A stretch of 64,000 nucleotides of DNA from an uncultured Lachnospiraceae bacterium. GTDB taxonomy: Bacteria; Bacillota; Clostridia; Lachnospirales; Lachnospiraceae. The stretch lies in the NCBI GenBank assembly GCA_934376955.1, contig CAKRPJ010000001.1, forward strand, positions 21,396 through 85,395. Direction: 5' to 3'. The translations under genes were made by a program, and so were the position numbers. Positions within the stretch are counted from its first letter, which is position 1. The number at the start of each line of letters is the position of its first letter. Positions 1 through 64,000 of this stretch are shown here, in pieces. A model generated the notes under the pieces. The model ran no database searches and was not told the origin of the DNA. It saw only the letters and a list, made by a program, of their open reading frames with translations.

Positions 1-1246
1 TATTTTTTATGATACCTGCGCCCTGCTCAATATGGGCGCACATGTTGTCGGTCGCCCATTTATTATCTCCGTCCAAACCCTGCTGGAGCTGGAATCCATC
101 AAAACCAGCCGCGCCAAAGATGAATCCGTTCGTTATCGTGCCCGCCAAATGACTCACTATCTCGATAGCACCCATGATTCCGACTTTTATCATGTCTCCA
201 ATGCTACCGATTATCTGAACGATGATGCCTGCCCGTTTCGCAGCACACTGCCCAACACCCCGGATTCCATCATCATTTATGCGGCCTGGAAAGCATACAG
301 CCAAAACCACGATATGATCTTCTGCACGGATGATCTCTGCTGCAAGCACCTGGCCTCTTCTCTTGCCCACCTGCCCGTCTGTTCTTCCAAGGATCTTCTC
401 CCTCGCCAAAGCTATACCGGCTTTCTGGAGGTCACTCCAACCAATGAGCAATACGCTGCCCTCTATGAACAGCCGGAACGAAATACCTTCGGCCTTATCT
501 CCAATCAATATCTTATCGCTCACAGCCCCGCAGACAGCTCCGTACAGGCGTTTAAGTGGGCAGACGGTAAATATGTCGCGGTGGATTATAAGCCCTTCAA
601 AACGCAGGCATTTGGCGCTGTCAGGGCCAAGGATAAAGATATCTACCAGATGCTCGCCTTTGATAGCCTTTTACATAACCAAATCACCATGTTGTGCGGT
701 CCTGCCGGTACTGGCAAAAGCTATCTGGCTCTGGCTCACATGCTCAAGCTGCTGGAAACCCATAAGATTGATAAAATCATCGTGTTCACCAACCCCTGCG
801 CCACATCCGGCGCTGCCCGTCTTGGTTTTTACCCCGGCACCCGCGATGAAAAGCTGCTTGACAGCCAAATCGGCAACATGCTCGGCGCGAAACTCGGCGA
901 TACCATGGAACTCCAGCGCTATATTGACGCCAACAAAATTCAGCTTCTCCCCTTCTCGGACCTGCGCGGCTTTGATACCACCGGCATGAACTGCGCCGTC
1001 TATATTACCGAGGCTCAGAACCTTGATATTGAAATGATGCGGCTTGCTCTTCAGCGTATCGGCGAAGATTCTATCTGTATCATTGATGGTGATTATGACG
1101 CCCAGGTCGATCTCGATATCTACTCTGGTGATAACAACGGTATGCGCCGCCTTTCCCAGGTCTTCCGCGGTCAGGATTTCTATGGCGAGGTCAAGCTCCA
1201 AAAAATCTACCGTTCCCGTATCGCCGCACTTGCACAGGAGATGTAA
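1..1246 (+). CDS. phoH: PhoH-like ATPase with N-terminal PIN domain (YlaK/PhoL-type); 5' end runs off the window (frame continues from nt 2, IFYDTCALL = PIN start)
   Basis: Walker A CGPAGTGKSYLALA and PhoH-like downstream motifs. N-terminal PIN-like segment starts before the first ATG. Confidence 0.85.
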   Translation, partial: IFYDTCALLNMGAHVVGRPFIISVQTLLELESIKTSRAKDESVRYRARQMTHYLDSTHDSDFYHVSNATDYLNDDACPFRSTLPNTPDSIIIYAAWKAYSQNHDMIFCTDDLCCKHLASSLAHLPVCSSKDLLPRQSYTGFLEVTPTNEQYAALYEQPERNTFGLISNQYLIAHSPADSSVQAFKWADGKYVAVDYKPFKTQAFGAVRAKDKDIYQMLAFDSLLHNQITMLCGPAGTGKSYLALAHMLKLLETHKIDKIIVFTNPCATSGAARLGFYPGTRDEKLLDSQIGNMLGAKLGDTMELQRYIDANKIQLLPFSDLRGFDTTGMNCAVYITEAQNLDIEMMRLALQRIGEDSICIIDGDYDAQVDLDIYSGDNNGMRRLSQVFRGQDFYGEVKLQKIYRSRIAALAQEM

Positions 1247-1249
1247 GCA

Positions 1250-1513
1250 ATGACAGCTAATACTGATAAACTTCTTTCAATTCTTACCGGCATTCTCATT
1301 ACCGTTCTGGTTTATTTTCTGGTCTTTTGGTTCCACCTGGCCCTCGCCAAGTTCATTTTGGTTCCCCTGTTTGGCACCGCCATCTGCTCCACATTGAATC
1401 AGTTATTCAATACCGCATCCTTCACCCCGCAAATGCTACCCTCTACATACGCCTGGGCCTGCCTGATCGGCGGCATCTTCTTCTGGGCTCATATCAGCAG
1501 CAGCAAGCATTGA
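1250..1513 (+). CDS. small membrane protein (2 predicted TM)
   Basis: Hydrophobic segments ILITVLVYFLVFWF and LIGGIFFWA. Start is 4 nt after the phoH stop. Confidence 0.4.
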   Translation: MTANTDKLLSILTGILITVLVYFLVFWFHLALAKFILVPLFGTAICSTLNQLFNTASFTPQMLPSTYAWACLIGGIFFWAHISSSKH

Positions 1514-1810
1514 TTATCTTTTCCGTCTTACCACCACTCGCGGCTGTGCATGCCCAAACAAACTCCGCTTCGGCATTTCAAACGCTGTTTCAAACTCCTC
1601 GTCAAATTTGGCCCGCACCTTAAAATAGTCTGTGATTTTTGCCTGGATCTCCCGCAGCGCCTGCTGTTCCTTTTCAATCTGGATGTATTGTTCTCTTGTG
1701 CAGCTGTCCCCTTCCTGTATCCGCTGTTTCCATTCGTTCAGGGCATCCTCCTGGTAGCCGCACAGTTCCAGCATCTCATTGCAAAATCTTACGCTTGTCG
1801 GTCCTGCCAT
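1514..1810 (-). CDS. hypothetical protein (98 aa)
   Basis: RBS AAGGAGTGG upstream of the ATG. Charged coiled-coil-like sequence. Confidence 0.5.
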   Translation of the reverse strand: MAGPTSVRFCNEMLELCGYQEDALNEWKQRIQEGDSCTREQYIQIEKEQQALREIQAKITDYFKVRAKFDEEFETAFEMPKRSLFGHAQPRVVVRRKR

Positions 1811-1866
1811 CCATAACCACTCCTTGCCTTTTTCTTTTATCTTATCATATCAGAGGTGATTTCGCT

Positions 1867-2439
1867 ATGAATTTCTTTACTGCTGACCTTCATTTTTCTC
1901 ACCGTAACATTATCCGCTTCGATGACCGTCCGTTTCAAGACCTGCCCTCTATGCACGCGGAGCTTATCAAGCGCTGGAACAGCGTTGTCTCTCCTGGCGA
2001 TAACGTTTATGTCCTTGGCGATATGTTCTGGGACCCGTCCGAAGCTCCTATGATCCTTGAGCAGCTCAATGGCCATATCCATCTCATCAAGGGCAACCAC
2101 GATAAAATCTCGCCGGAAATGATGCGCTACTTTTCTTCCATCAAGGGCTATGATGAACTCGCAGCCGGCAAATATAAACTTATTCTCTGCCACTACCCTA
2201 TCATGTTCTACAACCACTCCTATTCGCCGGATTGCTACATGCTCTGCGGCCACGTCCATAACACCCGTGAGAATACTTATCTCGCTAAGTGGAAAGCAGA
2301 ACTGCGCGATAACGCGGTCGGTATTGCCAGTAACAAGGGCAACATCATCAACGTTGGCTGTATGCTGCATGATTATACCCCCAAAACCCTTAACCAGCTC
2401 ATTGCCTGGGATAAGGAAGGAGGCTGGAAAGTTGAGTAA
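1867..2439 (+). CDS. calcineurin-like metallophosphoesterase
   Basis: MNFFTADLHFSH...GDMFW...GNHD motif set typical of metallophosphatases. RBS GAGGTGA. True start is an internal ATG of the 266-aa ORF. Confidence 0.8.
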   Translation: MNFFTADLHFSHRNIIRFDDRPFQDLPSMHAELIKRWNSVVSPGDNVYVLGDMFWDPSEAPMILEQLNGHIHLIKGNHDKISPEMMRYFSSIKGYDELAAGKYKLILCHYPIMFYNHSYSPDCYMLCGHVHNTRENTYLAKWKAELRDNAVGIASNKGNIINVGCMLHDYTPKTLNQLIAWDKEGGWKVE

Positions 2440-2671
2440 AACAATTTTTACCTTTACGGAAGAGTTCGATGATGCCGGCCATCTCGTCAAGCGCACCATC
2501 ACAACCGAACAGGGCGAAACAGTTCTGCCGGTAACGCCAAACACCAAGCCGATTGATAACATGCCGTTTATCCCCACTCCAACCCCACGGAAAACGCCGC
2601 TTGATATAATCTGGAAAGCGCCGCCTGATGTAACCTGTAATTCTACCGGAGGTATCGCCCATGAATCCTAA
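2432..2671 (+). CDS. hypothetical protein (TTG start)
   Basis: RBS GGAAGGAGG 8 nt upstream of a TTG. Overlaps the phosphoesterase stop. Confidence 0.35.
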   Translation: MSKTIFTFTEEFDDAGHLVKRTITTEQGETVLPVTPNTKPIDNMPFIPTPTPRKTPLDIIWKAPPDVTCNSTGGIAHES

Positions 2672-2927
2672 AGAATTTGAACTGGCTGCCTGCACTGCCA
2701 TTTCCCGCTACTTCAATGATAACGCCGATGTAACTGGTGTCTATCTGTCACCGGATGATATCTACACCGTCTGGTCGTGCAAAACTCTTCAAAACAATAA
2801 AGGTCTTTTCACCACCCCTGTCAAAGACGGCCTGTATTACGAAGCCACCTATAACGGCGATAAGCAGGAACTCTACGTTGACTGTTATCAAAAGCTTAAA
2901 AACTTTGCAGTAAAAGTCAGCGAATAA
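2661..2927 (+). CDS. hypothetical protein (88 aa)
   Basis: RBS GGAGG before the ATG. Coding-like composition. Confidence 0.5.
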   Translation: MNPKEFELAACTAISRYFNDNADVTGVYLSPDDIYTVWSCKTLQNNKGLFTTPVKDGLYYEATYNGDKQELYVDCYQKLKNFAVKVSE

Positions 2928-2976
2928 AACAACATAGCCCCTATCCACTGTCACCCAGCGGACGGGGGCTATCTTT

Positions 2977-3432
2977 TTAGTTCAGGCCAAAATCAGCTAA
3001 CAACGGGTTCTTCAACAGCATCCCCACAATCACATACCGGTAAGATTTCACACTGCCGTCATAATAAAGGGTTCCTCGTATCCTCTGCTTTTTCACCAGT
3101 CCGGCCATGAACTCTGCCTGCTCTTTTGTAAAGTACAAAGAAACCTGCGGGTAGTTCTTGTCATCCAGCCGCGTTGTAATGTGCCGGTTGATTTCCAGTT
3201 CTGTCGGCAGCACATAGCTTTCTTCCAGGTGCGGCATCAAAGCCCGGTATTCTTTGGTATCTTTCATCACGCAGCGGTCGGCACCCACCGCCATCATCCT
3301 GCCAAGCTCTTCCTGCAACAGCCGGTTTGCCACGGTTCCAATGCGGGTATCTTCAACCTCGGCCTCGTCGTTCAGCACCTCGCGTACACGCATACTCAGC
3401 CGCAGGTTGATTTTCACTTCCTTTGCCATCAC
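2977..3432 (-). CDS. ribbon-helix-helix (CopG/ParG-like) DNA-binding protein with C-terminal extension, translationally coupled to parB
   Basis: N-terminus KINLRLSMRVREVLNDEA is RHH-like. Its ATG overlaps the parB stop (ATGA). Confidence 0.6.
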   Translation of the reverse strand: MMAKEVKINLRLSMRVREVLNDEAEVEDTRIGTVANRLLQEELGRMMAVGADRCVMKDTKEYRALMPHLEESYVLPTELEINRHITTRLDDKNYPQVSLYFTKEQAEFMAGLVKKQRIRGTLYYDGSVKSYRYVIVGMLLKNPLLADFGLN

Positions 3433-4619
3433 TTAACCGTCTCCAGCAGCTCTTTCAACTTCGCAGCTTTTTCAATCAGCTCTGTCAGCGTCTTAATGTC
3501 TTCTGTCCGCTGCTCCTGGCTCATCTTTTTCAGTCCTCTCTTATATGCCGGCGTTGCAATCTTCTTGCCAATCTTACCGGCCAGCGGCTGTAAAGTTTTC
3601 TGAACAAATGTTTTGGTTTCGGCTTTCTTCTCAGCAGTTTCAATCTCGCGTTCAAGTGCAGCCTGTTTTTCGGTTTCAGCAGGCTTTTCGGCCGCCATCT
3701 TTGTTTCAAGTGCGGCCACGCTTGTTTCAAAACTTTGTAATACCCGCTCCAGCCTCTCCTCGCGTTCTTCTGTCGAGTCTCCGTTCCAGGCATCGTCCAA
3801 TCCCTGCTGGGTATCATTGCGGATTCTGTCTCGGTCTTCTTCGTTCACACAGTTAATCGCAAACAATCTATTGTACAAACTCAAAAGTTCCTGTTGCTGT
3901 TTCTCTTCAAATTTGATCAATCTGTCGCATTCTGAGCGTTTCAGCTTTTTGTCATCCAGCAGTTTCAGCAGTCCTTTATTCAGCTCGTTTTCCAGGCGCA
4001 AATCTCTATCAATCATTTTCCCACTTGCGGCACTGATTTCTTTCAAGGCTTTCTTGGCCTCGGTCTGGTTCATGTTATATGGTTCTTCTTGTAAACACTC
4101 AATAAATTCAGCTGATGCCTTGCGCCGGATCATTTCATCCCCAAAACCACCGCGCACCTGCAGGTTAGCGCTGTACAAAATAACTTTCTTTTCATTGTGG
4201 GATAGGGGAGTGGTAACTACATTACAGTTCTTGGCCGCATTCCATGTCGCGTCCTGTTCCTGCAGCAGCATCAATGCTCGGTATCTCCGCTCGCCAGAAA
4301 GCAAAACATACACCGTCTTACCATCTTCCTGCTCAGGGAACACAACCAGGTTGTGCAGCAGGCCATTGCGCTTAATGTCTTCGGCTAATATTTCAATATC
4401 TTCTCCGTTGTCATTCTGACGGAAAATCTCGTTGTCCGGGTTCAGTCGGATGTCTGCCAGGCTGATATCCTTATTTTCAAACTCAATGGTCTTATTGCCA
4501 ACAATCTTTCCAACCAGGGCACGGCCGGCATCGTTATCGTTCACTTCTTTTGCTGCACTGCTGGTAGGAATGTTCAGTTTCTTTTCATTGCCTTTCTTCG
4601 GCTTTGATTTCAAACCCAT
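3429..4619 (-). CDS. parB: ParB-like partition protein (ParB/Srx N-terminal domain)
   Basis: GERRYRA motif in ...VLLSGERRYRALML. Likely start is the internal ATG at 4619, with RBS AAGGAGGA inside the parA 3' end; the ORF-table start is 4649. Confidence 0.85.
   Translation of the reverse strand: MGLKSKPKKGNEKKLNIPTSSAAKEVNDNDAGRALVGKIVGNKTIEFENKDISLADIRLNPDNEIFRQNDNGEDIEILAEDIKRNGLLHNLVVFPEQEDGKTVYVLLSGERRYRALMLLQEQDATWNAAKNCNVVTTPLSHNEKKVILYSANLQVRGGFGDEMIRRKASAEFIECLQEEPYNMNQTEAKKALKEISAASGKMIDRDLRLENELNKGLLKLLDDKKLKRSECDRLIKFEEKQQQELLSLYNRLFAINCVNEEDRDRIRNDTQQGLDDAWNGDSTEEREERLERVLQSFETSVAALETKMAAEKPAETEKQAALEREIETAEKKAETKTFVQKTLQPLAGKIGKKIATPAYKRGLKKMSQEQRTEDIKTLTELIEKAAKLKELLETVK
3876..3900. 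repeat. 25-bp repeat CAAACTCAAAAGTTCCTGTTGCTGT, copy 1, inside the parB coding sequence (putative parS/centromere site)
   Basis: Exact 25-mer shared with two copies upstream of parA. Contains an imperfect palindrome AACTcaaaAGTT. Confidence 0.6.
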
Positions 4620-4620
4620 C

Positions 4621-5475
4621 TCACTTTTCCTCCTTGTCCAGTTTTTCAAGCCGCTGTTTCAGCTCTTTATAAGCTGCCACATAGCTCTTGCCAATCGGTT
4701 GTGTTTTGGCAGAATAACATACCGGCACACATCTTCTCACCGATGTCTTCACGGCCAAAGCGCTGGGTATCTCAGTCTTGAACAGGGTAGGGCCAAGCAC
4801 TCTCTGACATTCTTCCCGCGTCTCTCTCGTGGCCGCACCCTTGTCCACCATGGTCAAAATCACGCCGATTCCTTTCAGGTTCGTCTTTGGGTTCTTGCGC
4901 AGCTCATTGCAAATGGAATAAGTTCTAAATGCTGAATCCTCAGAAAACGAATCGCACATCATCGGGATCAATACATAATCCGCTGCCACCAATGCGTTTG
5001 AAAGGATCATACTGTCACGGGTCGGCTGGGTATCTACAATGATATAATCATAGTTCTCCCGCACTTGGTCCAAAAAGTATAGCAAAAAGTCGGCTGTAGA
5101 TTCCAACCGTCTTGGGTCGCCCACATCATACTGCTGCGCATCAGCCAACAGGTCCGGCAGCCTCTTGTTGATCCGCGGTGTCTGGCTGCTTGCCGGGATC
5201 ATATCAACATTCTCATACTCTGTCCCCACAATATACTCTTTCGTGGAGGTGTACTTGAACCCGTCAAACATATCGTACAGCGCATTGCGGGAATAAGCAT
5301 TGCTTGTAATCGTATTGCCGCCGCTCAATGCAAAGGTCAAGTTGCCCTGCGGGTCGGTATCTACGCACAAAACCTTTTTTCCTTCATCCCCCATTAGGTA
5401 AGCAAGGTTAGAAGCCGTAACCGTCTTACCAGAGCCGCCTTTTTCAATCGCAATCGTAATAATTTTTGCTGCCAT
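4621..5475 (-). CDS. parA: ParA/Soj-family partition ATPase
   Basis: Deviant Walker A IAIEKGGSGKT. Size and downstream motifs fit ParA. Confidence 0.9.
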   Translation of the reverse strand: MAAKIITIAIEKGGSGKTVTASNLAYLMGDEGKKVLCVDTDPQGNLTFALSGGNTITSNAYSRNALYDMFDGFKYTSTKEYIVGTEYENVDMIPASSQTPRINKRLPDLLADAQQYDVGDPRRLESTADFLLYFLDQVRENYDYIIVDTQPTRDSMILSNALVAADYVLIPMMCDSFSEDSAFRTYSICNELRKNPKTNLKGIGVILTMVDKGAATRETREECQRVLGPTLFKTEIPSALAVKTSVRRCVPVCYSAKTQPIGKSYVAAYKELKQRLEKLDKEEK

Positions 5476-5492
5476 AGCTAACCCTCACTTGT

Positions 5493-5517
5493 CAAACTCA
5501 AAAGTTCCTGTTGCTGT
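5493..5517. repeat. 25-bp parS-like repeat, copy 2 (between rep and parA)
   Basis: Exact copy of the 25-mer. Confidence 0.6.
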
Positions 5518-5570
5518 TTAATTTGATTATATCACACTTCGTAGTAATGTCAACGGGGTAGAGCATCTGT

Positions 5571-5595
5571 CAAACTCAAAAGTTCCTGTTGCTGT
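5571..5595. repeat. 25-bp parS-like repeat, copy 3 (between rep and parA)
   Basis: Exact copy of the 25-mer, 78 bp from copy 2. Confidence 0.6.
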
Positions 5596-5642
5596 AACAA
5601 AGTTAAAAATAGGGGAGCCACCTCGTCAGCAGCTCCCCCTGG

Positions 5643-7196
5643 TTATTCTTCAAATGTTGTTTCATCCAGCTGAAACATCGGCTCTTTGCCGTCCTGTCCC
5701 ATCCGCCGTTTCCCGCCTTCAATGATCGTGGCGGAATTTTCTACAATGTCGCTGTACACCACCGTGCGGTAATACTGCGCAGATTTCTTTTCCACATCCT
5801 GCCTCAGCATCACGCTAAACTTCTCCAGTTCACCCAACGCCCAGCTTTTCAGCCCGTGGTTGTTCTGGATGATTCCGTTCAGCGCTTCCAGTGTTTCTTC
5901 AGCCTGGTCTTGTTTGTTCTGGTTGGTCAATATCTTGGCTGCATAAGTAAACACATTTGCCAAAACATTCCGCTCTTCTACGGTCAGCTCCTTCTTGTAG
6001 CCCGCATAGCCAGCCCGGTCTTCTATCTCGCTCCGCGCCTTGCGGAACGTCATTCCCATCACAGCCGGGGGCAGGGGAGAGACCTCTCCGGTTTCAGCCG
6101 CCAACACAGCTTGTTTCTTCGCCTTTTGTTTGCGTGCCACCTCCTGATCGCTGCGCTGGTTCGCGCTCAAAAACGCCCGTACCTTCTCCATCTCTTTGCG
6201 TGATTTGTACTTGATAAAGATATACAGATGAGTGTATTTCCGCACGCCCTTGGTTCGCACCGGCTCATAGTCAAACCACAGGTCTGTCATCTCATTGATC
6301 TCATTTTTTACCAGCTTCAAAACATTGCGTTCAAAGTCTGAAAAATTCGGGTACTTTTCTGTCAATGGTTTTTCGCGGTCATACTTGTTATCCACATCGG
6401 CTTTTTTGCGGTTCATGCCGCGCTCTTCTTTGGTCGGTACAGACAGCAGGTTTTTGAAATCATCAATGCCAAACTTTTTGTACTTGTATCCACGCAGCTG
6501 GTTCCGCTTTGCGGGGAACATCCCCAGCACCTCGTCCGTCACCGGCTCAAACACCAGTCCATTGGCGTATTCGTAGTCCCGGTTTCCATTATCATAAGAT
6601 AAAATAATTTCATACACCCGCATGGAATAGGTGCTCTGCATCATCAGCAGGTATTCAATGCTGTAAGATGTATAATTGCTTGTCAGCTGTGCAATATCTT
6701 TCCAAATGTCCTCATTGAACCGCATACTGATGGTTTTGCCCTCAGTATCAATGATCGAACCTTTGCGTACCCAGCTCATGCTCTTGTACTTGGTTGGGGC
6801 AATCGGTACCCAAAATGTCCGGTTCTCCAAATTTTCAATCGTGTGCTGCAAATATGCCACATAGGCCGGCTTTTCCGCATTCACGCCTGTCAGCTTTGAA
6901 AAGTCGCTGAACGTAATCGTGTAATACTTCGAAGCATCCGTGTCATTTTTCTGGTCGATCTTGGAAAGCAGCATGAACAAAATTTTCTGCTCGTTGCGCG
7001 GCAGGGAATACTTGGTCTTCTGGATCAGGTCATTGCTCTTGGTGATGTAAGAGCCAACGGCAAAAGGGGAGCCGGTCTTCTTTTCCTGCTCCTTTTTCGC
7101 CTTAACCTCTTCGTCCGTCATCACCTCTCCGGTAATCACCGTTCCTGTGCCTGCACGGTTTACTTTTTGGTCTTTCATTATTCTGTTCGCCCGCAT
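5643..7196 (-). CDS. rep: Rep_3-family (RepB-type, iteron-binding) replication initiator
   Basis: ...SYSIEYLLMMQSTYSMRVYEIIL... and ...FSDFERNVLKLVKNEINEMTDLWFDYEPVRTKGVRKYTHLYIFI match the Rep_3 core signature. The iteron field lies immediately upstream. Confidence 0.85.
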   Translation of the reverse strand: MRANRIMKDQKVNRAGTGTVITGEVMTDEEVKAKKEQEKKTGSPFAVGSYITKSNDLIQKTKYSLPRNEQKILFMLLSKIDQKNDTDASKYYTITFSDFSKLTGVNAEKPAYVAYLQHTIENLENRTFWVPIAPTKYKSMSWVRKGSIIDTEGKTISMRFNEDIWKDIAQLTSNYTSYSIEYLLMMQSTYSMRVYEIILSYDNGNRDYEYANGLVFEPVTDEVLGMFPAKRNQLRGYKYKKFGIDDFKNLLSVPTKEERGMNRKKADVDNKYDREKPLTEKYPNFSDFERNVLKLVKNEINEMTDLWFDYEPVRTKGVRKYTHLYIFIKYKSRKEMEKVRAFLSANQRSDQEVARKQKAKKQAVLAAETGEVSPLPPAVMGMTFRKARSEIEDRAGYAGYKKELTVEERNVLANVFTYAAKILTNQNKQDQAEETLEALNGIIQNNHGLKSWALGELEKFSVMLRQDVEKKSAQYYRTVVYSDIVENSATIIEGGKRRMGQDGKEPMFQLDETTFEE

Positions 7197-7361
7197 AGCC
7201 TGTCCGCCATGTCAAGCTCAACCTCCAAATCACAGTGTATGTATCGCATCGCACAGGTGGGTATACCTAACGCATTATATCTTTATCTTACCCTATTTTT
7301 ATCCGCTCGTCAAGCCTAATTTTTTTGCGCTTTTCTTCAAAACAAAACTCGTAGTAAAATT

Positions 7362-7420
7362 TTTTGCGCTTATTATTATTTATTATTTATATTTTATATT
7401 TATATTATATAAGGTATATT
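7362..7420. promoter_or_regulatory. AT-rich tract next to the tandem iterons (putative DNA-unwinding element)
   Basis: TTATTATTATTTATTATTTATATTTTATATTTATATTATATAAGG, essentially all A/T. Confidence 0.4.
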
Positions 7421-7525
7421 GCGAGTTTCTTTTACACGAGCTGCGAGGTTCTTTTATTCCTCATACGAGTTTCTTTTATACTGGCTACGAGTTTCTTTTA
7501 TTCCTGCTACGAGTTTCTTTTACGC
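7421..7525. repeat. five tandem 21-22 bp direct repeats (C)TACGAGTTTCTTTTA(T/C), the reverse complement of the dispersed iteron core
   Basis: Read directly from the sequence. Period is about 21 bp, two helical turns. Confidence 0.7.
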
Positions 7526-8215
7526 AAAATCCTGCTTTTCGCTGTCAAACAACCTCGTAATTGCTGTCAAAAAATCTCGCAGTTCGCATCAAATAATCTC
7601 GTAATTCACGTTAAATTTTTTGTTTCCTGCGCTTTTTGTCAAACAAACTCGTAGTTTTAAGCCAAACGGATAGGGTAGGGGAGTGGTCCCGCCCCTGATT
7701 TTTTTTACGCCTTTTCAAATCAAAAAACTCGTAGTTCATTCCGCTGCATCAACCATCCATATCTGGCCGTCTGAACCATATTTTTTCAATCTTTTGGTCA
7801 AACAAACTCGTAATTCTGGCTATGGGTGGTCATAAATCAACTTCAAGTCCTGTCATGCGCCGCCCGTCCATACCGTCCTGGCTTTATTACAATCGGTATT
7901 TTTTGCGCTTTTTCACCGTAAAAGAAACTCGTAGTTCAGCTCTAAATGCTCTGCCCATCAATCGGCAGCAGGGGAGAGGGTCTGATTTTTTTTGCAGTTT
8001 TCGGCGTAAAACAAACTCGTAATAGCTACAGCAACCAGCGCCGGCCGAATTCAATCTTGTCGCATGTATCATCTATCAATTCATAAACCGTTCATATTGG
8101 CCGTTTTCCCGGTTTCACACCCTATAAGCCTATATACCAAAAAGTATACACCTCACATGCCGGCAATTCAACAAAAATCAATCCCGTCAACCAAATAATA
8201 ACCGCGTACACATTC

Positions 8216-8560
8216 TTGGGTATAACTTTGTGCAACCTGCCTTTGGAAATAACCAGAAAAGTCGTAAACGTAGATGGAACCGATTTGTCAAAAATTCGTT
8301 CGCGCATAAGCGGAACAGTAAATAAAAACTCTAGAACCGGGATAAACGGTGTTGCGCTTACCAAAAAAGGCACCTACAAAGCATATATTAACTTTAAGCA
8401 TAAACGCATTCACCTTGGCTTTTTCACCAATCTAAAAGACGCAGCCGCTGCCAGAAAAGAAGCCGAAGAAATTCTTTACAATAAATTTTTAGACGATAAC
8501 GCCGGTTGGGAACAGCGCCTGGCAGACGCAATGGCCGAATACAAAAAGAACAAGAAATAA
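8216..8560 (+). CDS. stand-alone AP2-domain DNA-binding protein (start uncertain, TTG in table)
   Basis: GINGVALTKKGTYKAYINFKHKRIHLGFFTNLKDAAAARKEAE resembles the AP2/integrase-type DNA-binding domain common in phage HNH nucleases. Confidence 0.55.
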   Translation: MGITLCNLPLEITRKVVNVDGTDLSKIRSRISGTVNKNSRTGINGVALTKKGTYKAYINFKHKRIHLGFFTNLKDAAAARKEAEEILYNKFLDDNAGWEQRLADAMAEYKKNKK

Positions 8561-8569
8561 CCGTCAATT

Positions 8570-8598
8570 TCGCTAAAGCTTAATTTAGCGAAATATAG
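8570..8598 (+). terminator. hairpin TTCGCTAAA-GCTTAA-TTTAGCGAA after the AP2 gene
   Basis: 9-bp perfect inverted repeat. Weak U-tract. Confidence 0.35.
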
Positions 8599-8703
8599 GG
8601 AACCCGATAAAATCTTCAAAACCTCCTTGACATATGACATAAAATGTCGTATCCTATAACCAAAGGAACGACATTAAACGTCATACAGATAGGAGGCTTT
8701 CTT

Positions 8704-9210
8704 ATGGCTTTAACTACAGAACAAGTTTTTGCAATGGGTATTCTCTATAATCAACTAACCACAGCAGTTTATGGTGACGATGGTCCAAAAGCAAACAGCT
8801 TCCAAAACGCCACCATGTATCCGTTTTTGGAAATTACCAAGCTGATTCTTCGTGCCCGTTCTGAACGTCGTATCTCTCCAGAGCTGGATCGCCTGATTGC
8901 CCAAACATATTCAACCCTTACCGAAGAAGACGTTCAGAGCGGGTTTAGCAGCATTCTTCCCGTTGAACTGCAAGGTGCCTTTGCTCTTGGTTATTATCAT
9001 GGCCAGGTCGAAAAGTATTCGGATATCAAGCCCATCGGTCTCAAAGCCATGCGTGCCCGCGCTAATATGACTGTCCAACAGGCAGCAGATAAACTCGGTA
9101 TATCCGCCCGCCAATACCAACGTATTGAATCTGGCGAAAGCAAACCTACTGTTCAGGCAGCACAAACTCTTGCCTCGCTGTTTCAATGCTCTGTCAATGA
9201 TTTATTTTAA
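8704..9210 (+). CDS. XRE-family helix-turn-helix protein (HTH at the C-terminus, novel N-terminal domain)
   Basis: C-terminus TVQQAADKLGISARQYQRIESGES is an HTH_XRE. RBS AGGAGG 9 nt before the ATG at 8704. Confidence 0.7.
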   Translation: MALTTEQVFAMGILYNQLTTAVYGDDGPKANSFQNATMYPFLEITKLILRARSERRISPELDRLIAQTYSTLTEEDVQSGFSSILPVELQGAFALGYYHGQVEKYSDIKPIGLKAMRARANMTVQQAADKLGISARQYQRIESGESKPTVQAAQTLASLFQCSVNDLF

Positions 9211-9221
9211 GAGGTAGTTTC

Positions 9222-9812
9222 ATGCTTCGTCGCTGCACTCGCTGCGGAAGTTCATTTGAAGGGCAAAAAGAACAGCGCCTATGCCCCTCATGTCGTGAAC
9301 AGGCCGCTCATAAACCACGCATGATATCTCATGTTTGTAAGTCGTGTGGTGCTACTTTTACCGGTGGTCCTCGTGCATCTTTCTGCCCAGAATGTAAGGC
9401 GGAACGTGATAAGCAGGCTGTAAAAAAATGTCGGAACCTTGCTAAAAACAAGACCACTCGCCAAATTGGATCTACCGATATCTGTCAGCGGTGTGGCAAG
9501 CCTTATATTGTAAAAGGTGGCCTTCAAAAATATTGTCCAGAATGCGCCCCGATCTCCTTAAAAGAAAAAACCGAGCCGTTAAAACGTGCCTGGGCTGCCA
9601 ATTACCGTGAACAAAACCCAGACCACAAAAAGAACATGCAGAAAAACGGAACAATTTGTGTTGTCTGCGGAAAAACTTTTGCTGCAGTAGATCGTAGTAA
9701 TGCTTGTTCTCCTGAATGTTTAGCAATTCTTAAAAAACAACAGCAATACCATAAGGACATAAAACGTGGGCGTTATAAAAAAATATCAAACACAAAAGGA
9801 GAACCATCATGA
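9222..9812 (+). CDS. protein with four tandem CxxC...CxxC zinc-ribbon units
   Basis: Four units of C-x2-C-G-x(10-13)-C-(P/S)-E-C. RBS GAGG. Confidence 0.6.
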   Translation: MLRRCTRCGSSFEGQKEQRLCPSCREQAAHKPRMISHVCKSCGATFTGGPRASFCPECKAERDKQAVKKCRNLAKNKTTRQIGSTDICQRCGKPYIVKGGLQKYCPECAPISLKEKTEPLKRAWAANYREQNPDHKKNMQKNGTICVVCGKTFAAVDRSNACSPECLAILKKQQQYHKDIKRGRYKKISNTKGEPS

Positions 9813-10237
9813 TAACTGAAATTATTGTAGGGGTTCTTGCCTGTACCCGTAGAACCTCGGAACATGGCCCCGTCACAACAACCTATTTTACCTTTGTGTC
9901 AAATGATCCGTATCAGGCTCACCGTCTTCCGGCTGGCTGGGTTCTTCAAGGTCAAAAACCATCCGGTGTCCCCTGTAAAAAACTCGTCACCATCGAACTG
10001 CCAGATTATATTCATGATGCCAATAGCGATTTTGGCACTTACTATATTTCTGAATATTCCACCAAAGACGGCAACGCAAACAGGGTTTTCTTTTCCTGTG
10101 ATGTTATCCCCGTTCTGGACGGCTTTGAACCCGCAATCAACTCCGCCATTCAAACCATCAAGATCTCCACACCAACCCCATCCGGCAAGCGCGAAGATCT
10201 TCCTGCCAAAGTTCTTTCTGTTTCTGAACTGTATTGA
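9809..10237 (+). CDS. hypothetical protein (142 aa), start overlaps the previous stop (ATGA)
   Basis: Translational coupling. No recognisable motif. Confidence 0.5.
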   Translation: MITEIIVGVLACTRRTSEHGPVTTTYFTFVSNDPYQAHRLPAGWVLQGQKPSGVPCKKLVTIELPDYIHDANSDFGTYYISEYSTKDGNANRVFFSCDVIPVLDGFEPAINSAIQTIKISTPTPSGKREDLPAKVLSVSELY

Positions 10238-10258
10238 TACTTCCAACCTGCTAAAAAA

Positions 10259-10301
10259 TAGGGAGCACCCAAGGTTCCAAACCAAAGGTACTCCCTATTC
10301 C
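10259..10301 (+). terminator. stem AATAGGGAG...CTCCCTATT with a large loop after the + strand regulatory operon
   Basis: 9-bp inverted repeat followed by a T-containing tract. Confidence 0.35.
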
Positions 10302-10515
10302 TGTTTGTATAATTCTTTGCTGTTTTTACTCAAGCGTAAAATTTACTTGTGATCCAACGACTCTTTATGGTATACTATTTTCCAGAGGATTGAAGCTCCG
10401 CTGAATTTCACCCAACTTTATAAGCGCTTAGGCGGCCACCTCCCACTAGCCGGAAGGCTGAATGGAGGTTTAATCATTTTCGCCTTTCGGCAATCTTGTT
10501 GTCGGAGGTGATGTC

Positions 10516-10611
10516 ATGAATTCTATTATAGATGTGCTTGCAATCGTAAGCTGCATCGGTACATGGACTGGCATTTTTGTGGCCATTTATTTTGGTCGTA
10601 AAAAGAAATGA
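10516..10611 (+). CDS. 31-aa hydrophobic peptide MNSIIDVLAIVSCIGTWTGIFVAIYFGRKKK (type I toxin-like or membrane peptide)
   Basis: GGAGG 7 nt upstream of the ATG. Single TM helix plus KKK tail. Sits in a 400-bp non-coding stretch between convergent genes. Not in the ORF table because it is under 60 aa. Confidence 0.4.
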   Translation: MNSIIDVLAIVSCIGTWTGIFVAIYFGRKKK

Positions 10612-10762
10612 GGCTACCTAACTAGCACTTAGGCGGCCTCATCTGAACTGGGTACATTGTCCAAGATGTATTTGGTTCATTTGCAGCTAACTGAGGTATT
10701 CGCTTATTAAGAGCTTCAATCCTCTACTTGTATTATATACCATGGGTGGCAAGCTGTCAACC

Positions 10763-11137
10763 TTAACGCTTAAACAAAAACTCTTGTATATCGTCAAATG
10801 CTCGCTGCATCTGCTCCACATTGTCGCCGTTCAGGTTGTGCCCCAGCTGTGCAAATTCCGCCCGCAGCAGCATGTTAATGCTTTCATCCAGGCTATTCAG
10901 GTGCTTCTTCACACCCTCCAACTGTTTGTCAAACGTGTCGCAGCGCCCTTCCACCGTTTTCAGCCGCCCTTCAATCTTGTCCATCCGGGCATCCTGGTCT
11001 TTGTTTGGCTTTTTCAAAAAGTTGTTGAACTTAACCACCACGGCAATCGCAGCCGAAATACTAACCAACGCCCCACAAACTGAAAGCATCATCGTCAGTA
11101 TGTCCTGCGCCGTAAATGTAAATACCGGGTTAGGCAT
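10763..11137 (-). CDS. membrane-anchored coiled-coil protein, last gene of the lysis cassette
   Basis: N-terminal TM (LSVCGALVSISAAIAVVV) then a heptad-rich region. Confidence 0.5.
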   Translation of the reverse strand: MPNPVFTFTAQDILTMMLSVCGALVSISAAIAVVVKFNNFLKKPNKDQDARMDKIEGRLKTVEGRCDTFDKQLEGVKKHLNSLDESINMLLRAEFAQLGHNLNGDNVEQMQRAFDDIQEFLFKR

Positions 11138-11486
11138 CTGCGTTCACCTTCTCTCCGGCAGCAGCTTCACCCGCCTTCATCTGCTCGTAAGCCGCCTGGG
11201 CAATCGCACGCGCCTGCTCCTCTGTAATGGTAACGCCGGCCTGCTTGGCCACTTCCATAATCAGTTCTGCAGCACGCCTGTTCTTTTCCTCGCCGGAAAT
11301 ATCATTAAAATACTGCTTAATATATTTACAGGCGCTTAACCCCCACTGCATCAACAGCGGATAGCCGCTCAACAGGTTCAGCGCTTTATTTATTGTCTCC
11401 TGGGCGTTCGGCATCACATATTTGCCGACCATAAAAGCAATCACGCAAACCAGGCCCATCACAATATATACAATTCCCTGTTCCAT
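11130..11486 (-). CDS. putative holin (LL-H-like: N-terminal TM, charged C-terminal tail)
   Basis: TM IVYIVMGLVCVIAFMVG. C-terminus GVTITEEQARAIAQAAYEQMKAG resembles LL-H-family holins. RBS GGAGG. Confidence 0.5.
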   Translation of the reverse strand: MEQGIVYIVMGLVCVIAFMVGKYVMPNAQETINKALNLLSGYPLLMQWGLSACKYIKQYFNDISGEEKNRRAAELIMEVAKQAGVTITEEQARAIAQAAYEQMKAGEAAAGEKVNADA

Positions 11487-11488
11487 AC

Positions 11489-11791
11489 CTAACCTCCAAT
11501 CTCTTCCGTGTCACTTGTCTCATCAATCGGCGTAAAAATTTCATCACCAGGGGGCGCATTGTTACCCTCTGTTTTTTCTTCTTCCGCTACTTTTTCCCTC
11601 ACCTTAATCCAGGCGTTACACAAATTCTCTGCACTCATTGCCGCAAACAGCCCAATGTTAAAAGACGATTCCGGTAACTGTCCGGTCCTAAAACACAGGA
11701 TCATGTAAACAATCGCGTAAACAATCGTTGCGCCCATCGTAAAAACAATAATCTTTTTGCTGAACCTCATCAGGCTCCAGTTTTCCTTCAT
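11489..11791 (-). CDS. small 2-TM membrane protein (holin-like), start at the internal ATG
   Basis: Two hydrophobic helices. RBS AGGTGA before the ATG at 11791. Confidence 0.45.
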   Translation of the reverse strand: MKENWSLMRFSKKIIVFTMGATIVYAIVYMILCFRTGQLPESSFNIGLFAAMSAENLCNAWIKVREKVAEEEKTEGNNAPPGDEIFTPIDETSDTEEIGG

Positions 11792-11815
11792 AAAAATCAC
11801 CTGCTTTGGCTGCAC

Positions 11816-12568
11816 TCAGGTATGGCTCTTCACCGCTTTTTGGCTGATATAACCATAAACCGTTTTGAACCAGCCGTTCACGACCGTCTCATACCCAATG
11901 CAAACAGGCTTGCCGGTCTTGGCATCCGGGCTGCTGATCACCCCAACGGACTGGTACTGCATTCCGGCACCCTTGCGCACATTCCATTTGCCGTTGTTCA
12001 GGGTAATGGCTTTTGTCACAGTCTTTTTCACTGCCGGTTCAACCTTCGGCTCCTCAGCCGCTTCCTGCTTGTCCACCTGTACACTGTGCTGGTTTGCATT
12101 GGCCCACAAAATCACACCGCGGCTGGCCGGCTTAAAGTCATCATCCAGCCAACATAGCGGGTTCTCACGCACACCTTTCCAGCGCACCTCAAAGTGCAAA
12201 TGGGCACCAAAACAGTTGCCGGTCTGGCCGCTGTAGCCAATCACTTCGCCGGTTTTCACCTTCTGTCCAGCTTTCACTGTGATAGAATTCAAATGAGCAT
12301 ACAACGTTTCCAGCTTGCCGCCTTTATACGCCGTATGCTCAATCTTTACCATATTGCCATAACTGTTGGTGTCACCCTGGGTCACTCGCCCATTCCAATG
12401 GTAAACCACGCGCACCGTTCCATCTTCCGCCGCAAACACCGGTGTTCCCACCAAAGCGCGAAGGTCGATTGCCCTGTGCAGCGCCCCACTGTTATATTTC
12501 CAGCCAGCCGTAATCACATGCTGCGTCAACGGCCACCCAAAACATACTTCTCCATTCTTCAGCCGCAT
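11816..12568 (-). CDS. M23 (LytM-type) peptidase, putative endolysin
   Basis: GYSGQTGNCFGAHLHFEVRW is the M23 HxH region. RBS AAGGAGG before the ATG at 12568. Confidence 0.8.
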   Translation of the reverse strand: MRLKNGEVCFGWPLTQHVITAGWKYNSGALHRAIDLRALVGTPVFAAEDGTVRVVYHWNGRVTQGDTNSYGNMVKIEHTAYKGGKLETLYAHLNSITVKAGQKVKTGEVIGYSGQTGNCFGAHLHFEVRWKGVRENPLCWLDDDFKPASRGVILWANANQHSVQVDKQEAAEEPKVEPAVKKTVTKAITLNNGKWNVRKGAGMQYQSVGVISSPDAKTGKPVCIGYETVVNGWFKTVYGYISQKAVKSHT

Positions 12569-12579
12569 CTTTATCCTCC

Positions 12580-13530
12580 TTATCTTGTTCTCTTCCACAT
12601 ATAAACCACCAGATAGGGCGGCATGTTGTTGTGGGCTGCCCCGGAACCGCCGGAGGCGACTGTTACGGTTTTGGATTCCCAGTTCGGAATACCCCAGCCA
12701 CTTGATTGCGTTTGGACATACGCATCCGCAGAGCTTCCGGTTTTGGAGCGTATTACGTTGCTTCCGTTGGCCACAGACAGCGAATAATTCGGTAGCTCGC
12801 TTTGTGTAAGCTTATGGGTAAATTCACCCCCAGTACCACCTGCGGGATAACTACTGGAAGCACCAAGCAAAAAGCGTTCAGAAATTCTTTCCCAGGTACC
12901 GCCAAACAAAGTTGCTGGGCTTGTGCTGCTTACGCTCATGTAAATGCTGCCAATCGGCCAGGCTGCAAGTTTTGCTTCCGCAATGGCCGCCTTCACCGCC
13001 GCCGGTGTTGCCGCAATACCACCATTGGTCGAACTCGTTGAACTGGTCGAATCACTCAATTTCACACCGCCCAAAGTCGAAGCATTACCTGTCGGCAGTG
13101 TATATTTCGTATCTGTTGTCGGCGGTGTATACCCCAAAGCATTTGTCACATTCGCCTTTGTCAAACTAATCGTGCCGGAATTCTCCGTAATGTTACTCCC
13201 GATTTTTACACCACCCAAAGTCCAAGCACTCGCGGTTGGCAGTGTGTACTTGGTATCAGTCGTAGGTGGCGTATAACCCAGTGCATTTGTCACGTTAGTC
13301 TTACTAAGGCTGATCGTACCGCTGCTCACCGTAATATTGCTGCCAATCTTTACACCACCCAGGGTTGAACCTGTCGCCGCAGGCAGCGTATAAGTCGATC
13401 CACTACTTGCAGGTGTCATGTAAATCTGGTTTGCATTCAAAGTGCCTGCATTCTTGGCACTGTCATATTGGCTCTGTGTTAGGTAGTTAATTACTAAACT
13501 ATCTAGCTTTGTATTTGTCGCCATAATCAT
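12580..13530 (-). CDS. tail fibre protein with three tandem ~45-aa repeats and a C-terminal tail-collar-like domain
   Basis: Three copies of GGVKIGSNIT..SGTISL..NVTNALGYTPPTTDTKYTLP. C-terminus WPIGSIYMS...LFGGTWE resembles the collar motif. Confidence 0.7.
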   Translation of the reverse strand: MIMATNTKLDSLVINYLTQSQYDSAKNAGTLNANQIYMTPASSGSTYTLPAATGSTLGGVKIGSNITVSSGTISLSKTNVTNALGYTPPTTDTKYTLPTASAWTLGGVKIGSNITENSGTISLTKANVTNALGYTPPTTDTKYTLPTGNASTLGGVKLSDSTSSTSSTNGGIAATPAAVKAAIAEAKLAAWPIGSIYMSVSSTSPATLFGGTWERISERFLLGASSSYPAGGTGGEFTHKLTQSELPNYSLSVANGSNVIRSKTGSSADAYVQTQSSGWGIPNWESKTVTVASGGSGAAHNNMPPYLVVYMWKRTR

Positions 13531-14921
13531 ATACCTCTCGTTACAATCGCACTGATTGCGGATAATTCGCTCGGCAGCCCAGTCAGTTTGCCGTTGCTGA
13601 TGCTTAGGCTCAAACTGGTGCTGCTTGGGCTGCCCCAGCTGGCGCTTTTGTAGTATCTATCGCCCTCAAACGCGATCAGGCTCGTAGTCTGCCCGCCCCA
13701 ACCGCTGGAACTGGTCATGGTGCCGTAGCCCCAAATTTTGATTGCCCCGTCAGTGCGCTTAAAACTAACGCTGGGGTTGGTGTTCGTAATGGCATATGCC
13801 TCAATGTTGTTATTGCTGCTGCCGCTGCTTGACGATACATTCACCGTCACCTTGCCGCTGCCGTTGTGGTAGCCCGCTGGGATTGTATAGCTACCGTTTG
13901 CGGTCATAGTCTTGCTCACCGCCCCGTTGTTGGTCATGGTGCCGGTCAGTTTGCTGCCGTTCACATACGCCGTTTTGCCGCTCAGGATGTTGGCGGCGGT
14001 CGCGGTCGCATCGCTGGTATCCACGCCGCTGGAAGAGCCGCTTGCCGTCACGCTGCCGCGGCCATTATGGTAGCCAGCCGGGATGGTCACGCTTGCGCCG
14101 GGCGCAATGGTCGATGTCCACGCACCGTTGTTGGTCATAGTACCGGCCTGGTTTAGATAACCCCTGTAATAAGTGTAGCTATATGATGGAGAAGGTGACG
14201 TTTTCGTATAATATCCGGAAAAATTGTATCCCTCCAGCACATAATCAGGGGAACATCGCCCCAGATAGCGCACATCAATGCCGAAAGTGTTTTCTCTGGA
14301 GTTATCCAATATAGCTCGCGAGCTGCCGCTTGCGTCCGTTGTATATGTTAAAAAACTTGTCGCTTTGGACTTCGGACTTTCATCCACAAGACTGATTTGG
14401 GCAGAATCTACTACATCGTAATCAGCCTCCACAGAAACCGTACTGTCTGTCAAAGTCCCCGTCACTTTCTCCCCGTTCACATACGCGGTTTTCCCTTTGG
14501 CAATATCACTCGCCGTCGCGTCCGCGTCGCTGGTATCCGTGCCGCCAGAACTGCTGCTCCCAGCATAACTACCTGTCACATTAAAAATCTTCACACCGCT
14601 TCTAATGTTACCGGCGGTCAAATTGCTGTCACCTTTAATCGTCTGGGTTCCATTCAAATACTGGCCGGATGCAATGCTCTGGTCACTCGTTCCCGGCGTA
14701 TAAGTCGCAGCACTCTTTTTCGTTACGCCGCTTCCCACATAAGTTCTCGATACTGCATTTACTGTAACCTGGCTCAAACCGTCATAGCCATTGTCTGCCT
14801 TGATCGTCTGTGCGCTCTCACTGGGGCTAACCGTCTTGCTCTGCAAACTCGCCCCACTGGCACCACCAGTCACAAAACCTCCCTGCATATCCACCTGCGT
14901 ACTTCCTAAATAAACTCCCAT
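13527..14921 (-). CDS. tail fibre-like protein with repeated D(T)SDA(T)A..I..GKTAYVNG.K(L/V)TG(T)(L/M)T motif
   Basis: Internal protein repeats. S/T/G-rich composition typical of fibres. Confidence 0.6.
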   Translation of the reverse strand: MGVYLGSTQVDMQGGFVTGGASGASLQSKTVSPSESAQTIKADNGYDGLSQVTVNAVSRTYVGSGVTKKSAATYTPGTSDQSIASGQYLNGTQTIKGDSNLTAGNIRSGVKIFNVTGSYAGSSSSGGTDTSDADATASDIAKGKTAYVNGEKVTGTLTDSTVSVEADYDVVDSAQISLVDESPKSKATSFLTYTTDASGSSRAILDNSRENTFGIDVRYLGRCSPDYVLEGYNFSGYYTKTSPSPSYSYTYYRGYLNQAGTMTNNGAWTSTIAPGASVTIPAGYHNGRGSVTASGSSSGVDTSDATATAANILSGKTAYVNGSKLTGTMTNNGAVSKTMTANGSYTIPAGYHNGSGKVTVNVSSSSGSSNNNIEAYAITNTNPSVSFKRTDGAIKIWGYGTMTSSSGWGGQTTSLIAFEGDRYYKSASWGSPSSTSLSLSISNGKLTGLPSELSAISAIVTRGI

Positions 14922-14928
14922 ATAAAAA

Positions 14929-16410
14929 TCACCACCTGCTAATTGTCACACTTGTTGCGCCCACACTAGCTGCCGTAATGCTGATAGATTTCGCACTGCT
15001 GCCATCCCATGCACCCTGGCTTGTCCCGTTCAGGTTAATCGTTAAAGCTGCATTCACCTTGTTGGCGCTCGTTGCGGCACCGCCTGCGCTGCTGGACCCA
15101 GCATAATTGTGGGTATGGCCGCTTGCCGCTTTACCATCAATCAAACCTTTCAATACCTTGCCCTGGTTCGCGCTCAAGCTATCTGTAGTCGAAGTCGAAG
15201 TCAAGTTGTCCTGGATTCCTCGCCATGTATTTGCCGGCACAGCCCAGGTTCCGTCTCCACGCAAGTAATATGTCTGTTGGCCTTTGGCCGGTGCCGGAAC
15301 AAGTCCTGTACTACCCGCCACATCAGCGGTCGCTTTCGCAAACACACCATAAGTTGTATTCGTATCCGGGGGTACAGCCCAGGTTCCGTCACTGCGCAGG
15401 TAACGGTTCGCATTGCCCGCCACTGGCGCAATCACCAAGCCGGTACTGCCCGCTTCGCTTGTGGTCGCTCCCTTAAAGGTGCCATAAGTCGTGTTGGTAT
15501 CCTGGGTCGTAATCGTCCCGGTCGTGTTGTCGTCCTTTGTATAAGTAATGGTTGTACCGCTTACACTTAAATTTTTAATTACCCCATGCGTATGGCTGCT
15601 CGGTGTAAAGGTGCTCGGCTTGCCTGTCACGCTATCCCAAGTATGGGTATGTCCCATAGCCGCCTTGCCATCCACCAGGGTTTTCAGCGCTTTGCCCTGC
15701 GCTGCGCTCAAACTGTCGGTCGTACTGTCGCTGGTCAAATTGTTTTGGATGCCGCGCCAAGTGTCGGTATCTGTCAGCTTGTCCTGCACCCATCCGCCCC
15801 AAGTCCCGTTTGCACAATGGCGGCGGTAAGCAGCACTGTCGCCGTAAATAATCTGGGTATAATAATTTCCACTTGCCCGGTGAATCACAATCAGGCCAAA
15901 ATGGTCTACGTTACTTGGTTTATTTGTCACGCTGTTGCCGCCGCCAGAACTGTAAAATCCTGGTGTCACCACATCGTTCAAGTTCTCATTTGTCAACACA
16001 ATCATGGCGGCCTTGCTCTCATTCAGGATCTTACCCTGGTTTGCCGCAAGGCTCTGGTCGGTCGCGCTGCTGGTTAAGTTGTTCACAACCGGCCGCCATG
16101 TGTTTGTGTCCTGTTCGGGTGGGGTGTATCCCAGTGCATTCTTTACATTGTCCGCCGTCACACTAAGCACGCCGCTGTTGTTTGTAATGTTCGCTCCGGT
16201 TTTCACGCCGCCCAACACACTGCTTGTCGCCGTGGGCAGGCTATATTTGTTCGCCCCCTCGGCAATCCCATCCAATTTTTTCTTATCGGCTGCGCTCATA
16301 AAGCCAGCCGCGCTCTGTGTAGCTCCCCCGTGCCCGTGGCTAATGGGCGCAAAAATGGTTTTCAGCTTGCCAAAAAAGTAGCTCAACCCCGCGTTACTCA
16401 AATATCCCAC
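14929..16410 (-). CDS. tail fibre paralog (GTG start) carrying NVKNALGYTPP and AGSTGLV(I/P)AP..G...YLR.DGTWA.P repeats
   Basis: Shares repeat modules with the neighbouring fibre genes. Confidence 0.6.
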   Translation of the reverse strand: MGYLSNAGLSYFFGKLKTIFAPISHGHGGATQSAAGFMSAADKKKLDGIAEGANKYSLPTATSSVLGGVKTGANITNNSGVLSVTADNVKNALGYTPPEQDTNTWRPVVNNLTSSATDQSLAANQGKILNESKAAMIVLTNENLNDVVTPGFYSSGGGNSVTNKPSNVDHFGLIVIHRASGNYYTQIIYGDSAAYRRHCANGTWGGWVQDKLTDTDTWRGIQNNLTSDSTTDSLSAAQGKALKTLVDGKAAMGHTHTWDSVTGKPSTFTPSSHTHGVIKNLSVSGTTITYTKDDNTTGTITTQDTNTTYGTFKGATTSEAGSTGLVIAPVAGNANRYLRSDGTWAVPPDTNTTYGVFAKATADVAGSTGLVPAPAKGQQTYYLRGDGTWAVPANTWRGIQDNLTSTSTTDSLSANQGKVLKGLIDGKAASGHTHNYAGSSSAGGAATSANKVNAALTINLNGTSQGAWDGSSAKSISITAASVGATSVTISRW

Positions 16411-16438
16411 TTTACCACACCTCCTCTTGATTTAGTTT

Positions 16439-17692
16439 TTAAGATGCCAAAATGGTATCAATTTCAGTATTCTGGATCGCATCAATGGTAAACACCTGGC
16501 CCAGTCCATCCCACTTCTCGCCATTCCAAGCATAGTTCATGCCATCGCCAACGTCGTATACATCGCCAATGGTCTGGCCACTGGTCGGCAGCTTGTCATA
16601 GCTTGCCACACTGCCTTTGTAACGGTACATAGCGGTAATGTCGCTCTTCAGGGCATAGGTACTTGCCGCGCCAAAACCATCCAGTTTCTTCTTGTCGGCA
16701 GTGCTCATCAGACCATGGGTGCTCTGGGTAGCATCATTATAGGTGGTGTTGGTGCTGGGAATACCCAATGCCGTAATATCGCCCTTGGCAACCGCAGTCA
16801 CAGCGCTCACATGTCCGGTCGCATCCACAGTAATTTTGTACAGGCCACTGTCATGTGCGGTATAGCTGGGGTGTACATACTTGTTGGCACCGGTGGCAAT
16901 GCCGTCCAACTTCTTTTTATCTGCGGCAGTCATCAGTCCGTGTGCGCTCTGGGTTACATCGTTGTAAGTGGTATTGGTTGGGGTTGCCCAGGTACCATCA
17001 CCGCGCAGGTACAAACCCTGCTGCCCTTTGGCAGGTGCGTTCACCAGGCCGGAACTACCAGCCGTATCAGCAGTCGCACCCTTAAAATTGGTATAGGTGG
17101 TATCTTTGTCGGCAACCCACTTGGCCGTACCATCGGCACTCCAGCCCAGGATCATGCCGTCAGAACCACCTACCGGGATGTGCTTGTTGCCGCTTGTGAC
17201 TGGGTGTACATATTTGTTTGCGCCGTCCGCAACACCGTCCAGCTTCTTCTTATCGGCGGCACTCATCAGGCCAGCGCTCGTGGTGCTTGCAGCTCCATAG
17301 GTGGTGTCCGGCGGGGTCGTCCAAGCACCGGTCGAATCCAGCCAGCGCTGCGCACCCTTCGTCGGGCTGGGCACCAGTCCGCTCTTGCCATCCGCATCAG
17401 CCGTTGCGCCGCTCATCACACTGTAGGTGGTATCCTTTTCGTTTACCCACTTAGCGGTGCCGTCCGCGCTCCAACCCAAAATCTGGTTGGCACTACCGCC
17501 TGCAGGGATATGCTTATTCCCGCTGGTTGTCGGGTGGGTGTAATTCTTCAGCCCGGCCAGCTTATTCTTCTCAGCAGTGGTATAGTCGTTGGTCGAAAGT
17601 CCCTTGCCATCAATCTTATCCACCTTACCGGCCAGCAAAGCTTTAATTTTCTGCCAAAAATAAAGCAGACCGTCATAATTCAAAAATGCCAT
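16439..17692 (-). CDS. tail fibre paralog with KKKLDG and SGLV.(A/S)P.KG... repeats
   Basis: Four to five tandem ~45-aa repeats. RBS AAGGAG. Confidence 0.6.
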   Translation of the reverse strand: MAFLNYDGLLYFWQKIKALLAGKVDKIDGKGLSTNDYTTAEKNKLAGLKNYTHPTTSGNKHIPAGGSANQILGWSADGTAKWVNEKDTTYSVMSGATADADGKSGLVPSPTKGAQRWLDSTGAWTTPPDTTYGAASTTSAGLMSAADKKKLDGVADGANKYVHPVTSGNKHIPVGGSDGMILGWSADGTAKWVADKDTTYTNFKGATADTAGSSGLVNAPAKGQQGLYLRGDGTWATPTNTTYNDVTQSAHGLMTAADKKKLDGIATGANKYVHPSYTAHDSGLYKITVDATGHVSAVTAVAKGDITALGIPSTNTTYNDATQSTHGLMSTADKKKLDGFGAASTYALKSDITAMYRYKGSVASYDKLPTSGQTIGDVYDVGDGMNYAWNGEKWDGLGQVFTIDAIQNTEIDTILAS

Positions 17693-17733
17693 ATTGTTTT
17701 CTCCTTGTATTATAAAGTAGTAGTTTATAGCCC

Positions 17734-18204
17734 CTATTCGTCTTTGAATAAATTATCAATTTCGGTATTCGTGATCTCATCAATCACAGCTTCCGGGTTT
17801 GGGGTGTTGATAATCAGTCGCCCATCTGCATCCGCCGTTACGCTCGTAATGCCGGTGCCGCGCACCTTTACCGTACCCTTTGCCACATCACCATGTTTCA
17901 GCTCCAAATTGGCTTCTGTGGCATCAGCCTTGCTGGCCCCAATTGTAAAATCCGTATCATTCAGCATTACCCAACCAGAGTTATAAATATATAAATCTCC
18001 GGGCGGCAGGTAATAAATCTTCCCGGCCAGCGGGGCCAATGGCAGCTCACTTACTCGTTCCAGATCGCTTCCAATCCGAACTCGCCCACCGGCTGTGTCC
18101 CGGTAAGTGTTTCCCGTATCCAAGCAGCATACCAGCTGTCCATCCACAATAGGAGTTTTATCCAGCTGCGACTGTTGGATCTCGCATAAAGAAAGTTTTG
18201 ACAT
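17734..18204 (-). CDS. hypothetical tail-associated protein (start at the internal ATG)
   Basis: RBS AAAGGAG before the ATG at 18204. The upstream part of the table ORF is a terminator region. Confidence 0.5.
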   Translation of the reverse strand: MSKLSLCEIQQSQLDKTPIVDGQLVCCLDTGNTYRDTAGGRVRIGSDLERVSELPLAPLAGKIYYLPPGDLYIYNSGWVMLNDTDFTIGASKADATEANLELKHGDVAKGTVKVRGTGITSVTADADGRLIINTPNPEAVIDEITNTEIDNLFKDE

Positions 18205-18225
18205 CGTAAAACTCCTTTTTGTAAC

Positions 18226-18264
18226 AATAAAAAAACCGCCCACTTGCGTACAGATAAGCGGTTT
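18226..18264 (-). terminator. rho-independent terminator (GAAACCGC...GGGCGGTTTTTTT on the - strand) after the 361-aa fibre gene
   Basis: GC stem plus a 7-nt U-tract. A second hairpin (11-bp stem) lies at 18335-18401. Confidence 0.55.
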
Positions 18265-18422
18265 CGATTCAGTATTTAATTTGACGAATATAACATCGTT
18301 GTTTGTCAATACAATATAAAACCTTCGCTGCACAGTGCATGTTCTCCTACTCGCAAAACACTGGCCCTGCAGCGAAGGCTATTTTTTTATGTCAACTTGA
18401 AATAACTAACCGCTTGGCCGTC

Positions 18423-19508
18423 TCAGCCAATGGTCTTCCAGGTAATAGCGCCCTCAACAACCTTCACGCGGGTATCCATGGCAGTGTTCAGGCTGTCAGC
18501 ATACGCCTTGGCGGCATCACGGGCAGCATTAGCCTTGGCGGTTGCGTCAGTAGCGGCAGCACCAATGGCCTCGCTCTTGGCGGCAGCCAGCTGTTCAGTG
18601 CTCACCTTGGCATCCCAGGTGGCCTTCTGTTCCTTGGTCACATGGATGTCGGCATTCGCAGCGTGCGTATCCAGGGCGGTCTGCACAGCCTTGATCTTTT
18701 TGTCAGCTTCGGCCTTGGTATAAGCATCGGGCACAGCAACATACAGGCCGTCTTCCTCCAGGGTAATGGAGTTGTCAGCCTTGGCACTCACCTTCACCTT
18801 CACGCTGATCTTATTGTCGGTAGAAACAGTAACCTCAGCGGTGGAAGTTGCCAGACCGGTGTAAATATCAATCAGGCTGCCAACCGGGATCTTAATCACA
18901 TCGCCGCTGGTAATGGTCAGCTCAATATTTTTGTCTTTGGCATTATAAGTACCGCTGGTCACAACCAGATCCTTGCCAAGCGCAATGGTCAGTTCGTCAC
19001 CGCCAAATACCGGCAGCTTGATGGTACGGGTGCTTGCATCATAAGTCGGTGCATGCACAACGCCAGTCAGGGTGGTAGTAACGGGGTCGCCGCCCTTGGC
19101 AACACTCAGCACGCCCTCATTGTAGGTAACATCGGTAACAAACACGCCCTTGCCGCCAACAACGCCCGCAATCTTGGCATCAACGTAGCTGGCAACAGCC
19201 TTAGTGGTCGGCACATTATCATCACTGGCGTTAGCAGCCGGGATCTCAGTTACGGTGGCCTTGTTCAGCTGGATATAGCTGGTGCCATTGAACACATGCA
19301 GGGTAAAGTCACTGGTGCGCACATAAACAACGCCCTGCACCTGGCCGGAAGCAGGCAGGGTGCTCACCAGCTTGCAGCTCTTGGTGTATTCAACTGCGCC
19401 CTTAAAAATCTGCAAAGTGTCAGTCAAAAAATACAGGGTGTCGTTGTCCTTTACCTGCAGGGCTTCAAACTTAGCTTTGGTACCATAATTAAATTTTACT
19501 TCTGCCAT
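18423..19508 (-). CDS. tail fibre / upper-baseplate (BppU-like N-terminus) protein
   Basis: N-terminus KFNYGTKAKFEALQVKDNDTLYFLTDTLQIFKG matches the conserved N-terminal pattern of siphovirus fibre/BppU proteins. RBS AAGGAG. Confidence 0.6.
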   Translation of the reverse strand: MAEVKFNYGTKAKFEALQVKDNDTLYFLTDTLQIFKGAVEYTKSCKLVSTLPASGQVQGVVYVRTSDFTLHVFNGTSYIQLNKATVTEIPAANASDDNVPTTKAVASYVDAKIAGVVGGKGVFVTDVTYNEGVLSVAKGGDPVTTTLTGVVHAPTYDASTRTIKLPVFGGDELTIALGKDLVVTSGTYNAKDKNIELTITSGDVIKIPVGSLIDIYTGLATSTAEVTVSTDNKISVKVKVSAKADNSITLEEDGLYVAVPDAYTKAEADKKIKAVQTALDTHAANADIHVTKEQKATWDAKVSTEQLAAAKSEAIGAAATDATAKANAARDAAKAYADSLNTAMDTRVKVVEGAITWKTIG

Positions 19509-19545
19509 AATTATCTCTCCTTAAATTTCATGTTGTTTTTGTCGG

Positions 19546-19902
19546 TTAAAATTCTTGCCAAACAAATCCAGTGCTTGCAGTGTTGAACGGTTCAACAGCA
19601 AACTTTCCGGTATCCAACAGCTGCACAATCCACGGTTCATACTTGCCCTCGGTGTTTTTAATCATTACGGTCTGCCCGGCATAAGTGTCGCTGCTGTTGT
19701 TCAGCTGTTCATTGGCTTGTCCGTTGCTGTCAAAAACACGGGTTCGGGGGCGGATCGCCTGTTTGCTCTTATCGTCACGGATGTAATAAAACTCCGATGT
19801 ATCCTTGGTAATAACCAGGTCCTTCTCGTCAATAATTCCATTCGTAATCGCTGTATCCAGGTTTTCTGCGTTACCATAGCCCAACTTGCTTGTAGTTGCC
19901 AT
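19546..19902 (-). CDS. hypothetical structural protein (start at the internal ATG)
   Basis: RBS AAGGAGG before the ATG at 19902. Confidence 0.45.
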   Translation of the reverse strand: MATTSKLGYGNAENLDTAITNGIIDEKDLVITKDTSEFYYIRDDKSKQAIRPRTRVFDSNGQANEQLNNSSDTYAGQTVMIKNTEGKYEPWIVQLLDTGKFAVEPFNTASTGFVWQEF

Positions 19903-19959
19903 TCTCCCACCTCCTTTCTCCATTTGTCGCTATATAGAAAAAATGCAGGCGGCCAAGCC

Positions 19960-20610
19960 TTAAAACTCAACCACCCGCATATTTCCATCAGTTGTACCAT
20001 CACCGCCGCTGCCGGAACCGCCGCTGCTCTTGATCTCTACCGCATTGCCAATCGGGCTTCCGTTGGCGGTCAGCTGCAGCATGTCATTCTTGTAGCTCAG
20101 GTTGTCGGCCTTGCTGTTCATCATGGTGTTGCTCTTATCAATCATGGCCTTCAGCATTGCCTGCATCGCAATAATCCGTTGGTCCAAAGCATTCAGTGCT
20201 TCGTCCGGGATCGTGGCCGCCCAGTCGTAAACATCAACAATTTTAATTTCGCCCGGTCCAACCTTGCGGATGTACTGGGTGGTTCTGCCTTCAGCATCCA
20301 TCTCAATGTTGCCAAAGGTCAGCTGGAACTCAATCACACCGGCCTCACTGGTCAGCGCTGTGTCAAAGGGCAACTTATATTCCAGCTTGTTTTTGTACAG
20401 CTCGTCACTCAGCGTCAAAAACTCGGTGCGGTATTTCTTGCTCACCGGCAACCGGTATTCTAGCATCACCACATAGTCGCGCATGTCTTTGCCTTTGTAT
20501 TCCGGGTCAGCCAAAAAATGCAGGGTATCTACCAGTTTGCTCTGCTGCATCACGCGCTCCACCACACTGGCGGTCAGGGTATTGTCCTCGTTAATCAGGA
20601 TCGTGTACAT
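19960..20610 (-). CDS. hypothetical structural protein (start MYTIL...)
   Basis: RBS AAAGGAG before the ATG at 20610. Confidence 0.5.
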   Translation of the reverse strand: MYTILINEDNTLTASVVERVMQQSKLVDTLHFLADPEYKGKDMRDYVVMLEYRLPVSKKYRTEFLTLSDELYKNKLEYKLPFDTALTSEAGVIEFQLTFGNIEMDAEGRTTQYIRKVGPGEIKIVDVYDWAATIPDEALNALDQRIIAMQAMLKAMIDKSNTMMNSKADNLSYKNDMLQLTANGSPIGNAVEIKSSGGSGSGGDGTTDGNMRVVEF

Positions 20611-20745
20611 TGCTCGTCTCCTTTCCGCCCACAATGTAGTCAAACTCATTGCGGCTGATTTTGCCCTTGTGCCACAGCGCATTTAGGGTCGCTTCTTTTA
20701 ATCGGCGATCCAAATACAACCGCCGCAAACTCTCCACAAAGTCGC

Positions 20746-21072
20746 TCATAGCACACCTCCTTCAATTAGGCTCAGGGTATAAGCATCAATAATAGCCTCA
20801 GGGGTTTTGGCCCCCAAGGCTTTCAGCTTGTCATATTCGTAAACACTGATCTCTTCCAACTGCACGGTATCGTATCCTGCCGCCGGAATGTTATAGTATC
20901 CGTCAACATGCCAGATGTAGCGCCCATCACTGCTCACAATTCCTTCGGCATCATCTGCCGTGCAGTTCACCATAATTCCGTGTTTCGCCTGGTATTTCAC
21001 AAAACTCAGGTGGTCAAGGGTATCAATCACCTGGCCGTTATATATCACCTTGTAATACATTTCGTCCCTCAA
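20746..21072 (-). CDS. hypothetical protein (108 aa)
   Basis: RBS AAAGGAGG. Lies in the 3' end of the giant gene. Confidence 0.5.
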   Translation of the reverse strand: MRDEMYYKVIYNGQVIDTLDHLSFVKYQAKHGIMVNCTADDAEGIVSSDGRYIWHVDGYYNIPAAGYDTVQLEEISVYEYDKLKALGAKTPEAIIDAYTLSLIEGGVL

Positions 21073-21078
21073 CCTCCT

Positions 21079-24000
21079 TTACACGCTGAACATCACGCGC
21101 ACGCCATGCTGCTCATTCGGGGTAACATAGCTGTAAATCTGGCCGTCTGCCGCAACCTGCAAAAAGTAATCTGCATACTGAACATTCGGGCTGCGTGTCC
21201 AATAAGTGGTGGCCGCGCCATCATCGTCATAGCAGATTCGGCTCTGATTATCCGTCATGTAACTGATCGTTGTACCTTCATAAATATACGGCTCACTGTT
21301 CATGCTGGGGTTCAGCTCATATGCAGCCGGTATAAAGAAGTAACAATCCGCCGTCACAATTTCCTTGGATGTTCCGCCCGCACTGGATGTCACTTTTACC
21401 TGCTGGATCAACTGCTGCCATCCAATCGGCAAGGCATTCGGCAGCCGCTTGTCCAGGTAGGTGCGCAGCGTTGCTGCGGGCCAACCACCATTGTTGTGAT
21501 AGCTGCTGGTAATCGGCATCTTGCGTGCCAGCGTATTTTTCGCTAAAAACGTCATTGCGCAGCGCTTGTTTGTGTTATCGCTTAAATAAAACTGCTTAAA
21601 TCCGCACATCTCATATTCGCGGGTTTCATGCGGCCATGCAGCCAGCTTCCGGCAGGCATTGTCGCCCAGGTCTGCATACCAAACTTTCGCCCAGTACACA
21701 TCACCCTTGGCAAACCGTTCATATTCCCCGTCATCTGCCTTGGCACAACCAAACACCAGCGTTGCATTGGTCTGTGTAATTCGTCCACGGTTAATCTCGG
21801 TGTAAACAATGTCGTCACCGTAAATGTTAGCCGTATACACATGCAGGTTGTTTTCGCCCTTCTTGTGGCGCATTACCACCATGTCACGGGTTCCAACTGT
21901 GGCAGCTGTTGCGCTTTCGGTGCCCCAACTGATCTTGGCTCCATTATTGTTCCAAATGCGGATACCGTTCATGCCGTTGGTTTCAAAACACTGCATCAGC
22001 ACAGCATTGGCCGTATCGGTTGTGGTCATCCGGTAATCTACCGCCAGCACCCAGTCCCGGTCTTCCTTCAACAGCTGCACACCAGTGTCCACATAGTTGG
22101 TGCCATCAAAGGTCTTTTTCTCGTTAATCAAAACCTTCTCTTCAATGTCAGAGTAGCTAAAGTCGTTGCCCATCGTAATGGTCACAGCGTCCTTGGGGCT
22201 AACCACCTTATTCTCCACACCAACCTTTTTCATTGCGTAAATCTCGACCGGGCGCAAACTGCCAATCTCTTTGCCGTCAAAGTAACCAGAGGTGTATTCG
22301 CAGCTGTCATATACCGCATTGATGTCCTTGTCTCCGTTCACATATCCGCCCTTGTCCCAATGGTCAAACAGGTAGAACTTATAGGCACCTTCCTCCGCCG
22401 TGTAGGTCGGGGTATCGCCTTCGTACAACACCATGCTGCCATAGGGGGCAACTGTTTTCTGTTTCTCCGCACCATTGTTCAGGTAGCGCACGGTATACTT
22501 CCGTACACTCTCGGTATATTTGGCCGTTACGGTCTGGTTGGTAAATACTGTAACAAACTCTGTGTCCCATCCAGCATAGGTAAAGTCAGTGCTCACCGTG
22601 CTCTTCTTGGTCGGCTTCGGGATCGGCTTCTCCGCACGGGTCACAGGGTCAACAGCCTTACCACCCTTGTCAATGTACTGCACATCCAAAACTGTGTGCT
22701 CGTCATCATCATTCACAAAGGTCCAGGTAAACTGTTCCACCAGCGTATTGTAGCTGATCTTCAAATCCGGCCACTGTGCATTAAATTCTGCCAGCTTCTT
22801 TTCACGCATAATGGGCACATGCACCTTGCCCTCCAGTACAGAGTGCTCAGTGTTATAGCCGTTCTCATCCAGGCCGGTCATCGTGTACAGCCGGTCAAGC
22901 AGCGCTGTATCCTCGCATTCCCAATCAAGGCCAGTCAGGCGCACGCGGTTCAAACCTGTGCATTTTTCCAACATAGCTTTCAGGTCAATGGTCGGGCAGC
23001 TTTCCACAACCAGTGTGGTCAGGTTCTCATAGCCGTCAATCTTCAAATCGGTCAGGTGGTTCAGGCTCTGTGCCGTCAGGCTTGCAATCGCAGGCAGTTC
23101 AGCCTTTTCAATCTTGCCGCCCTTGGCAAACGCCACACCGGTAATACCGCTGCCGCCGGCATAAAAATCGGTCAGGTTTACACATCCCGCCAAGCTGATG
23201 GATTTCTTCAGGTTTGGCACATTCTGCAAATTCAGGTGTTCCAGCAGCGTATTGTTACCAACTGCAAAGTCGGTCAGGTTTGTGTTGCGGTAGCCTTCGG
23301 TGCCGTTGCCAACCTTCAAGTCGGTCAATTTCGCACCATGGCTAAAATCAACATACCCAGGGTAAAATCCACTAATGTCGCCAATGCTCTGTATCAGGCT
23401 GGCATTGTAAACATAAACCTCGGTATCGTTCATGGCTGCAATCGGGCACTCAATCGTGTAGGTCTGGCCGCGCTTGCCGCGCATTTTTACCGGGTTGGAG
23501 CCATACAAAACACTCACATAGGTATCTGCATATGGGCGGATATGGAACGTACCGTCCGGCTGCACACCTGTCCAGTTGGTCGGGGTATAGCCGCGGATCG
23601 TCATATCATCAGCCGTGCAGGTCGTGCCGCTATACTTGCTCGCAATATACTTTTCCTGGTATTTCTGGTACTGGCGGCGCTGGTGACGCTTGTTGCCGTG
23701 CATCATCGGCAGGTAACTGGTCGTTCCATTGTCTTCATAGGTGCGGAAATATTTGCGCCGCATGTCCATGATCCAAAGCTTTTCGGGCTTCACATCCTGG
23801 TACGCCTCAATCTTGCGCAAAATACGGTTTGCACTCCAGGCCAAAGCGCTCTCACGGTTCAGGTACATCTTCTGCAAGTCATCTGCAAAAAGATCTCGTA
23901 CCTTGCACCACAGCTTGCTGTCTGCCGCGTTAAACACGCTCTTGGTGCCAATGGTGTCGGTGTCCTCATAGCCGTAAGTCAGTGTCAATCCGCCCTCGTT

Positions 24001-27000
24001 GTCGTTGCCCTGGCAGGTATCGTTGTCGTAATCCATGCAAAAATCCCAATGGATCAGATCTTCTGTGTGGGGGAACACATTCTTGGCGCGGTTATCCACC
24101 ATTGTGTGGCGCTCAGTGAACAGATAAAAGAACAGCACACTGTCCTTGATAAAGTGGTCCTCAAAATGGGTCTTAAACTCTTCATCATCTGCATTTACTA
24201 CCCAGGTCAGCAAGCTCTGCCAGGCATTCTTTGCCGCCTGTGTTTCTTCCTCAGTGCAGTTTTTGCTAATATAGCGAAACTCAAAGCTGTGGTCGCCGTC
24301 CCAGGTTTCCTGGCTCAGATCATCACTCAAAAAGCGGGTCTGGGCATCGGTGTTGTTATCAATCTCAACAATAACTTCCTTGTGGTTTTCGGGGTCCATG
24401 CCCTGGGTATCATTGTTCTTCTTGCTGTTGCCAATATCACCGCAGGCGTAAAAATGCCACTGGCCGTCCTTAAACACCGTTGCGTTCTCCACGTCCGTTT
24501 CCTGAATAAACACCACGCACGGGTAAAACGCCATCGTATCGCGCACCTTCGGGTTATCTTTCTTTGCCTGGCGGGTATATGGGTTAAACGTGTTGTAATC
24601 ATCTGCAATGCAGGCGTTGTTTGCGTTTTCAGAACTTGCAATGTTTACCTTGATATTAAAATATTTCTCCGGGATACTGTCCTTAGTCAAGGTATAGGTG
24701 CTGCCGGTACTATCATCGCCAAACGTAAATCCACCGGAACAGTTAATATCAATGTTTCGGCCGCTCTCGCCATACGCATTGGAGCTGGTGCCCTGGCCTT
24801 TATGGCTGCCGGTCGCGGTCCAGTTATCCTCCACAGCGCGTCCGTTCTTGTAAATCTGCTGAATGGTGGTATTAAAAACCTCATTCTTTTTGCCGGTCGT
24901 AAAGGTCGGGGCACTGATCTTGATAATGCGCAAATCCGGGCACTTCTCGGCCAAAAGGTCAGCATCCAGTTCGCCGCTTACGTTGGTAATATCGTTGCGG
25001 TTATAGCGTTCAATCATCAGCTCGGCGTTCTTGGCATCCGCAATAAAGTTGTCCAGGATCTCATCGTCCGTCAGTTCCATGCCGTAGGTCTTCATGCGGT
25101 ATACCTGCACATCACAGTCCGCAGAGCCAATCGTAATGCCAACCGGGCTTGCCTGTGTAAAGTTGTCGCTTGCATCGTACAGTTCCACCTTACAGGGGAT
25201 ACCGTCGCACCATAGCACCATCTCTTTATACTTGCTGTCCGGCAAAATATTGAACTCAAACTCCAAAAAGTCATCTTCGCAAATCGGCAGCTCAATGCGG
25301 TTCTGCTGGCTGGTCAAGGTAATCTTCTGTGCCTGTACCGTCAAACCAACGTTGCCATTTGCGCAGGTTAGCGCCGTAGCATCGTAGTCTCGCACATTGG
25401 TGGTTTTAAACACCAGCTTAAAGTTCTTACCCTTCTTTTTGGCATCGTCCGCAAACAGCTTATAATCCAGCGTGGCGGTAGTTCCGGCTTTCACGCAAAA
25501 GTAAGTATCGCCGTCCTCATCAATCTGGTAGCCGCCATTGCTCCAGTCAAAGTTGTCGCTTACAGTCATTGCGGTATTGCCATCAGTCCACAGGCGGTTT
25601 TCGTCCGCATTGGTTCGGCCAGCCGGGTTAAAGTCAAACATCAGGTTGGTTTTCACCGGCTCAATGTTAATACCCAGCTCGGTAATTTTTACATTGATGG
25701 TCTTTACCGTCTCGCCGCAGGTAATGGTCAGCACATGGCTGCCAATCTCGCTGCTCTTGTACGTCCAGGTCTGTTTGGTGCGTCCCACCGTTAGCTTGCT
25801 GGCAACAATGCCATCCACAGCCAGGGTCACATTGGTGTTGCTGCTGGCCGGATCATACACGGTATAGCTGATCGCAACATTGCTGTACTGTTTAGCACTG
25901 TAATCCAGCACGGCACAACTGATAATCGGGGTGTTATTGCCCTCTTCCACCCACATAATATCGTGGCGCAGGGTGTTGCTTGTCACCTGTTTGCCATTGA
26001 TCTCCGCCGTCATGCTCACTTCCAGCAGGTGGCTGCCGTGCTTCTGGGTGGGCAAATTGTAGGTCATCTGGCGGCCTGTCACTGCAGTGCTTGTTCCACC
26101 AATCGCCTTGCCATCCAACTTAAAGCTGATGTTTTTGGCAATATTGCCATACGGAGTAAACCGGTAAGTTACTTCGCCGGAATAAAAAAGAGAGTCATCA
26201 AAAATGCTCTCCAAATAAAACTCAACAACATTAACCGACCAGTTCTTGCTGCCCACACTGCCCATGCTGTCCGTAACCTGCAGCCGCACAGTGTTGTCAC
26301 CGCTGTGCAAGTATTGCGTCACATCAAAGGTGTTCTTGCCCTGGATGATGGTCGTGGTTGCCACCTTGGTGTTGCCCACATACCAGTTGCCAGTCGCATT
26401 GCCGGTGTCATCGCCAGCATTGTCCACACTCGTAAACTTAAAGCCGATCAATGCACTGTCACCCTGAACTACCGTCAGGCTGCTGTCACCAATTCGTTCA
26501 ATGGTAATGGTGCTGGTTGCCTCACCGCCACCACCGCCACCACCTTTAATGGTAACAACAGTCTTGGTTGTGCCGTCTTCCAACAGGCTCAAATGACCGT
26601 CATCACTGGTGTAAGTAATGTCGTACTCATGGCCGTTGCTGGGCTTAATATCTTTGATCTTTTCCTGGATTTCTGCAATGTCGCTGTTGGCCGTATCCAC
26701 ACTGCCCTGCAAAGCTGCCACGGTATTCTTGGTCACAGTCAAATCATTGGTAAATCCATCCAGAGCAGTTTTGTCCGCCTTATCAGCCAGCAGTTTGTTG
26801 GTTGCTTCCTTATTATAATAATCACTCTGCAAGGTGTTCGGCAGGTCGCCTACACTATCCTGCAAAGCTTTCACAGCTTCGTTGTTGCTGGTCTTGTATT
26901 CATCCAGCGCTGTACTTACCGGGTCTACCGCCGCGCTGATCTTAGCATCCACCGTCTTGCCATATGCGGTCGTCCACTCTGCGCTGGGGTCGGTGCTCAA

Positions 27001-27957
27001 GGTTACAGTTTTAATCACTGCATCGCCGTTATAAAACGTTAAGGCACGGGTGCCCGCATCATACACACAGTTAAAAGCTGCTAATCCGTCGATCCCAGAA
27101 ATCTTGCCTTCCAACAGTGTAACAAAGCCATCCACTTCTTCCTTGTTATAATACTTGGCAAGCTCCGTGGTCAGCTCAGTTTTCTTGGTATAGTTGGTGT
27201 CAAGGCCACTCTGCAGCTCCTGTTTAATTCCTGCTGCCGCATTCTGGATCTTATTATCCACACCCGCCGCAGCGTTGGCTGCATCCTGGGCACTGGCCTG
27301 TGCGGCACTGGCATAGCTGGAAGCCTGGCCAACCTTCTCGTCCATCAGGGCAACAAAGCTTGTGTACCAGTCTTTGTCCGGTTCCACCATCTTGGTGCCA
27401 CTCAAAGCCTCCAAGATATTCAGCTCGCCGTCTGGTCGTGTGCGCCACATATAGGTCTCGCTGCGTTCATTTACACCAGTTGCAGTGATCTCAAAGCGCA
27501 CGGTCCCCTTCTTGCTTGTCACACTATTTGTAACCAGCCAATAGAACCGGATCGTATCCTCGTTGTAGGTAACATTGATCGGCGTGGCATATGCTTCCTG
27601 CCCGTCCACATTCAGGTAATGCACCTGCAGCATCATCTGCATCAAATCAATGCCGTCATATCGCCGCGGCATCTTAAACGGGATCACCTGGCTGTTGGTT
27701 TCCTGGGTAATGTTGATCTGGCTCTTGTCCATCACAACATTTTTCATCTCGTCAATGGTCGAAAACGCATCATCATTATATTGGTTGTACCACAGGTATT
27801 TTTCACTGCGGGTGTAGCCGCCATCATCATTGGCCTGCGCCTCCGGCATATCAACTACCGCGGCCATGGGGGCAGCCTCAGCCTGCAATGCCACTGGCTC
27901 TGCTTTGGCCGCCATTTCAGCTGCCATCCGTTTCGACTCTTCAAAACTTAATGCCAT
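21079..27957 (-). CDS. giant (2292 aa) tail/host-interaction protein with Ig-like and leucine-rich-repeat segments
   Basis: RBS GGAGGAGG. LRR-like run ...LTDFAVGNNTLLEHLNLQNVPNLKKSISLAGCVNLTDFYAGGSGITGVAFA...LTDLKIDGYENLTTLVVESCP... Poly-Gly linker GGGGGGGE. Confidence 0.8.
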   Translation of the reverse strand: MALSFEESKRMAAEMAAKAEPVALQAEAAPMAAVVDMPEAQANDDGGYTRSEKYLWYNQYNDDAFSTIDEMKNVVMDKSQINITQETNSQVIPFKMPRRYDGIDLMQMMLQVHYLNVDGQEAYATPINVTYNEDTIRFYWLVTNSVTSKKGTVRFEITATGVNERSETYMWRTRPDGELNILEALSGTKMVEPDKDWYTSFVALMDEKVGQASSYASAAQASAQDAANAAAGVDNKIQNAAAGIKQELQSGLDTNYTKKTELTTELAKYYNKEEVDGFVTLLEGKISGIDGLAAFNCVYDAGTRALTFYNGDAVIKTVTLSTDPSAEWTTAYGKTVDAKISAAVDPVSTALDEYKTSNNEAVKALQDSVGDLPNTLQSDYYNKEATNKLLADKADKTALDGFTNDLTVTKNTVAALQGSVDTANSDIAEIQEKIKDIKPSNGHEYDITYTSDDGHLSLLEDGTTKTVVTIKGGGGGGGEATSTITIERIGDSSLTVVQGDSALIGFKFTSVDNAGDDTGNATGNWYVGNTKVATTTIIQGKNTFDVTQYLHSGDNTVRLQVTDSMGSVGSKNWSVNVVEFYLESIFDDSLFYSGEVTYRFTPYGNIAKNISFKLDGKAIGGTSTAVTGRQMTYNLPTQKHGSHLLEVSMTAEINGKQVTSNTLRHDIMWVEEGNNTPIISCAVLDYSAKQYSNVAISYTVYDPASSNTNVTLAVDGIVASKLTVGRTKQTWTYKSSEIGSHVLTITCGETVKTINVKITELGINIEPVKTNLMFDFNPAGRTNADENRLWTDGNTAMTVSDNFDWSNGGYQIDEDGDTYFCVKAGTTATLDYKLFADDAKKKGKNFKLVFKTTNVRDYDATALTCANGNVGLTVQAQKITLTSQQNRIELPICEDDFLEFEFNILPDSKYKEMVLWCDGIPCKVELYDASDNFTQASPVGITIGSADCDVQVYRMKTYGMELTDDEILDNFIADAKNAELMIERYNRNDITNVSGELDADLLAEKCPDLRIIKISAPTFTTGKKNEVFNTTIQQIYKNGRAVEDNWTATGSHKGQGTSSNAYGESGRNIDINCSGGFTFGDDSTGSTYTLTKDSIPEKYFNIKVNIASSENANNACIADDYNTFNPYTRQAKKDNPKVRDTMAFYPCVVFIQETDVENATVFKDGQWHFYACGDIGNSKKNNDTQGMDPENHKEVIVEIDNNTDAQTRFLSDDLSQETWDGDHSFEFRYISKNCTEEETQAAKNAWQSLLTWVVNADDEEFKTHFEDHFIKDSVLFFYLFTERHTMVDNRAKNVFPHTEDLIHWDFCMDYDNDTCQGNDNEGGLTLTYGYEDTDTIGTKSVFNAADSKLWCKVRDLFADDLQKMYLNRESALAWSANRILRKIEAYQDVKPEKLWIMDMRRKYFRTYEDNGTTSYLPMMHGNKRHQRRQYQKYQEKYIASKYSGTTCTADDMTIRGYTPTNWTGVQPDGTFHIRPYADTYVSVLYGSNPVKMRGKRGQTYTIECPIAAMNDTEVYVYNASLIQSIGDISGFYPGYVDFSHGAKLTDLKVGNGTEGYRNTNLTDFAVGNNTLLEHLNLQNVPNLKKSISLAGCVNLTDFYAGGSGITGVAFAKGGKIEKAELPAIASLTAQSLNHLTDLKIDGYENLTTLVVESCPTIDLKAMLEKCTGLNRVRLTGLDWECEDTALLDRLYTMTGLDENGYNTEHSVLEGKVHVPIMREKKLAEFNAQWPDLKISYNTLVEQFTWTFVNDDDEHTVLDVQYIDKGGKAVDPVTRAEKPIPKPTKKSTVSTDFTYAGWDTEFVTVFTNQTVTAKYTESVRKYTVRYLNNGAEKQKTVAPYGSMVLYEGDTPTYTAEEGAYKFYLFDHWDKGGYVNGDKDINAVYDSCEYTSGYFDGKEIGSLRPVEIYAMKKVGVENKVVSPKDAVTITMGNDFSYSDIEEKVLINEKKTFDGTNYVDTGVQLLKEDRDWVLAVDYRMTTTDTANAVLMQCFETNGMNGIRIWNNNGAKISWGTESATAATVGTRDMVVMRHKKGENNLHVYTANIYGDDIVYTEINRGRITQTNATLVFGCAKADDGEYERFAKGDVYWAKVWYADLGDNACRKLAAWPHETREYEMCGFKQFYLSDNTNKRCAMTFLAKNTLARKMPITSSYHNNGGWPAATLRTYLDKRLPNALPIGWQQLIQQVKVTSSAGGTSKEIVTADCYFFIPAAYELNPSMNSEPYIYEGTTISYMTDNQSRICYDDDGAATTYWTRSPNVQYADYFLQVAADGQIYSYVTPNEQHGVRVMFSV

Positions 27958-27981
27958 GTTTTCCTCCTCCCCTTTCTATTT

Positions 27982-29652
27982 TCAAACAAACAATACAATA
28001 TGGGCGTGGCACTTATCGCCATCGCTGTTCAGCTTCACGCGCCATTGGGTGTATGCTGTGGCTGTGTTCAAAGCCTGCTGCTTGTATACAGCCTGCAGTC
28101 CGCTTCCGCTGTCCCACACATCCGTCCAGTTGCTGCCATCGTTGCTGGCCTGTACCCACACTCGGTTAAGTCTGTTTTCTGTTCCGGTCTTACTCACACT
28201 GGCCACAACCCATGCGTGCTGGCAGCTGCCGGTCGTCACCACGTTACTGTAATGGTCGCCGGTGGTTGTATCCTTATCAATCGTTGCAATTCGGCTTCCG
28301 GCTTTACCAGTCAGGTCGGCAATGCTTTCGCCGTTCGCAATCTTATCTTCTGTGCAGCCAATCCCTTTGCGGAAATCGGCCAGGTTCACGCGCACTTCCG
28401 GTGCCCAAAAATTGCCGTCACTTTTGTATGCACCCTCGTCAATATTACGCAGCGCAAAATACTCGCTATCGGTTCCAAACCCCATGTCATGGGCAAAGCC
28501 ATAGCTGCGTCTGGTCAGGGTACCCTGCGTGCAGTTGCCGTTCTTATCAATAAACTTCTTGTCGCTGGCCACATCATTGGCGGTTGCCGCGTTGGTGGTA
28601 TCATCCTCCAACAGGGCTTTGGCCGCCGTGCTTGCGGTTCCCCACAGCCACATCACGTTATCGTAATAGCAGCCACTGTAAATATCGTTGGTTTTCTGGT
28701 TATCTGTGGCTACACACAGCCGGGTCACACCGTCCTTTTTCTGCACGGTCATCTTGGTGCTCTCGCGCTCGCCGCCCTGCAGCTGGGTCGTGGCAGAATA
28801 AGTCTTGATAGATCCTTTCACCAACTTACCATCTACCCAGGCAGTTTTTCCTTCCAAAATAGATTTTTCATCCGCAGTGCCCGGTGTATTGCTGTCCAGC
28901 CCGCTTGCGCTGATCGCACCGCCGCTGTAATAGCCGGCCTTGATCTGGTAGCTCTCGCCGTTGGCCAACTCTGCCGTTACATTGCCGTAATTTTGCATGG
29001 TGCCGGTTTTCAGGGTTTTGTTCTTGCTGTAAAATGTCTGTCCTGCCAGCACCTGGTCCGGCAAAGCAGTCGTGGCAGCCAGCTTGGAAGCCCCAATGCC
29101 GCTGCCATTAGTAAAATTTACAATGTTTCTCCTCGTATCGTACTGAAAAATCACCCACTGCCCAGCACCAATCGCACCGTCGCCCAGCTTCTCTGTGCCG
29201 CAGTAGGCGTTGCTGGTCATGTCTTTGCCATTGATCACCAGTCTGTGCCCGTCATTGAACGCCGTGGTAAAATATGCTTTGCCGTTAGCCGCGTTGCTGT
29301 AACTGCTACCGCTCTTGCATGTCAAGGTATGGGTCCCGCCGCTGTAACTGTAGCTATATTCATGGATCATCATGTCGGGGTCAAACTTGCCATCAATAAT
29401 GTAATTCACCGCTCCGGCATAGTGCTGTTCCAATGCAGTAATCGCATGTTTCACATGGTTAATGTCCGCCGCTTTAATAATGTATTTGCGCAGGCCGCTG
29501 TTCTGGTTCAGGTAATTGCTGGCCTCGGTGTACTTGCCGTCTGCCAGGTACTTGGTGTACTGGGCTGCCGCTGCGGCATGGCCGCTGTCCAGGTCGGCAT
29601 TGTCTTCAAACGTATCAATGCCTTCCGGGAACTTTGTGTAGGTATCTGCCAT
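27982..29652 (-). CDS. tail fibre-like protein (556 aa)
   Basis: Contains the same ILEGKTAWVDGKLVKGS fibre motif. RBS AGGAGAG. Confidence 0.6.
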   Translation of the reverse strand: MADTYTKFPEGIDTFEDNADLDSGHAAAAAQYTKYLADGKYTEASNYLNQNSGLRKYIIKAADINHVKHAITALEQHYAGAVNYIIDGKFDPDMMIHEYSYSYSGGTHTLTCKSGSSYSNAANGKAYFTTAFNDGHRLVINGKDMTSNAYCGTEKLGDGAIGAGQWVIFQYDTRRNIVNFTNGSGIGASKLAATTALPDQVLAGQTFYSKNKTLKTGTMQNYGNVTAELANGESYQIKAGYYSGGAISASGLDSNTPGTADEKSILEGKTAWVDGKLVKGSIKTYSATTQLQGGERESTKMTVQKKDGVTRLCVATDNQKTNDIYSGCYYDNVMWLWGTASTAAKALLEDDTTNAATANDVASDKKFIDKNGNCTQGTLTRRSYGFAHDMGFGTDSEYFALRNIDEGAYKSDGNFWAPEVRVNLADFRKGIGCTEDKIANGESIADLTGKAGSRIATIDKDTTTGDHYSNVVTTGSCQHAWVVASVSKTGTENRLNRVWVQASNDGSNWTDVWDSGSGLQAVYKQQALNTATAYTQWRVKLNSDGDKCHAHIVLFV

Positions 29653-29658
29653 TGCTTA

Positions 29659-31299
29659 TCACTCTCCTGTTTCATCTTTTACAGGGTACGGGTAATACGG
29701 GTAAAACCTCATCAGCGTCACATCCATCGTTCCCTGCCCCAAGCTCTTATCAATCTTTTTAATAATAAATTGCACGGCTGTCTTGCCGCCCATGTAACGC
29801 GGGCAGTATTCAACCTTGGTGTTCACATCCAGCCACGGTACCAGCAGCATCTTCACCGTAATGCTGTCGGTCAATCGCGCCCGTTTCCATAGCTCGTATT
29901 CGGCCACATCCAAAATGCCGTCATCTGTGGTGTAATTATCGTATTCACCGCCGCTCAAAACCACATTGCGCCGTCCAATTCGTTCAATGCTGAACGGGCT
30001 GTTCAAAAACTGGTCGTCCTCCTCATACCCTTCAATATCCGGGTTGGCGGTGCTCACAACCTCCAAATTCTGGCAGTTCTCGGTTTCTTTCAGCTTGTCC
30101 AGCTCTTCCTCGCTCGGTTTTGTATCTTTCAGCATCACCATGGCGTGCGGCTGTACCTGCCCATAAAAATAAAAGCGCCCTTTGCCGCCATTCTCATTTG
30201 GGGAATAATCGGCATCGTAGCGCACCACATATTGTACTTTTGGTTTCATGCAGTCCTGCTTGGCCTTTTTGTTGTTGCCGGCTTCATCTGTGCTGATGGT
30301 ATACAGGCTTAAAACATCGGTCACAACCGCATCGCTGCTCTCTGTTGCTTTGGCGCTGATCTTCATCTGGTACCCTTTGTCAGCATCGTACAGGTCGGTC
30401 ACATTGTCCGGCGGCGTAAACAAAATCAGCTTCTTACCGCTCAATGCCAACCCAACCACGTTTAATGTTATGGTTTTCTTTGTTGTGTCCACCACCAGGT
30501 CTGTGCAGCTCACATCCGGGCTTGCCGCAGCACCAAACACCTCTACGCAGTTTCGCACCTCGCTGTAATCCACCGTTGCGTCTTCGCTGATGATCAAATC
30601 ATTGAACACATCGGCATTCAGCACCAGCGGGTCATCCTCACAGCTTGGGATCTGCTGGCATTTGAACACATCATCCTCAAAAAATATTTCAAACGGGTAA
30701 TACAAATCCCGCAACTGTGTTAAAATTGTCCACACACTGGTCGCCGCATCAAACTCCTGGTCATAAGGGATTGTTCGGTTCCAATATTCTACAAATACTT
30801 TGTTGATCCCCACTTCCTGTAATAGCTCCACCATCGCCCTGCGGATTCCGCCCCCGGCCTTAAACACGGTCTTAATACCTGTTAGCTGTCCGGCCAACGT
30901 GTCATTCAGCATTGCTGTCAGATCCATACAGTTAATGGTCAGGCTCCGGGTCTGCGTGTCATAGTTGTATCCGTTCTGACTGAACACATATACCCCCTGG
31001 CTGTACCAGATAATATCGTCCAGCATCGGGGTCTTCACACCAATGTAAATCCAAACGTACTTGTTCATCCACTCGCTCTCGCTGTACTGGCTGATCGCAT
31101 GTTTTTCATCCAGCACAATGGTCGAAGTGTACGTTCGCCGGATGTCCGCATCTGCATCTACGGAAATTCTTCCCTCGGTCGTAATGCCCTGCAAACTGTC
31201 AATCGTCTTCATCCGGTCGTTCAGCAGGTCAATGCGGGTGTACAGCTCAATGTTATGGGAGTATAAGGTTCGTATGTCTTCTGTGCTTGGCACATACAT
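29659..31299 (-). CDS. putative tail-tip / tail-associated (Tal-like) protein
   Basis: Position and 546-aa size in the baseplate block. RBS GAAGGGAG. No catalytic motif identified. Confidence 0.5.
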   Translation of the reverse strand: MYVPSTEDIRTLYSHNIELYTRIDLLNDRMKTIDSLQGITTEGRISVDADADIRRTYTSTIVLDEKHAISQYSESEWMNKYVWIYIGVKTPMLDDIIWYSQGVYVFSQNGYNYDTQTRSLTINCMDLTAMLNDTLAGQLTGIKTVFKAGGGIRRAMVELLQEVGINKVFVEYWNRTIPYDQEFDAATSVWTILTQLRDLYYPFEIFFEDDVFKCQQIPSCEDDPLVLNADVFNDLIISEDATVDYSEVRNCVEVFGAAASPDVSCTDLVVDTTKKTITLNVVGLALSGKKLILFTPPDNVTDLYDADKGYQMKISAKATESSDAVVTDVLSLYTISTDEAGNNKKAKQDCMKPKVQYVVRYDADYSPNENGGKGRFYFYGQVQPHAMVMLKDTKPSEEELDKLKETENCQNLEVVSTANPDIEGYEEDDQFLNSPFSIERIGRRNVVLSGGEYDNYTTDDGILDVAEYELWKRARLTDSITVKMLLVPWLDVNTKVEYCPRYMGGKTAVQFIIKKIDKSLGQGTMDVTLMRFYPYYPYPVKDETGE

Positions 31300-31305
31300 C
31301 GCGCA

Positions 31306-32253
31306 TCAACTCCCTTCAATATCTTCTGCAATAAACCCGTTGCGGTACAAATCGGTGCTGCTCTCCAAGCTGCCAATCTCCACAAAATCAAACGCCACGG
31401 CAACCTTGTCATAATGGTCACTGTAGCTGACACTCGGCTGGTTAATAATGTTCGCCATCCAGCTGCGTCCGTCAAACAGCTTCAGGATCTTCGGCTTCTT
31501 GTTGGTACACCAGTCCACAAACTGCTTGCGGTACCGGGCACCGCCATCCCCGTCATAATCATCCGTGTCAAAACTGTATTTCAGCACAGTGGCCGTAAAA
31601 TTGCCCTGCTCATAGTTCAGGTCGCTACCGTAAATTACATACGGGTAACGGCTGCTCATAGTTTCCACCACACTGTTTGGCTGTGTTCTGGTCGTACTGG
31701 TCACGCTGGCATCAAATAACAGGTGATAACTAATGTCTCCGTCCGTCAGCACCGCACCGTCAAAGCTGCTCAAAATCTTGTTCGTGAACATGTCCTGCTC
31801 GGCATCGTCAATAATCGGCACAAACGCATATTCATACTCGGTGTTGCGCCCGTCTGCGTACCAATCAATGTGTACCCAGTTGTTCAGTTCTTTTTCCCAT
31901 TCCTTCAGGGTTTCATCATTCACCGGGGTTGGCCGGTGCTTGGTCGCCAGGGTGATCCAGTTGTAGGTTCCAACCCGGCGTCGTTTTAACCGCATCTCGC
32001 TGATCTGTTCTGCCCGGTAGCGCAGGTTGCCGCCCAGGGTATCACCGTTAAAGGCCGCATAAATGGCCGTCTGGGCCTGCCATCCATTGTCCAGATTGTA
32101 TTTGCCGTAATCCTTGTCAGCATCACGGCTTAACAGCAGGTCGTCATAAACACCGTTCTGCAGCTTCAGCACATTCAGCGCTTCATTATAGGGTGGGTAT
32201 GGCAAAATCGCATTCTGTCCCATCAAAATATCGGCTCCCACAATCATTTCCAC
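31306..32253 (-). CDS. putative distal-tail (Dit-like) / baseplate protein
   Basis: Position and 315-aa size. RBS AAAGGAGGGG. Confidence 0.5.
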   Translation of the reverse strand: MEMIVGADILMGQNAILPYPPYNEALNVLKLQNGVYDDLLLSRDADKDYGKYNLDNGWQAQTAIYAAFNGDTLGGNLRYRAEQISEMRLKRRRVGTYNWITLATKHRPTPVNDETLKEWEKELNNWVHIDWYADGRNTEYEYAFVPIIDDAEQDMFTNKILSSFDGAVLTDGDISYHLLFDASVTSTTRTQPNSVVETMSSRYPYVIYGSDLNYEQGNFTATVLKYSFDTDDYDGDGGARYRKQFVDWCTNKKPKILKLFDGRSWMANIINQPSVSYSDHYDKVAVAFDFVEIGSLESSTDLYRNGFIAEDIEGS

Positions 32254-32262
32254 ACCCCTCCT

Positions 32263-33462
32263 TTACTCCCAGTGCAGTTCAAACAGGCCGCCCTGGTTTT
32301 TCAAATACACCTTAAACCAACCACTTGGCGCACTGGTTTTTACATTGCTCTGCAAACAGTATCCGCCGCAGGTCAGTTCCAGGTAATAACATGTTTTCTT
32401 TTCGTTCGTCTGGTAGTTGTAGGCATTGCTGCTGTAATCGTCCGCAATGTCGCGGCGGCACAAAAACAACTTCAAAGCATACGGATCTTCGTCCATTGTC
32501 GGCATACTGATCCCGTTGCTTCGCTTGTTCCATAGCCCAATCAGCAGCTTGTTCCAGCGGTCGCTTCTCATATTCAACCCCAGGGCATAACTGCTATCCA
32601 CCACGCTTCCTTCTTCCACATGGCTACCCTGTACCTTAAATCCGTCTTTGAACGTCATGTCGGCCTTAACCGGGTCGGTGTCGTCCACCGTCAGGTCTAC
32701 TGCTTGGTCCCCGGCCGATCCGCTCACATAGTGGTAGTCATCTTTGTTATCGTTGCGGTCCTTGCCCTCAATCGTCACAACATAAGATTTCACCCAAATG
32801 CAGCCCTCTTCATAATGGTTTTCCAGCGCCACAGCCGCATAGCCGTCACCGCCCACATAGCCAATCAGCAGCTCACAAAATCCAGTATCCAGCTTCATGC
32901 CGTGCTGGGTAATGCCCTGTGCTCTGGCGTAATAAGTCGTGTCGTTGCGTAAGTTGTTGATAATATACGCCTTGTCCGGCATCCGTAGTGTCTCGCTGCT
33001 CTTCACCAGGCTCTTGCTGGCATCATACAGTTCAATCGTATATTCGTTCAGCTCTTCGCCCTGGGTGCTCTCGTATTGCACTGTAAACTCAAAAGCACTG
33101 TATTCAATGTTGGTTTTGTCCTTGGTGCTGATCTCTTTGAACTTAAATACCGGTGTCTCCACACAATAAAACAGCAAGATGTCGCTCCATTCGCTCCACG
33201 CACTGTCCTGGCCGCACACCCGTACCTTAATGCCAAACGCCGCGCTGCTGTTTGTAATGCTGCTGGCCTTCAAAGTAAACTCGGATCTCTGGGTACTCAC
33301 CTCACCGCTTTGGTAAGTTGGGCTGCCCAGTTCCTCTGCACTCATGGCATTGGCCCAAATTTGCGCCTCCACTTTGGTAATCACACCAATGTATCGGAAC
33401 CGGAATGTATAATCTTTTGTCGCATCAAATGCTGATACGGTATATAATGCTGGTTTGCTCAT
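32263..33462 (-). CDS. hypothetical baseplate/structural protein (start MSKPALYTV)
   Basis: RBS GGCGGGAGG before the internal ATG. Confidence 0.5.
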   Translation of the reverse strand: MSKPALYTVSAFDATKDYTFRFRYIGVITKVEAQIWANAMSAEELGSPTYQSGEVSTQRSEFTLKASSITNSSAAFGIKVRVCGQDSAWSEWSDILLFYCVETPVFKFKEISTKDKTNIEYSAFEFTVQYESTQGEELNEYTIELYDASKSLVKSSETLRMPDKAYIINNLRNDTTYYARAQGITQHGMKLDTGFCELLIGYVGGDGYAAVALENHYEEGCIWVKSYVVTIEGKDRNDNKDDYHYVSGSAGDQAVDLTVDDTDPVKADMTFKDGFKVQGSHVEEGSVVDSSYALGLNMRSDRWNKLLIGLWNKRSNGISMPTMDEDPYALKLFLCRRDIADDYSSNAYNYQTNEKKTCYYLELTCGGYCLQSNVKTSAPSGWFKVYLKNQGGLFELHWE

Positions 33463-33561
33463 CCTCCCGCCACTCCCCTCCCTCTCTAAATAACAAAAGC
33501 CGCCCAACCAATCAAGATCAGGCGGTTATTCTTATTTTTCAATAACGCTATTAGCTTATAT

Positions 33562-33807
33562 TTATTTTACGCTTTCTTCCGGCTTATCCTCTGCTGCATC
33601 AACCGGTGTTTCCACGGCCTTTTCTGCCGCAGCCTTCTTAGCCGCTTCCATCTCTTCCTGTATCGCGCTCTTGCGGATATTCTGCACATCACGCAGTAAA
33701 CTCTCCAAAATCAACTCCACTGCATACGGCGGCAACCCAACCTGGTTCACACCGTCACAAATGTAAGTCTTCAACTGTTCACATTTCAAATTAAAATTCT
33801 CCATCAT
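33562..33807 (-). CDS. hypothetical protein (81 aa)
   Basis: RBS GAGGAG. Confidence 0.45.
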   Translation of the reverse strand: MMENFNLKCEQLKTYICDGVNQVGLPPYAVELILESLLRDVQNIRKSAIQEEMEAAKKAAAEKAVETPVDAAEDKPEESVK

Positions 33808-33825
33808 AAAATCTCCTCATCAAAA

Positions 33826-35931
33826 TTAAACCAAAATGCCGCCAATAAATCGCAGCCCATGCTGTTTCAGCTTTACATCGGTCACATAACCCTGCGCATT
33901 TTTTACAAGCTCAATTCCGTATACAAACGGTACGGCCTGGGTGTTTGCGTCAAGAGTGGTTACTTCTTTGCTGCCGTCCCAGCCAAGTGTCTGTCCGCCC
34001 CAGTTGGTGGTGCCATCATAAACATAAAAAGATGGAACAGATTTATCGGTTGGCTTATAAAGTTGTAAAGATCCCTTTGCTTGCGTCGTTGGTGTATCAA
34101 AGATAACCATATATTGAGAACTCAACATAAGTTGGTGGTCGGAATTTCCAGATGTAGCTTCACTATAAATTCCAGGCATTGTGCCACTACCATCATCCGT
34201 AAAATTTACACTTCGACAATTATGAACATCTCCGTACAGCCCAGAAAGACCGATAGACGCACCTTCACTTCCATCGCTTCCTACAAACTTTAATTCGTCA
34301 ATGTTAAGCTCTGAATACCCTTTTGAAATTTCATTATATTCATTAGCCAGAATTAAATATGGCATACCGTTTTCAGAACAATCCAATGTTAATCGTTGAT
34401 TCATATTATTGATTAAGGTAAGTCCGCCATTTTTTAACGTAGTTGTAATTGTTTTATTCTCATTTGTTGTTGTCAAACTACCATCTGCTAAATTGAACAT
34501 AATACTTTGGTCAGATGACATCAGCGTACCAGTAGAGATAAAATCAGCACTAAAATAAAGGTTGCCAGTGTCTTCGTCAATAAAAATACCTTTGGCTGCA
34601 CCATTGTTCGTCAGTCGGTTAAAGATATCTTTCTGTGTCAGCTTCTTATCAACCGCATCAATCACTTCGTCCTTGTTCGTGTAATTGTCTTTCTTGCCCC
34701 AATCGCCGGCATCATATGCCTCGCCTTTTGCCTTGGGTTTTCCACAAACAAGCACTTCTGCCCCCGTGTACCACAAATCACCTTCGTCATACGGCGGGTC
34801 GGGGTGTTCGTCCTTGCTGGCATCTGCCGTAAACACACGCCGCTTTCCATCCGCCGTATCCTGTGCCTTGCTGGCCGCCTCAAGTGCATTGGTTACATCC
34901 TTGTCCTGTACCAGCTCCCACTTGTAGCTGCCATCGTCATCTTTCATAAATCGGTATGCTTTGCCTGTCTCAGTGTTATAAAACAGGTCATCCACATGTT
35001 TTTCTTTTTCTTCATCTGTCGTCCAGCTCTTGGCCGGCTCGTTATCCAGCGTAGGGTCATAGGCGTAAAAATACTGCTCGGCCTTGCTGTCAATCTGGTC
35101 CTGCATATCTTTCGTTACACCATCCACATAATCTTTCACTTCATCTTTGCTGGCGTAACTATCCTTTTTTACCCAGTCGCTGGCATTATATTTGTCACTG
35201 GCCGTGCGTGCTACCGTACAAACCAGAATGTCTTCTCCATTAAACCACAAATCGCCCGTGTCATACGGCGGCTCCGGGTGTTCCCCCTTGCTGGCATCGG
35301 CCGTAAATACCTGGCGCTTACCATCTCCGGTGTCTTGTGCCTTGCTTGCGGCTTCCAGCGCATCCAGCGTTTCCTTATCTGTCACTTCTACCCAGCTGCC
35401 GGTTTTTGTTTCTTCGTTGTATGTCCACTGCCAGCCTTTCTTGCTGTCGGTGTTATAAAACAAATCGCCGTTGTGCGCTTTCTTTGTGGTGTCGTCTTTC
35501 CAGCTCATAGCAGGCCAGTTCTCAAGCGTTGGGTCATAGTTATAAAAATACTGTTCAACCTTGCCGTCCACCTGTTCCTGCAGCTTGTCAACCTTATTCA
35601 CATAATCTTTCAGGTCTTCCTCAACCTTGTCCTGCTTCAACAGGTTCCGGTCAATTTCATACGGCTTAATGTACAGCCGCTTAAAGTCATTCTGCGGGGC
35701 AATCACAGCCACAGCATCGTTCACCTGGAACAGCGCATTACTTGCAATGGTGTATTCCTTGCCAAAAGCCGCCACCACATAGCCGCTGTGGTCGTCCAGC
35801 ACCTTCACAATTGTGCCAACAGCCGTGCGGTCAAACTTGGCATTGCTAATCAGTCTCTCGCAGTAACGCTTCACCTCTTTTGCCAGGTCTTTCAGCCCCG
35901 CAATGGCATCATCCAATGTGTTCTTCGCCAT
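33826..35931 (-). CDS. structural protein with two ~140-aa internal repeats (start MAKNTLDD)
   Basis: Two repeats EQYFY.YDPTL.N.PA.SW...LFYNT......ALEAASKAQDT.DGKR.VFTADASK.EHP.PPYD.GDLW. RBS TTGGAGGAAAAG. Has its own promoter-proximal position after an upstream terminator. Confidence 0.55.
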   Translation of the reverse strand: MAKNTLDDAIAGLKDLAKEVKRYCERLISNAKFDRTAVGTIVKVLDDHSGYVVAAFGKEYTIASNALFQVNDAVAVIAPQNDFKRLYIKPYEIDRNLLKQDKVEEDLKDYVNKVDKLQEQVDGKVEQYFYNYDPTLENWPAMSWKDDTTKKAHNGDLFYNTDSKKGWQWTYNEETKTGSWVEVTDKETLDALEAASKAQDTGDGKRQVFTADASKGEHPEPPYDTGDLWFNGEDILVCTVARTASDKYNASDWVKKDSYASKDEVKDYVDGVTKDMQDQIDSKAEQYFYAYDPTLDNEPAKSWTTDEEKEKHVDDLFYNTETGKAYRFMKDDDGSYKWELVQDKDVTNALEAASKAQDTADGKRRVFTADASKDEHPDPPYDEGDLWYTGAEVLVCGKPKAKGEAYDAGDWGKKDNYTNKDEVIDAVDKKLTQKDIFNRLTNNGAAKGIFIDEDTGNLYFSADFISTGTLMSSDQSIMFNLADGSLTTTNENKTITTTLKNGGLTLINNMNQRLTLDCSENGMPYLILANEYNEISKGYSELNIDELKFVGSDGSEGASIGLSGLYGDVHNCRSVNFTDDGSGTMPGIYSEATSGNSDHQLMLSSQYMVIFDTPTTQAKGSLQLYKPTDKSVPSFYVYDGTTNWGGQTLGWDGSKEVTTLDANTQAVPFVYGIELVKNAQGYVTDVKLKQHGLRFIGGILV

Positions 35932-35941
35932 AGCTTTTCCT

Positions 35942-35978
35942 CCAAAATAAAAAAAACCGGGCAGCCACATAGGCCACC
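35942..35978 (-). terminator. rho-independent terminator after membrane protein A (CCGGGTGGCC..GGCTGCCCGG + T8 on the - strand)
   Basis: Imperfect GC stem followed by 8 T. Confidence 0.5.
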
Positions 35979-35997
35979 CGGTATATCGTCATCGGTA

Positions 35998-36561
35998 TTA
36001 TCGCTTAAACCAATATTTCTTTACATCTGATTTTTCATCATAACAAAGCTCAACGTATTTAATTTCTCCTCTGGGAATCATAACAATTCGGTCATCCATT
36101 GTTGTAAGGACATTACCCTCTTTATCTAAAACATCATATCCAGATAAAAGTAATACGTTCTTTTTATCATCCATTCCAACATAAGAACCACTAAAATCGT
36201 TCTCGCAGTCTGTATAGACTACCATATTGGTTCCACGTTTATAGTCAATAACATCTTCCCACACGCTATCGCTTGGGGACCATTTGAACAGCTTATGCAA
36301 TACTTGCTTAATTTTCACGTTCCTGCGCAGAACAGAAAGAACGGCACCAAGAACACAGGCCACAATGTACTGTAACTTCTTGGTTGGTACCACCTGCATA
36401 AGCAGAAAACTAATTACCACAGAATAAACCAGGTAATGTTGAGGCAACTGTTTGTCAAGCAGCCGGTTATAAATCCATAACATCAATAAACCAGGCACCA
36501 CATACTGCAAAATAGCAGGAATCATGGCAACTAGCTCGTTTAAGTATTGTGTTATTTCCAT
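35998..36561 (-). CDS. 3-TM membrane protein, paralog A (cassette gene 4)
   Basis: Shares with 42814..43371 the motifs Y(V/I)VPG(L/F)(L/I)(M/F)LWIY.RL.DK(Q/K)LP(Q/E)HY and SPS(D/K)(S/T)V(W/F).DVIDY(K/E)(R/K)GT. Confidence 0.6.
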   Translation of the reverse strand: MEITQYLNELVAMIPAILQYVVPGLLMLWIYNRLLDKQLPQHYLVYSVVISFLLMQVVPTKKLQYIVACVLGAVLSVLRRNVKIKQVLHKLFKWSPSDSVWEDVIDYKRGTNMVVYTDCENDFSGSYVGMDDKKNVLLLSGYDVLDKEGNVLTTMDDRIVMIPRGEIKYVELCYDEKSDVKKYWFKR

Positions 36562-36680
36562 CACTTATTTTCCTTTTTGTCCTCTGCTTTTTTCCAAGAG
36601 GAGCTATTTTTATTGTTCTTGGCTTCCGGGTTAAAAGTAAACTCCGTGTTCGGTTTGTTTTGGCTCTCAGTCTTTGCCAT
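36561..36680 (-). CDS. 39-aa lysine-rich peptide MAKTESQNKPNTEFTFNPEAKNNKNSSSWKKAEDKKENK, stop overlaps the start of membrane protein A (TGATG)
   Basis: Own reading. Analogous peptide precedes membrane paralog B. Below the ORF-table size cutoff. Confidence 0.3.
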   Translation of the reverse strand: MAKTESQNKPNTEFTFNPEAKNNKNSSSWKKAEDKKENK

Positions 36681-36803
36681 CGGTATAACACTTCCTACTT
36701 TATTATAATAGGGTCATTATACCATATCGCATAATCCAACTCCAAGCAGATTTTCAAACAATAAAAAGCACCGAGAAGTAATTGCTCCCCGGTGTATCGT
36801 CAT

Positions 36804-37253
36804 TTATTCAAATTTTTCGTTTTCATGACTATCTCTAAAGTCTATCGGCTCACTCGTAGGCGGATACCGAAAAGTAAACACATATTTGTCATCGTAATGG
36901 GTAAACGCGAATTCACCCTTTCCTAAAATATCCATTCCGATTAAAATATCTTCATCGTTACTACCGGTAATAAATTCAGGCATAAAGCGTTCAGCAGCTT
37001 TCATCCGGTGCTCAATAATAAGCCCGGCACGGTACACTTTTACACCTTCCTGCCTACCAGCGGCAGTGTTCGCATCACTAAGTAATACAGGTTTTAGCTC
37101 TGCCTTTTCTGCCAACCGTTTAGAAATACTGGTATATGTCGCCCCAGTGTCAACAACCGCTCTTACAGGATATGTTTTGCCATTAGCCAAAACTTCTACA
37201 TTCAGAACAATACTATTTTGCTCTAACTCTTTTATTGCGGTAAACGGCGGCAT
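36804..37253 (-). CDS. retropepsin-like (clan AA) aspartic peptidase, paralog A
   Basis: VVDTGATYTSIS catalytic DTGA motif plus ILIGMDIL flap/C-terminal motif. RBS AAGGATG. Confidence 0.7.
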   Translation of the reverse strand: MPPFTAIKELEQNSIVLNVEVLANGKTYPVRAVVDTGATYTSISKRLAEKAELKPVLLSDANTAAGRQEGVKVYRAGLIIEHRMKAAERFMPEFITGSNDEDILIGMDILGKGEFAFTHYDDKYVFTFRYPPTSEPIDFRDSHENEKFE

Positions 37254-37265
37254 AACTACACATCC

Positions 37266-37532
37266 TTAAAAAAAGCATTTTCGTTGCCGATAATAAGGAT
37301 AATTTCCAAAACACGGTTGAGTTAAACAATTTTCGTCGCCAAGTATCGGCATTGCTGCCACTGCACAATCTAACCAAGTGTCACCTGTGCAAACAATGGC
37401 CTGATTTTTAATTGTAACCCAGCAGTTATATTTCTTTTTTAGTTCTGCAAAATTAGCTTTATACCATTCCCAGTCTTTTTGCAAAGCCTTATCCTCAAAC
37501 ACCGGTTTTTCACATGATACCACAGTCTGCAT
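37266..37532 (-). CDS. small Trp/Cys-containing protein, paralog A of the 91-aa protein at 45861..46136
   Basis: Shared pattern W(Y/I)..(N/H)...L...Y.....V.(I/V)K(N/D)..IV..G.D. RBS GAGGTTGA. Confidence 0.5.
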   Translation of the reverse strand: MQTVVSCEKPVFEDKALQKDWEWYKANFAELKKKYNCWVTIKNQAIVCTGDTWLDCAVAAMPILGDENCLTQPCFGNYPYYRQRKCFF

Positions 37533-37638
37533 TCAAATTCAACCTCGCAATCTTACTGGTTTTCAACTTTCTACCTTATTATATAAGGGACCTAACCGCT
37601 GATTTCTCTCGGTTGGTTTCCCTCTGTCCTATTTGTAA

Positions 37639-46452: not shown

Positions 46453-47340
46453 CTATGCGGCTCTTAGCCTTTCCCAGCAATTTGGGTATTTAATTATTTG
46501 ACACCTGCATCCTACACAACTATTCCCCTTGTGTAAACGGGCATACAATTTACCACTGGTGCCTTTATTTTTAATAAGTGACGTTACAAGCCCTGCACTT
46601 ACACCACTTATTGCAACTGGAATTAGTCCAATATTATCAACGAGTTTTACAACTGCATCGGCAGCATTAGTAATCCATGTTGCCAGTTCGATAAACTTTT
46701 TAACTATATCGCTATCCAGCACATCCTTAGAAAGCTTCTCAAATGCTGCTGTGAACTGCGAAATCTTACCATTGATACTATTAAGGTAAGTCTCATTTTC
46801 TTTTGTGGCGCTGCCGGCAGATTCAGCAGCAGTCTTGGCGGCATCCTGTGCGTCCTTCCAGTTGTCCAGCATACCGGAAACAACGTTAGCGCGGTTCTTG
46901 CCAGCAACCTGTTCCAACAGGGATGCTTTGTCGACGTCGTTCATTTCTTTCCAGACGTTGGCAATGCCTTCCATGATTTCATAGGTGGACTTAAAATCCC
47001 CGCTCTTGGTTAAGATATCAAATCCGCCCTTACCGTCAACATTGGTCAATGCCTTGATCTGGTCACGCAGTTTAGAGGTGCTTACTGCTACATCATCAGT
47101 GCTTTCGCCCATCTGTTCAAGATCGGTCTTTGCGCCACGGATGCGCAGTGACAATACTTTCAGCGCGTTACCTACCGACTCCGGGTCCTGCGCAACATCA
47201 TTGGCAGCCACAATCATACCAATACTCTGATCCAACGTGTTTCCTGCGGTATGCAAGGCGGATGCCGAGCGCTGTAGCGCACTGCCAACTCCAGCCGAGG
47301 AGATGGCATAATTATTCAAGCTGTTACTTTCACGGATCAA
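46453..47340 (-). CDS. tape measure protein, downstream segment (continues the TP901-type core region; last ~35 aa of the ORF look non-native)
   Basis: NNYAISSAGVGSALQRSASALHTAGNTLDQSIGMIVAANDVAQDPESVGNALKVLSLRIRG continues the core begun in 47561..52711, but in another frame. Confidence 0.7.
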   Translation of the reverse strand: MIRESNSLNNYAISSAGVGSALQRSASALHTAGNTLDQSIGMIVAANDVAQDPESVGNALKVLSLRIRGAKTDLEQMGESTDDVAVSTSKLRDQIKALTNVDGKGGFDILTKSGDFKSTYEIMEGIANVWKEMNDVDKASLLEQVAGKNRANVVSGMLDNWKDAQDAAKTAAESAGSATKENETYLNSINGKISQFTAAFEKLSKDVLDSDIVKKFIELATWITNAADAVVKLVDNIGLIPVAISGVSAGLVTSLIKNKGTSGKLYARLHKGNSCVGCRCQIIKYPNCWERLRAA

Positions 47341-47755
47341 CCGTTACTGACCGTAAACAATACGGCGGGTAGTCATTTCTGGCTACCTCTCATGTTTCAA
47401 GTATTAGGTTATAGCATGAGTTCGGACTGTATATTACCGATGTCTTATCGGAATTTACTTCAACATACCTGTTGCCAAGTATATCCTGCAGTCTCTAGGG
47501 ATTTATAGAATTTAACGATTTTATCTTCAACTTGTTCCGCAGTTAAAGTGTATGGCAATCTTAACAACGGAATTTTATTATCTTTTCGTTTGTTAGAGAT
47601 TGTTCCTTTAATAAACTGACCTTTGTTATTTCTTGTACACATAAAAAAATAACCTCCCTATTGCCATATAGGAAGTTATCGTTAAATTCCATATCTTTCC
47701 TCGGTCTTGGGTGCCTCCACCCTTTAACCGATATAGTAAATTTGGGGCAATGTTG
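47341..47755 (-). other. intervening sequence of ~410 nt splitting the tape measure gene (group I intron-like, boundaries approximate)
   Basis: The conserved core is interrupted between ...FNEVGK(Q) and (S)LNNYAISS. The insert contains stop codons and a free-standing small ORF with its own RBS. Confidence 0.5.
47460..47642 (-). CDS. 60-aa ORF inside the intervening sequence; degenerate HNH homing-endonuclease-like N-terminal fragment
   Basis: NNKGQFIKGTISNKRK resembles the GQF.KGH.PWNKG motif of phage HNH endonucleases. RBS GGGAGG. Confidence 0.4.
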   Translation of the reverse strand: MCTRNNKGQFIKGTISNKRKDNKIPLLRLPYTLTAEQVEDKIVKFYKSLETAGYTWQQVC

Positions 47756-50700
47756 TTTACCCACCTCATTAAATTTATCAACAATGCTGGTTACATCTTT
47801 CGCTTCAACGCCAAACGCTTTCATTGTGGAAATGATAGATTCACTAGCGTCATTGACACTAGAAATTCCATCCCCCACATGTTGGTACAGAACGGCCGCG
47901 TCAGCCAATTCTTTGGAATCTTTCAAATTGTAACCTAACCGTGCAAAATCAGCACTGGCCGTTACAATATCGCTGATAGAAGCGCCCAGATTCTTTGCTC
48001 GCGTACCGGCATCATCCAAAAACGCATCGTATGTATTATCGGTTTCGTTTGTAACCTTTTTCAGCTCGGTCATGGCAGAATCAATATTCACCACGTTCTG
48101 GTAAATCTGTCGCAACCCTTGCTGAACCATGTTAATTACCTGGCTGGCAAACTGACTCTTGATATTTGTCTCAAACAGCTTTTTGAACTTCATTGCCAGT
48201 GTGTCAGTTTCAAGCCCAGCATCCTGTACTGCCTTTTTCAGTTCAGCAAATTCCTTGGATGCTTTGCTTGCATATTCCTGGCCGTTTTGCTGTGTGATTT
48301 TCCCGGATTCTAGCAATTTCTGGTAGCGTTCAATATATTCGAGATACCGTGCATATATCGCAGGATCAGTTGTAATTTTAGAGTTATTAGACAAATACCT
48401 CTGTGCTGTATACAAAGAATTAGAAACACTCTTAATATAAGTGTTCACATCACGCTGAGATTTAAGGTTGCCATTAAACTTATCAGCTTCCGCCTTTGTT
48501 TCGCCAATCTTTGTTTTAACAGCGTTCAACGCATCAGAGACACTTTCAATCGGTGTTTTGGCATTTTCAAACTGCTTGGCCATTGCAGCAATAAAAGTTG
48601 GAACGTCAGCCGCAGATTTAACCTTTTCGGCTTCTTCAACCATCTTTTTAAGAGCACTTTCAGTTTGCTGGTAAATACCATTATCCTTAAATCCCTTATT
48701 GCCAGCGCTCCGCTGTAAAGCCGTTAGCATCGTCTGGTGGTTTGCCAAAAAGTCCTTAATCTGCTCAAACTGGCGCTCATTACTTCTAACGCTATTATCA
48801 GCCATGGTGTCATTGGCTGTATTTACTGCTGTTGTAAAATTTTTAGCAGCAGATGCGCAATTATTCATAGCGATTTTAAGCTTGTCAAAGTTTTCGGAAC
48901 TCCAGTCTTTTTCATACTCTTTTCTGGCTTTTTCTAAAGCTGTTTGAGTCTCTTTGAATTCTTCTCGCAAACGAGTAATTTTTGCGCTTTCTGTACCATT
49001 TACGTCTAGCTTCGAAGCCTTAGAGATGCTGGCGGCAGGATCAATTTTAGAAAGCTCTTGTAACTGAGCTGTCTGGGTTTTAATGTCTGCAATATCTTTT
49101 TCTGCTGCCCTTATTGCAGTTTGAAGAACGTCTGCATTCCTATCCCCGCCTTCTTTATCAAGGCGAGTAATAATCTCTAAAACGTATGAAAGATCGGCAG
49201 AAAGTTTTTTTACTGAATTATCATAATTTTCAGTCGTTTTATTGTCGAATTGAAATTTAGCAGCCTCATCGTATGCCTGAGTAAACTCGGCCCATTTGGC
49301 CACATTAGTCAGCAAGGCATTTGTACTTTCCGATTCTTCATTGGCTACTTGCGCCGCCGCTTTGGCCGCTTCCTGGGTTTCTTTATTAACCTGCTTTACA
49401 CCTTCCGCCATCTCGGTGGTCCGGCTAACAATATCTGCCCATGTTGTTGCGGCTTTTTCGCTGCCATTATAAAAGGCAGTAATGTCATCATTCAGTTCAG
49501 CAAATTGCTTGGTATAACTATCTTTTACAGCGCCTTCTGGCATCTGCTTAATCATTGCACCAAGATTACCGGTCTTCATTGCCAGCGATGTTACATGGCT
49601 ATTATCAGGGCTGGTTTGCAGCATCGCGTCCTTGCGGATCTTAGTGGAGATTTTCTTAATCTGCTCATCAACAGAGTTGTTAATCAGCTCCGCAAACTGA
49701 TCCATGTTTACCTCGTCGGTCATGGTTTTCAGTTTAGCAAGATCCGTCATGCTGTCCGTGATGCTCTTGGCTGCATTCGTTAGACTATTAAATACGGCAG
49801 TAATTTCCGCAAAGCCATTCACAATGTCAGTCTTGGCCTTTTTAGCATCTGTCGTACTCTTCTGTGCCTTGGCAAGTTTTGCATCAAGGCCGCTGGTATC
49901 TTTCAGCGTAGTCAGTGCCTGACTCAATGCTTCATCCAGTGTTGCCTTAAATCGCTGGGTGGCTTCTGCTACTGCTGCATCAACTTTCGGCGTCACCGTC
50001 TTGCCGTTCTCATCTTTCGGCAGTTTAACGCTGTTGATGGCACTCAGCTCACCAATGGACTTCTTATAAAAATCAACGATGTTGTTGATAAAGTTCCCAA
50101 GCTTGCGATAAGTTGTCGCATTCTTGCTGCCATCAATCTCTGCCACTTTGTCCAGGTTTTCCTGTAACCCTGCTGCAATGTTAGCATAACTGGTAAACAG
50201 CCGCTTCAATCGGTTCCCGGCGTTCACAAGGGTCTTTACACTAGCATCAATTGTTCCGCTGGCCTGTGCAGCTTCGCTCAGTGCGGTGGTAACCCGTCCA
50301 ACCTTTTCGCCGGCATTATTCAGGGTCGCACCAACAGTTTCCATCTGGGCAGAAAACTCCTGTGCAGCACTCTGCTGTTGTTTTGCCGCATCGGCCGTTG
50401 TAGTCGCTGTACGCTCGCCAGTGGTTTTATAAGCCAGAATAATAGCGTTTACTTCATCAGATGCCGCAATAATCTGCGCTGCTTTTTCAGCAAACCCATT
50501 TGTCGCAGCGCCAATCTTGGCAAACTTGGTAAACACCGTGTGGATTTGAGTGCTCGCCTCATTCGCTTTTGCAACACTGGCAGCCACATCATCCATGCTG
50601 TCAGTTTCAGTGACGGCTTTCTTCCCGCGCTTGGCTTTGGTTACGGTTCCGTTTATAAGGCCAGCGTTAGTCTTTATGTCAGCTAGGGATTCACTATACT

Positions 50701-52711
50701 GCTTAAAAGTATTGTTCAGGGCAGTTGCAGCCTCAATCATGGGGCGGGTCGCTTCTTTTGCTCCGTCTGCACTGGTAGCCGCTGTTTTCAATTCGGTCGT
50801 AATGGTGTTAATTGAATTACTGGCATTGGTGATAGCATTTTTAACCGTGTCCGCCGCTTTTTCTGCGTTCAATACCAACTGCTGCAGCTTTACAGCTTCA
50901 TCAACCTCGGTGGTTTCGGTTTTCTGTGTTTTCTTGCCACGCTTCCCCTTAGTCGGTTTATCCTCCTTGGTCAGGCTGGTTAAAAAGGCAGTCGAGATTG
51001 CTAAGGTTTTATTGATGCTGTCAATGGCTGCATTAAATTCAGCAGCTTTTGTTTTGGTCGTTTCCAGCTTCGGGTTGCTCTCTACCACAGAATTAACAAA
51101 CGCAGAAACTTTATCCAAAACATCTTTTACCTTGCTGGGGTTAATCGCAGAAAGTGTTTCAAGCAAAGTTTTCGCATCATCAGCCTTGTTTTTACCATCT
51201 GTAATACCGGTAGCCTCAGATTTTAATTTTGAAATTTCTTCTGCAATCTGCTCTTTTTGCTTAACCAGGGTCTGAAGAGCATCAATGCTTTTTTTAGTTT
51301 CTGTGTAAATGGCCTGCTCAGCCTCTAATGTACCATTTTTTGCAGCAGTGACATCCTTTTGCTTTTGAGCCATCGTATCAAGCTGAGAAATAATAGTTTC
51401 AGTAGTGCTTTTTATACGGGCTGTTATTTCAGTATCATCCAAATCCGGTTCAGACATGGTTTTTAACTCTGTCTGCGCATCACTTATTCCGGCAACTTTA
51501 TTTTGAAGTTCTTTTTTTCGTTGTTCAATTCTTTCTTCAACAGCCTGGATTGTATTGTCTATACCAGAAACCATTTGATTTTTTACACTATCAGGTAAAA
51601 TACCAATGGTCGAAGCAATCTCAACCCAATACTCTTGATAATCTTTTGCAGCAGTTTCAACCTCTTCTTCTGTTGATGTAGAACTTAATACTTTTTGACG
51701 GGCTTCATTTAACTTTTTAAACAAGCTTTTAAGAGTCGCAGTATAATTCAAGGCGGCAGAATTTAATTCTTCCGATGCCTTCATATCTATAGCCTTAATT
51801 ACTGTTTTGAACTGTTTCGCTACCTTGTTAGAGTCTTCTTCAGTCTCCGCCAACTGATCCTTTACATAATCAGTAAAACTTTCATACCCTACATCAGGAT
51901 CATCCCACTTTACGATATCTTCAAAGACATTGAAAACTTGTTTGATTTTATCAGTTTCGTTTCCAACGACATTTTTAATCTCTACTGCGCCTTTCTCAAA
52001 GCTATCACTCATCAAAGAAAAATAAGTGTCTATATCCTTACTGATATCATTAGAATTTTCCTGTAATCCCTGTTTTAATGTAGGATTTTTAAGAGTGCTT
52101 AAAAGTTTTTGCTGAAAAGAAGAAATTTCAGAAGAAACATCGTTTCCATTTTTTGCTTTTTCGTCGTCATTAGAATTTGTAGTTTCTGCATTTATTTCGG
52201 CAACAAGTGTTTTGATGTCAGAAATATTTTCTTTTATTTTTTGGTACTGCTTTATTTTTGTATTAAGAGCCGAAATCTCAGTATCTTTATTTATACTGTT
52301 TTTAAGTTCTCGTTCTTGTGTTGCAGTAAGCTTGATTCCCTCATTTAGCTGCTTTTGTGCGACAATCTGCTCTTGAGTGGCACTTGCGAGTTCTTTTCGT
52401 TTCTGTACACTACCAGTAAGTAGATTTATATTAGAAGTAAGCGCCGCCTGTTCCCGCTTTTGTGCCTGTTCAATAACTGCGGCTGCCTGCTGGGCGCTTT
52501 TAGCGTAGTCGTCAATAGCCTTCATGGTATTGGCCATTGCCTTTTCCATCGCCCCGGATATAGTCTGACTGATGCTCTTTAGCTGTGTCTTTAGGTTTTT
52601 ATCGCCAATCTGTACATTAAACTTTTTGTCTTTTGCAATCTCATTCAGTTTCCCCTGCACACCACCGCCGTCAGGTTCCACTTTTACCTTAATACTTAAA
52701 TCTTCCGCCAT
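47561..52711 (-). CDS. tape measure protein, upstream segment (1716-aa ORF; native sequence ends near 47756, the remainder is read-through into the insert)
   Basis: Very long coiled-coil. C-terminal ...TELKKVTNETDNTYDAFLDDAGTRAKNLGASISDIVTASADFARLGYNLKDSKELADAAVLYQHVGDGISSVNDASESIISTMKAFGVEAKDVTSIVDKFNEVG is a TP901-type TMP core. RBS AAGGGGG. Confidence 0.75.
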   Translation of the reverse strand: MAEDLSIKVKVEPDGGGVQGKLNEIAKDKKFNVQIGDKNLKTQLKSISQTISGAMEKAMANTMKAIDDYAKSAQQAAAVIEQAQKREQAALTSNINLLTGSVQKRKELASATQEQIVAQKQLNEGIKLTATQERELKNSINKDTEISALNTKIKQYQKIKENISDIKTLVAEINAETTNSNDDEKAKNGNDVSSEISSFQQKLLSTLKNPTLKQGLQENSNDISKDIDTYFSLMSDSFEKGAVEIKNVVGNETDKIKQVFNVFEDIVKWDDPDVGYESFTDYVKDQLAETEEDSNKVAKQFKTVIKAIDMKASEELNSAALNYTATLKSLFKKLNEARQKVLSSTSTEEEVETAAKDYQEYWVEIASTIGILPDSVKNQMVSGIDNTIQAVEERIEQRKKELQNKVAGISDAQTELKTMSEPDLDDTEITARIKSTTETIISQLDTMAQKQKDVTAAKNGTLEAEQAIYTETKKSIDALQTLVKQKEQIAEEISKLKSEATGITDGKNKADDAKTLLETLSAINPSKVKDVLDKVSAFVNSVVESNPKLETTKTKAAEFNAAIDSINKTLAISTAFLTSLTKEDKPTKGKRGKKTQKTETTEVDEAVKLQQLVLNAEKAADTVKNAITNASNSINTITTELKTAATSADGAKEATRPMIEAATALNNTFKQYSESLADIKTNAGLINGTVTKAKRGKKAVTETDSMDDVAASVAKANEASTQIHTVFTKFAKIGAATNGFAEKAAQIIAASDEVNAIILAYKTTGERTATTTADAAKQQQSAAQEFSAQMETVGATLNNAGEKVGRVTTALSEAAQASGTIDASVKTLVNAGNRLKRLFTSYANIAAGLQENLDKVAEIDGSKNATTYRKLGNFINNIVDFYKKSIGELSAINSVKLPKDENGKTVTPKVDAAVAEATQRFKATLDEALSQALTTLKDTSGLDAKLAKAQKSTTDAKKAKTDIVNGFAEITAVFNSLTNAAKSITDSMTDLAKLKTMTDEVNMDQFAELINNSVDEQIKKISTKIRKDAMLQTSPDNSHVTSLAMKTGNLGAMIKQMPEGAVKDSYTKQFAELNDDITAFYNGSEKAATTWADIVSRTTEMAEGVKQVNKETQEAAKAAAQVANEESESTNALLTNVAKWAEFTQAYDEAAKFQFDNKTTENYDNSVKKLSADLSYVLEIITRLDKEGGDRNADVLQTAIRAAEKDIADIKTQTAQLQELSKIDPAASISKASKLDVNGTESAKITRLREEFKETQTALEKARKEYEKDWSSENFDKLKIAMNNCASAAKNFTTAVNTANDTMADNSVRSNERQFEQIKDFLANHQTMLTALQRSAGNKGFKDNGIYQQTESALKKMVEEAEKVKSAADVPTFIAAMAKQFENAKTPIESVSDALNAVKTKIGETKAEADKFNGNLKSQRDVNTYIKSVSNSLYTAQRYLSNNSKITTDPAIYARYLEYIERYQKLLESGKITQQNGQEYASKASKEFAELKKAVQDAGLETDTLAMKFKKLFETNIKSQFASQVINMVQQGLRQIYQNVVNIDSAMTELKKVTNETDNTYDAFLDDAGTRAKNLGASISDIVTASADFARLGYNLKDSKELADAAVLYQHVGDGISSVNDASESIISTMKAFGVEAKDVTSIVDKFNEVGKQHCPKFTISVKGWRHPRPRKDMEFNDNFLYGNREVIFLCVQEITKVSLLKEQSLTNEKIIKFRC

Positions 52712-52801
52712 ATACTTTCCCCCTTACGGTTCGGCTCAAGCCTTCAAAGGCCGATTTTTTCAAATCAGCCACTCAAGACAAGAGCCGAAGCTCTCGTCGC
52801 G

Positions 52802-53281
52802 TTAGTTATCAGGGAACTGCTCTTTTATGGCTTTCACAATCTCTCCATGTACGGCGCTGTTCCCATCTGCGATTTCTTTTGCCGTGTTTGCCACAAACGG
52901 GCGCGGGTGCAAATAGGCCGCATCAGGTGGCGAACCCCAAATGTTTTTCACATCGCCCTTCTCCACCATCTCAGCAAGCGGTGTATTGGTGCCGGTTTTG
53001 TATTGCCCACCAACGGCTGATTCATTCGGCACACCAATATCCTTTACCGTAAGCACATGTTCTCTCACGCTGCTCACCACACTGCTGTCGGCTTCCAATG
53101 CCCCTTCGCCCTGGCCGCGGCGCTTATATACTTTCGGCTGGTATACATCCAGTACATCTTCCTGGATATGCTTCTTCAAACAATTCTCCACAGCCGTTTT
53201 CGCCCCGCCATTCAGTGCCAGGTTAATTCTCCGCTGCAGTTCCAGTTCCAGCCCTTTCTGTGTGCTTACCGTCTTGGCCAT
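52802..53281 (-). CDS. hypothetical protein immediately upstream of the TMP (tail assembly chaperone position)
   Basis: Gene order. RBS AAGGAGAG. No motif recognised. Confidence 0.5.
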   Translation of the reverse strand: MAKTVSTQKGLELELQRRINLALNGGAKTAVENCLKKHIQEDVLDVYQPKVYKRRGQGEGALEADSSVVSSVREHVLTVKDIGVPNESAVGGQYKTGTNTPLAEMVEKGDVKNIWGSPPDAAYLHPRPFVANTAKEIADGNSAVHGEIVKAIKEQFPDN

Positions 53282-53779
53282 TTAACTCTCCTTGCCGTTC
53301 ACAACCTCAATCTTCACGGGCGGCTTCTTTGCGGGCTGCTCTCCTTCACGCACTTTCTTTACCAGATCAGCCAAAAATTCCTGGTCTCCCAACTGGCTCA
53401 AATTCCCTGCAATCTCTGCAAAGGCGTCTGCAATCCGGTCAAGCGGGTCCGGGTGGTTGATCGCATCAAATACCTTCATGTATTTTTCTTTCCGGTCTTT
53501 CATTTCGGCTTCACATGCCTCATAAAGTCCCGCTGTAATCACCGCAATGTCCGGGTCTTCCACAATCTCAATGCCCTGTCGGCTGTAAACAAAGTCACAC
53601 ATCTCATCTGTGTCCATCTTGTCCAGCTCCGCTTCCGGGGCAAAAAAGGTAATCACCGCAATGCGCCAAGCATAATCAAACAGCGCGTAATACTGCTTGC
53701 CGTCCTTCTCGCACATGTCGCAAACAAAATCCACAAACCGGATTCTGTCGCCTACACGGATGTTCTTCTTAATTTCCAT
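53282..53779 (-). CDS. hypothetical acidic protein (tail assembly chaperone position; start MEIKK)
   Basis: The upstream part of the table ORF is a terminator hairpin. ATG at 53779. Confidence 0.5.
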   Translation of the reverse strand: MEIKKNIRVGDRIRFVDFVCDMCEKDGKQYYALFDYAWRIAVITFFAPEAELDKMDTDEMCDFVYSRQGIEIVEDPDIAVITAGLYEACEAEMKDRKEKYMKVFDAINHPDPLDRIADAFAEIAGNLSQLGDQEFLADLVKKVREGEQPAKKPPVKIEVVNGKES

Positions 53780-53790
53780 AAAAAAATACC

Positions 53791-53825
53791 TCACAAAATA
53801 AAAAGCCCCGCCCTTTTCAGGCGGA
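53791..53825 (-). terminator. hairpin CCGCC-TGAAAAG-GGCGG + T-tract on the - strand, downstream of the IS element
   Basis: 5-bp GC stem followed by GGCTTTTTATTTTG. Confidence 0.4.
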
Positions 53826-53849
53826 GCCGTGTTCATGTTCTATTCGGGT

Positions 53850-54114
53850 ACCATACCCTAATTTTGTCATGCTCAACAAGCTTTTCTGTTGTTTCCTGGC
53901 ATAATCACAATTTTACAGCGTGTCGTAGTGAACCTCCCCACCTAAGCCTTGCGGTTATAGATGAGGCTTCTCCGTGGATTGTAACCCCACGGTAAGTCTC
54001 TGCGTTACCCGAAGGTAGAGATACGGCCCAAACTTAGCTCACAACGCCTGACGGCATTGGCCACCACATAAGGGTTAGTCTCCCGCAAAGTTGTCACAAC
54101 ACAGTACATCTACA
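53850..54114 (-). ncRNA. candidate omega-RNA (right-end element RNA) downstream of tnpB
   Basis: Structured non-coding segment with several hairpins, for example ACGGTAAGTCTCTGCGTTACCCGAAGGTAGAGATACGG, directly 3' of tnpB as in characterised TnpB systems. Confidence 0.3.
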
Positions 54115-55608
54115 TCAGGCAGTTACTTCGGGTTGAATCTCTTTTGGAGTGTTCAAAAAGTCATGCAGCTGTCTGAGAGAATGTAAAGTGCATTGGGTTC
54201 TGCGCTCAATGTCAGGAACTTTGGCCTTACATTGAGACCATGCCTTTTTTGACATGGGTTTTGTTACCTCGCGGATAAAATAGCGTGCGCCGATATTGTA
54301 GCACGCATTCAAATCCGCATTGTATTGTTTGCTGCTTGCAAAAGTAGCAAGGGAATGGTTATCTGGTGCGCGTTTTACTTTGCCGCTGCCGTCATACGCA
54401 AGTTTGCTGGTTCCCCAAGCGCAGATGTGCGAAATGCGGATACCACAGCGGTGAGCTTTATGCTCTGCAATGTGCTGGATACCATTTTTACGCCACATCT
54501 GGATTTTCTGCTTCTTGGACGATGCTTTCTTGCCTTTGAAGTCTAAATGTTCAAAGACAATTACATCGGCAGAATAGAGGACCGCGAATTCTACAACCGC
54601 GGCAGCAATCTTTTTGGATAATTCATCATTAACGCGCTTTGCATAGGCCCAAAAGTTATGTGCTTCACGGGACCCATGTAGTCTTTGGAACTTCTTGATG
54701 CGGTTAAGCACATGATACAGATGGTCTTTGTCACTTGGGAAGTTGATAAAACTCCTGGCAAGGATAGTTCCATCAGCAGTCATGATGCTGCATACCGCAT
54801 CGGTATTGAGACCTAAATCGACGGCACAGACGCGCTGCTTATCGATAGGGGTATCACTCAGTTTAACGTTTTCATCGAACGCAAAACGAAGGCTGTATTT
54901 GCCAAAATGCTTTTCGAGTATAGGGGCTGACGCACAAGCGTGCATCCAGTATTTGCGCAAGTAAGCAATATCTGTCTTACGCAGCGTGACGGTTGCCCAT
55001 ACCCAGTCGTTTTTATAGAAAACCTTCAAGCGGACAGTATAGTGATTGCTCAAAGCAGTCAGCTCATTTTGGGAGTTCTGCAGTTCAACAGCTTTGCGCT
55101 TTGCTTTCTCGATTTTCTTTTCTTCTGCCGTAAGTTCGTCCTTAGGTTTAGGATTTTTTATGACTTTCACTTTTTCGGGTGCGCCGTCCACGAGGAACAT
55201 ATCATCGCGGAAGAATATAGGGAGAGCCTTTCTGTCCACTTGAAGGGTAGGCTGTTTATCCTTTTTGTCGGACACTTCCCAATTTGCCAAGTTGCTGCGA
55301 TAACTGCTCACCGCACCAATAGCGACCGTAATGGTTGCACGACGCAGATACGACGGATACTTATAGAACAACTTGTCGAAATCAGGATACTTGGCTTCAT
55401 GGTTTTTGGTGCTATGAACCAGTTTATCAATATAGCGCTGTTGCTCAAGATTACCGGTATCGATGCGTTTAACAGCATTCCAGTTTTCATTGACAACGCC
55501 AATCAGATAGGCGAGCGCCTTGCGATAAATACAAACAGTTTCATTGAGATTTACACTACAATTAACGATTCTTACCTGATAGCTAGATGTAATATTCAAA
55601 GCACTCAC
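54115..55608 (-). CDS. tnpB: TnpB-like RuvC-fold transposon-associated nuclease (497 aa)
   Basis: RuvC-I VCAVDLGLN, RuvC-II VIVFEHLD, RuvC-III YNADLNACYNIG. The zinc-finger segment between II and III has only one Cys. Confidence 0.8.
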   Translation of the reverse strand: MSALNITSSYQVRIVNCSVNLNETVCIYRKALAYLIGVVNENWNAVKRIDTGNLEQQRYIDKLVHSTKNHEAKYPDFDKLFYKYPSYLRRATITVAIGAVSSYRSNLANWEVSDKKDKQPTLQVDRKALPIFFRDDMFLVDGAPEKVKVIKNPKPKDELTAEEKKIEKAKRKAVELQNSQNELTALSNHYTVRLKVFYKNDWVWATVTLRKTDIAYLRKYWMHACASAPILEKHFGKYSLRFAFDENVKLSDTPIDKQRVCAVDLGLNTDAVCSIMTADGTILARSFINFPSDKDHLYHVLNRIKKFQRLHGSREAHNFWAYAKRVNDELSKKIAAAVVEFAVLYSADVIVFEHLDFKGKKASSKKQKIQMWRKNGIQHIAEHKAHRCGIRISHICAWGTSKLAYDGSGKVKRAPDNHSLATFASSKQYNADLNACYNIGARYFIREVTKPMSKKAWSQCKAKVPDIERRTQCTLHSLRQLHDFLNTPKEIQPEVTA

Positions 55609-55763
55609 CTCCCTTACGGTTCACTATAATTCTATAATATCCAGTTCGCACAACCTGGCGACACCGTTATCAGAACGGAAAACAATAATTTCTGATTTCT
55701 ACCCTTAAACACGAGCTAACCCCGCCTAAATTTTACAGCTATAGACGTTGCGTGCGCTCTCCA

Positions 55764-64000: not shown

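Follow-up and report, generated by a model that had tools for sequence, protein, structure and literature searches.

Phages and plasmids related to the locus

The phage-plasmid lifestyle is already known, from P1 and from the large plasmid-borne phages of Clostridioides difficile; what is new here is the lineage. Like the element described below, P1 is a tailed phage with an iteron-controlled initiator, whose iterons form one set at the origin and another close by, and it combines a ParA/ParB partition operon with a separate lytic replication system. P1 also has Cre-lox, and the 322-aa recombinase of the present phage most plausibly likewise has no role in chromosomal integration. Between P1 and P7, the specificity of ParB for parS differs through a discrete region of ParB, and the two ParB/site alleles found in this study look similar to that difference. 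However, no sequence relationship to P1 can be detected past the family level. The host here is a Gram-positive anaerobe, and the virion is that of a siphovirus with a capsid of the SPbeta/YonB type. The short ParA (284 aa) does not have the N-terminal DNA-binding domain found in type Ia ParA proteins, the operon has a fourth gene, for a tandem ribbon-helix-helix (RHH) protein, and the candidate centromere lies on either side of the par promoter and again within parB.

The C. difficile siphophages phiCD5763, phiCD2955 and phiCD211/phiCDIF1296T (about 131-134 kb) have been reported to be circular and extrachromosomal in isolates, and such plasmidial phages are reported to carry parM-like (actin-type) segregation genes (PMC5786514). 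They resemble the present phage, for which the extrachromosomal state is a prediction, in being siphophages of Clostridia with similar genome sizes and in their capsid family (25% identity to the YonB-like protein), but differ in that a Rep_3/iteron plus ParA/ParB cassette is found here instead of parM-like genes. Phage-plasmids have been reported to make up 6.2% of gut vOTUs (bioRxiv 10.1101/2025.02.07.636470). In view of these two reports, the statement of the initial annotation that phage-plasmids of this kind are poorly documented in Gram-positive anaerobes was too strong. A megablast search of positions 2900-8200 against a phage collection gave no match.

With SPbeta, the phage shares the Pfam families YonB, YomU, YomV, YomW, YomN, YonG, YonJ and YonD, a similar genome size, and a YonO-type RNA polymerase together with PolIII-alpha. 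SPbeta integrates by means of SprA, a large serine recombinase, whereas the present phage yielded no serine recombinase; the 50-kb stretch of SPbeta that was read has no Rep_3/ParAB cassette. The integrase-fold protein YopR/MrpR of SPbeta is a repressor (PMC10516654), and neither this protein nor the integrase-fold YopP showed BLASTP similarity to the 322-aa recombinase.

The conjugative gut megaplasmids named 'Hodor' encode Rep_3, ParA and ParB, and the non-coding region upstream of their Rep_3 exceeds 2 kb (PMC12934698). As here, Rep_3 is followed by ParA and ParB, the habitat is the human gut, and the elements are often filed in viral databases; in contrast, the present element is a phage without conjugation genes, and its origin region is shorter (1.1 kb). 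Finally, the plasmids F (RepE, ori2/incC), pPS10 (RepA) and R6K (pi) have an initiator of the same WH1+WH2 family, 22-bp direct iterons adjoining an AT-rich tract, and extra iterons beyond the minimal origin, whereas the locus described here differs in an additional C-terminal region of Rep of about 190 aa, in the absence of a DnaA box within 7000-8400 and in iteron arrays that run in both orientations.

A complete plasmid-type replication and segregation cassette

The window, i.e. the whole stretch of 64 kb that was analysed, does contain a genuine cassette for plasmid-type replication and segregation, and this cassette is complete. The components listed in the initial annotation (Rep_3 initiator, iterons, AT tract, ParA, ParB and RHH protein) were all recovered at or near their annotated positions and exceed chance expectation (Table 1).

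Table 1 Features of the cassette and its surroundings, in window coordinates.
Feature	Position	Strand	Description
Tandem RHH gene	2977-3429	minus	150 aa; start shares one base with parB stop
parB	3429-4619	minus	396 aa, ParB_N domain, GERRYRA box
28-bp repeat copy 3, candidate parS	3873-3900	minus	within parB; 25/28 matches
parA	4621-5475	minus	Walker-type partition ATPase, 284 aa, without N-terminal DNA-binding extension
28-bp repeat copy 2, candidate parS/operator	5490-5517	minus	identical to copy 1; downstream of -10 element
par operon promoter	5526-5553	minus	TTGACA, 16-nt spacer, TG-TATAAT; 12/12 matches
28-bp repeat copy 1, candidate parS/operator	5568-5595	minus	ACAGCAACAGGAACTTTTGAGTTTGACA; upstream of -35 element
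Intrinsic terminator 3' of rep	5611-5639	minus	12-bp stem, 7 GC pairs, then ATTTTT
rep	5643-7196	minus	Rep_3-family initiator, 517 aa, WH1 + WH2
Candidate oriV	7197-8284		1.09-kb non-coding region upstream of rep; contains all 14 iterons and the AT tract
Weak promoter-like site, candidate rep promoter	7313-7285	minus	
Single iteron	7340-7358	plus	AAACAAAACTCGTAG; between candidate rep promoter and AT tract
AT-rich tract, candidate DNA-unwinding element	7356-7420		91% AT
Five tandem 22-bp iterons	7419-7531	minus	repeat family D4, 22-bp spacing
Three tandem 22-bp iterons, opposite orientation	7546-7615	plus	families D2 and D3, 22-bp spacing
Five dispersed iterons	7640-8026 (at 7640, 7720, 7799, 7920, 8008)	plus	candidate copy-control set
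Cro/CI-type (RstR-like) regulator	8704-9210	plus	168 aa; HTH_3 2.5e-13; candidate immunity repressor

Rep matched Rep3_N (3e-25) and Rep3_C (2e-11) in Pfam, PHROG 4402 (replication initiation protein) and, weakly, the RepM/RepE families of NCBIfam, and its matches among PDB sequences were pPS10 RepA, F RepE and R6K pi; the C-terminal extension had no family match. ParA carries a KGGSGKT Walker A motif and matched AAA_31 (3e-36) and CbiA (2e-19) in Pfam as well as PHROG 164 (ParA-like, 2e-50), while its score against NCBIfam ParA_partition was under the cut-off. For ParB, the matches were ParB_N (9e-7), Spo0J (3.5e-4) and PHROG 4715 (ParB-like). Its start was called at the ATG at 4619 rather than at the TTG at 4649, so that the start codon follows the parA stop after 1 nt. 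According to a structure prediction, the 150-aa product of the last gene is a single-chain tandem ribbon-helix-helix protein. The four genes had been annotated as one operon, rep-parA-parB-RHH. Since rep has a strong terminator of its own and the par genes are served by a separate promoter, which is the sole perfect site within 2800-8800, we conclude instead that they form two units, with rep separate from a parA-parB-RHH operon.

The candidate origin contains no called gene and no Rfam match. The iteron core AAACTCGTAR occurs nine times in the window compared to 0.2 expected, and eight of these nine occurrences are located within 7345-8022; in register, 14 units can be distinguished (one single, five tandem, three tandem inverted and five dispersed). 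The AT-rich tract holds the most AT-rich 60-mer of the whole 64 kb. A T-rich/GCGC context lies 5' of each dispersed iteron (family D1, 36-nt context, 79-121-bp spacing), and the overall arrangement is kept in the four relatives examined (L013, L014, L016 and L018). The iteron sequence shifts with Rep: it is AAACAAACTCGTAG in the window, AAACAATCTCTG in the L063 cassette, whose Rep is 60% identical to that of the window, and AAACAAAACTCCTTTT in the L098 cassette (Rep 39% identical). All three origins have tandem and dispersed iteron copies across 1-2.4 kb.

For the 28-bp repeat, 0 matches are expected by chance, and each of the 29 loci with a full-length parB match has three par repeats at conserved positions. 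Two ParB alleles exist in the clade, and their differences are confined to residues ~197-315. Motif A is always present in three copies in the 9 loci with allele A; the 20 loci with allele B always have motif B instead, likewise three times and at the positions that motif A takes in the former, including the one inside parB. ParA, located between both varying patches, is 97-100% identical. As this co-variation amounts to two haplotypes, few independent events lie behind it.

The cassette resides in an SPbeta-like phage of about 145 kb

The window belongs to an SPbeta-like phage of ~145 kb from human gut metagenomes, in which it is common; all data are metagenomic, and the genome beyond the window was checked on a composite of three relatives by scanning ORFs of roughly at least 150 aa. 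Gene family matches confirmed the annotated head, tail and lysis modules (YonB, YomU, YomV, YomW, tape measure, Peptidase_M23 and holin). PolIII-alpha, a DnaB-like helicase, AAA_24 and PD-(D/E)XK constitute a lytic replication set separate from Rep. Hallmarks of a temperate phage are Bro-N/KilAC antirepressors and the Cro/CI-type regulator, which scored 5e-11, under the cut-off, against NCBIfam phage_RstR. The gene for this regulator adjoins the cassette without belonging to it; the stretch in which it lies, from the origin to the lysis genes, is variable, and the gene is 79-94% identical or absent among relatives. The cassette itself is kept in all ~35 close relatives, with Rep 97-98% conserved and regions adjoining the cassette that are mosaic.

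One relative, IMGVR_UViG_3300045988_160599, assembles as a closed 147-kb circle (147,397 bp with identical 99-bp ends, both of which are adjacent in scaffold_157). Circularly permuted, terminally redundant virion DNA would likewise give a circular assembly. Thirteen further, independent contigs converge on 143.5-147.4 kb, and the break points of contigs vary between assemblies. Look-ups of Rep, PhoH, the capsid protein and two RHH variants in a protein-indexed assembly collection revealed no contig >200 kb with the element; the capsid-protein look-up comprised 246 blocks, 119 of them with contigs of 50-200 kb. No GTDB species representative had a Rep more than 62% identical. A single contig of the clade is 233 kb long; it is not a simple concatemer, and ~86 kb of extra sequence at its left are unexplained.

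The same four-gene cassette was also found on unrelated, plasmid-like contigs of 172-346 kb (ParA 78-79%, Rep 39% identical), and a related one with a Rep of 60% identity on a contig of 224 kb; by description, these contigs fit Hodor. Related cassettes were binned with genomes of Oscillospiraceae, Acutalibacteraceae and other Clostridia.

The cassette replaces an integration module

Of 13 loci of a sister lineage (PhoH 62-67% identical), 12 carry Xis (2e-22) and integrase (2e-35) genes of the Tn916 type, and these genes occupy the interval that contains the cassette here, with the phosphoesterase gene on one side and the lysis genes on the other. The contigs stop 3-306 bp past int in 10 of the 12 loci with Xis/Int, as expected at the end of a prophage. 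The cassette is absent from this interval in the sister lineage, and the ParA scan, which picks up close relatives only, did not return the sister contigs. Xis/Int is replaced position for position by the cassette, and since the cassette lies exactly where sister phages have their integrase, the phage is most likely kept as a low-copy plasmid. This was already the proposal of the initial annotation, and the module swap, the 147-kb circle, the converging genome sizes, the lack of contigs >200 kb in the look-ups and the plasmid-like cassettes all argue for it. ParA alone says nothing on lifestyle, because related large Bacillus siphophages also have one (30% identical). Taken together, we consider it probable that this temperate siphophage is a phage-plasmid with the cassette as its plasmid-maintenance module.

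From the sequence we infer extrachromosomal maintenance at a low copy number, which could work as follows. Rep would bind the 22-bp iterons beside the AT-rich tract, leading to opening of the DNA and to theta replication driven by the host, and the extra iterons (the inverted triplet and the five dispersed ones) may titrate or handcuff Rep and thereby hold replication to few copies, in the manner of P1 incC/incA and F ori2/incC. ParA, ParB and the tandem RHH protein would be expressed from their own strong promoter; ParB would recognise the 28-bp repeats, which could serve as centromere and operator at once, and ParA would segregate the copies. Lytic replication would be left to the phage's PolIII-alpha, DnaB-like helicase and nucleases.

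Alternative roles of the recombinase and the cassette

The initial annotation had noted that no integrase is visible. Within the window this holds, since no called gene matched integrase or recombinase families and tblastn with two integrases found nothing. Beyond it, however, a tyrosine recombinase of 322 aa is encoded ~20 kb past the right end, which is 97-100% conserved in 50 contigs and among the most conserved genes of the clade. It matched Phage_integrase (9e-15) and PHROG 216, labelled 'integrase' (2e-43), and its R, H-x-x-R, H and Y motifs are recognisable. The phage could therefore be an ordinary integrating prophage that uses this protein as integrase, with Rep/Par in an auxiliary role, e.g. 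in a transient episomal phase after infection or induction. Several contigs that stop 50 bp to 4.5 kb upstream of the recombinase gene, and the 233-kb contig with its extra sequence, which stops 2.1 kb upstream, would be in line with this. Nevertheless, we regard integration as unlikely. In about 40 long contigs the gene is flanked on either side by phage DNA that is collinear apart from strain-specific insertions and deletions, and the nearby contig ends are scattered at variable distances in a hypervariable 3.5-kb stretch rather than at one site. Family matches are confined to the catalytic domain; the protein has neither an arm-binding nor a Tn916-type N-terminal domain, and an excisionase was not recognised alongside. 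The phage homologues closest to it (35-37%) are short recombinases encoded in the interior of Streptococcus prophages; in Javan374, the one record examined, a canonical integrase is encoded separately, at the prophage end. The sister lineage uses a different, Tn916-type Int at the cassette position. The size limit seen in the look-ups points in the same direction. Under the phage-plasmid reading, the recombinase would most plausibly resolve multimers, the role of Cre in P1.

It is quite unlikely, in our view, that Rep_3 and the iterons are a vegetative (early theta) origin and that ParA/ParB position phage DNA during lytic growth, with no stable plasmid prophage. Many phages do encode iteron-binding initiators, the Bacillus siphophages with ParA form plaques, and the cassette is located between early and late gene blocks. 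But the sister lineage, with a related backbone, has Xis/Int instead of the cassette in this interval, and its contigs did not appear in the ParA scan of close relatives, so that the cassette is apparently not required for lytic replication. A polymerase, a helicase and nucleases for this purpose are encoded by the genome itself. The control-type iteron layout, the predicted autoregulated par operon and the centromere-like repeats are low-copy features, and the same cassette serves plasmid-like elements of 170-350 kb.

That the phage captured a plasmid fragment, or carries a selfish passenger, with no maintenance function for it, as the modularity of the cassette and the related versions in unrelated elements might suggest, is highly improbable, since all four ORFs are intact with no frameshifts or deletions seen in the loci examined, the 14 iterons and the three par repeats keep their positions in 4 relatives and in 29 loci, respectively, Rep and ParA are 97-100% identical over ~35 contigs despite mosaic surroundings, and changes in the ParB region went together with changes in its sites.

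As a minor observation on rep, a hairpin comparable to its terminator and followed by a T-run is located downstream of this gene in L104, L062, L063, L098 and L101, as read by eye from the printed sequences.

Architecture of the replication and partition cassette

The minus strand from 2,977 to 8,284 carries four genes and, upstream of rep, 1.09 kb without a called gene. All components of the replication and partition module described in the initial annotation, i.e. a Rep_3 initiator, iterons, an AT-rich tract, ParA, ParB and a ribbon-helix-helix (RHH) protein, could be confirmed. The rep product shows the WH1 and WH2 domains of Rep_3 iteron-binding initiators, with Rep3_N and Rep3_C scores that both exceed the curated Pfam cut-offs (PF01051/PF21205), and it matches pPS10 RepA, F RepE and R6K pi among PDB sequences; its C-terminal ~190 residues have no family match. 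The iteron core AAACTCGTAR occurs nine times in the 64 kb (0.2 expected), and eight of the nine copies lie within 7345-8022. Fourteen iterons are in register, of which five and three form 22-bp tandem units. A 65-bp tract situated between the five-unit array and the single iteron has an A+T content of 91% and is the AT-richest of the whole window. Thus, direct iterons of ~17-22 bp and an AT-rich, putative unwinding tract are found beside the initiator gene, as in Rep_3 replicons. The layout is kept unit for unit in relatives. Three cassette versions (Rep 100%, 60% and 39% identical) share this layout but differ from one another in iteron sequence; initiator and iteron specificity appear to be matched.

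Features of the cassette and of related loci. Positions refer to the window unless a locus of a relative (L-number) is named.
Feature	Position	Strand	Remarks
RHH gene	2977-3429	minus	150 aa; starts on last base of parB stop codon
parB	3429-4619	minus	
28-bp repeat, third copy	3873-3900		inside parB; 25/28 matches
parA	4621-5475	minus	AAA_31 3e-36, CbiA 2e-19, PHROG 164 2e-50
28-bp direct repeats, two identical copies	5490-5517 and 5568-5595		bracket the par promoter
par promoter	5526-5553		TTGACA-16-TGnTATAAT; sole perfect sigma-70 consensus in region
Terminator after rep	5611-5639		12-bp stem
rep	5643-7196	minus	517 aa; Rep3_N 3e-25 (residues 51-198), Rep3_C 2e-11 (residues 278-324)
Single iteron	7340		
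Five head-to-tail 22-bp iterons	7419-7531		
Three 22-bp iterons	7546-7615		orientation opposite to five-unit array
Five dispersed iterons	7640-8026		T-rich/GCGC leader before each
322-aa tyrosine recombinase	L288 8226-9194 (IMGVR_UViG_3300045988_160599)		non-canonical subfamily
ThiF-family and RVT_1 genes	L406 4383-5066 and 5375-6649; L381 5271-6629		

Neither a DnaA-box-like site in the origin region nor a perfect or near-perfect palindrome of 14-20 nt in 2500-8300 was detected, and an Rfam search of 2800-10800 (E up to 1) returned nothing, i.e. no known antisense or copy-control RNA. A megablast of 2900-8200 against phage and plasmid collections gave no matches. Compared to many relatives (e.g. 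L018 18742-20186), the window has, at 8216-8560, lost ~1.2 kb between the origin and a regulator gene. The relatives encode there an HTH protein of 229 aa and a zinc-ribbon protein of 246 aa whose DNA-binding domain is AP2/HNH-associated; of the latter, the C-terminal 91 aa alone are left in the window.

The par operon and its 28-bp repeats

ParA contains a deviant Walker A motif of the form KGGxxK[ST] (EKGGSGKT at residues 11-18). ParB matches ParB_N weakly, albeit above threshold (29.3 bits, cut-off 26.3), scores under the cut-off of NCBIfam parB_part, and carries the arginine patch GERRxRA within SGERRYRA, which aligns to Spo0J. The gene callers start parB at ATG 4619, one base past the parA stop, and not at TTG 4649. 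The 150-aa protein encoded downstream gave no match in Pfam, NCBIfam, PHROGs and PDB profile searches and was identified by fold search alone, which predicts the beta-alpha-alpha unit pairing into a two-stranded sheet that is typical of ribbon-helix-helix proteins.

The four genes had initially been taken for a single rep-parA-parB-RHH operon. This has to be revised, since rep ends in its own terminator, which is followed by a separate consensus promoter. In five more distant cassette versions, the rep-parA gap likewise has a hairpin followed by a T-run, as read from the printed sequences, and a strong promoter flanked by AGCAACA-type repeats.

The three 28-bp repeats of the window, for whose copies the chance expectation is 0, belong to one of two types. 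Among 29 close relatives, nine loci encode ParB allele A (95-99% identical to the window), and all of them have three copies of the window's repeat, motif A; the other 20 encode allele B (77-79% identical) and have, at the same three positions, three copies of motif B, AGCAACAAAGAATTGGTTCTTTT, with an internal AAAGAA-N4-TTCTTT palindrome. Both groups hence have the three-site layout with one copy inside parB. The difference between the ParB alleles is limited to residues ~197-315, and parA, located between the promoter sites and parB, is 97-100% identical throughout. Since the motif follows the ParB allele and the A/B split is not followed by Rep, ParA or the RHH protein, ParB is a good candidate for the reader of the repeats, which would represent a putative centromere plus operator. 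We grade this as a good candidate only, because the co-variation, perfect as it is in 29 loci, reflects two haplotypes and not many independent events; the sites could be bound by the RHH protein instead of ParB. With ParB as the putative reader, the two ParB/site alleles would follow the same logic as P1 and P7, which differ in ParB-parS specificity.

The cassette is carried by a phage with an SPbeta-type virion

The window corresponds to the reverse complement of ~50.9-114.9 kb in a 141,708-bp human-gut metagenome scaffold. Its virion proteins belong to Pfam families named after Bacillus phage SPbeta, namely YonB (capsid), YomU (YomU_Tube), YomV (YomV_2nd), YomW, YomN, YonG (YonG_N), YonJ (YonJ_N) and YonD (YonD_N). 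Capsid, tube, tape measure, fibres, a Peptidase_M23 protein and a holin are encoded in the window, which the YonD, YonG and YonJ homologues adjoin, and fibre and lysis genes lie next to the cassette. Beyond the window, we found PolIII-alpha, a DnaB-like helicase, NrdD, ThyX, dUTPase, nucleases, antirepressors and a YonO-type RNA polymerase; the latter has 850 aa (L210 7449-10001), matches the RdRP family of eukaryotic type (7e-15) and corresponds to the single-subunit RNA polymerase YonO of SPbeta. SPbeta-type virion proteins and a YonO-type RNA polymerase are thus both present. Neither the genes of the window nor the ORFs scanned in the composite genome described below matched a serine recombinase family. 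As no SprA-type large serine recombinase was found, we call the phage SPbeta-like with respect to its virion alone. Large siphophages of Brevibacillus, Bacillus, Lactococcus (949 group), Staphylococcus (SPbeta-like) and Clostridioides difficile (phiCD211 group) have capsid proteins 25-38% identical to that of the window, with about 30% only for the listed SPbeta-like Staphylococcus phages. The identical capsid protein was found in 246 blocks of the assembly collection, as the look-up tool defines them, from which we conclude that the phage is common in human guts.

[quoted passage not shown] As judged from metagenomic contigs, the phage is probably kept as a low-copy plasmid prophage. The core of the initial prediction is supported, whereas its operon structure, its argument from a missing integrase and its claim of scarcity needed correction.

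Several further regions of this phage group attracted our attention. PolIII-alpha (L111-L144) exists in at least three very different alleles in the clade, two of which have protein identities of 95-99% and 41-45% with that of the window, and the third (in L019) a nucleotide identity of about 70%; accordingly, the replication module is a mosaic, in contrast to the constant Rep/Par cassette. In the early region, relatives have a ThiF-family (E1-like) gene beside a reverse transcriptase gene (RVT_1 1e-12 to 4e-14), and this pair could represent a diversity-generating or defence-type retroelement. Among tail and variable genes, two small genes (149 aa, 36804-37253; 140 aa, 45442-45864) match retroviral-type aspartic proteases (Asp_protease_2, gag-asp_proteas). 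The stretch 41000-46500 has a GC content of 36-41% compared to ~50%, and its plus-strand ORFs break into the minus-strand structural genes; together with its variable content in relatives, this makes it look like a moron or accessory island. The tail region 21079-27957 encodes a 2,292-aa protein with a DUF6273 match, separate from the 1,716-aa tape-measure-like protein (47561-52711).

An integrative sister lineage carries Xis/Int at the same locus

The cassette is present in all of about 35 IMG/VR contigs whose PhoH is at least 94% identical to that of the window (Rep 97-98%) and is therefore a fixed feature of the lineage. A sister lineage, with PhoH 62-67% identical, shares the visible backbone around the interval (PhoH, phosphoesterase and lysis genes) but lacks the cassette between the phosphoesterase gene and the lysis genes. 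Instead, this interval encodes a Tn916-type excisionase (2e-22) and an integrase (Phage_integrase 2e-35, with the N-terminal domain of Tn916); at least four alleles exist. In 10 of the 12 integrase-bearing sister loci the contig ends 3-306 bp past the integrase gene, as expected at the end of a prophage; one locus represents the excised form, with sequence that continues from int to the lysis genes. No tRNA genes were detected, either in the window or around the integrases of the sister lineage. What distinguishes the two lineages at this one locus is an integration module in one and a plasmid module in the other. That Rep_3 serves as the lytic initiator is unlikely, because the sister lineage shares the backbone genes visible around the interval without the cassette.

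One strain (L243 10588-16828, IMGVR_UViG_3300029849_000009) departs from the window at ~40.9 kb and continues with other genes up to the contig end, including a 394-aa ORF with 28% identity over ~250 residues (tblastn) to a Tn916-type integrase. This divergence may represent a different mobile insertion or an integrative variant.

Circular form and contig sizes

A 147,397-bp relative (IMGVR_UViG_3300045988_160599) has identical 99-bp ends that are adjacent in the window's scaffold, which indicates a closed circle with the cassette and without host DNA. A circular assembly is, however, equally given by permuted virion DNA. Thirteen further contigs measure 143.5-147.4 kb, with break points that vary among assemblies. 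Look-ups of Rep, PhoH, the capsid protein and two RHH variants in the protein-indexed assembly collection revealed no block with a contig above 200 kb, and a Rep more than 62% identical was found in no GTDB species representative. For two RHH clusters flagged 'ncbi', no NCBI genome record was found, and all places shown are metagenome contigs. A single clade contig reaches 233,354 bp (IMGVR_UViG_3300045988_152590; loci L019, L069, L188, L286 and L361). It carries the cassette and ends 2.1 kb upstream of a 322-aa recombinase gene (see below); its phage part comprises ~147 kb, and since the marker genes are single-copy, it is not a simple concatemer. The remaining ~86 kb on the left could be host flank, a chimera or a co-integrate.

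Three contigs that stop at the RHH/parB boundary (L015, L020, L033) were considered as circles cut there, but ParA is absent at their other ends; these ends are assembly breaks at the ParB allele boundary. A linear prophage of the N15 type was dismissed because no protelomerase family matched and one relative closes as a circle, and an assembly chimera because dozens of independent assemblies show identical junctions.

A conserved tyrosine recombinase outside the window

The genome outside the window was tiled from relatives (IMG/VR contigs 160599 and 162747 and one metagenome contig), and ORFs of roughly 150 aa and above were scanned. The initial annotation, which had seen no integrase, holds for the window; about 20 kb past its right end, though, lies a gene for a 322-aa tyrosine recombinase that PHROG labels as integrase, the sole recombinase of the outside-window composite. 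The R, H-x-x-R, H and Y motifs are recognisable, and the protein is 97-100% conserved in 50 contigs. We think that it is probably not the lysogeny integrase, because the catalytic domain alone matches known families, no excisionase was recognised beside it, and about 40 long contigs continue on either side of it with phage DNA that is collinear apart from strain-specific insertions and deletions. In addition, nearby contig ends occur at variable distances within a hypervariable 3.5-kb stretch. Among phage proteins, the recombinase is closest (35-37%) to short recombinases located internally in Streptococcus prophages, and in the one such record examined, a separate integrase gene lies at the end of the prophage. 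A Cre-like resolution of plasmid multimers would be a plausible function. Homology to the SPbeta integrase-fold repressor YopR/MrpR or to YopP was considered and rejected, as no similarity was found.

The mosaic, hypervariable stretch of ~3.5 kb is located directly upstream of the recombinase gene (L326 6360-10000), and many assemblies break there. A highly conserved recombinase beside such a cassette-like variable region may be of interest in its own right.

Relation to large gut plasmids and known phage-plasmids

Contigs of 172 to 346 kb, and one of 224 kb that was binned as Clostridiales, carry the same four-gene cassette but otherwise have no similarity to the phage (Rep 39-62%, ParA 63-79%, ParB 42-54%, RHH ~30% identical). 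Each version has its own iteron sequence, in a field of 1.7-2.4 kb. By published description, these contigs fit the 'Hodor' conjugative megaplasmids of the gut, where Rep_3, ParA and ParB occur together and Rep_3 is preceded by over 2 kb of non-coding DNA (PMC12934698).

The closest functional model is P1, with its iteron-controlled initiator, second iteron set and ParA/ParB/parS; the likeness extends to a separate lytic replicon and a non-integrative tyrosine recombinase, a role that we infer for the recombinase of the window's phage. Judged by host group and type of phage, the extrachromosomal siphophages of C. difficile (~131-134 kb) come closest; they share the capsid family, and parM-like genes were reported for them (PMC5786514). 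Phage-plasmids have also been reported as frequent in the gut (bioRxiv 10.1101/2025.02.07.636470), so that the initial claim of scarcity in Gram-positive and anaerobic hosts is overstated; the 145-kb SPbeta-like group is not described in that survey.

The kind of element is consequently not new, given that the class of phage-plasmids is well established and that maintenance by iterons and ParAB belongs to textbook knowledge. The added interest lies in the one-locus swap with an integrative sister, a replicon apparently common to very large gut plasmids, and the two ParB/centromere alleles. Tentatively, we propose that a prevalent gut lineage with an SPbeta-type virion may have exchanged the integration module of its sister for a replicon of the large-plasmid type, possibly of 'Hodor', and may now persist as a ~145-kb low-copy plasmid, with two ParB/centromere alleles circulating in one phage species, maybe as partition-incompatibility types. 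If this were true, the alleles would let related phage-plasmids, or phage and megaplasmid, coexist in one cell, and the system would represent a natural, sequence-resolved lifestyle switch at a single locus as well as phage-megaplasmid exchange in gut Clostridia. Xis/Int versus Rep/Par at one locus offers a clean natural comparison for the interconversion of integrative and plasmid prophages, and the apparent sharing of a replicon with very large plasmids bears on incompatibility and phage-plasmid gene flow in Clostridia. Lifestyle predictors based on integrases would misjudge such a phage or be misled by the stray recombinase. The cassette, small at about 5.4 kb and delimited in full, is also a replicon candidate for the genetic manipulation of gut Clostridia that are poorly tractable.

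A ParA with 30% identity is encoded by the large Bacillus siphophages FADO, PJN02, PK-3 and 2S-4 (OM236516, NC_071050, ON881243, ON133270), which belong to the same capsid family.

Follow-up and report, generated by a model that had tools for sequence, protein, structure and literature searches.

Three copies of a repeat at the parA promoter and inside parB co-vary with ParB and are probable partition sites of a gut phage-plasmid

The window analysed here, a 64-kb stretch of DNA, contains a 6.7-kb replicon module (about 1520-8220) with a rep gene and a parA-parB-orf151 operon (Table 1). We found that the 25-bp sequence CAAACTCAAAAGTTCCTGTTGCTGT occurs in this window in three exact copies, at 3876-3900, 5493-5517 and 5571-5595 of the plus strand, and that the number of matches expected by chance is 0 (100 dinucleotide-preserving shuffles); the exact search confirms the copies reported in an earlier note on this DNA. 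No extra copies were present in the 64-kb window at up to 3 mismatches. All three copies are oriented with the sense of the minus-strand operon rep3 / parA-parB-orf151 and together span 1.7 kb. The two intergenic copies match over 28 bp (5490-5517 is identical to 5568-5595, TGTCAAAC...GCTGT), and the third occupies codons 240-248 of parB. The trinucleotide TGT, described earlier as preceding every copy, precedes the two intergenic ones, whereas the internal copy has GTA at that place (tattGTA directly before CAAACTC). The earlier note had also proposed a search for further copies, and within the window this returned no credible copies or half-sites: searches with a 12-mer core and with degenerate cores for dispersed sites, as in N15 or KorB, gave nothing above chance, and neither did the variable 16-mer (up to 3 mismatches) or the constant 9-mer.

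Table 1. Features of the replicon locus, with positions counted along the window
Feature	Position	Strand	Description
rep	5643-7196	-	Rep3_N/Rep3_C
rep intrinsic terminator	5611-5639	-	12-bp stem with 7 GC pairs, then a T run
site 1, 28 bp	5568-5595	-	reads ACAGCAACAGGAACTTTTGAGTTTGACA; ends 14 nt upstream of the -35 of the parA promoter
promoter/operator patch	5470-5588	-	from the variable half of site 1 across site 2 up to the start of parA
parA-parB-orf151 promoter	5526-5553	-	TTGACA, 16-nt spacer, TATAAT with extended TG
site 2, 28 bp	5490-5517	-	starts 9 nt downstream of the -10 hexamer
parA, 284 aa	4621-5475	-	deviant Walker A ATPase; Pfam AAA_31, CbiA, MipZ, ParA
parB, 396 aa	3429-4619	-	ParB_N CTPase-type domain, HTH region, coiled coil, C-terminal helices
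putative parB specificity patch, codons ~197-316	3673-4029	-	helix H200-212, later helices, embedded site 3
site 3, 25 bp	3876-3900	-	inside parB, last base of codon K240 through L248 (QQQELLSL)
orf151, 151 aa	2977-3432	-	third operon gene; predicted RHH-like

Two copies had been placed in the parA promoter region between rep and parA, and indeed we located the promoter between them, so that sites 1 and 2 flank it on either side. Its -35 (5553-5548) and -10 (5531-5526) hexamers agree with the consensus at 12/12 positions, and 2800-8700 contains no second perfect promoter match. Site 2 falls near +2 of the expected transcript, with ~6 nt between its end and the parA ribosome-binding site, while the rep terminator stands between rep and the par promoter.

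The genes named in the earlier note were confirmed in their identity, and the first two operon genes carry the sequence features by which ParABS systems are recognised. ParA has the deviant Walker A motif (KGGxxGK[ST]), here KGGSGKT at residues 12-18, matches Pfam AAA_31 at 2.7e-36, exceeds the cut-offs for CbiA and ParA and scores under that of NCBIfam ParA_partition; its ATPase domain match begins at residue 4, without an N-terminal HTH extension. ParB has a ParB_N (CTP-binding) domain with a GERRxRA box (Pfam PF02195, 29.4 bits against a cut-off of 26.3). We found the boxes GERRYRA, FRQ and NLQxR, invariant G109, E110, R111, R112 and A115 across 33 homologues, an N-terminus rich in lysine (MGLKSKPKKG) and, at Q242, the middle glutamine of QQQ, a residue that is invariant in the ParB family. 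A PDB sequence search matched ParB to Spo0J (1vz0), and Foldseek matched its AF2 model (pLDDT 81.8) across the N-terminal domain and HTH to Noc (7nfu), ParB (6sdk, ParB-CDP) and KorB (8qa9/8qa8), the KorB fold match having an E of 2.3e-5.

The third gene, orf151, overlaps the parB stop codon and lies downstream of parB in 12/14 full-length relatives at 28-49% identity; the loci of the remaining two stop soon after parB. Its AF2 model (pLDDT 88.8) contains a strand at 4-9, helices at 13-26 and 30-48 and a second strand-helix unit at 96-115. The family gave no Pfam, PHROG, NCBIfam or PDB sequence match, and Foldseek returned only weak, non-significant matches (E at least 0.15) to DndE and to F relaxosome chains, which we take to be TraY. 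TraY and DndE are proteins with RHH-type folds. Since the Foldseek matches are non-significant and family matches are absent, the RHH identity of orf151 stays a structural prediction.

We compared the repeats across five lineages (A, A', A'', B and C) and found that all three copies change in concert in each of them. The copies of lineage A' carry GGA to AAG/GAG, those of lineage A'' (L070) all carry G21C, which yields the non-synonymous change S247T in ParB, and the sites of lineages B and C read AAGAATTGGTTCTTT and RAAYCGGGAGTT, respectively. In every lineage the internal copy is nearest to the intergenic copies of the same lineage. Furthermore, lineages B and C encode the identical peptide QQQRIGSL with different synonymous codons (ATT GGT TCT vs ATC GGG AGT), and each codon version is nearest to its own intergenic sites. 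This recoding suggests selection at the DNA level on the internal copy.

Identity is 97-99% for Rep, 97-99.6% for ParA and 93-99% for orf151, but 77-80% for ParB between lineages A and B. DNA divergence between A and B within the 6.7-kb replicon module is limited to the promoter/operator patch (45-67% identity, ~96% on both sides) and to ParB codons ~197-316 (45-62% identity), a stretch whose first part is the predicted recognition helix and within which the internal copy lies. We infer that H200-212 is the recognition helix of ParB from a pattern match to the canonical ParB 'KSRSAVANALRLL' helix and from the AF2 model, which also supplied the helix positions. Rep, ParA and orf151 do not co-vary with the sites, and ParB residues ~197-316 are the sole co-varying protein segment. 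Within lineage A the sites are invariant while some flanking intergenic bases vary, although this conservation is no strong test because overall variation is too low; the co-variation between lineages is the informative signal. Canonical ParB/Noc proteins carry their specificity residues in the recognition helix and in the helix next to it (PMC7383237). The variable patch of ParB also takes in coiled-coil residues that probably make no DNA contact, so part of the divergence may simply reflect a recombination tract.

The site itself is asymmetric, with a constant half, AYAGCAACA (the ACAGCAACA half), that is found family-wide and is followed by a lineage-specific half. The AACT..AGTT half-palindrome described in the earlier note is present in lineage A, but its arms are only 4 bp long and it is lost as a conserved feature in the sister lineages. 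A good dyad, 6+4+6 (AAAGAAnnnnTTCTTT), occurs in lineage B only, and because of this limitation dyad symmetry is not the common denominator of the sites; we therefore dropped the palindrome as a shared feature. The repeat also lacks the 16-bp palindrome of canonical chromosomal parS and is unrelated in sequence to TGTTNCACGTGAAACA. Canonical dimeric HTH ParBs bind 16-bp palindromes, and a non-palindromic site counts against reading the repeat as a ParB site.

The operator position of the site is widely kept. Relatives with 44-100% ParB identity have a site at the place of site 2, with AGCAACA starting 10-12 nt past TATAAT, and at 41% identity the layout of three repeats around the promoter is kept with an unrelated motif, TTTGCCACGGAGTTATAAG. 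Among exact copies in viral and metagenome contigs, 60/61 stand at the three homologous positions, which argues that the repeat is not a generic element; a REP-like repeat widespread in unrelated contexts was the finding that would have spoken against the earlier proposal. Several copies are inverted in one relative (L042), a sign that DNA and not RNA is what is recognised. Three more distant relatives inspected for the internal copy (L044, L046 and L049) do not have it, and hence it is not essential to the family. A megablast search with 2900-7700 gave no match in phage and plasmid collections, and ParB tblastn found nothing among PLSDB plasmids and, among phages, one unannotated 7-kb fragment only. 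Phage-plasmid elements of this kind are abundant in human-gut Oscillospiraceae, and the cultured genome with relatives is Gemmiger formicilis; our literature search on this ParB family and on Gemmiger or Oscillospiraceae phage-plasmids returned nothing specific.

Our data suggest that the three repeats are, in all likelihood, cognate parS/operator sites of the ParB encoded in the same operon of a gut phage-plasmid. The parS/operator reading had been offered earlier, and the co-variation of the three copies with each other and with ParB ~197-316 in five lineages lends it support at the sequence level. ParB, with its ParB/Noc/KorB fold and intact CTP-binding boxes, would use its HTH region to nucleate on each site. 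Conserved residues would contact the constant half AYAGCAACA, and the variable recognition helix, together with the subsequent helices, would contact the lineage-specific half. Bound to site 1, just upstream of the -35, and to site 2, at the transcription start, ParB would repress parA-parB-orf151 and thus set ParA/ParB levels. ParB loaded on the three sites, over 1.7 kb, would form the partition complex. The 284-aa Walker ParA may act on this complex by way of the lysine-rich N-terminus of ParB and so segregate the prophage in its plasmid form. Exchanging site and ParB patch as a pair would produce distinct partition specificities and so avoid incompatibility between near-identical replicons, and a site embedded in the segment that encodes its putative reading head would keep site and reader genetically linked. 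Autoregulation by either ParB or the RHH protein had also been proposed; the ParB operator part of that proposal is supported by the same co-variation, whereas the RHH-like orf151 is not the specificity partner because lineages whose sites disagree at about half of the variable positions have the same first 50 residues of orf151.

We considered whether two proteins share the site, with the RHH-like orf151 on the AYAGCAACA half as repressor or as ParB loader or lock and ParB on the lineage-specific half, or, in the extreme form, whether orf151 alone is the operator- and centromere-binding protein as in type Ib omega and ParG. The conserved, translationally coupled third gene, its predicted N-terminal strand-helix-helix with possibly a second unit and its weak similarity to DndE and the F relaxosome chains (presumably TraY) fit this idea. 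By our own reasoning a tandem RHH would suit an asymmetric site, the constant half is common to lineages with unchanged orf151, and ParA matches type Ib ParAs, delta for example, in size. However, the lineage-specific half is left unexplained by a protein that keeps the same first 50 residues in A, A', B and C, and the putative DNA-reading strand has diverged in distant relatives that keep AGCAACA (KINLRL vs RVLIRF, KPIRLC and RILVRF). Neither the flexible N-terminal tail by which ParG/omega stimulate ParA nor the tandem short-repeat arrays typical of RHH centromeres is present, and the fold matches are non-significant (best E 0.15). Overall, we regard such a division of labour, or orf151 alone, as unlikely. 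About as unlikely is a ParB-CTPase family that loads on a long bipartite, asymmetric site instead of a palindrome. In that case the AYAGCAACA half would be occupied by conserved orf151, perhaps a tandem RHH that serves as loader, lock or co-repressor as KorA does, and the variable half by an exchangeable, self-linked ParB cassette with its own site in its coding sequence, which would recombine between near-identical phage-plasmid replicons to escape partition incompatibility.

The repeats might instead be auxiliary iteron-like Rep-binding sites for rep control or handcuffing, given that they lie directly downstream of rep and have 7 nt (CAAACTC) in common with the iteron core AAACAAACTCGTAG at 7320-8033, upstream of rep. 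Yet this alignment covers 7 nt only and requires an indel, CAAACTC is lost in lineage B, and the repeats diverge completely between A and B while Rep is 97-99% and the iteron region ~95-98% identical. We rejected this reading because Rep and the iterons (7320-8033, core AAACTCGTAG) do not co-vary with the repeats, and we judge it extremely improbable. Action in the parAB mRNA (5' UTR and inside parB), through a regulator or sRNA, would draw on the fact that one mRNA carries both site 2 and site 3 in the same orientation; against it, site 1 sits between the rep terminator and the promoter, L042 has its inverted copies, and the co-variation is with a predicted DNA-binding segment of ParB, which leaves an RNA role with hardly any probability. 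It is also very unlikely that the repeats are functionless, being either a short sequence kept uniform by gene conversion or a chance product of a Gln-rich coding sequence. Coding for QQQ (CAG CAA CAG) is enough to yield the core, and Q242 does not vary within the ParB family, but five independent concerted changes at three loci up to 1.7 kb apart, synonymous recoding toward own-lineage intergenic copies, perfect conservation of the copies in lineage A next to varying intergenic bases and the operator position kept across the family all speak for function, and a 25-bp tract is very short for homologous gene conversion.

We also compared the putative ParB sites and their operon with known partition systems. 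Type Ia systems (P1 ParAB, F SopAB) have a ParA of ~400 aa whose N-terminal HTH autoregulates the operon and a centromere downstream of parB. Here, ParA is 284 aa long with its domain match starting at residue 4, and the sites are found in front of parA and within parB; the rest of the 64 kb, including the region beyond parB, has no copy of the repeat. Type Ib systems (TP228 ParFGH, pSM19035 delta/omega) use a small RHH dimer on short-repeat arrays upstream of parA, whereas here orf151 does not co-vary, the sites are three isolated 25-28-bp units and the operon encodes a ParB_N/HTH ParB. The system pairs a short HTH-less ParA with a ParB of the ParB/Noc/KorB fold and is neither type Ia nor type Ib. 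Of the known Type I architecture proposed earlier, ParB-type sites at the promoter and in parB are the reading with the best support, and a textbook type Ia or Ib assignment does not apply.

Firmicutes chromosomal Soj/Spo0J-parS is alike in its short HTH-less Walker ParA and in a ParB whose GERRxRA CTP-binding domain is followed by an HTH. One cognate site inside the parB coding sequence, putative here, is a further likeness: chromosomal spo0J is the clearest precedent for parS within parB, and parS has reportedly been found inside spo0J. In contrast to the 16-bp palindrome TGTTNCACGTGAAACA of those chromosomes, the site here is asymmetric and 25-28 bp long; two sites flank the operon's own promoter, a third conserved gene follows parB, and ParB is a 396-aa protein with a long coiled coil that scores under the TIGR00180 cut-off. 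The OB operator of RK2 is palindromic, 13 bp long and present in ~12 copies across the plasmid, whereas the three asymmetric sites here all lie within the par locus. RK2/IncP-1 IncC-KorB combines OB operators with the small partner KorA (PMC11790492). KorB shares the ParB-CTPase fold and, through the promoter sites, the putative dual role of centromere binder and repressor, and IncC-KorB resembles the present system in its short ParA and in a small DNA-binding partner in the operon (here orf151, by prediction). KorA, an HTH protein encoded upstream, assists KorB repression by locking the clamp; orf151 is encoded downstream, is predicted to be RHH-like and is not KorA-like.

P1/P7 ParB-parS, also of phage-plasmids, has a composite, asymmetric site, part of which is shared while another part sets specificity, and close relatives there differ in matched site and ParB determinant and so have distinct partition specificities; both traits are putative here. 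The P1/P7 site comprises box A and box B, and species specificity is reportedly set by a discriminator contact. P1 differs in its ~400-aa type Ia ParA, itself the operon repressor (284 aa here), and in a parS with an IHF site downstream of parB rather than sites upstream and inside parB. The actinobacteriophage parABS systems (RedRock and relatives, 2016) are likewise carried by extrachromosomal prophages; RedRock, however, has arrays of eight 8-bp repeats in place of three single 25-28-bp sites, one intragenic, and its host phylum and ParB family differ. Work on ParB/Noc specificity switching implicated the recognition helix and the adjacent helix, and the natural patch here begins at the equivalent helix (PMC7383237). 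That work concerned palindromic parS/NBS sites and four point substitutions (PMC7383237), whereas here a ~120-residue segment and an asymmetric half-site appear to be exchanged together.

If the repeats are ParB sites, five natural matched ParB/site specificities would exist on replicons that are otherwise 96-98% identical. This would be an unusually clean system for studying the evolution of ParB-parS recognition, the nucleation of a CTP-dependent ParB on an asymmetric site and the influence of partition incompatibility on phage-plasmid diversification. It would also bring to light an uncharacterised ParB family with no plasmid relative in PLSDB and one unannotated phage fragment. The synonymous recoding of the intragenic copy would be a clear case of a coding sequence constrained by the DNA-binding specificity of its own product. 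Furthermore, compatible shuttle vectors for hard-to-manipulate gut Clostridia could be built from the replicon module and its defined specificities.

The 25-mer CAAACTCAAAAGTTCCTGTTGCTGT is present in the window as three exact copies (3876-3900, 5493-5517 and 5571-5595), one of them inside parB, as the earlier note had described. A scan of the window yielded no further match with three or fewer mismatches, and the 25-mer was absent from 100 dinucleotide-preserving shuffles. All neighboring genes lie on the minus strand, in whose sense the repeat reads ACAGCAACAGGAACTTTTGAGTTTG. The two intergenic copies (sites 1 and 2) are identical over 28 bp and are preceded by TGT, as had been claimed for every copy, while the internal copy (site 3) is preceded by GTA. 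The parA promoter is the only perfect sigma-70-type match of the region, and the parB ATG lies 1 nt past the parA stop, preceded by a AAGGAGGA ribosome-binding site.

Features of the replicon and its surroundings (window coordinates)
Feature	Position	Strand	Description
PIN-PhoH fusion protein	32-1246	plus	adjoins the replicon
orf151	2977-3432	minus	151 aa; overlaps parB stop
parB	3429-4619	minus	396 aa; ParB_N domain
Diverged patch, parB codons ~197-316	3673-4029		45-62% identity A vs B
Site 3	3876-3900	minus	last base of ParB codon K240 through L248 (QQQELLSL)
parA	4621-5475	minus	284 aa; Walker motif KGGSGKT
Diverged patch, promoter/operator	5470-5588		45-67% identity A vs B
Site 2	5517-5490	minus	starts 9 nt past -10 hexamer, at about the transcription start; ends just before parA ribosome-binding site
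parA promoter, sigma-70-type	-35 at 5553-5548, -10 at 5531-5526	minus	TTGACA, 16-nt spacer, TGnTATAAT
Site 1	5595-5568	minus	ends 14 nt upstream of -35 hexamer
rep terminator, strong	5639-5611	minus	between rep and parA
rep	5643-7196	minus	Rep3_N and Rep3_C domains
Rep3 iteron field	7320-8033		upstream of rep; ~22-bp units, core AAACTCGTAG; separate from the three repeats
Iterons, tandem	7422-7531		four 22-bp units
Iterons, opposite orientation	7545-7615		three units
Structural region	37639-41151 and 46453-52711	minus	a pair of tape-measure-like ORFs, both very large (1170 and 1716 aa); also a 295-aa ORF, tape-measure-like or lysin-like

Elsewhere the window codes for tape-measure, tail and virion structural proteins, and the related contigs are viral ones of 90-150 kb from IMG/VR; our data thus indicate that the element is a phage-plasmid. 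The iteron field, a probable plasmid origin, also has six or more dispersed copies of its core, which are spaced 80-300 bp apart and form several long-range inverted pairs. The rep-par module (window ~1520-8220; 2400-9100 in the related loci L014 and L022) shares 96-98% identity with its counterparts on other contigs, beyond which the sequence on either side can no longer be aligned (30-45% identity). Either the replicon acts as a cassette common to different backbones or hypervariable regions flank it.

Exact-match scans recovered the 25-mer from 8 stretches of 7 viral contigs and from 19 metagenome stretches, of which those bearing labels are mostly human-gut assemblies. We found 60 of 61 copies at three homologous positions (20 each), with the remaining one at a contig end. 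This distribution is not that of a generic REP element, the alternative that the earlier note had raised against its own reading. We compared 33 viral loci encoding ParB relatives, and three more obtained by exact-protein look-ups, which resolved into five lineages.

Repeats of the five lineages
Lineage	ParB identity to window	Sites 1 and 2	Site 3
A (window)	97-99%	25-mer	25-mer
A' (L014-L018)	95%	ACAGCAACAAAGAC...	ACAGCAACAGAGAC...; E244R in ParB
A'' (L070)	82%	...TTTTGACTTTG	same change; S247T in ParB
B (L020-L040, L072)	~79%	ACAGCAACAAAGAACTGATTCTTTTG and ATAGCAACAAAGAATTGGTTCTTTTA	ACAGCAACAGAGAATTGGTTCTTTG
C (L071)	77%	ATAGCAACACAGAACCGGGAGTTTTG and ACAGCAACATAAAACCGGGAGTTATA	ACAGCAACAGAGAATCGGGAGTTTG

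Positions 1-9 of the repeat are 97% identical over all lineages, and over the variable positions 10-25 the internal copy is closest to its own intergenic copies in every lineage. At the internal site the peptide QQQRIGSL is common to B and C, although its synonymous codons differ (ATT GGT TCT versus ATC GGG AGT), each version nearest to the intergenic sites of its own lineage, which argues that the internal copy is constrained as DNA, beyond its coding role. Measured from start to start, site 1 and site 2 lie 78 bp apart in A (window 5490-5595), 67 bp apart in B (L022 5037-5131, L072) and 69 bp apart in C (L071). The difference between A and B is about one turn of the helix, so the two sites may keep the same rotational relation in both lineages.

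Of the proteins compared, we found that only ParB varies with the repeats. Between A and B, Rep (97-99%), ParA (97-99.6%) and orf151 (93-99%) are nearly identical, but ParB is just 77-80% identical; in a sliding DNA comparison the 6.7-kb module is ~96% identical except for two patches, the promoter/operator and part of parB. The AF2 model of ParB (pLDDT 81.8) resembles Noc, ParB and KorB over the N-terminal domain and HTH. By pattern match to canonical ParB (ENLQR...LTQEELA...KSRSAVANALRLL), helix 185-195 would be the first HTH helix and helix 200-212 (KMIDRDLRLENEL) the recognition helix, which would place the start of the variable patch at the recognition helix. Specificity residues of ParB and Noc lie in the recognition helix and the adjacent one (PMC7383237). 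Helix 200-212 is also altered in A' (K201R, R205K) and in A'' (M202V, I203V, D204E). A homologous ParB, P0033, is a mosaic, matching lineage A over residues ~1-158 and a ~45%-identity lineage (P0098 type) over the rest, so recombination that separates the DNA-binding part from the N-terminal (ParA/CTP) domain is more widespread than the A/B swap.

The conserved third gene of the par operon encodes orf151, a predicted RHH-like protein; A, A', B and C agree at every one of its residues 1-50, the putative DNA-reading RHH. A confident AF2 model (pLDDT 88.8) gives it a strand-helix-helix at the N-terminus and one more strand-helix unit; we found no family for it in Pfam, PHROGs or NCBIfam, and its fold has weak similarity to DndE and to F relaxosome chains, which we take to be TraY. 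It is unlikely that orf151 co-binds the constant half of the sites: in favor are the unchanged orf151 of the lineages with this half in common and the fit of a tandem RHH to an asymmetric site, but the fold evidence is weak, and relatives with the core intact have a diverged putative reading strand. Binding of the repeats by Rep is contradicted by its near identity between A and B, where the repeats diverged. An RNA-level role conflicts with the promoter/terminator layout around site 1 and the inverted copies in the relative L042, and non-functional homogenisation with the synonymous recoding and the likeness of internal to intergenic copies within each lineage. Of the models considered, binding of the three sites by ParB has the best support.

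ParB scored under the NCBIfam partition-protein cut-off; relatives were absent from PLSDB, and phages gave only one unannotated fragment. Metagenomes contain at least 739 homologues, and genomic matches fall in Oscillospiraceae and Clostridia, with the gene order rep3-parA-parB-orf(140-200 aa) conserved. Relatives with 43-50% ParB identity carry, upstream of parA, 3-5 copies of AYAGCAACA, extended 3' by a lineage-specific part (e.g., AGCAACAGGARC, AGCAACAGAAAY, ACAGCAACAAGAATTGA, ACAGCAACAYGTACGCAAGTC), the last always 10-12 nt past the -10 hexamer. L042 (50% identity) also has a copy inside parB at the equal codon position; the internal copy is absent from the more distant L044, L046 and L049. 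The 12-bp core AGCAACAGGARC occurs eight times in L042 (286, 3934, 4715, 4843, 4908, 5032, 5108 and 6725), some copies inverted, one in rep and one in parB, with 3' flanks not conserved, which indicates that site length and number vary across the family. Relatives at 41% (L053, L054) retain three repeats in this arrangement about the promoter, but of an unrelated motif, TTTGCCACGGAGTTATAAG, and have S in place of the otherwise nearly invariant R208, a hint only, as it reflects a single evolutionary event. Gemmiger formicilis ATCC 27749 contains two different relatives on separate contigs, NZ_FUYF01000018.1 (L046) and NZ_FUYF01000014.1 (L053). Their motifs differ within this one cultured strain (ACAGCAACAAGAATTGA versus TTTGCCACGGAGTTATAAG), consistent with co-resident, compatible partition specificities.

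Judged by sequence, the locus would work like ParABS with operator-centromeres. The closest systems in logic are RK2 KorB/IncC (PMC11790492) and chromosomal Spo0J, which has an intragenic parS; a sub-site determining specificity is P1/P7-like. Unlike in type Ia, ParA is a short protein with no HTH, and the sites are not downstream of parB; unlike type Ib, the RHH protein is not the specificity partner and tandem arrays are absent; unlike canonical parS, the sites are not palindromic. The centromere-like reading is supported by these comparisons and is somewhat richer than proposed, but involves no new principle.

We propose that ParB would nucleate on each site and, with its FRQ, GERRYRA and NLQxR boxes intact, probably act as a CTP-dependent clamp. 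Occupancy of the promoter-bracketing sites would repress the operon, and loading at three sites over 1.7 kb would form a partition complex on which ParA could act via the lysine-rich ParB N-terminus. Matched swaps of reading head and sites would create distinct partition specificities, in parallel to P1 and P7, whose partition specificities are distinct. Actinobacteriophage parABS systems are similarly diverse (PMC7157519). If related phage-plasmids are competitors within shared hosts, distinct specificities would be expected.

Follow-up and report, generated by a model that had tools for sequence, protein, structure and literature searches.

A probable plasmid-type replication origin upstream of a Rep_3 initiator gene in a tailed gut phage-plasmid

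Genes and repeats at the locus

We focused on positions 7197-8215 of the window, by which we mean the whole 64-kb stretch of DNA analysed. This segment contains no convincing gene and is flanked by a minus-strand gene up to 7196 and by plus-strand genes from 8216 onwards. The minus-strand gene is rep (Table 1). After rep comes a terminator, consisting of a hairpin and a T-run (5640-5605), followed by parA and a ParB-like gene. This order of rep, terminator and parA/parB is typical of a low-copy maintenance module. The rest of the window encodes tail and other phage structural proteins. Hence, the element is a tailed phage with a plasmid maintenance module. On the other side of the segment, small AP2-like and HTH_3 proteins are encoded at 8216-9210. 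These genes are not conserved; alignment with close relatives collapses from ~8225.

Rep matches the Pfam families Rep3_N (E 3.1e-25, 89.6 bits) and Rep3_C (E 2.3e-11, 44.2 bits), both above gathering cut-offs, and the PHROG category "replication initiation protein". Sequence matches in the PDB are pPS10 RepA, F RepE and R6K pi. Briefly, the protein consists of WH1 and WH2 domains (residues ~50-335) and a family-specific helical C-terminal domain (~370-500). The latter is made of confidently predicted helices, has no Pfam match and is kept across the family. An AlphaFold2 model, built from a 47-sequence alignment, had a mean pLDDT of 76.5. Using Foldseek, this model matched complexes of monomeric RepE54 with iteron DNA (target-normalised TM 0.80-0.83, E 2e-10) and also the pi-iteron complex. 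Identity to RepE in the structural alignments was 16-18%. The Foldseek list for the full model is dominated by the WH1-WH2 part, not by the C-terminal domain.

A sequence-only reading of this DNA had proposed that a core, AAACTCGTA(G/A)T, recurs in the segment. The repeat is real and well above chance. The motif AAACTCGTARY, with up to one mismatch, has 15 matches in the 64 kb, where 2.65 +/- 1.62 are expected, and none of 100 shuffles reached 15. Eleven of the 15 fall within 7345-8023. We then made a 19-nt matrix (19.6 bits) from repeat copies, all aligned on CTCG. This matrix identified 14 sites scoring at least 17 bits (17.4-28.2), all within a ~690-bp cluster at 7337-8023. Outside the cluster, the sole match of at least 12 bits in the window is a weak one at 9419 (13.1 bits). 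Nine sites are on the plus strand and five on the minus strand, in agreement with the ~9 copies in one orientation and five in the other that had been counted in that reading.

Table 1. Features at the locus, with positions in the window
Feature	Positions	Strand	Details
ParB-like gene	3429-4649		downstream of rep, with parA
parA	4621-5475		downstream of rep and its terminator
rep gene	5643-7196	-	517-aa Rep_3-family initiator; Pfam Rep3_N, Rep3_C
Candidate rep promoter	7285-7313	-	TTGACG, 17 nt, TAAGAT; consensus scan only, 9/12 matches
Promoter-proximal long iteron unit	7320-7355	+	core 7337-7355, 19.3 bits; 5' T7-GCGC-TTTT extension
AT-rich tract, candidate DNA-unwinding element (DUE)	7356-7417		43-nt pure A/T run at 7370-7412
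Five tandem 22-bp iterons	7418-7524	-	matrix starts 7418, 7440, 7462, 7484, 7506; 22.0-27.0 bits
Three inverted tandem 22-bp iterons	7543-7605	+	starts 7543, 7565, 7587; 21.3-24.8 bits; TRF 7544-7616, period 22
Five dispersed ~36-nt long units	7620-7655, 7700-7735, 7779-7814, 7900-7935, 7988-8023	+	17.4-28.2 bits

The segment is described from left to right on the plus strand. Between the start of rep and the promoter-proximal iteron lies a promoter-like element. Because the region has no excess of such matches (7 against an expected 4.1), we call it a putative rep promoter. The promoter-proximal unit, the only one between rep and the AT tract, is the reference copy of repeat family D1. Its matrix site stops 24 nt short of the candidate -35 hexamer, on the upstream side. 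At the rep promoter we found no operator made of inverted half-iterons; a single full site is there instead.

The adjoining tract is extreme in composition. It contains 48 A or T among the 50 positions of 7371-7420, and besides its pure A/T run the window has none longer than 19 nt. A run of 60 bp had been proposed; the actual length is 43 nt. The window's least stable 60-mer is also here (-56.7 kcal/mol; mean -83.3, sd 5.8). Within the tract there are ~3 copies of a 13-nt unit (TRF period 13, 2.9 copies). A copy of TTTTTGCGCTT that lacks a following core (7361-7371) precedes the A/T run, which stops 5 nt from the first tandem iteron.

The tandem iterons come as five copies at exactly 22-bp spacing and three more, inverted, at 22 bp. 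In the minus-strand reading the consensus of the five is RTAAAAGAAACTCGTAGC. TRF delimits this array at 7422-7522 (period 22, 4.6 copies, score 125), and its matrix starts are likewise 22 apart, which corrects the ~21-bp period first suggested. The cores of the three inverted copies are slightly degenerate (AACCTCGTAAT, AATCTCGCAGT, AATCTCGTAAT). At 22 bp the period comes close to two turns of the helix and is not divisible by 3. Hence, a coding repeat is unlikely.

Dispersed matrix sites start at 7637, 7717, 7796, 7917 and 8005, with spacings of 80, 79, 121 and 88, and all five have one orientation. They lie outside the tandem-array/DUE module and share a 17-nt core. In each unit the core, GTCAAACAAACTCGTARTT, has a T-run/GCGC-like/TTTT extension on its 5' side. 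Together with the promoter-proximal unit, the dispersed units make up the six non-tandem plus-strand copies of D1, a ~36-nt unit with 64-75% identity. The D1 extension, comprising a T-run of 5-8, a GCGC-like tetramer and TTTT, is located 12-30 nt upstream of the core. Tandem sites have no such extension. Units 7700 and 7988 also resemble each other further upstream (GGGGAG...CTGATTTTTTTT). The spacers show a strand bias of GGGGA (31 vs 1 over eight loci) that is partly compositional.

The sequence-only reading had seen part of this arrangement. It described ~9 dispersed copies in one orientation. Five are truly dispersed, three form a second tandem array and one is alone beside the AT tract. 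Its longer unit of ~35 bp holds for the six non-tandem copies, at ~36 nt, but the literal start TTTTTGCGCTT occurs just three times in the region, once without a core. A "bipartite" layout is too simple a description of a promoter-proximal site, an AT tract, five tandem sites, three inverted tandem sites and five dispersed sites.

Several other searches gave null results. An Rfam scan of 6500-9000 found no match at E up to 1. A promoter and terminator consensus scan of 7000-8700 gave no excess over shuffles and placed no terminator on the T-run of any dispersed unit. We thus dropped promoters and terminators as explanations for these units. Helical phasing of the dispersed sites, assessed at five loci, was not significant (Rayleigh p ~0.1-0.2).

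Conservation among relatives

Using Rep as a query we obtained 42 IMG/VR loci, on human-gut viral contigs of up to ~390 kb. Of these, 33 are close relatives, mostly from contigs of 85-150 kb. The same query also finds metagenome-assembled contigs labelled Oscillospiraceae, Acutalibacteraceae and Clostridia. The wider Rep protein family reaches down to ~40% identity and includes one member named from Gemmiger. A nucleotide search against annotated phages and plasmids returned one unannotated faecal contig and no plasmid. Besides that contig, a protein-level search found distant Rep_3 genes and no characterised close relative. Searches of the literature found nothing specific to this phage-plasmid family and no characterised replicon for it.

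In 31 of the 33 close relatives (97-99% Rep identity) all 14 sites are present with order, orientation and spacing unchanged. The exceptions are L001, which has no promoter-proximal site, and L002, which has a longer gap. We calculated per-column diversity from 30 distinct relatives. The cores (0.036) vary less than the spacers (0.10-0.15) and the AT tract is nearly invariant (mean pi 0.009). In the dispersed block, cores are ~3x less variable than spacers (pi 0.031 vs 0.093; Mann-Whitney p 1.6e-6). The 5' extensions are conserved only slightly better than spacers (p = 0.01). These p values are rough, since alignment columns are not independent.

The repeat covaries with the lineage of Rep. 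Core AAACTCGTAG accompanies Rep proteins of 97-99% identity. At 57-63% Rep identity (L037, L040 and L043) the core is AAyCTCyG and the layout is kept. Moving outward from rep, these loci show a promoter, the AT tract, five tandem 22-bp sites, an inverted tandem pair and dispersed sites of one orientation. The dispersed sets are larger, with 13 to ~20 sites over 1.7-2.2 kb in which no ORF exceeds 91 aa. In these sites the 3' half, AyCTCnG, is common to the tandem sites, and a well-conserved 5' half, TCGCGTTAA, replaces G.AAAA.AA; in L043 the 5' half is CGGTAA. Thirteen of 15 extension-motif matches in L037, and 17 of 19 sites distal to the tandem module in L040, share one orientation. Overall, lineages differ in the number of dispersed sites (5 to ~20) but not in the tandem module. 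More distant loci (L049, L051 and L052; 40-49% Rep identity) show repeat families of their own, which extend over 1-2.7 kb on the upstream side of rep. In L048 (80% Rep identity) there are no iterons upstream; an integrase and a reverse transcriptase are found there.

The candidate origin and competing readings

Tandem 22-bp direct repeats and an extreme AT tract, directly upstream of rep, support the earlier suggestion of an iteron origin beside a Rep_3 initiator. We conclude that 7197-8215 is most probably the plasmid-type (theta) origin of a tailed gut phage-plasmid, served by the adjacent initiator. The hosts of the phage-plasmid family are human-gut Oscillospirales/Clostridia.

The anatomy, the family and fold of Rep, the conservation and the covariation of repeats with Rep lineage are observed. 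We infer Rep binding, a melting site and a regulatory role for the outer sites, with a mechanism drawn from the RepE/pi/RepA/TrfA paradigm. Rep monomers, using WH1 and WH2, would fill the five helically phased iterons at 7418-7524. The resulting nucleoprotein array would melt the adjoining A/T run at 7370-7412, where the host helicase and replisome would be loaded. The conserved core module includes the three inverted tandem iterons (7543-7605), which probably shape or limit the Rep complex. Site 7337-7355 probably links rep transcription to occupancy by Rep. The dispersed sites at 7637-8023 would be auxiliary Rep-binding sites outside the minimal origin.

Some observations fit the origin reading less well. 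No DnaA box (TTATCCACA, up to one mismatch) was found in 7197-8215. The closest look-alike, TTATCCGCT at 7301-7309, has two mismatches. DnaA boxes are common in iteron origins but not universal. There is no GC-skew switch at the region; skew is negative on both sides. The AT tract is placed between the iterons and rep, whereas in pPS10, P1 and pCI305-type origins it is on the far side of the iterons. L001 is a natural variant without the promoter-proximal site, and L048 has no upstream iterons. Simple binding of Rep monomers does not account for the 5' extensions on the dispersed sites.

By analogy, the likeliest role of the dispersed sites would be as a Rep sink and pairing partner, acting through titration and handcuffing and so exerting negative copy control in a low-copy prophage-plasmid. 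We put the case for this role at just short of an even chance. The sequence-only reading had likewise suggested the tandem set as true origin and the dispersed set as a copy-control (incompatibility) locus, and a constant tandem module beside a variable dispersed number is an indirect hint in line with that split. Analogous loci are P1 incA, F incC and Vibrio ori2-inc. That extra iterons titrate and handcuff the initiator is a textbook model (PMC12361487; PMC6090056). In the best-studied systems (P1, F and Vibrio ori2-inc) extra iterons reduce copy number (PMC6090056; PMC12361487). The copy-control reading is weakened by pMP7017, a Bifidobacterium breve megaplasmid in which loss of outlying repeats lowered stability and left copy number unaffected (PMC8313286).

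That result favours a possible, though unlikely, alternative in which the region is an origin and the long dispersed sites act positively or structurally, not as a negative copy-control locus. Three forms can be distinguished: a Rep-loading or stability element, like pMP7017 B2-B4; a maintenance element like EBV oriP; or a polar replication-fork barrier giving unidirectional replication. The one-way orientation of the dispersed sites, here and in L037 and L040, suits a polar function. Their conserved 5' extensions, absent from tandem sites, and their variable number beside a constant tandem module also favour this alternative. Against the fork-barrier form, we know of no such activity for Rep_3-iteron complexes in Firmicutes. 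A second segregation element would be unneeded, since ParA and ParB are present with their own repeats.

The extensions could also mark the dispersed sites as a distinct, composite class of initiator site. Each would join a WH2-type iteron half to a 5' extension that differs by lineage (T-run/GCGC here, TCGCGTTAA among relatives), and the C-terminal helical domain of Rep, or a partner protein, would help to read the long sites. Taken jointly, these proposals strike us as distinctly unlikely to be correct. If they were, one-orientation arrays of up to ~20 sites over ~2 kb of non-coding DNA would be a dedicated regulatory or maintenance element. Such an element would be a Firmicute counterpart of the RctB 39-mers or the EBV oriP family of repeats, not a set of simple spare iterons.

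Very unlikely, in our judgement, is that another DNA-binding protein reads the repeats, as a partition or transcription-control array. ParB at a centromere, or the AP2-like or HTH_3 product of 8216-9210, would be the protein concerned. Sequence alone cannot tell which protein binds the repeats. ParB diverges in parallel with Rep among the relatives, so covariation of repeat and Rep does not separate the two or identify Rep as the binder. Two small genes of DNA-binding type lie just right of the region, and the extension motif TTTTTGCGCTT is present once without a core. However, 22-bp repeats in tandem, set against the window's most extreme AT tract and immediately preceding a Rep_3 gene, are the usual hallmark of iterons. 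The right-hand genes lack conservation. In L049, repeats remain upstream of rep even though three genes separate rep from parAB.

The partition genes also have repeats of their own. Two perfect copies of ACAGCAACAGGAACTTTTGAGTTTGACA flank a promoter upstream of parA (TTGACA, 16 nt, TGnTATAAT) and a third is inside parB. Repeats of this ACAGCAACA family have counterparts in equivalent positions in L048, and related repeats occur between rep and parA in L037 and L040. In every lineage checked, the parA-promoter repeats are distinct from the iterons. Hence, the iterons need not be the centromere. The ACAGCAACA-type repeats, at the parA promoter and inside parB, are the better centromere or operator candidate, and the centromere reading of the iterons is weakened accordingly.

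Barely credible is that the repeats are functionless decaying duplications, part of a coding gene or a structured RNA locus: mechanical ORFs at 7147-7560 and 7364-7654 overlap the region and the upstream similarity of units 7700 and 7988 suggests a history of duplication, but the reading frame shifts at every 22-bp copy, the ORFs pass through the 43-nt A/T run, Rfam gave no match and terminator-like sites are not in excess, while selective conservation of cores relative to spacers, and of the layout across lineages with changed repeat sequence, has already largely refuted this. The 22-bp period, the A/T run and the conservation pattern led us to reject a coding reading of the overlapping ORFs.

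The design of the probable origin is classical and largely textbook replication biology. New are a lineage without a characterised close relative, the inverted 5+3 core module and the extended dispersed sites, which grow into ~2-kb arrays in sister lineages. The likely origin, initiator and partition module are thereby pinned for an abundant, uncultured family of 90-150 kb phage-plasmids of gut Oscillospirales/Clostridia. A ~2.6-kb fragment containing rep and 7197-8215 is a possible low-copy vector backbone for genetically intractable gut Firmicutes. The natural series of origins with 5 to ~20 auxiliary sites could be used to test auxiliary iteron number against copy number.

Comparison with known replicons

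The best Rep matches in plasmid databases are 25-28% identical over WH1-WH2, and phage databases offer nothing above 28% apart from the unannotated faecal contig. The P1 replicon has oriR with five incC iterons, then repA, then nine incA iterons (5+9 = 14). F is similar, with oriS, RepE, incB and incC. Like P1, the present element is a phage living as a low-copy plasmid, with a WH1-WH2 initiator and adjacent parA/parB. It also has an origin iteron cluster with an AT-rich region, a second set of sites outside the minimal origin and 14 sites in total. In P1 the control iterons are downstream of repA, whereas all sites here are upstream of rep. Origin iterons and repA promoter overlap in P1; in the present region the AT tract lies between iterons and promoter. 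Unlike P1 and F, the region has no DnaA boxes or GATC-type elements, and its dispersed sites have a 5' extension. Compared with the P1 and F initiators, Rep is ~2x as long, with an extra C-terminal helical domain. The layout had been called unusually large, which the counts do not support: fourteen sites equal the P1 total and are fewer than the 17 of pMP7017 (PMC8313286).

The RepB origin of pMP7017 has repeats of 20 nt that vary in spacing and orientation (PMC8313286). Its tandem iterons B12-B15 and a flanking AT-rich region proved essential on experimental dissection (PMC8313286). The outlying repeats are more variable, are dispensable for replication and affect stability, not copy number (PMC8313286). 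Both replicons come from gut bacteria and combine a tandem subset and an AT-rich region with outlying repeats. However, pMP7017 is a conjugative megaplasmid with its repeats downstream of repB, whereas here the element is a phage and the repeats are upstream. We compared the two in layout.

The origin of Vibrio cholerae chromosome 2, with initiator RctB, spans ~900 bp and comprises ori2-min and ori2-inc (PMC6090056). The former contains phased tandem iterons and an AT-rich DUE; the latter has extra initiator sites that act by titration and handcuffing (PMC6090056). As in Vibrio, the initiator is enlarged by extra domains and there are two site lengths, one class being found at the initiator's own promoter. 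The RctB 39-mers share no sequence with the 12-mers, whereas the long sites here contain the iteron core (in relatives, its 3' half). Hence, the region has no second class of long site with a sequence unrelated to iterons, of the RctB kind. Also unlike ori2, there is no Dam/GATC control and no DnaA box, and the host is a Firmicute.

Among Firmicutes, Rep_3 theta replicons of the pCI305/pWV02 type, lactococcal ones included, have an AT-rich stretch and 22-bp direct repeats upstream of rep. These origins carry ~3.5 iterons, all pointing one way, together with inverted repeats at the rep promoter. The Rep_3 initiator, the AT-rich stretch and the upstream 22-bp direct repeats are all shared with the present region. 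The pCI305/pWV02 origins have no inverted second array and no dispersed set; both are present here.

Dispersed initiator-type sites in sister lineages

We compared the dispersed sites of the window with those at the rep loci of its relatives. In sister lineages, 13 to approximately 20 dispersed initiator-type sites lie in one orientation over 1.7–2.2 kb. These arrays are far bigger than the window's set (n = 5). The DNA of the sister-lineage arrays contains no open reading frame longer than 91 aa. At L037, L040 and L043, which encode Rep proteins 57–63% identical to that of the window, the dispersed sites have a conserved 5' half, TCGCGTTAA (CGGTAA in L043). The tandem iterons of the same three loci lack this 5' half.

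The dispersed-array regions also show a strand bias. Across eight loci (the window, L037, L040, L043, L046, L049, L051 and L052), we counted 31 GGGGA motifs on the iteron-sense strand but only one TCCCC. GGGGA frequently precedes a dispersed site by around 45 nt, as at 7677 and 7971 in the window. An excess of G over C accounts for part of this bias.

Variants of the probable origin among relatives

Two close relatives, L001 and L002, are natural origin variants. Upstream of rep, L001 has a deletion of about 55 bp and the promoter-proximal iteron is missing. In L002, approximately 38 extra bp separate the tandem array from the promoter-proximal site. At L048, which encodes a Rep 80% identical to that of the window, neither iterons nor the AT tract were found upstream of rep (2100–3000). 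Instead, genes for a phage integrase and a reverse transcriptase occupy this place, and the par repeats are kept. One possibility is that L048 is a derivative, integrated or rearranged, in which the plasmid origin has been lost. Alternatively, it could be an assembly artefact (contig coverage, approximately 2x).

The par region and flanking genes

Features of the window are listed below, together with the large arrays of sister lineages. The TGTCAAACTCAAAAGTTCCTGTTGCTGT repeats around the parA promoter are a candidate parS/par operator. The three-site layout recurs in L048 with diverged sequence; in L037 and L040, the interval from rep to parA holds 3–4 related repeats of the ACAGCAACA type. 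A hairpin and T-run immediately follow the rep stop codon. Therefore, rep and parAB look like separate transcription units.

To the right of the origin, alignment of the window with its close relatives fails from approximately 8225 onward, and this therefore marks a mosaic boundary. The similarity of the 114-aa ORF to phage 'HNH endonuclease' PHROGs is confined to their non-catalytic part; our guess is that this part may be an AP2-like DNA-binding domain. Separately, the gene for a PIN/PhoH-like protein is close to the maintenance module.

Features of the maintenance region and of related arrays
Feature	Position	Strand	Detail
PIN domain + PhoH-like ATPase, 404 aa	32-1246		Pfam PhoH 3e-29, PIN_4 4e-5
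Third TGTCAAACTCAAAAGTTCCTGTTGCTGT copy	3873-3899		24/27 match; within parB coding sequence
Perfect 28-bp direct repeat, TGTCAAACTCAAAAGTTCCTGTTGCTGT	5490-5517 and 5568-5595	+	flanks parA promoter
Near-consensus promoter upstream of parA	TTGACA 5553-5548; TGnTATAAT 5534-5526	-	16-nt spacing
Strong hairpin (AGGGGGAGC...GGCTCCCCT), then T-run	5605-5640	-	directly 3' of rep stop codon
Extra C-terminal part of Rep	5646-6086	-	residues ~370-517
114-aa ORF	8216-8560		small DNA-binding-type gene right of origin
188-aa protein	8644-9210		C-terminal HTH_3 domain; small DNA-binding-type gene right of origin
Large dispersed-site arrays	L037 1850-3400; L040 1980-3500; L043; L052 1250-2900

The C-terminal domain of Rep

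The extra C-terminal part of Rep is confidently modelled as an all-helical domain (pLDDT approximately 90 in the predicted structure). This domain has no Pfam match and is conserved down to 40% identity. In all, the window's Rep is around twice the usual length of a Rep_3 protein.

Follow-up and report, generated by a model that had tools for sequence, protein, structure and literature searches.

Type I toxin-antitoxin (TA) modules easily escape detection, since their toxins are tiny and diverge rapidly, and most characterised families are from only a handful of model organisms. The par locus of pAD1 is an addiction module with a toxin of ~33 aa and two RNAs that share a terminator hairpin, and its DNA repeats create additional complementarity outside the region of overlap. 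Type I toxins are hydrophobic peptides of fewer than 60 aa with a putative transmembrane (TM) helix and, usually, cationic C-terminal residues (PMC8309996). The toxin mRNAs may be intrinsically repressed, either through pairing of the Shine-Dalgarno (SD) sequence with an anti-SD or through a long-distance interaction between the 5'- and 3'-ends (PMC8594479). An antisense RNA that overlaps the mRNA on its 3' side is the Gram-positive pattern (PMC8309996, PMC8594479, PMC7699646). Specifically, BsrG, a toxin of 38 aa, is controlled by SR4 through both RNase III-mediated decay and tighter SD sequestration (PMC8309996, PMC8594479). The hok/sok and aapA1/IsoA1 systems are addiction-type modules of plasmids or chromosomes, and AapA1 is 30 aa long (PMC8594479, PMC8309996). 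The type I modules of C. difficile are found on the prophages of a gut Firmicute and have been shown to stabilise plasmids and prophages, and TA cassettes have been used in Clostridia as counter-selection markers and plasmid stabilisers (PMC7699646).

Within the window, the 64-kb stretch of DNA that was analysed as a whole, positions 10347-10760 probably represent an autonomous type I TA-like module carried on a phage-plasmid. The best reading of the sequence signals is that this module would belong to a new type I family with a 3' overlap, similar in layout to bsrG/SR4. The carrier encodes Rep3, ParA and ParB adjoining phage lysis and tail genes, and on this basis it is considered a phage-plasmid; an addiction module therefore makes sense there. 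In assemblies, the phage-plasmids of this family, which are uncultured elements of the human gut, reach up to ~147 kb. As originally described, the cassette is located between convergent gene blocks, with the plus-strand block ending at 10237 and the minus-strand block at 10763.

The cassette is a self-contained unit of ~414 bp. Gut metagenome contigs contain 52 intact copies (24 of them unique), which form two deep lineages, that of the window and a sister lineage. The two lineages occupy unrelated contexts, namely the phage-plasmid and a region that encodes TnpB and a Y-family polymerase, and these contexts share no neighbouring genes or proteins. Homology between them covers only the segment from one of the promoters described below to the other, reaching ~35 nt past each arm of an inverted repeat. 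Both lineages keep the promoter hexamers, SD, anti-SD, open reading frame (ORF), terminator and a 5'-3' closing helix with compensatory changes. The family was extended by a phmmer search of a representative library, which found a 30-aa homologue (P0003) with 69-73% identity to the peptide of the window; the whole cassette is conserved at the locus of this homologue. A mis-called 60-aa homologue (P0002) served as the query for related loci. No match to the locus or to positions 1-25000 of the window was found by blastn or megablast in GenBank phages and PLSDB, and two scans of GTDB species-representative genomes gave no true copy. The second of these scans returned three chance 19-mer matches, and the one that was inspected lies inside a coding region. 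A more degenerate back-translated pattern recovered no third lineage from IMG/VR.

The putative toxin is encoded by a 31-aa ORF (10516-10611, plus strand) with the product MNSIIDVLAIVSCIGTWTGIFVAIYFGRKKK. It is preceded by the SD sequence GGAGGTG (10504-10510), which is predicted to be base-paired and whose GGAGG ends 7 nt ahead of the ATG; a strong ribosome-binding site (RBS) had been noted in the original prediction. The peptide consists of one hydrophobic helix, with a Kyte-Doolittle 19-residue mean of up to 2.03, followed by an RKKK tail. It thus possesses the small size (<60 aa), hydrophobicity, TM helix and cationic C-terminus of a type I toxin, and no other ORF in the 64 kb unites a strong SD, a hydrophobic stretch of TM grade and a basic tail. 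Across the family the length is 30-31 aa, and all eight peptide variants end in (R/S/G)KKK.

The conservation of the ORF is of the kind expected for a coding sequence. It is intact in each of the 24 unique cassettes, with no stop codon or frameshift, and the one indel seen, of a single codon, is in frame. In this set of 24, pN/pS is 0.33 (Fisher p ~0.003-0.005), and differences at the three codon positions number [8,3,11], the second position being the least changed. The SD is invariant and its 7-nt spacing to the ATG is fixed, yet the bases of the spacer vary. These comparisons indicate that the ORF is under purifying selection. Conservation of the flanking repeats without the peptide had been named beforehand as a sign of a regulatory or structural DNA element; at this locus, the ORF is conserved.

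The peptide has no match among the families of the libraries searched. A phmmer search against 1.84 billion representatives returned solely the two-lineage family itself, and no family was matched in Pfam, NCBIfam (E <= 1 or E <= 10), PHROGs or PADLOC, the sole matches in PHROGs being weak and TM-like (E >= 0.007). The tblastn matches in GenBank phages were at chance level. The resemblance to Fst/Ldr/TisB-class toxins that had been suggested is consequently not upheld: neither Fst, Ldr, TisB nor any other curated family was matched, and the APxxxG-type motif of Fst/Ldr is absent from a peptide that has no proline. A second ORF of 38 aa on the minus strand (10470-10586) was considered and rejected. 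It has no SD, it is positioned beyond the terminator of the predicted antisense RNA, a 2-nt indel in the untranslated region (UTR) shifts its C-terminus between the lineages, and its substitutions fall mostly at the second codon position.

Transcription of the peptide gene would start from P(+), a predicted promoter at 10347-10376 on the plus strand that consists of TTGTGA, an 18-nt spacer and a TG-extended TATACT (9/12 consensus). Its hexamers and 18-nt spacing are common to both lineages, taking the form TTGCAC-18-TATAAT in the L104 type, and the spacer and upstream DNA have diverged. The convergent promoter predicted for the antisense RNA, P(-), is located at 10732-10760 on the minus strand and matches the consensus at 12 of 12 positions (TTGACA, 17-nt spacer, TATAAT). 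Its hexamers and spacing (TTGACA or TTGACG, 17 nt, TATAAT) are found at all 52 loci with an intact ORF, in combination with three quite different spacers. For both promoters, the spacers have diverged within as well as between the lineages. From P(-), a putative antitoxin RNA of ~125 nt (10600-10725, minus strand) is predicted, which would be complementary to the last codons of the ORF and to the 3' UTR of the mRNA. Its overlap with the end of the ORF (10611) is ~12 nt, and its first 15 nt are the same as the first 15 nt of the mRNA. Across the lineages, the first ~35 nt of the antisense RNA and its terminator are the best conserved parts of the cassette.

The predicted intrinsic terminator of the antisense RNA (10600-10642, minus strand) is formed by a stem of 10642-10629 with 10621-10608, followed by TTCTTTTT (10607-10600), and it contains the second copy of a direct repeat (10624-10643). 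The T-run is present on the minus strand only, with none on the plus strand. Between the lineages, pair 232/256 goes from G-C to A-U, and the sister lineage shows the repair of two weak pairs. No terminator was called here by a strict consensus scan. Judged by its sequence signals, the antisense gene appears to have both a promoter and a terminator of its own. For the mRNA, no intrinsic terminator was recognisable on the plus strand. To the left of the cassette, a bidirectional hairpin terminator (10257-10299) ends the plus-strand gene block and is followed on the minus strand by a TTTTTT run. This hairpin, which the strict scan likewise did not call, is flanking context outside the conserved module and is absent from the sister lineage. 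An Rfam scan of 9500-11500 (E <= 10) found no family at gathering score, its sub-threshold matches being terminator-like (E >= 2) and lying on the minus strand at 10252-10333, over the flanking hairpin. A search for tRNA and tmRNA genes was negative.

At all 52 loci with an intact ORF, P(-), the right repeat arm and the terminator are intact as well. In contrast, all 12 decayed alleles that were found have lost the 5' half of the ORF together with P(+), or more. Some retain one repeat arm and P(-), others an internal 19-nt remnant or the 3' half of the ORF, and the antisense RNA region, with P(-) and the terminator, is retained in alleles without the 5' half of the ORF. The -35 hexamer of P(-) is mutated at 5 of 8 ORF-truncated loci, compared to none of the 52 intact ones. 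The decayed alleles probably represent two to four independent events.

An alternative explanation for these observations is that the peptide is a harmless membrane 'moron' protein, which might act for example in superinfection exclusion or membrane modulation and whose level is tuned by the convergent antisense RNA. The cassette lies downstream of the lysis cassette, in the classic position of a moron. Purifying selection keeps the ORF conserved, its product matches no toxin family, and the regulatory anatomy is equally compatible with the antisense control of a gene that does no harm. Nevertheless, this explanation seems rather unlikely. The same module is found away from phage lysis genes, in the region with TnpB and the Y-family polymerase, which argues for a selfish, portable unit. 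Moreover, the sense gene is weak and its SD occluded, while its antisense promoter is perfect, and an intact ORF is coupled with an intact P(-) without exception; both suggest a product that must stay off. Lastly, a peptide of this size with one TM helix and a KKK tail fits the toxin stereotype (PMC8309996).

The 5' UTR of the mRNA, as predicted from P(+), comprises 10384-10515 and includes, on the plus strand, the first copy of the direct repeat (10423-10442), an anti-SD of sequence CACCTCC (10437-10443), a small hairpin AGCC-GGAA-GGCT (10448-10459) and a decoy GGAGGT (10464-10469). All 24 unique cassettes have the same anti-SD, decoy and SD sequences, and the SD is complementary to 10437-10446. 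When folded, 10384-10728 gives a z-score of -7.8 and is closed by a 15-bp helix, H1, whose 5' strand is the left arm of the inverted repeat (10384-10398, nt 1-15 of the predicted mRNA). The 3' strand of this long-range 5'-3' pairing (10691-10725, plus strand) consists of CTGAGGTATTCGCTTATTAA and the right repeat arm (10711-10725). The 5'-3' helix requires that the mRNA be read through to 10725. Across the lineages, pair 6/340 of H1 changes from A-U to G-C and pair 13/333 from C-G to U-G to U-A; since only two deep lineages exist, each compensatory change counts as about one event in evolution, and a single alignment served both to derive the consensus structure and to score it. A 17-nt indel between the lineages maps to the predicted loop that separates H1 from the next helix.

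Two additional hairpins are predicted farther downstream in the mRNA. The first, of 12 bp, is formed by UUUUUGUGGCCA and UGGUCGUAAAAA within the 3' end of the ORF (10574-10604, plus strand). In the sister lineage, its pair 200/216 changes from G-C to U-G or U-A, and the U-G form can pair on the plus strand only. The second is a 3'-UTR hairpin with several G-U pairs (10644-10679), with energies of -9 to -17 kcal/mol on the plus strand and -1 to -6 kcal/mol on the minus strand in 12 of 12 sequence variants. Its stems differ between the lineages and pairing is retained. Because this hairpin is predicted to form on the plus strand only, the mRNA would be expected to run beyond the ORF into the antisense region. 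In folds of five representatives from both lineages, the SD is left unpaired with a mean probability of 0.00-0.24 in the free mRNA, and blocking of the 3' overlap brings this value to 0.00. Once the region covered by the antisense RNA is blocked, the SD of the sister lineage is predicted to switch to pairing with the anti-SD. In the lineage of the window, the SD is predicted to be closed with and without the antisense RNA, so a switch model is weak there. Overall, the folding models point to a toxin mRNA whose translation would be intrinsically repressed.

This elaborate folding raises the question of whether the element functions solely at the RNA level, with a pair of convergent small RNAs, or else a structured RNA, as the functional product and an ORF that is incidental and untranslated. 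Such an element could account for the exceptionally strong predicted structure and for the compensatory changes in several helices, one of which lies within the ORF and changes residue 28 from R to S or G. It would also agree with the decayed alleles that lack the ORF and still keep the minus-strand promoter and terminator. In contrast, the excess of synonymous changes, the in-frame indel, the lightly changed second codon position, the invariant SD with its fixed spacing and the freedom of all unique cassettes from stops and frameshifts speak against such an element. Nor is any Rfam family matched. An RNA-only function is, therefore, improbable.

Both pairs of repeats reported in the original prediction exist, as do the other features described there, with coordinates that differ by 1-2 nt. 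The exact 15-nt inverted repeat, AGAGGATTGAAGCTC, is found at 10384-10398 and 10711-10725 (previously 10382-10396 and 10710-10724), with its arms 312 nt apart. With up to two mismatches allowed, it has only these two matches in the 64 kb, and none of 100 shuffles reached two; an inverted repeat of at least 15 nt arose in 5 of 1000 shuffles of the 421-nt region. The left arm begins 7 nt past the -10 element of P(+), and the repeat is predicted from the sequence to be located at the +1 of both convergent promoters. In the sister lineage, the arms are identical at 13 of 15 positions, and pairing at the RNA level is still possible.

The direct repeat spans 20 nt with 85% identity (10423-10442 and 10624-10643; previously 10424-10438 and 10624-10638) and has an exact 11-nt core, CTTAGGCGGCC. 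By itself it is only modestly unlikely, with direct repeats of at least 11 nt found in 21 of 1000 shuffles. Pairing between the repeats like that of par had been envisaged, and in the lineage of the window it is strong, with a duplex of -34 kcal/mol compared to -19 +/- 2.7 kcal/mol for shuffles; these energies come from windowed scans, and duplexfold on the whole RNAs gave a loop-dominated structure. However, this duplex maps to 10414-10437, which is ~70 nt upstream of the SD, and the best duplex of the sister lineage (-19.5) is at the level of the shuffles. In variants such as L050, one copy of the repeat has changed without the other. The par analogy thus holds for the strength of the pairing in one lineage and fails for its position and its conservation.

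For the inverted repeat, a role in DNA rather than in RNA has also been considered, in which the arms are a pair of operators for a DNA-binding regulator of both promoters. Each arm lies at a predicted +1, an HTH protein is encoded nearby (8644-9210), and position 6 of the repeat has changed in both arms, as a shared binding site would also predict. On the other side, the two contexts have no neighbouring protein in common, so the regulator would have to be that of the host. Furthermore, the arm-specific changes at position 13 (U-G, later U-A in L139) follow the wobble logic of RNA, and the pairing extends past the repeat into further 5'-3' helices. We consider an operator pair very improbable. 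The operator hypothesis touches the role of the repeat only and is compatible with a type I TA module. A miniature mobile element (MITE) delimited by the 15-nt repeats, which had been offered as an alternative on the strength of the exact arms and which could also explain the presence or absence of the cassette among related phage-plasmids and its second genomic context, deserves almost no credence: the conserved unit reaches ~35 nt past each arm and includes both promoters, the window holds a single pair of the repeat, the cassette matches among the 100 loci listed by the repeat scan all come from the context of the window, the cassette of the sister lineage, found via other queries, has arms that have drifted apart while still allowing RNA pairing, and the 'empty' alleles are not clean excisions but keep an arm with P(-), the internal 19-nt remnant or the 3' half of the ORF.

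The original prediction is thus supported in part. Its core, a type I TA candidate, is strengthened by the convergent promoters, the predicted antisense RNA and SD sequestration, the selection on the ORF and the occurrence in two contexts; the family likeness, the par-like pairing and the MITE do not stand. From the sequence anatomy, conservation, coding signature, covariation and presence or absence of the cassette, we infer transcripts with particular ends, toxicity, neutralisation and relative RNA half-lives as follows. The weak P(+) would give rise to an mRNA that spans 10384 to ~10725 or beyond (at least 340 nt) and encodes the 31-aa peptide with its single membrane helix and Lys-rich tail. 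This mRNA is predicted to be very compact: its first 15 nt would pair with its 3' end, a pairing that the inverted repeat would represent, and the SD would be buried by the conserved anti-SD or a local hairpin. Because of the compact fold and the buried SD, the mRNA should translate poorly as made. The convergent, perfect-consensus P(-) would produce the antisense RNA of ~125 nt, from 10725 to its own terminator at ~10600, and this RNA, fully complementary to the 3' UTR and last codons of the mRNA, would keep the peptide silent. Silencing could proceed by RNase III-type degradation of the long duplex, as in bsrG/SR4 and txpA/RatA, or by displacement of the 5'-3' clamp, upon which the anti-SD would close on the SD. 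Upon loss of the element, the unstable RNA would decay first, the membrane peptide would then harm the cell, and the phage-plasmid would thereby be stabilised.

A more specific form of this type I model is tentative and has perhaps one chance in several of being correct. It envisages a previously undescribed 'mirror-start' family, in which the location of the inverted repeat at both predicted transcription starts gives the two RNAs an identical first 15 nt, and a module that acts as an addiction system of gut phage-plasmids that are widespread and uncultured. The 5' end of the antitoxin would in that case compete, as an exact equivalent, with the mRNA 5' end for the 3' tail of the mRNA. Displacement of the clamp would free the anti-SD to lock the RBS and would expose the mRNA to decay. 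The identical 5' ends suggest that strand displacement couples antisense binding at the 3' end to closure of the RBS. Toxin-less alleles that still encode the antisense RNA could, in this form of the model, be anti-addiction decoys.

If the type I interpretation is correct, the cassette would add a new family from uncultured Firmicute-type mobile elements of the human gut. On this carrier, with its Rep3 and ParAB, a role in post-segregational killing is directly testable. In addition, the natural series of alleles, which includes intact cassettes, toxin-truncated ones with the antisense RNA and promoter-only remnants, is a ready-made genetic experiment.

Among the known systems, hok/sok of R1 and aapA1/IsoA1 of H. 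pylori have, as predicted for the cassette, a full-length mRNA that is inactive by virtue of a 5'-3' interaction and SD sequestration (PMC8594479, PMC8309996). Both belong to Gram-negative families, however, and their antisense RNAs are directed against the 5' leader or the start of the ORF; hok has in addition the leader ORF mok, and the cassette has no sequence similarity to either system. The par module of E. faecalis pAD1 (Fst/RNA I-RNA II) is likewise a small-toxin module with convergent RNAs on a plasmid-type element. The present peptide differs from Fst in giving no match at E <= 1 and in lacking proline and with it the APxxxG motif. Moreover, the direct-repeat complementarity is upstream of the initiation region instead of over it and is absent from the sister lineage, and the predicted antisense RNA reaches into the end of the ORF, whereas in Fst/RNAII there is no overlap with the ORF (PMC8594479). 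The C. difficile modules CD0977.1-RCd11, CD0956.2-RCd10 and others have the same convergent configuration; the peptide described here is shorter (30-31 aa), and the phage-plasmid that carries it encodes Rep3 and ParAB.

The closest parallels are found in prophage regions of B. subtilis, where bsrG/SR4, txpA/RatA, bsrE/SR5 and yonT/SR6 also encode small hydrophobic peptides with a cationic C-terminus. As predicted for the cassette, a convergent antisense RNA on the 3' side overlaps the 3' end of the mRNA, including the end of the ORF, and the modules reside in prophage DNA (PMC8594479). By analogy, we infer a mechanism of the SR4 type that would combine RNase III decay with SD sequestration. 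As to homology with BsrG, TxpA, BsrE, BsrH or YonT, the searches with curated family models gave no match for the peptide, and phmmer gave only its own two-lineage family. The cassette differs from the bsrG/SR4 group in an antisense RNA that is predicted to lie wholly within the mRNA and to share its first 15 nt, in an mRNA closed by a predicted 15-bp 5'-3' helix, and in its carrier, which is an uncultured element of the human gut instead of Bacillus.

The cassette at 10347–10760, a unit of ~414 bp with a 31-aa peptide ORF, a predicted antisense RNA and a promoter for each, is reasonably likely to be a type I toxin–antitoxin-like module. The transcripts, toxicity and neutralisation that this implies are, like the other functional claims for the cassette, ones that we infer. 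The sequence features named in the original prediction were all found, with coordinates shifted by 1–2 nt. The + strand carries the 31-codon ORF at 10516–10611, downstream of the SD GGAGGTG (10504–10510, +); no other ORF in the 64 kb has a strong SD together with a TM-grade hydrophobic stretch and a basic tail. An exact 15-nt inverted repeat, AGAGGATTGAAGCTC, lies at 10384–10398 and 10711–10725, and a 20-nt direct repeat with 85% identity and an 11-nt exact core lies at 10423–10442 and 10624–10643. In 1000 dinucleotide shuffles of the 421-nt region, inverted repeats of at least 15 nt arose in 5 and direct repeats of at least 11 nt in 21. Each repeat is unusual alone, not overwhelming, and the main weight of the case is carried by position and conservation.

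A promoter scan for σ70-type signals found two convergent promoters. The predicted promoter of the peptide mRNA, P(+), possesses TTGTGA, an 18-nt spacer and a TG-extended TATACT (10347–10376, +), and that of the antisense RNA, P(−), a perfect TTGACA, a 17-nt spacer and TATAAT (10760–10732, −). In both, the distance from the −10 element to the start of its inverted-repeat arm is 7 nt, and therefore the two predicted transcripts share their first 15 nt. On the − strand, the putative antisense terminator hairpin at 10642–10608 is followed by TTCTTTTT, while this T-run is absent on the + strand. Thus, the predicted −-strand RNA is ~125 nt long, from 10725 to ~10600, and covers ~12 nt at the 3′ end of the ORF. 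A hairpin at 10257–10299 has 20-nt arms with 80% complementarity, a TTTTTT run after it on the − strand and AAAAAA ahead of it on the + strand. It has weak sub-threshold Rfam matches to terminator-containing sRNA models, and it looks like a bidirectional terminator that would end the + gene block, stop − read-through and form the left border of the cassette region. Because a strict consensus terminator scan called neither hairpin, both terminators are a reading from sequence and folds.

The cassette was recovered many times in exact-pattern scans of IMG/VR and metagenome contigs, mostly labelled human gut; no copy was found in the GTDB species representatives scanned. The copies form two deep lineages, the window type and the L104 type, or sister lineage. 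A phmmer search of the peptide against 1.84 billion representatives found a single diverged relative, MDVNVVVAIIGCIGTWFGVFVAIYFG(G/S)KKK, with 69–73% identity, whose loci were then retrieved; the family appears narrow, with two lineages. The top match, a 599-aa repetitive protein (P0001), had no aligned stretch and was set aside as a compositional artefact. Window-type cassettes occur on contigs of ~84–147 kb with the same two flanking genes every time. Neighbours of the L104 type encode TnpB (IS605 OrfB), an NYN-domain protein, a Y-family DNA polymerase, a BlaI-like repressor and an Mrr_N protein (for example, L118, 1155–12495), and recurrent contigs of ~370–390 kb carry this type (L113/L114 on a 389-kb IMG/VR contig; L128, L139 and L144 on contigs of 370–374 kb). 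This carrier could be a megaplasmid, jumbo phage or chromosomal island; IMG/VR classes one of the contigs as viral. The two contexts have no neighbouring protein in common, and BLAST homology between them is limited to window positions 10384–10398 and 10419–10737. Together with the promoter hexamers in the alignment, these limits indicate that the portable unit extends from promoter to promoter, ~10347–10760.

Conservation was scored on an alignment of 24 unique cassettes. The hexamers and spacing of both promoters are kept while the spacer sequences have strongly diverged, with three different spacers seen for P(−). No variation was seen in the SD, the 7-nt SD–ATG spacing, the anti-SD or a decoy GGAGGT. 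All 24 cassettes have an intact ORF, a one-codon in-frame indel separates the lineages, pN/pS is 0.33 overall and 0.21 for codons 13–31, and differences by codon position number 8, 3 and 11 (Fisher p for the ORF ~0.003–0.005). At the sequence level, the intact ORF, in-frame indel, pN/pS and codon-position pattern are coding signatures. The predicted RNA helices are also supported by paired changes. Specifically, pairs 6/340 (A-U to G-C) and 13/333 (C-G to U-G to U-A) change in the 5′–3′ helix, pair 232/256 (G-C to A-U) in the antisense terminator, and pair 200/216 (G-C to U-G or U-A) in a hairpin within the ORF 3′ end, and the loop separating the first two helices contains a 17-nt indel. Each covariation represents approximately one event because there are only two deep lineages, and the consensus structure was predicted and scored on one and the same alignment.

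In the proposed mechanism, the weak P(+) would produce a peptide mRNA that folds closed with its SD occluded. The antisense RNA, made from the consensus promoter and lying wholly within the 3′ part of the mRNA, would pair with it, and by analogy with bsrG/SR4 the duplex would trigger decay and strengthen SD sequestration (PMC8309996). The +-strand RNA 10384–10728 has a predicted fold of −135.6 kcal/mol (z = −7.8 vs shuffles), in which a 15-bp helix formed by the inverted repeat pairs the two mRNA ends, along with more 5′–3′ pairing. The complement of the SD, CACCTCC, lies at 10437–10443, and the SD is predicted to be paired in every fold model. In the sister lineage, modelling shows an SD-closing switch, in which the anti-SD of the free mRNA is paired to GAGGUG in the 3′ UTR and blocking of the 3′ overlap moves it to the SD, lowering the P(unpaired) of the SD from 0.22–0.24 to 0.00. 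In the window lineage, the SD is modelled as closed in both states, free and 3′-blocked. A 3′-UTR hairpin at 10644–10679 (−9 to −17 kcal/mol on the + strand vs −1 to −6 on the − strand) is confined to the + strand in every variant, though its stem sequences differ between lineages, which suggests that the mRNA would have to run past the ORF into the antisense-covered region. In the 5′ UTR, the self-complementary hairpins AGCC-GGAA-GGCT (10448–10459) and GCC-TTTC-GGC (10484–10493) also complement each other, so this region could alternate between one 10-bp helix and a pair of local hairpins.

The original prediction likened the direct repeats to the interacting repeats of par. In the window lineage, the repeat-derived duplex predicted to join the antisense terminator region to the 5′ UTR is strong, at −34 kcal/mol (shuffles, −19 ± 2.7). 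In the sister lineage such pairing is at shuffle level, some window-type variants alter one repeat copy only, and the duplex lies ~70 nt upstream of the SD, all of which argues against par-like pairing as a conserved feature. The other proposal, a MITE delimited by the inverted repeats, is very unlikely, as both repeat arms fall within the conserved unit, only one such pair is present in the window, and the alleles with deletions do not amount to clean empty sites.

Decayed cassettes in related phage-plasmids comprise three alleles, all of which retain P(−). In allele A (L077, L004, L024, L065, L082, L074 and L040), ~21 nt replace 10314–10558, which removes P(+), the 5′ UTR and the 5′ half of the ORF and leaves the antisense RNA, its terminator and P(−) in place. 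The L101 allele additionally lacks the antisense 5′ part. In allele B (L097, L062, L032 and L070), all that remains is P(−), the right repeat arm and 19 nt of internal sequence; hairpin 10448–10459 is the sole internal piece retained. These alleles probably come from only 2–4 independent events. P(−), the right arm and the terminator are intact in 52/52 intact-ORF loci, and 5/8 ORF-truncated loci have a mutated −35 hexamer in P(−). The mutant hexamers seen in some decayed copies are TTGATA and CTGACA. No toxin-without-antitoxin allele was seen among the 52 intact-ORF loci and the decayed alleles, and the constant association of an intact ORF with P(−) is the pattern expected if the peptide is harmful without the antisense RNA. 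The orphan antisense RNAs might serve as anti-addiction decoys.

The −-strand genes to the right of the cassette form a phage late region. They encode an XhlA-like TM/coiled-coil protein (10763–11137; its Pfam/PHROG matches are all weak and sub-threshold), an LLH-type holin (11130–11486), an M23 endolysin (11816–12598), and tail-fibre and baseplate proteins. Very large − strand ORFs also occur in the phage region (21079–27957, 2292 aa; 47561–52711, 1716 aa; 37639–41151, 1170 aa). To the left are genes for a Rep3-type replication initiator (5643–7196, −), ParA (4621–5475, −), ParB (3429–4649, −), an HTH protein and a zinc-ribbon protein. An ORF at 8216–8560 (+) has no Pfam match, and its similarity to PHROG HNH-endonuclease families (E = 2.6e-14) is restricted to an internal segment; its 114-aa product may be a small DNA-binding domain protein. 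The window edge encodes a 404-aa PIN_4 and PhoH-like ATPase fusion protein (32–1246, +). Because Rep3, ParA and ParB adjoin phage lysis and tail genes, the element looks like a phage-plasmid. Close relatives were absent from GenBank phages and PLSDB; related contigs reach ~143–147 kb. The obvious role of a toxin–antitoxin-like module on a Rep3/ParAB phage-plasmid would be post-segregational killing, and a stabilising effect on plasmids and prophages has been demonstrated for type I systems of C. difficile prophages (PMC7699646).

The peptide, likened in the original prediction to Fst/Ldr/TisB-class type I toxins, had no match in curated toxin families. Its features are those expected of type I toxins in general (PMC8309996). 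The cassette is best filed as a new sequence family within type I toxin–antitoxin-like systems. T1TAdb summarises a Gram-positive pattern, exemplified by the TxpA/RatA and BsrE-G-H families, with the asRNA located 3′ and extending over the end of the ORF (PMC8594479). The predicted layout of the cassette matches this pattern, and the long-distance 5′–3′ interaction predicted for its mRNA recalls hok and aapA1. One unusual feature would be the identical 5′ ends predicted for its two RNAs.

Follow-up and report, generated by a model that had tools for sequence, protein, structure and literature searches.

A probable group I intron with a gutted homing-endonuclease gene in the tape-measure gene of an SPbeta-like gut phage

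The interrupted tape-measure gene

Does a tape-measure gene that is broken between two reading frames encode two proteins, or is it a single gene whose interruption is removed from the transcript? The question is raised by a minus-strand TP901-type tape-measure (TMP) gene interrupted at ...KFNEVG|NNYAISS... in a 64,000-nt stretch of DNA, here called the window. The host genome is an SPbeta-like phage of human-gut Firmicutes of about 146 kb. An earlier note on this DNA had described a TMP core split between two ORFs in different frames. Both ORFs were confirmed, and the PF10145 (PhageMin_Tail) profile was found to be cut at position 87. Profile positions 4-87 are located at the end of exon 1 within the upstream ORF and positions 87-201 in the downstream ORF; no portion is missing or repeated at the break.

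52711..47561, minus strand: upstream TMP ORF, 1716 aa
47340..46453, minus strand: downstream TMP ORF, 295 aa, in a frame different from the upstream ORF; possible TTG start at 47340
47759..52711, minus strand: exon 1, 1651 codons, 3' end ...AAT GAG GTG GGT (N E V G); its final base U47759 is the 5' splice-site U
47317..47758, minus strand: group I intron 1, 442 nt, 36.7% G+C against a window average of 47%; 5' end AAACAACAUUGCCCC, 3' end ...GUAACAGCUUG with the terminal G at 47317
46552..47316, minus strand: exon 2, 255 codons, start AAT AAT TAT GCC (N N Y A); terminus probably ...ACC AGT GGT

The lower end of exon 2 was placed by the RF00028 alignment of a second intron and by the point at which three TMP types lose protein similarity. 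The limits of intron 1 are known to the base because intron-less alleles define them. Intron-less relatives in related gut-phage genomes read ...GAGGTGGGT|AATAATTATGC..., which is the predicted ligated junction, and AAATTTAATGAGGTGGGT|AATAATTATGC occurs without any intervening base in at least 22 related contigs, some of them 145-147-kb contigs from human-gut metagenomes. The insert is therefore 442 nt long (47758..47317) and not about 410 nt as previously proposed. Neither a target-site duplication nor terminal inverted repeats were found at the junction. A TnpB-like ORF is located 6.4 kb away (54115..55608).

The proposal that a full-length TMP requires splicing held at the level of the reading frame, as joining 47759 to 47316 restored a single open frame of 1938 aa; we infer that the present copy still splices. 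The joined protein gave one PF10145 match (3-201/201) of 86 bits, compared to 30.8 and 40.4 bits for the separate halves, and 99.9 bits with TIGR01760 (tape_meas_TP901). TMP homologues sharing 49-58% identity are uninterrupted through the insertion site.

Ribozyme fold and covariation

Intron 1 folds with a z-score of -4.9 relative to shuffled sequence. All of P3-P9 are present, including the P3/P7 pseudoknot and a bulged P7, so that the group I core anticipated earlier was recovered together with P1.

47745..47762, minus strand: P1 hairpin, exon GGGU plus intron AA (47762..47757) paired with the internal guide UUGCCC (47750..47745); splice-site wobble U47759·G47748
47751..47749: P10, AUU able to pair with the 3' exon AAU
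47698..47742, minus strand: 5' half of the core, P3 to P6 5' strands
47742..47735: P3 5' strand AAUUUACU, followed by J3/4 AUA
47731..47727 with 47705..47701: P4 UCGGU/ACCGA; J4/5 UAAA
47717..47714: loop GAGG of P5 GGGUG/CACCC; J5/4 AAG
47700..47698: P6 5' strand GGA
47505..47692, minus strand: P6a stem, 47692..47678 with 47519..47505, 15 bp, enclosing the ORF-bearing loop
47424..47501, minus strand: 3' half of the catalytic core, P6' to P7'
47501..47499: P6' UCC
47495..47489: P7 5' strand G-(A)-GACUG with bulged A
47484..47463: P7.1 hairpin, loop GGCAAC
47459..47452: P3' AGUAAAUU
47451..47437: P8 CCGAU/AUCGG; J8/7 UAAUAUA 47436..47430
47429..47424: P7' CAGUCC
47317..47420, minus strand: peripheral 3' domain, P9, P9.1, P9.2 and P9.3, then GAAAGUAACAGCUUG and the terminal G47317
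47408..47406: loop CCU of P9 CUCAUG/CAUGAG, able to pair with AGG of L5

The extra hairpin, P7.1, separates P7 from P3'; an insertion occupies the corresponding place in another of the phage group I introns at these loci. In its R and S elements, intron 1 is similar to the RF00028 consensus (AGAGACUGCAGG versus AaAGACUAAAcGg and AAUAUACAGUC versus AAGAUAUAGUC). Nevertheless, the RF00028 search that had been suggested for intron 1 found neither this intron nor its relatives that lack the ORF, although short stretches were scanned with a limit as loose as E <= 10, and Rfam families in general did not match intron 1 either. Judged by RF00028 alone, the group I idea would have been wrongly dismissed. 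Selfish elements of this kind are known, yet intron 1 comes from a large intron family that is invisible to the standard RNA database model.

Members of this family include an un-annotated intron inside the tape-measure gene of the Thomasclavelia phages TR-TP1 and TR-TP2 (PQ571309, PQ571310). It is 78% identical to intron 1 over the R-to-S core, has a homologous 5' part and shows compensatory changes in P3, P5, P6, P6a, P8 and P9. The P6a counterpart in TR-TP1 is different in sequence yet complementary (CUUAUUUAACUU/AAGUUAAAUAAG). In contrast to intron 1, this intron is inserted at ...RVYEEG|VGWTWQ... and carries an intact 415-aa endonuclease.

Across 29 diverse relatives, which were retrieved by patterns fixing parts of P4, J3/4 and P7 and were hand-trimmed with a linker in place of the P6a loop, 93.4% of cells were paired at 63 pairs (P3-P9.3, the P3/P7 pseudoknot and the L5-L9 contact), compared to 31-42% in slid-partner controls. 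Compensatory changes on both sides were present in 50 of the 63 pairs, and the observed values were reached in none of 500 shuffles. P4 and P6 were paired in 100% and P5 in 95% of cells, compensatory changes included. P7 pairing was complete (100%), and two of its pairs alternate between G-C and A-U; the pair beside the bulge is G-C in 13 and A-U in 16 sequences. P7.1 was 98% paired and all eight of its pairs covary, while P3 reached 89% with four covarying pairs. Pairing amounted to 100% in P9, 99% in P9.1, 97% in P9.2 and 87% in P9.3, and to 93% in the L5-L9 loop-loop pairs (3/3 covarying).

Family relatives occupy at least six different tape-measure sites, and each guide fits its own 5' and 3' exons. 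With splice sites that were transcribed by hand and picked partly by P1 pairing, the sums over 22 relatives were 106 bp for P1 (81±3 when permuted) and 65 for P10 (39±5), totals reached in 0 of 5000 permutations. The exon pairings themselves are short, only 4 bp in P1 and only 3 in P10, which counts against the group I reading.

[quoted passage not shown] The late transcript would fold into the ribozyme, and the guide UUGCCC would pair with the end of exon 1, setting U47759 in the U·G wobble. Free guanosine bound by P7 would attack 3' of U47759. The terminal G47317 would next occupy the guanosine site and exon 1 would be ligated to exon 2, restoring ...KFNEVG-NNYAISS... and an unbroken tape-measure core domain. 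Because the exon-1 frame stays open for 65 codons inside intron 1, up to the stop at 47561, ribosomes could disturb folding of P1-P6.

Endonuclease remnant, alleles and alternative readings

The predicted 60-aa ORF with its own ribosome binding site is present.

47460..47642, minus strand: 60-aa ORF; RBS GGGAGG at 47658..47653, 10 nt upstream

Three sister contigs (L013, L018 and L024) contain an intact 335-aa intron ORF; in the window copy an in-frame deletion has reduced it to the 60-aa ORF, which retains aa 1-21 and 297-335. The deletion of aa 22-296 (825 nt) included all conserved nuclease residues. The last ~16 codons overlap with P6', P7 and P7.1, and alleles differ by amino-acid changes only. 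On its own, the 60-aa ORF had no match in Pfam and PHROG and reached only E >= 0.1 in tblastn against phage records. Comparison with the full-length alleles nevertheless indicates that it is a real homing-endonuclease remnant. The ancestral ORF matched PHROG homing-endonuclease families (E = 5e-44 to 2.6e-28), which bear the name 'HNH endonuclease', and its DUF2726 score exceeded the Pfam threshold. The best solved relative of the intron-family ORF profile was I-Bth0305I of the EDxHD family (3r3p), a weak match at E = 0.025. From these profiles the ancestral nuclease domain is predicted to be Vsr-like (EDxHD/DUF2726) and not HNH. Thus, the former description as an HNH endonuclease fragment is upheld for its homing-endonuclease origin and not for the domain, its own HNH similarity being non-significant. 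The N-terminus of the ancestral enzyme consists of zinc-ribbon DNA-binding repeats.

Among the collected loci, the intron 1 site is intron-less in 22, holds the 1267-nt form with intact ORF in 3, a form of 442-444 nt in 11 and one of 331 nt in 1. The 442-444-nt loci include the window; the other ten are in viral contigs of 38-139 kb. An ORF-less 278-nt form occurs in a diverged TMP. The set of intron-less, full-ORF, 442-nt and 331-nt alleles fits the prediction of a homing-endonuclease decay cycle. Exact boundaries, covarying core helices, P1 and P10 tracking their exons and the allele forms all support the earlier proposal that the insert is a group I intron whose endonuclease gene has decayed. 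Intron 1 would have arrived by homing via the 335-aa endonuclease whose gene sits in the P6a loop, and we infer that this enzyme targeted the intron 1 site. The present copy would no longer be self-mobile, as the 825-nt deletion took the conserved nuclease residues, and it may persist because splicing makes it nearly harmless.

An inherited fold that splices inefficiently, leaving a truncated 1716-aa and a separate 295-aa protein or a defective phage, appears unlikely. The destroyed endonuclease, the 65 codons read into the intron and the possible TTG start of the downstream ORF would agree with such a dead intron. However, the window copy retains every helix and every family-invariant position, substitutions between alleles leave the stems paired, the 442-444-nt allele recurs in 11 loci and the split would bisect the conserved TP901 core.

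That the tape measure is natively two genes, separated by ordinary intergenic DNA and a small gene, is highly improbable. Gene callers and public annotation do score such loci as separate genes: the annotation of TR-TP1 divides the locus into gp29, gp30 and gp31, the public records of the TR-TP phages list three genes there (tape measure, 'HNH endonuclease' and hypothetical protein) and leave the intron unmarked, and a 295-aa protein (P0002) represents 387 member sequences. Yet intron-less sister genomes carry one continuous gene with a junction exact to the base, which contradicts a native two-polypeptide TMP, the break lies inside a single Pfam domain, and the spacer is a conserved, covarying ribozyme fold. 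We give hardly any credence to another mobile element (an IS/MITE remnant, a group II intron or an IStron tied to the nearby TnpB-like gene), since the junction is free of terminal inverted repeats and target duplication, its 442 nt, which encode no reverse transcriptase, fall short of group II intron size and match no Rfam family, the family profile finds a single copy in the window and none beside the TnpB-like gene, and the topology of the fold is that of group I.

Known systems and a second intron

We take the phage subgroup IA2 introns (T4 td/nrdB/nrdD, Twort orf142, SPO1 DNA polymerase) to share with intron 1 the group I core, an ORF looped out from a peripheral stem (P6a both in intron 1 and in T4 td), extra P7-P3' structure and the 3' extensions P9.1 and P9.2. 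In contrast to these, intron 1 presumably stands apart by its single P7-P3' hairpin (P7.1), its Watson-Crick L5-L9 contact, the absence of P2 from the window copy and its escape from RF00028.

Group I introns in tape-measure genes have already been described. Prophages of the Bacillus cereus group, lambdaBa01 of B. anthracis among them, contain TMP-IVS1, IVS2 and IVS3 at three TMP sites with site-adapted P1 (Tourasse & Kolsto 2008, PMC2504315). Host gene, element class, subgroup IA, several sites per TMP, the fitting of related introns to different sites via P1/guide changes and many copies without a complete endonuclease gene are common to both systems, whereas the hosts differ, those studied here being ~146-kb phages of human-gut Firmicutes. 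Nucleotide similarity to the B. cereus introns was not detectable in the phage and plasmid collections searched. I-Bth0305I is likewise phage intron-encoded and is an EDxHD (Vsr-like) homing endonuclease (Taylor et al. 2011, PMC3239194; PDB 3R3P), with a C-terminal nuclease domain and N-terminal DNA-binding modules as in the ancestral enzyme. Its N-terminus is of the NUMOD2/HTH type, in contrast to repeated CxCxCGN...SCGC zinc modules here and NUMOD4 in TR-TP1, and the window copy keeps no conserved residue of the nuclease domain.

A second, canonical-looking group I intron lies right where the tape-measure gene ends.

46180..46551, minus strand: intron 2; limits approximate, exact splice sites uncertain
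46491..46468 and 46332..46319: conserved elements AAAUACCCAAAUUGCUGGGAAAGG and AAUCAGCAGCCAAG
46266..46246 and 46217..46199: conserved elements GGUUCAUCGACUGUAUGGGUA and GAAGAAAGACAGUCAGAAC; P9 UUACGG-GAAA-GCCGUAA

The annotated stop at 46453 falls within intron 2, so that some 35 codons at the end of the 295-aa ORF, formerly taken as exon, belong to this intron. RF00028 aligned over its full length; at 25.2 bits the hit (E = 1.8e-4) stays short of the gathering score, which is 50. RNAalifold revealed 27 compensatory pairs. Intron 2 is nearly identical in another TMP sharing just 57% protein identity. Its conserved 3' end, ...GAAGGUUAUAA, is followed by unrelated sequence.

The tape measure gene and its insert

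The TP901-type tape measure protein (TMP) gene is divided between two ORFs in different reading frames, as the earlier note had proposed, and both the ORFs and the two halves of the core domain confirmed this split.

Split TMP gene
52711..47561, minus strand: exon-1 ORF, 1716 aa, in a frame different from that of the downstream ORF
47758..47317, minus strand: insert, referred to as intron 1
47642..47460, minus strand: 60-aa ORF with GGGAGG, within intron 1
47340..46453, minus strand: exon-2 ORF, 295 aa, in a frame different from that of the upstream ORF

The profile PF10145 (PhageMin_Tail, TP901 core) matches the end of the first ORF with positions 4-87 and the start of the second with positions 87-201. 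Since the halves meet at profile position 87, one domain has been cut at one point and nothing has been lost. Read from the DNA, exon 1 ends with ...AAT GAG GTG GGT and exon 2 starts with AAT AAT TAT GCC. Joining 47759 to 47316 takes out 442 nt and creates a single frame of 1938 aa. It contains one PF10145 match (3-201 of 201 positions, 86 bits), compared with 30.8 and 40.4 bits for the unspliced halves, and matches TIGR01760 (tape_meas_TP901) at 99.9 bits. A continuous TP901 core (PF10145/TIGR01760) was obtained only with the 442 nt removed. The G+C content of the insert is 36.7% in comparison to 47% for the window, and its fold has a z-score of -4.9 relative to shuffled sequences. A target-site duplication was not found at the insert junction.

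The predicted ligated-exon junction 47759/47316 consists of AATGAGGTGGGT joined to AATAATTATGCC and encodes the peptide FNEVGNNYAISSAGVGSALQR; the intron-less site reads GATAAATTTAATGAGGTGGGTAATAATTATGCCATC. In the related TMP protein P0001 (92% identical), the stretch ...SIVDKFNEVGNNYAISSAGVGSAL... is unbroken, and the DNA encoding it (contig L002) continues from aatgaggtgggt directly into aataattatgc, with no insert. The exact 29-mer of the junction turns up in 12 IMG/VR contigs and in 8 contigs from human-gut metagenomes, including four of 145-147 kb. As these are genome assemblies, they represent DNA alleles and not cDNA. A cDNA origin of L002 itself was ruled out by genes on both strands, by several further deletions relative to the window and by the same junction in the 145-147-kb DNA contigs. 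TMP homologues at 49-58% identity are likewise unbroken across the insertion site. The comparison with intron-less homologues that the earlier note had suggested thus displayed a continuous gene with the junction at an exact base. The insert between the ORFs is real, but its size, fixed to the base by the intron-less alleles, is 442 nt instead of the ~410 nt first estimated.

Compared with window positions 45228..51289, the intron-less Logan contig L002 is also devoid of ~1.9 kb and of 457 nt of TMP coding sequence, the latter loss taking out part of the TP901 core. These losses indicate that TMP length varies among close relatives. A 1170-aa ORF about 5 kb downstream (37639..41151, minus strand) has weak matches to the PHROG annotation 'tail length tape measure protein' (E = 1e-9 and 1e-5).

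Secondary structure of intron 1

Intron 1 was folded by hand, guided first by the homologous intron of the Thomasclavelia phage TR-TP1 and then by IMG/VR relatives found with core patterns. A first hand fold, in which P3' (GAUAUA) followed right after P7, was dropped because the relatives show a local 8-bp hairpin, P7.1, at this position and the true P3' beyond it.

Elements of the predicted intron 1 structure
P1: exon GGGU + AA / UUGCCC, with the wobble U47759·G47748 at the 5' splice site
P3: AAUUUACU / AGUAAAUU
P4: UCGGU / ACCGA
J4/5: UAAA; P5: GGGUG / CACCC; J5/4: AAG
P6: GGA / UCC
P6a: 15-bp stem with the ORF in its loop
P7: G-(A)-GACUG / CAGUCC, with a bulged A
P7.1: 8-bp hairpin with the loop GGCAAC, between P7 and P3'
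P8: CCGAU / AUCGG
J8/7: UAAUAUA
3' domain: P9, P9.1, P9.2 and P9.3, followed by the terminal G47317

The intron ends with ...CUUG at 47317, a boundary set by the intron-less alleles, and P10 of the window copy comprises 3 bp (AAU/AUU). Both the R and the S element are similar to the consensus (AGAGACUGCAGG and AAUAUACAGUCC) of RF00028, the Rfam group I intron model.

Covariation was assessed in 29 diverse 'mini-introns' (<97% identical) whose P6a loop had been swapped for a linker, and pairs were tallied in the structure listed above, its P3/P7 pseudoknot included. Standard pairs occupied 93.4% of 1797 cells compared with 31-42% when partners were slid by 1-3 columns, and 50 of the 63 pairs displayed changes on both sides. 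None of 500 shuffles reached any of the observed pairing measures; kinship among the sequences inflates this shuffle statistic and leaves the slid-partner control and the pair-type counts unaffected. The proportion of paired cells was 89% in P3, 95% in P5 and 100% in P4, P6 and P7, in a sequence set that was trimmed by hand and collected with search patterns fixing parts of J3/4, P4 and P7. Only 60% of the P8 cells were paired because MAFFT misaligns this stem of variable length. The 5' strand of P7 in the family, i.e. intron 1 and its relatives, is G-(A/C)-GACUR. Next to the bulge, 13 sequences have a G-C and 16 an A-U pair; the closing pair of P7 is G-C 19 times and A-U 10 times. All eight pairs of P7.1 covary, with 98% of cells paired and the family loop GGYAAC. 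AAUAUA-AGUC in the J8/7 region, AAA of J4/5 and AG of J5/4 vary little or not at all.

Three covarying Watson-Crick pairs (93% paired) form a loop-loop contact between L5 and L9, located at 47717..47714 with 47408..47406 in the window and at columns 30-32 with 224-226 of the family alignment A1. Examples are GAGG/CCU in the window, GGCA/UGC in TR-TP1 and AGGGAA/UUCCCU in locus L046; in some members the contact grows to 4-6 bp. It apparently replaces a tetraloop-receptor contact. Introns of subgroup IA are characterized by one or more extra pairings, P7.1/P7.2, inserted between P7 and P3'. At this position the family harbors one hairpin (P7.1), and no P7.2 was seen. The manual folding proposed in the earlier note delivered every group I element, and the core helices have covariation support. 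The comparative data argue that intron 1 possesses a group I core of P3-P8 with the P3/P7 pseudoknot, a P4-P6 domain and a putative guanosine-binding P7 with its bulge.

The Rfam check recommended in the earlier note was negative for intron 1 even at E <= 10. RF00028 gave no match to intron 1 in the whole window at the gathering threshold, none at E <= 1 and E <= 10 when the search was confined to 1.1 kb or 468 nt spanning the insert, and none in the 278-nt ORF-less intron of L010 and five other family loci. The same model does detect other introns, with 44 bits in L133, 37.5 bits in L115 and 25 bits for a second intron at the 3' end of the TMP gene (intron 2). A single RF00028 model is acknowledged not to span the diversity of group I subtypes (PMC6125680), and the failure to find this family agrees with that remark. 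RF00028 is a detection tool and not a defining feature of group I introns. Its failure to match intron 1 was not counted against group I identity, since hand folding and covariation gave a full core. The detectable introns in L133 (2428..2858) and L115 (130..534), both below the gathering score, represent another group I intron, which is located ~150 nt upstream of a family member in the same gene and contains an insertion of ~110 nt between P7 and P3'. When isolate phages and plasmids were searched with the intron cores by blastn, only TR-TP1 and TR-TP2, or nothing, were found. Pattern scans revealed two loci in genome contigs, one of them a chance match, and at least 120 family loci in viral contigs.

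A group II intron (domains I-VI with a reverse transcriptase) or an IStron (a group I intron fused to IS200/IS605 genes) as the identity of the insert is opposed by its length of 442 nt, by the lack of a reverse transcriptase and by the lack of an Rfam family match; the TnpB-like ORF that an IStron might call to mind lies 6.4 kb away, with no family copy beside it. This 497-aa ORF (54115..55608, minus strand) is situated in the phage structural module. It matches the NCBIfam model guided_TnpB with E = 1.2e-15 and 57.7 bits, below the cut-off of 100, and has no match in Pfam and PHROG at 1e-3.

Insertion sites, alleles and the intron ORF

Members of the family interrupt the TMP gene at six or more sites.

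Insertion sites within TMP (the hyphen marks the intron position)
...NEVG-NN(F/Y)AIS...: site used in the window, the most frequent one
...R(I/L)RG-A...: L045, L046, L084b, L103
...VG-TALK...: L084a, L157
...SV-VQNPE...: L066
...YEEG-VGW...: TR-TP1

Additional junction sites were seen beyond these five. The upstream exon ends in GU at all family sites, and in GGU in every listed case. The intron guide is composed of GCC and bases complementing the exon further upstream, and the four bases that precede GCC in turn match the start of the 3' exon across the family (guide with 3' exon: AUU-AAU, CAAU-GUUG, UUGU-GCAA or ACAG, GAAU-GUUC, UAGU-GCUA). In 22 introns from six or more sites, the contiguous P1 pairs summed to 106 versus 81±3 after permutation, a sum with some circularity, as P1 pairing had been among the criteria for picking the splice sites. 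The corresponding P10 total for the 22 introns, which played no part in this choice, was 65 versus 39±5. The observed P1 or P10 totals were reached by none of 5000 permutations. Splice sites were read by eye, guide and exon strings were transcribed by hand, and the flank of L137 entered the pair sums with 0 pairs where the correct bases give 2. An automated splice-site search that maximised stem length picked spurious sites and was abandoned. The guide-exon matches indicate that altered guide sequences have retargeted the family ribozyme to several TMP sites. A single TMP gene may hold as many as two or three family copies. L084 carries two ORF-less copies at 1110..1770 separated by a 36-nt exon (TALKTVSARIRG), and three 5'-core motifs are arranged in tandem in L143 (~4030..6760).

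At the window's site, a census of the collected loci, a sample skewed by the search patterns used, distinguished the following alleles.

Alleles at the window's insertion site
0 nt (intron-less): 22 loci
442-444 nt: 11 loci
1267 nt, with intact ORF: 3 loci
331 nt, with a larger deletion: 1 locus (L021)

A 278-nt ORF-less intron occupies the same site in the diverged TMP genes of L010 and L070. A single site thus displays four stages: empty site, intact endonuclease, in-frame deletion and larger deletion.

The 60-aa ORF with its GGGAGG ribosome binding site, described in the earlier note as a degenerate HNH fragment, is present in the insert. The 1267-nt intron at the same site in the sister contigs L013, L018 and L024 contains an ORF of 335 aa, and the 60 aa of the window retain residues 1-21 and 297-335 of this ORF, brought together in frame by an 825-nt deletion. 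The 335-aa ORF matches PHROG 559 and 374 ('HNH endonuclease'), 9084 ('homing endonuclease') and 7140 ('intron encoded nuclease') with E = 5e-44 to 5.5e-20. An HNH Pfam domain is absent from the 60-aa ORF, the 335-aa ORF and gp30 of TR-TP1. The C-terminal domain of the 335-aa ORF matches DUF2726 of the PD-(D/E)xK type (27.2 bits versus a threshold of 24.7). A profile of 15 family intron ORFs gave a weak best match among solved structures to 3r3p (E = 0.025), followed by the DUF559-like 3hrl (E = 0.067); a phmmer search of the PDB with the 335-aa ORF found nothing relevant, and 3r3p was reached only by the profile. The structure 3r3p is the catalytic domain of I-Bth0305I, the prototype of the Vsr-like 'EDxHD' homing endonucleases (PMC3239194). 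The D, E and K invariant in the 15 intron ORFs (residues 247, 261 and 290) all lie inside residues 22-296, which are deleted in the window copy. The 60-aa ORF alone had no Pfam or PHROG match, and its tblastn matches all had E >= 0.1, so that the proposed likeness to an HNH motif was not confirmed by this route. All differences between its alleles (5 of 5) change an amino acid, revealing no sign of selection. Comparison with the 335-aa allele supports the 60-aa ORF as a decaying endonuclease remnant, in line with the first part of the earlier description; judged by the domain matches, which are to DUF2726 and Vsr-like enzymes, 'HNH' is a misnomer. The endonucleases carried by the family are putatively Vsr-like, and ORF-less copies also occur.

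Comparison of alleles and relatives shows a precise insertion, an intact and conserved predicted group I fold, exon-matched guides and an endonuclease decay series. In the proposed mechanism the late transcript would self-splice, with guanosine attacking after U47759, and exon ligation after G47317 would restore the full TMP. The intron would have entered by endonuclease-driven homing and would now be immobile. That the 442-nt allele persists in many large viral contigs speaks for its being tolerated, and such tolerance requires splicing. Translation might interfere, as the exon-1 frame extends 65 codons into intron 1 before reaching a stop (47561..47758, minus strand), from P1 through the 5' strand of P6a. 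In phage group I introns, ribosomes are often halted at an early point; here passage along the open frame could disturb intron folding. Boundaries, covarying fold and allele series bear out the original reading as a group I intron with a decayed homing endonuclease gene; the finding is real and this reading essentially right.

Known relatives, the candidate intron 2 and the adjacent slot

Group I introns of subgroup IA1/IA2 are located at three TMP sites in prophages of the B. cereus group; related copies have been retargeted via P1, and many have no intact endonuclease (PMC2504315). Going by this published description, intron 1 resembles them in host gene and kind. Elements of this kind are ordinary, and the host gene is already known for such introns; the principles known for group I introns are unchanged. 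What is added are base-exact boundaries, a covariation-backed structure for a family invisible to Rfam, a corrected endonuclease class and intron 2.

TR-TP1 and TR-TP2 are the only isolate phages with the family in the collections searched. In TR-TP1 (PQ571309, L001), a 1531-nt member lies within one TMP gene at 1647..3176, whereas the record lists gp29 (tape measure), gp30 ('HNH endonuclease') and gp31 (hypothetical) as separate genes and no intron. The three correspond to the first exon, the ORF of the intron and the second exon, respectively, of this single TMP gene. Gene callers and public records cut such TMPs into two or three 'genes', typically a truncated TMP, an 'HNH endonuclease' or small hypothetical protein, and a 'TP901 family tape measure' fragment; one cluster of the 295-aa fragment comprises 387 sequences. 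This splitting inflates protein families and misleads estimates of tail length from TMP length. The RF00028 check fails family-wide, and a covariance model derived from A1 would allow many gut-phage genomes to be corrected.

The 3' end of the TMP gene contains a candidate second group I intron.

3' end of the TMP gene
46551..46180, minus strand: intron 2, with the annotated stop (46453) inside
Candidate splice sites of intron 2: 5' after 46552; 3' after G46180 or G46176
46136..45861, minus strand: cassette ORF, 91 aa
45864..45442, minus strand: cassette ORF, 140 aa, retropepsin-like aspartyl protease (PF13650)

Intron 2 consists of the end of the 295-aa ORF and 270 nt past its stop. In a short-stretch search, RF00028 aligned over its full length to 46561..46180 with E = 1.8e-4 and 25.2 bits, short of the gathering score of 50; in 5.7 kb the model missed it. 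The alignment places the splice-site U on U46552 (...ACC AGU GGU, directly before the intron) and the last G on G46180. Textbook P, Q, R and S elements are present, and RNAalifold displayed 27 compensatory pairs. Intron 2 is nearly base-identical in L184, whose TMP protein is only 57% identical. It always ends with ...GAAGGUUAUAA, followed by unrelated sequence (terminator, promoter-like DNA or gene cassette). These features point to a second, canonical-looking group I intron with uncertain exact splice sites; alternatively, it could be a 3'-end ribozyme. If the presumed intron 2 splices, the TMP ends 1-14 codons past the 3' splice site, depending on the G used and the following sequence, and the 33 residues KLYARLHKGNSCVGCRC... 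ahead of the annotated stop are intron sequence.

The TMP gene would then need two splicing events, with intron 2 located just a few codons ahead of the stop. How efficiently splicing proceeds could set the amount of full-length TMP and its C-terminus, which, if true, would mean regulation and not pure parasitism. That a large, uncatalogued group I intron family has specialised in the TMPs of gut Firmicutes phages, with splicing possibly as a regulatory layer, is a speculative proposal that we consider rather unlikely. In its favour are the at least 120 loci, the six or more TMP sites with several copies in some genes, the Vsr-like endonucleases, the invisibility to RF00028 and the L5-L9 contact shared by the family.

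Directly after intron 2 lies a 732-nt cassette (46168..45437, minus strand) with the two small ORFs. It is missing in five related loci (L002, L012, L019, L020 and L025), and other DNA takes its place in four more (L005, L018, L023 and L024). Judged by these differences, a variable slot lies between intron 2 and a terminator-like hairpin.
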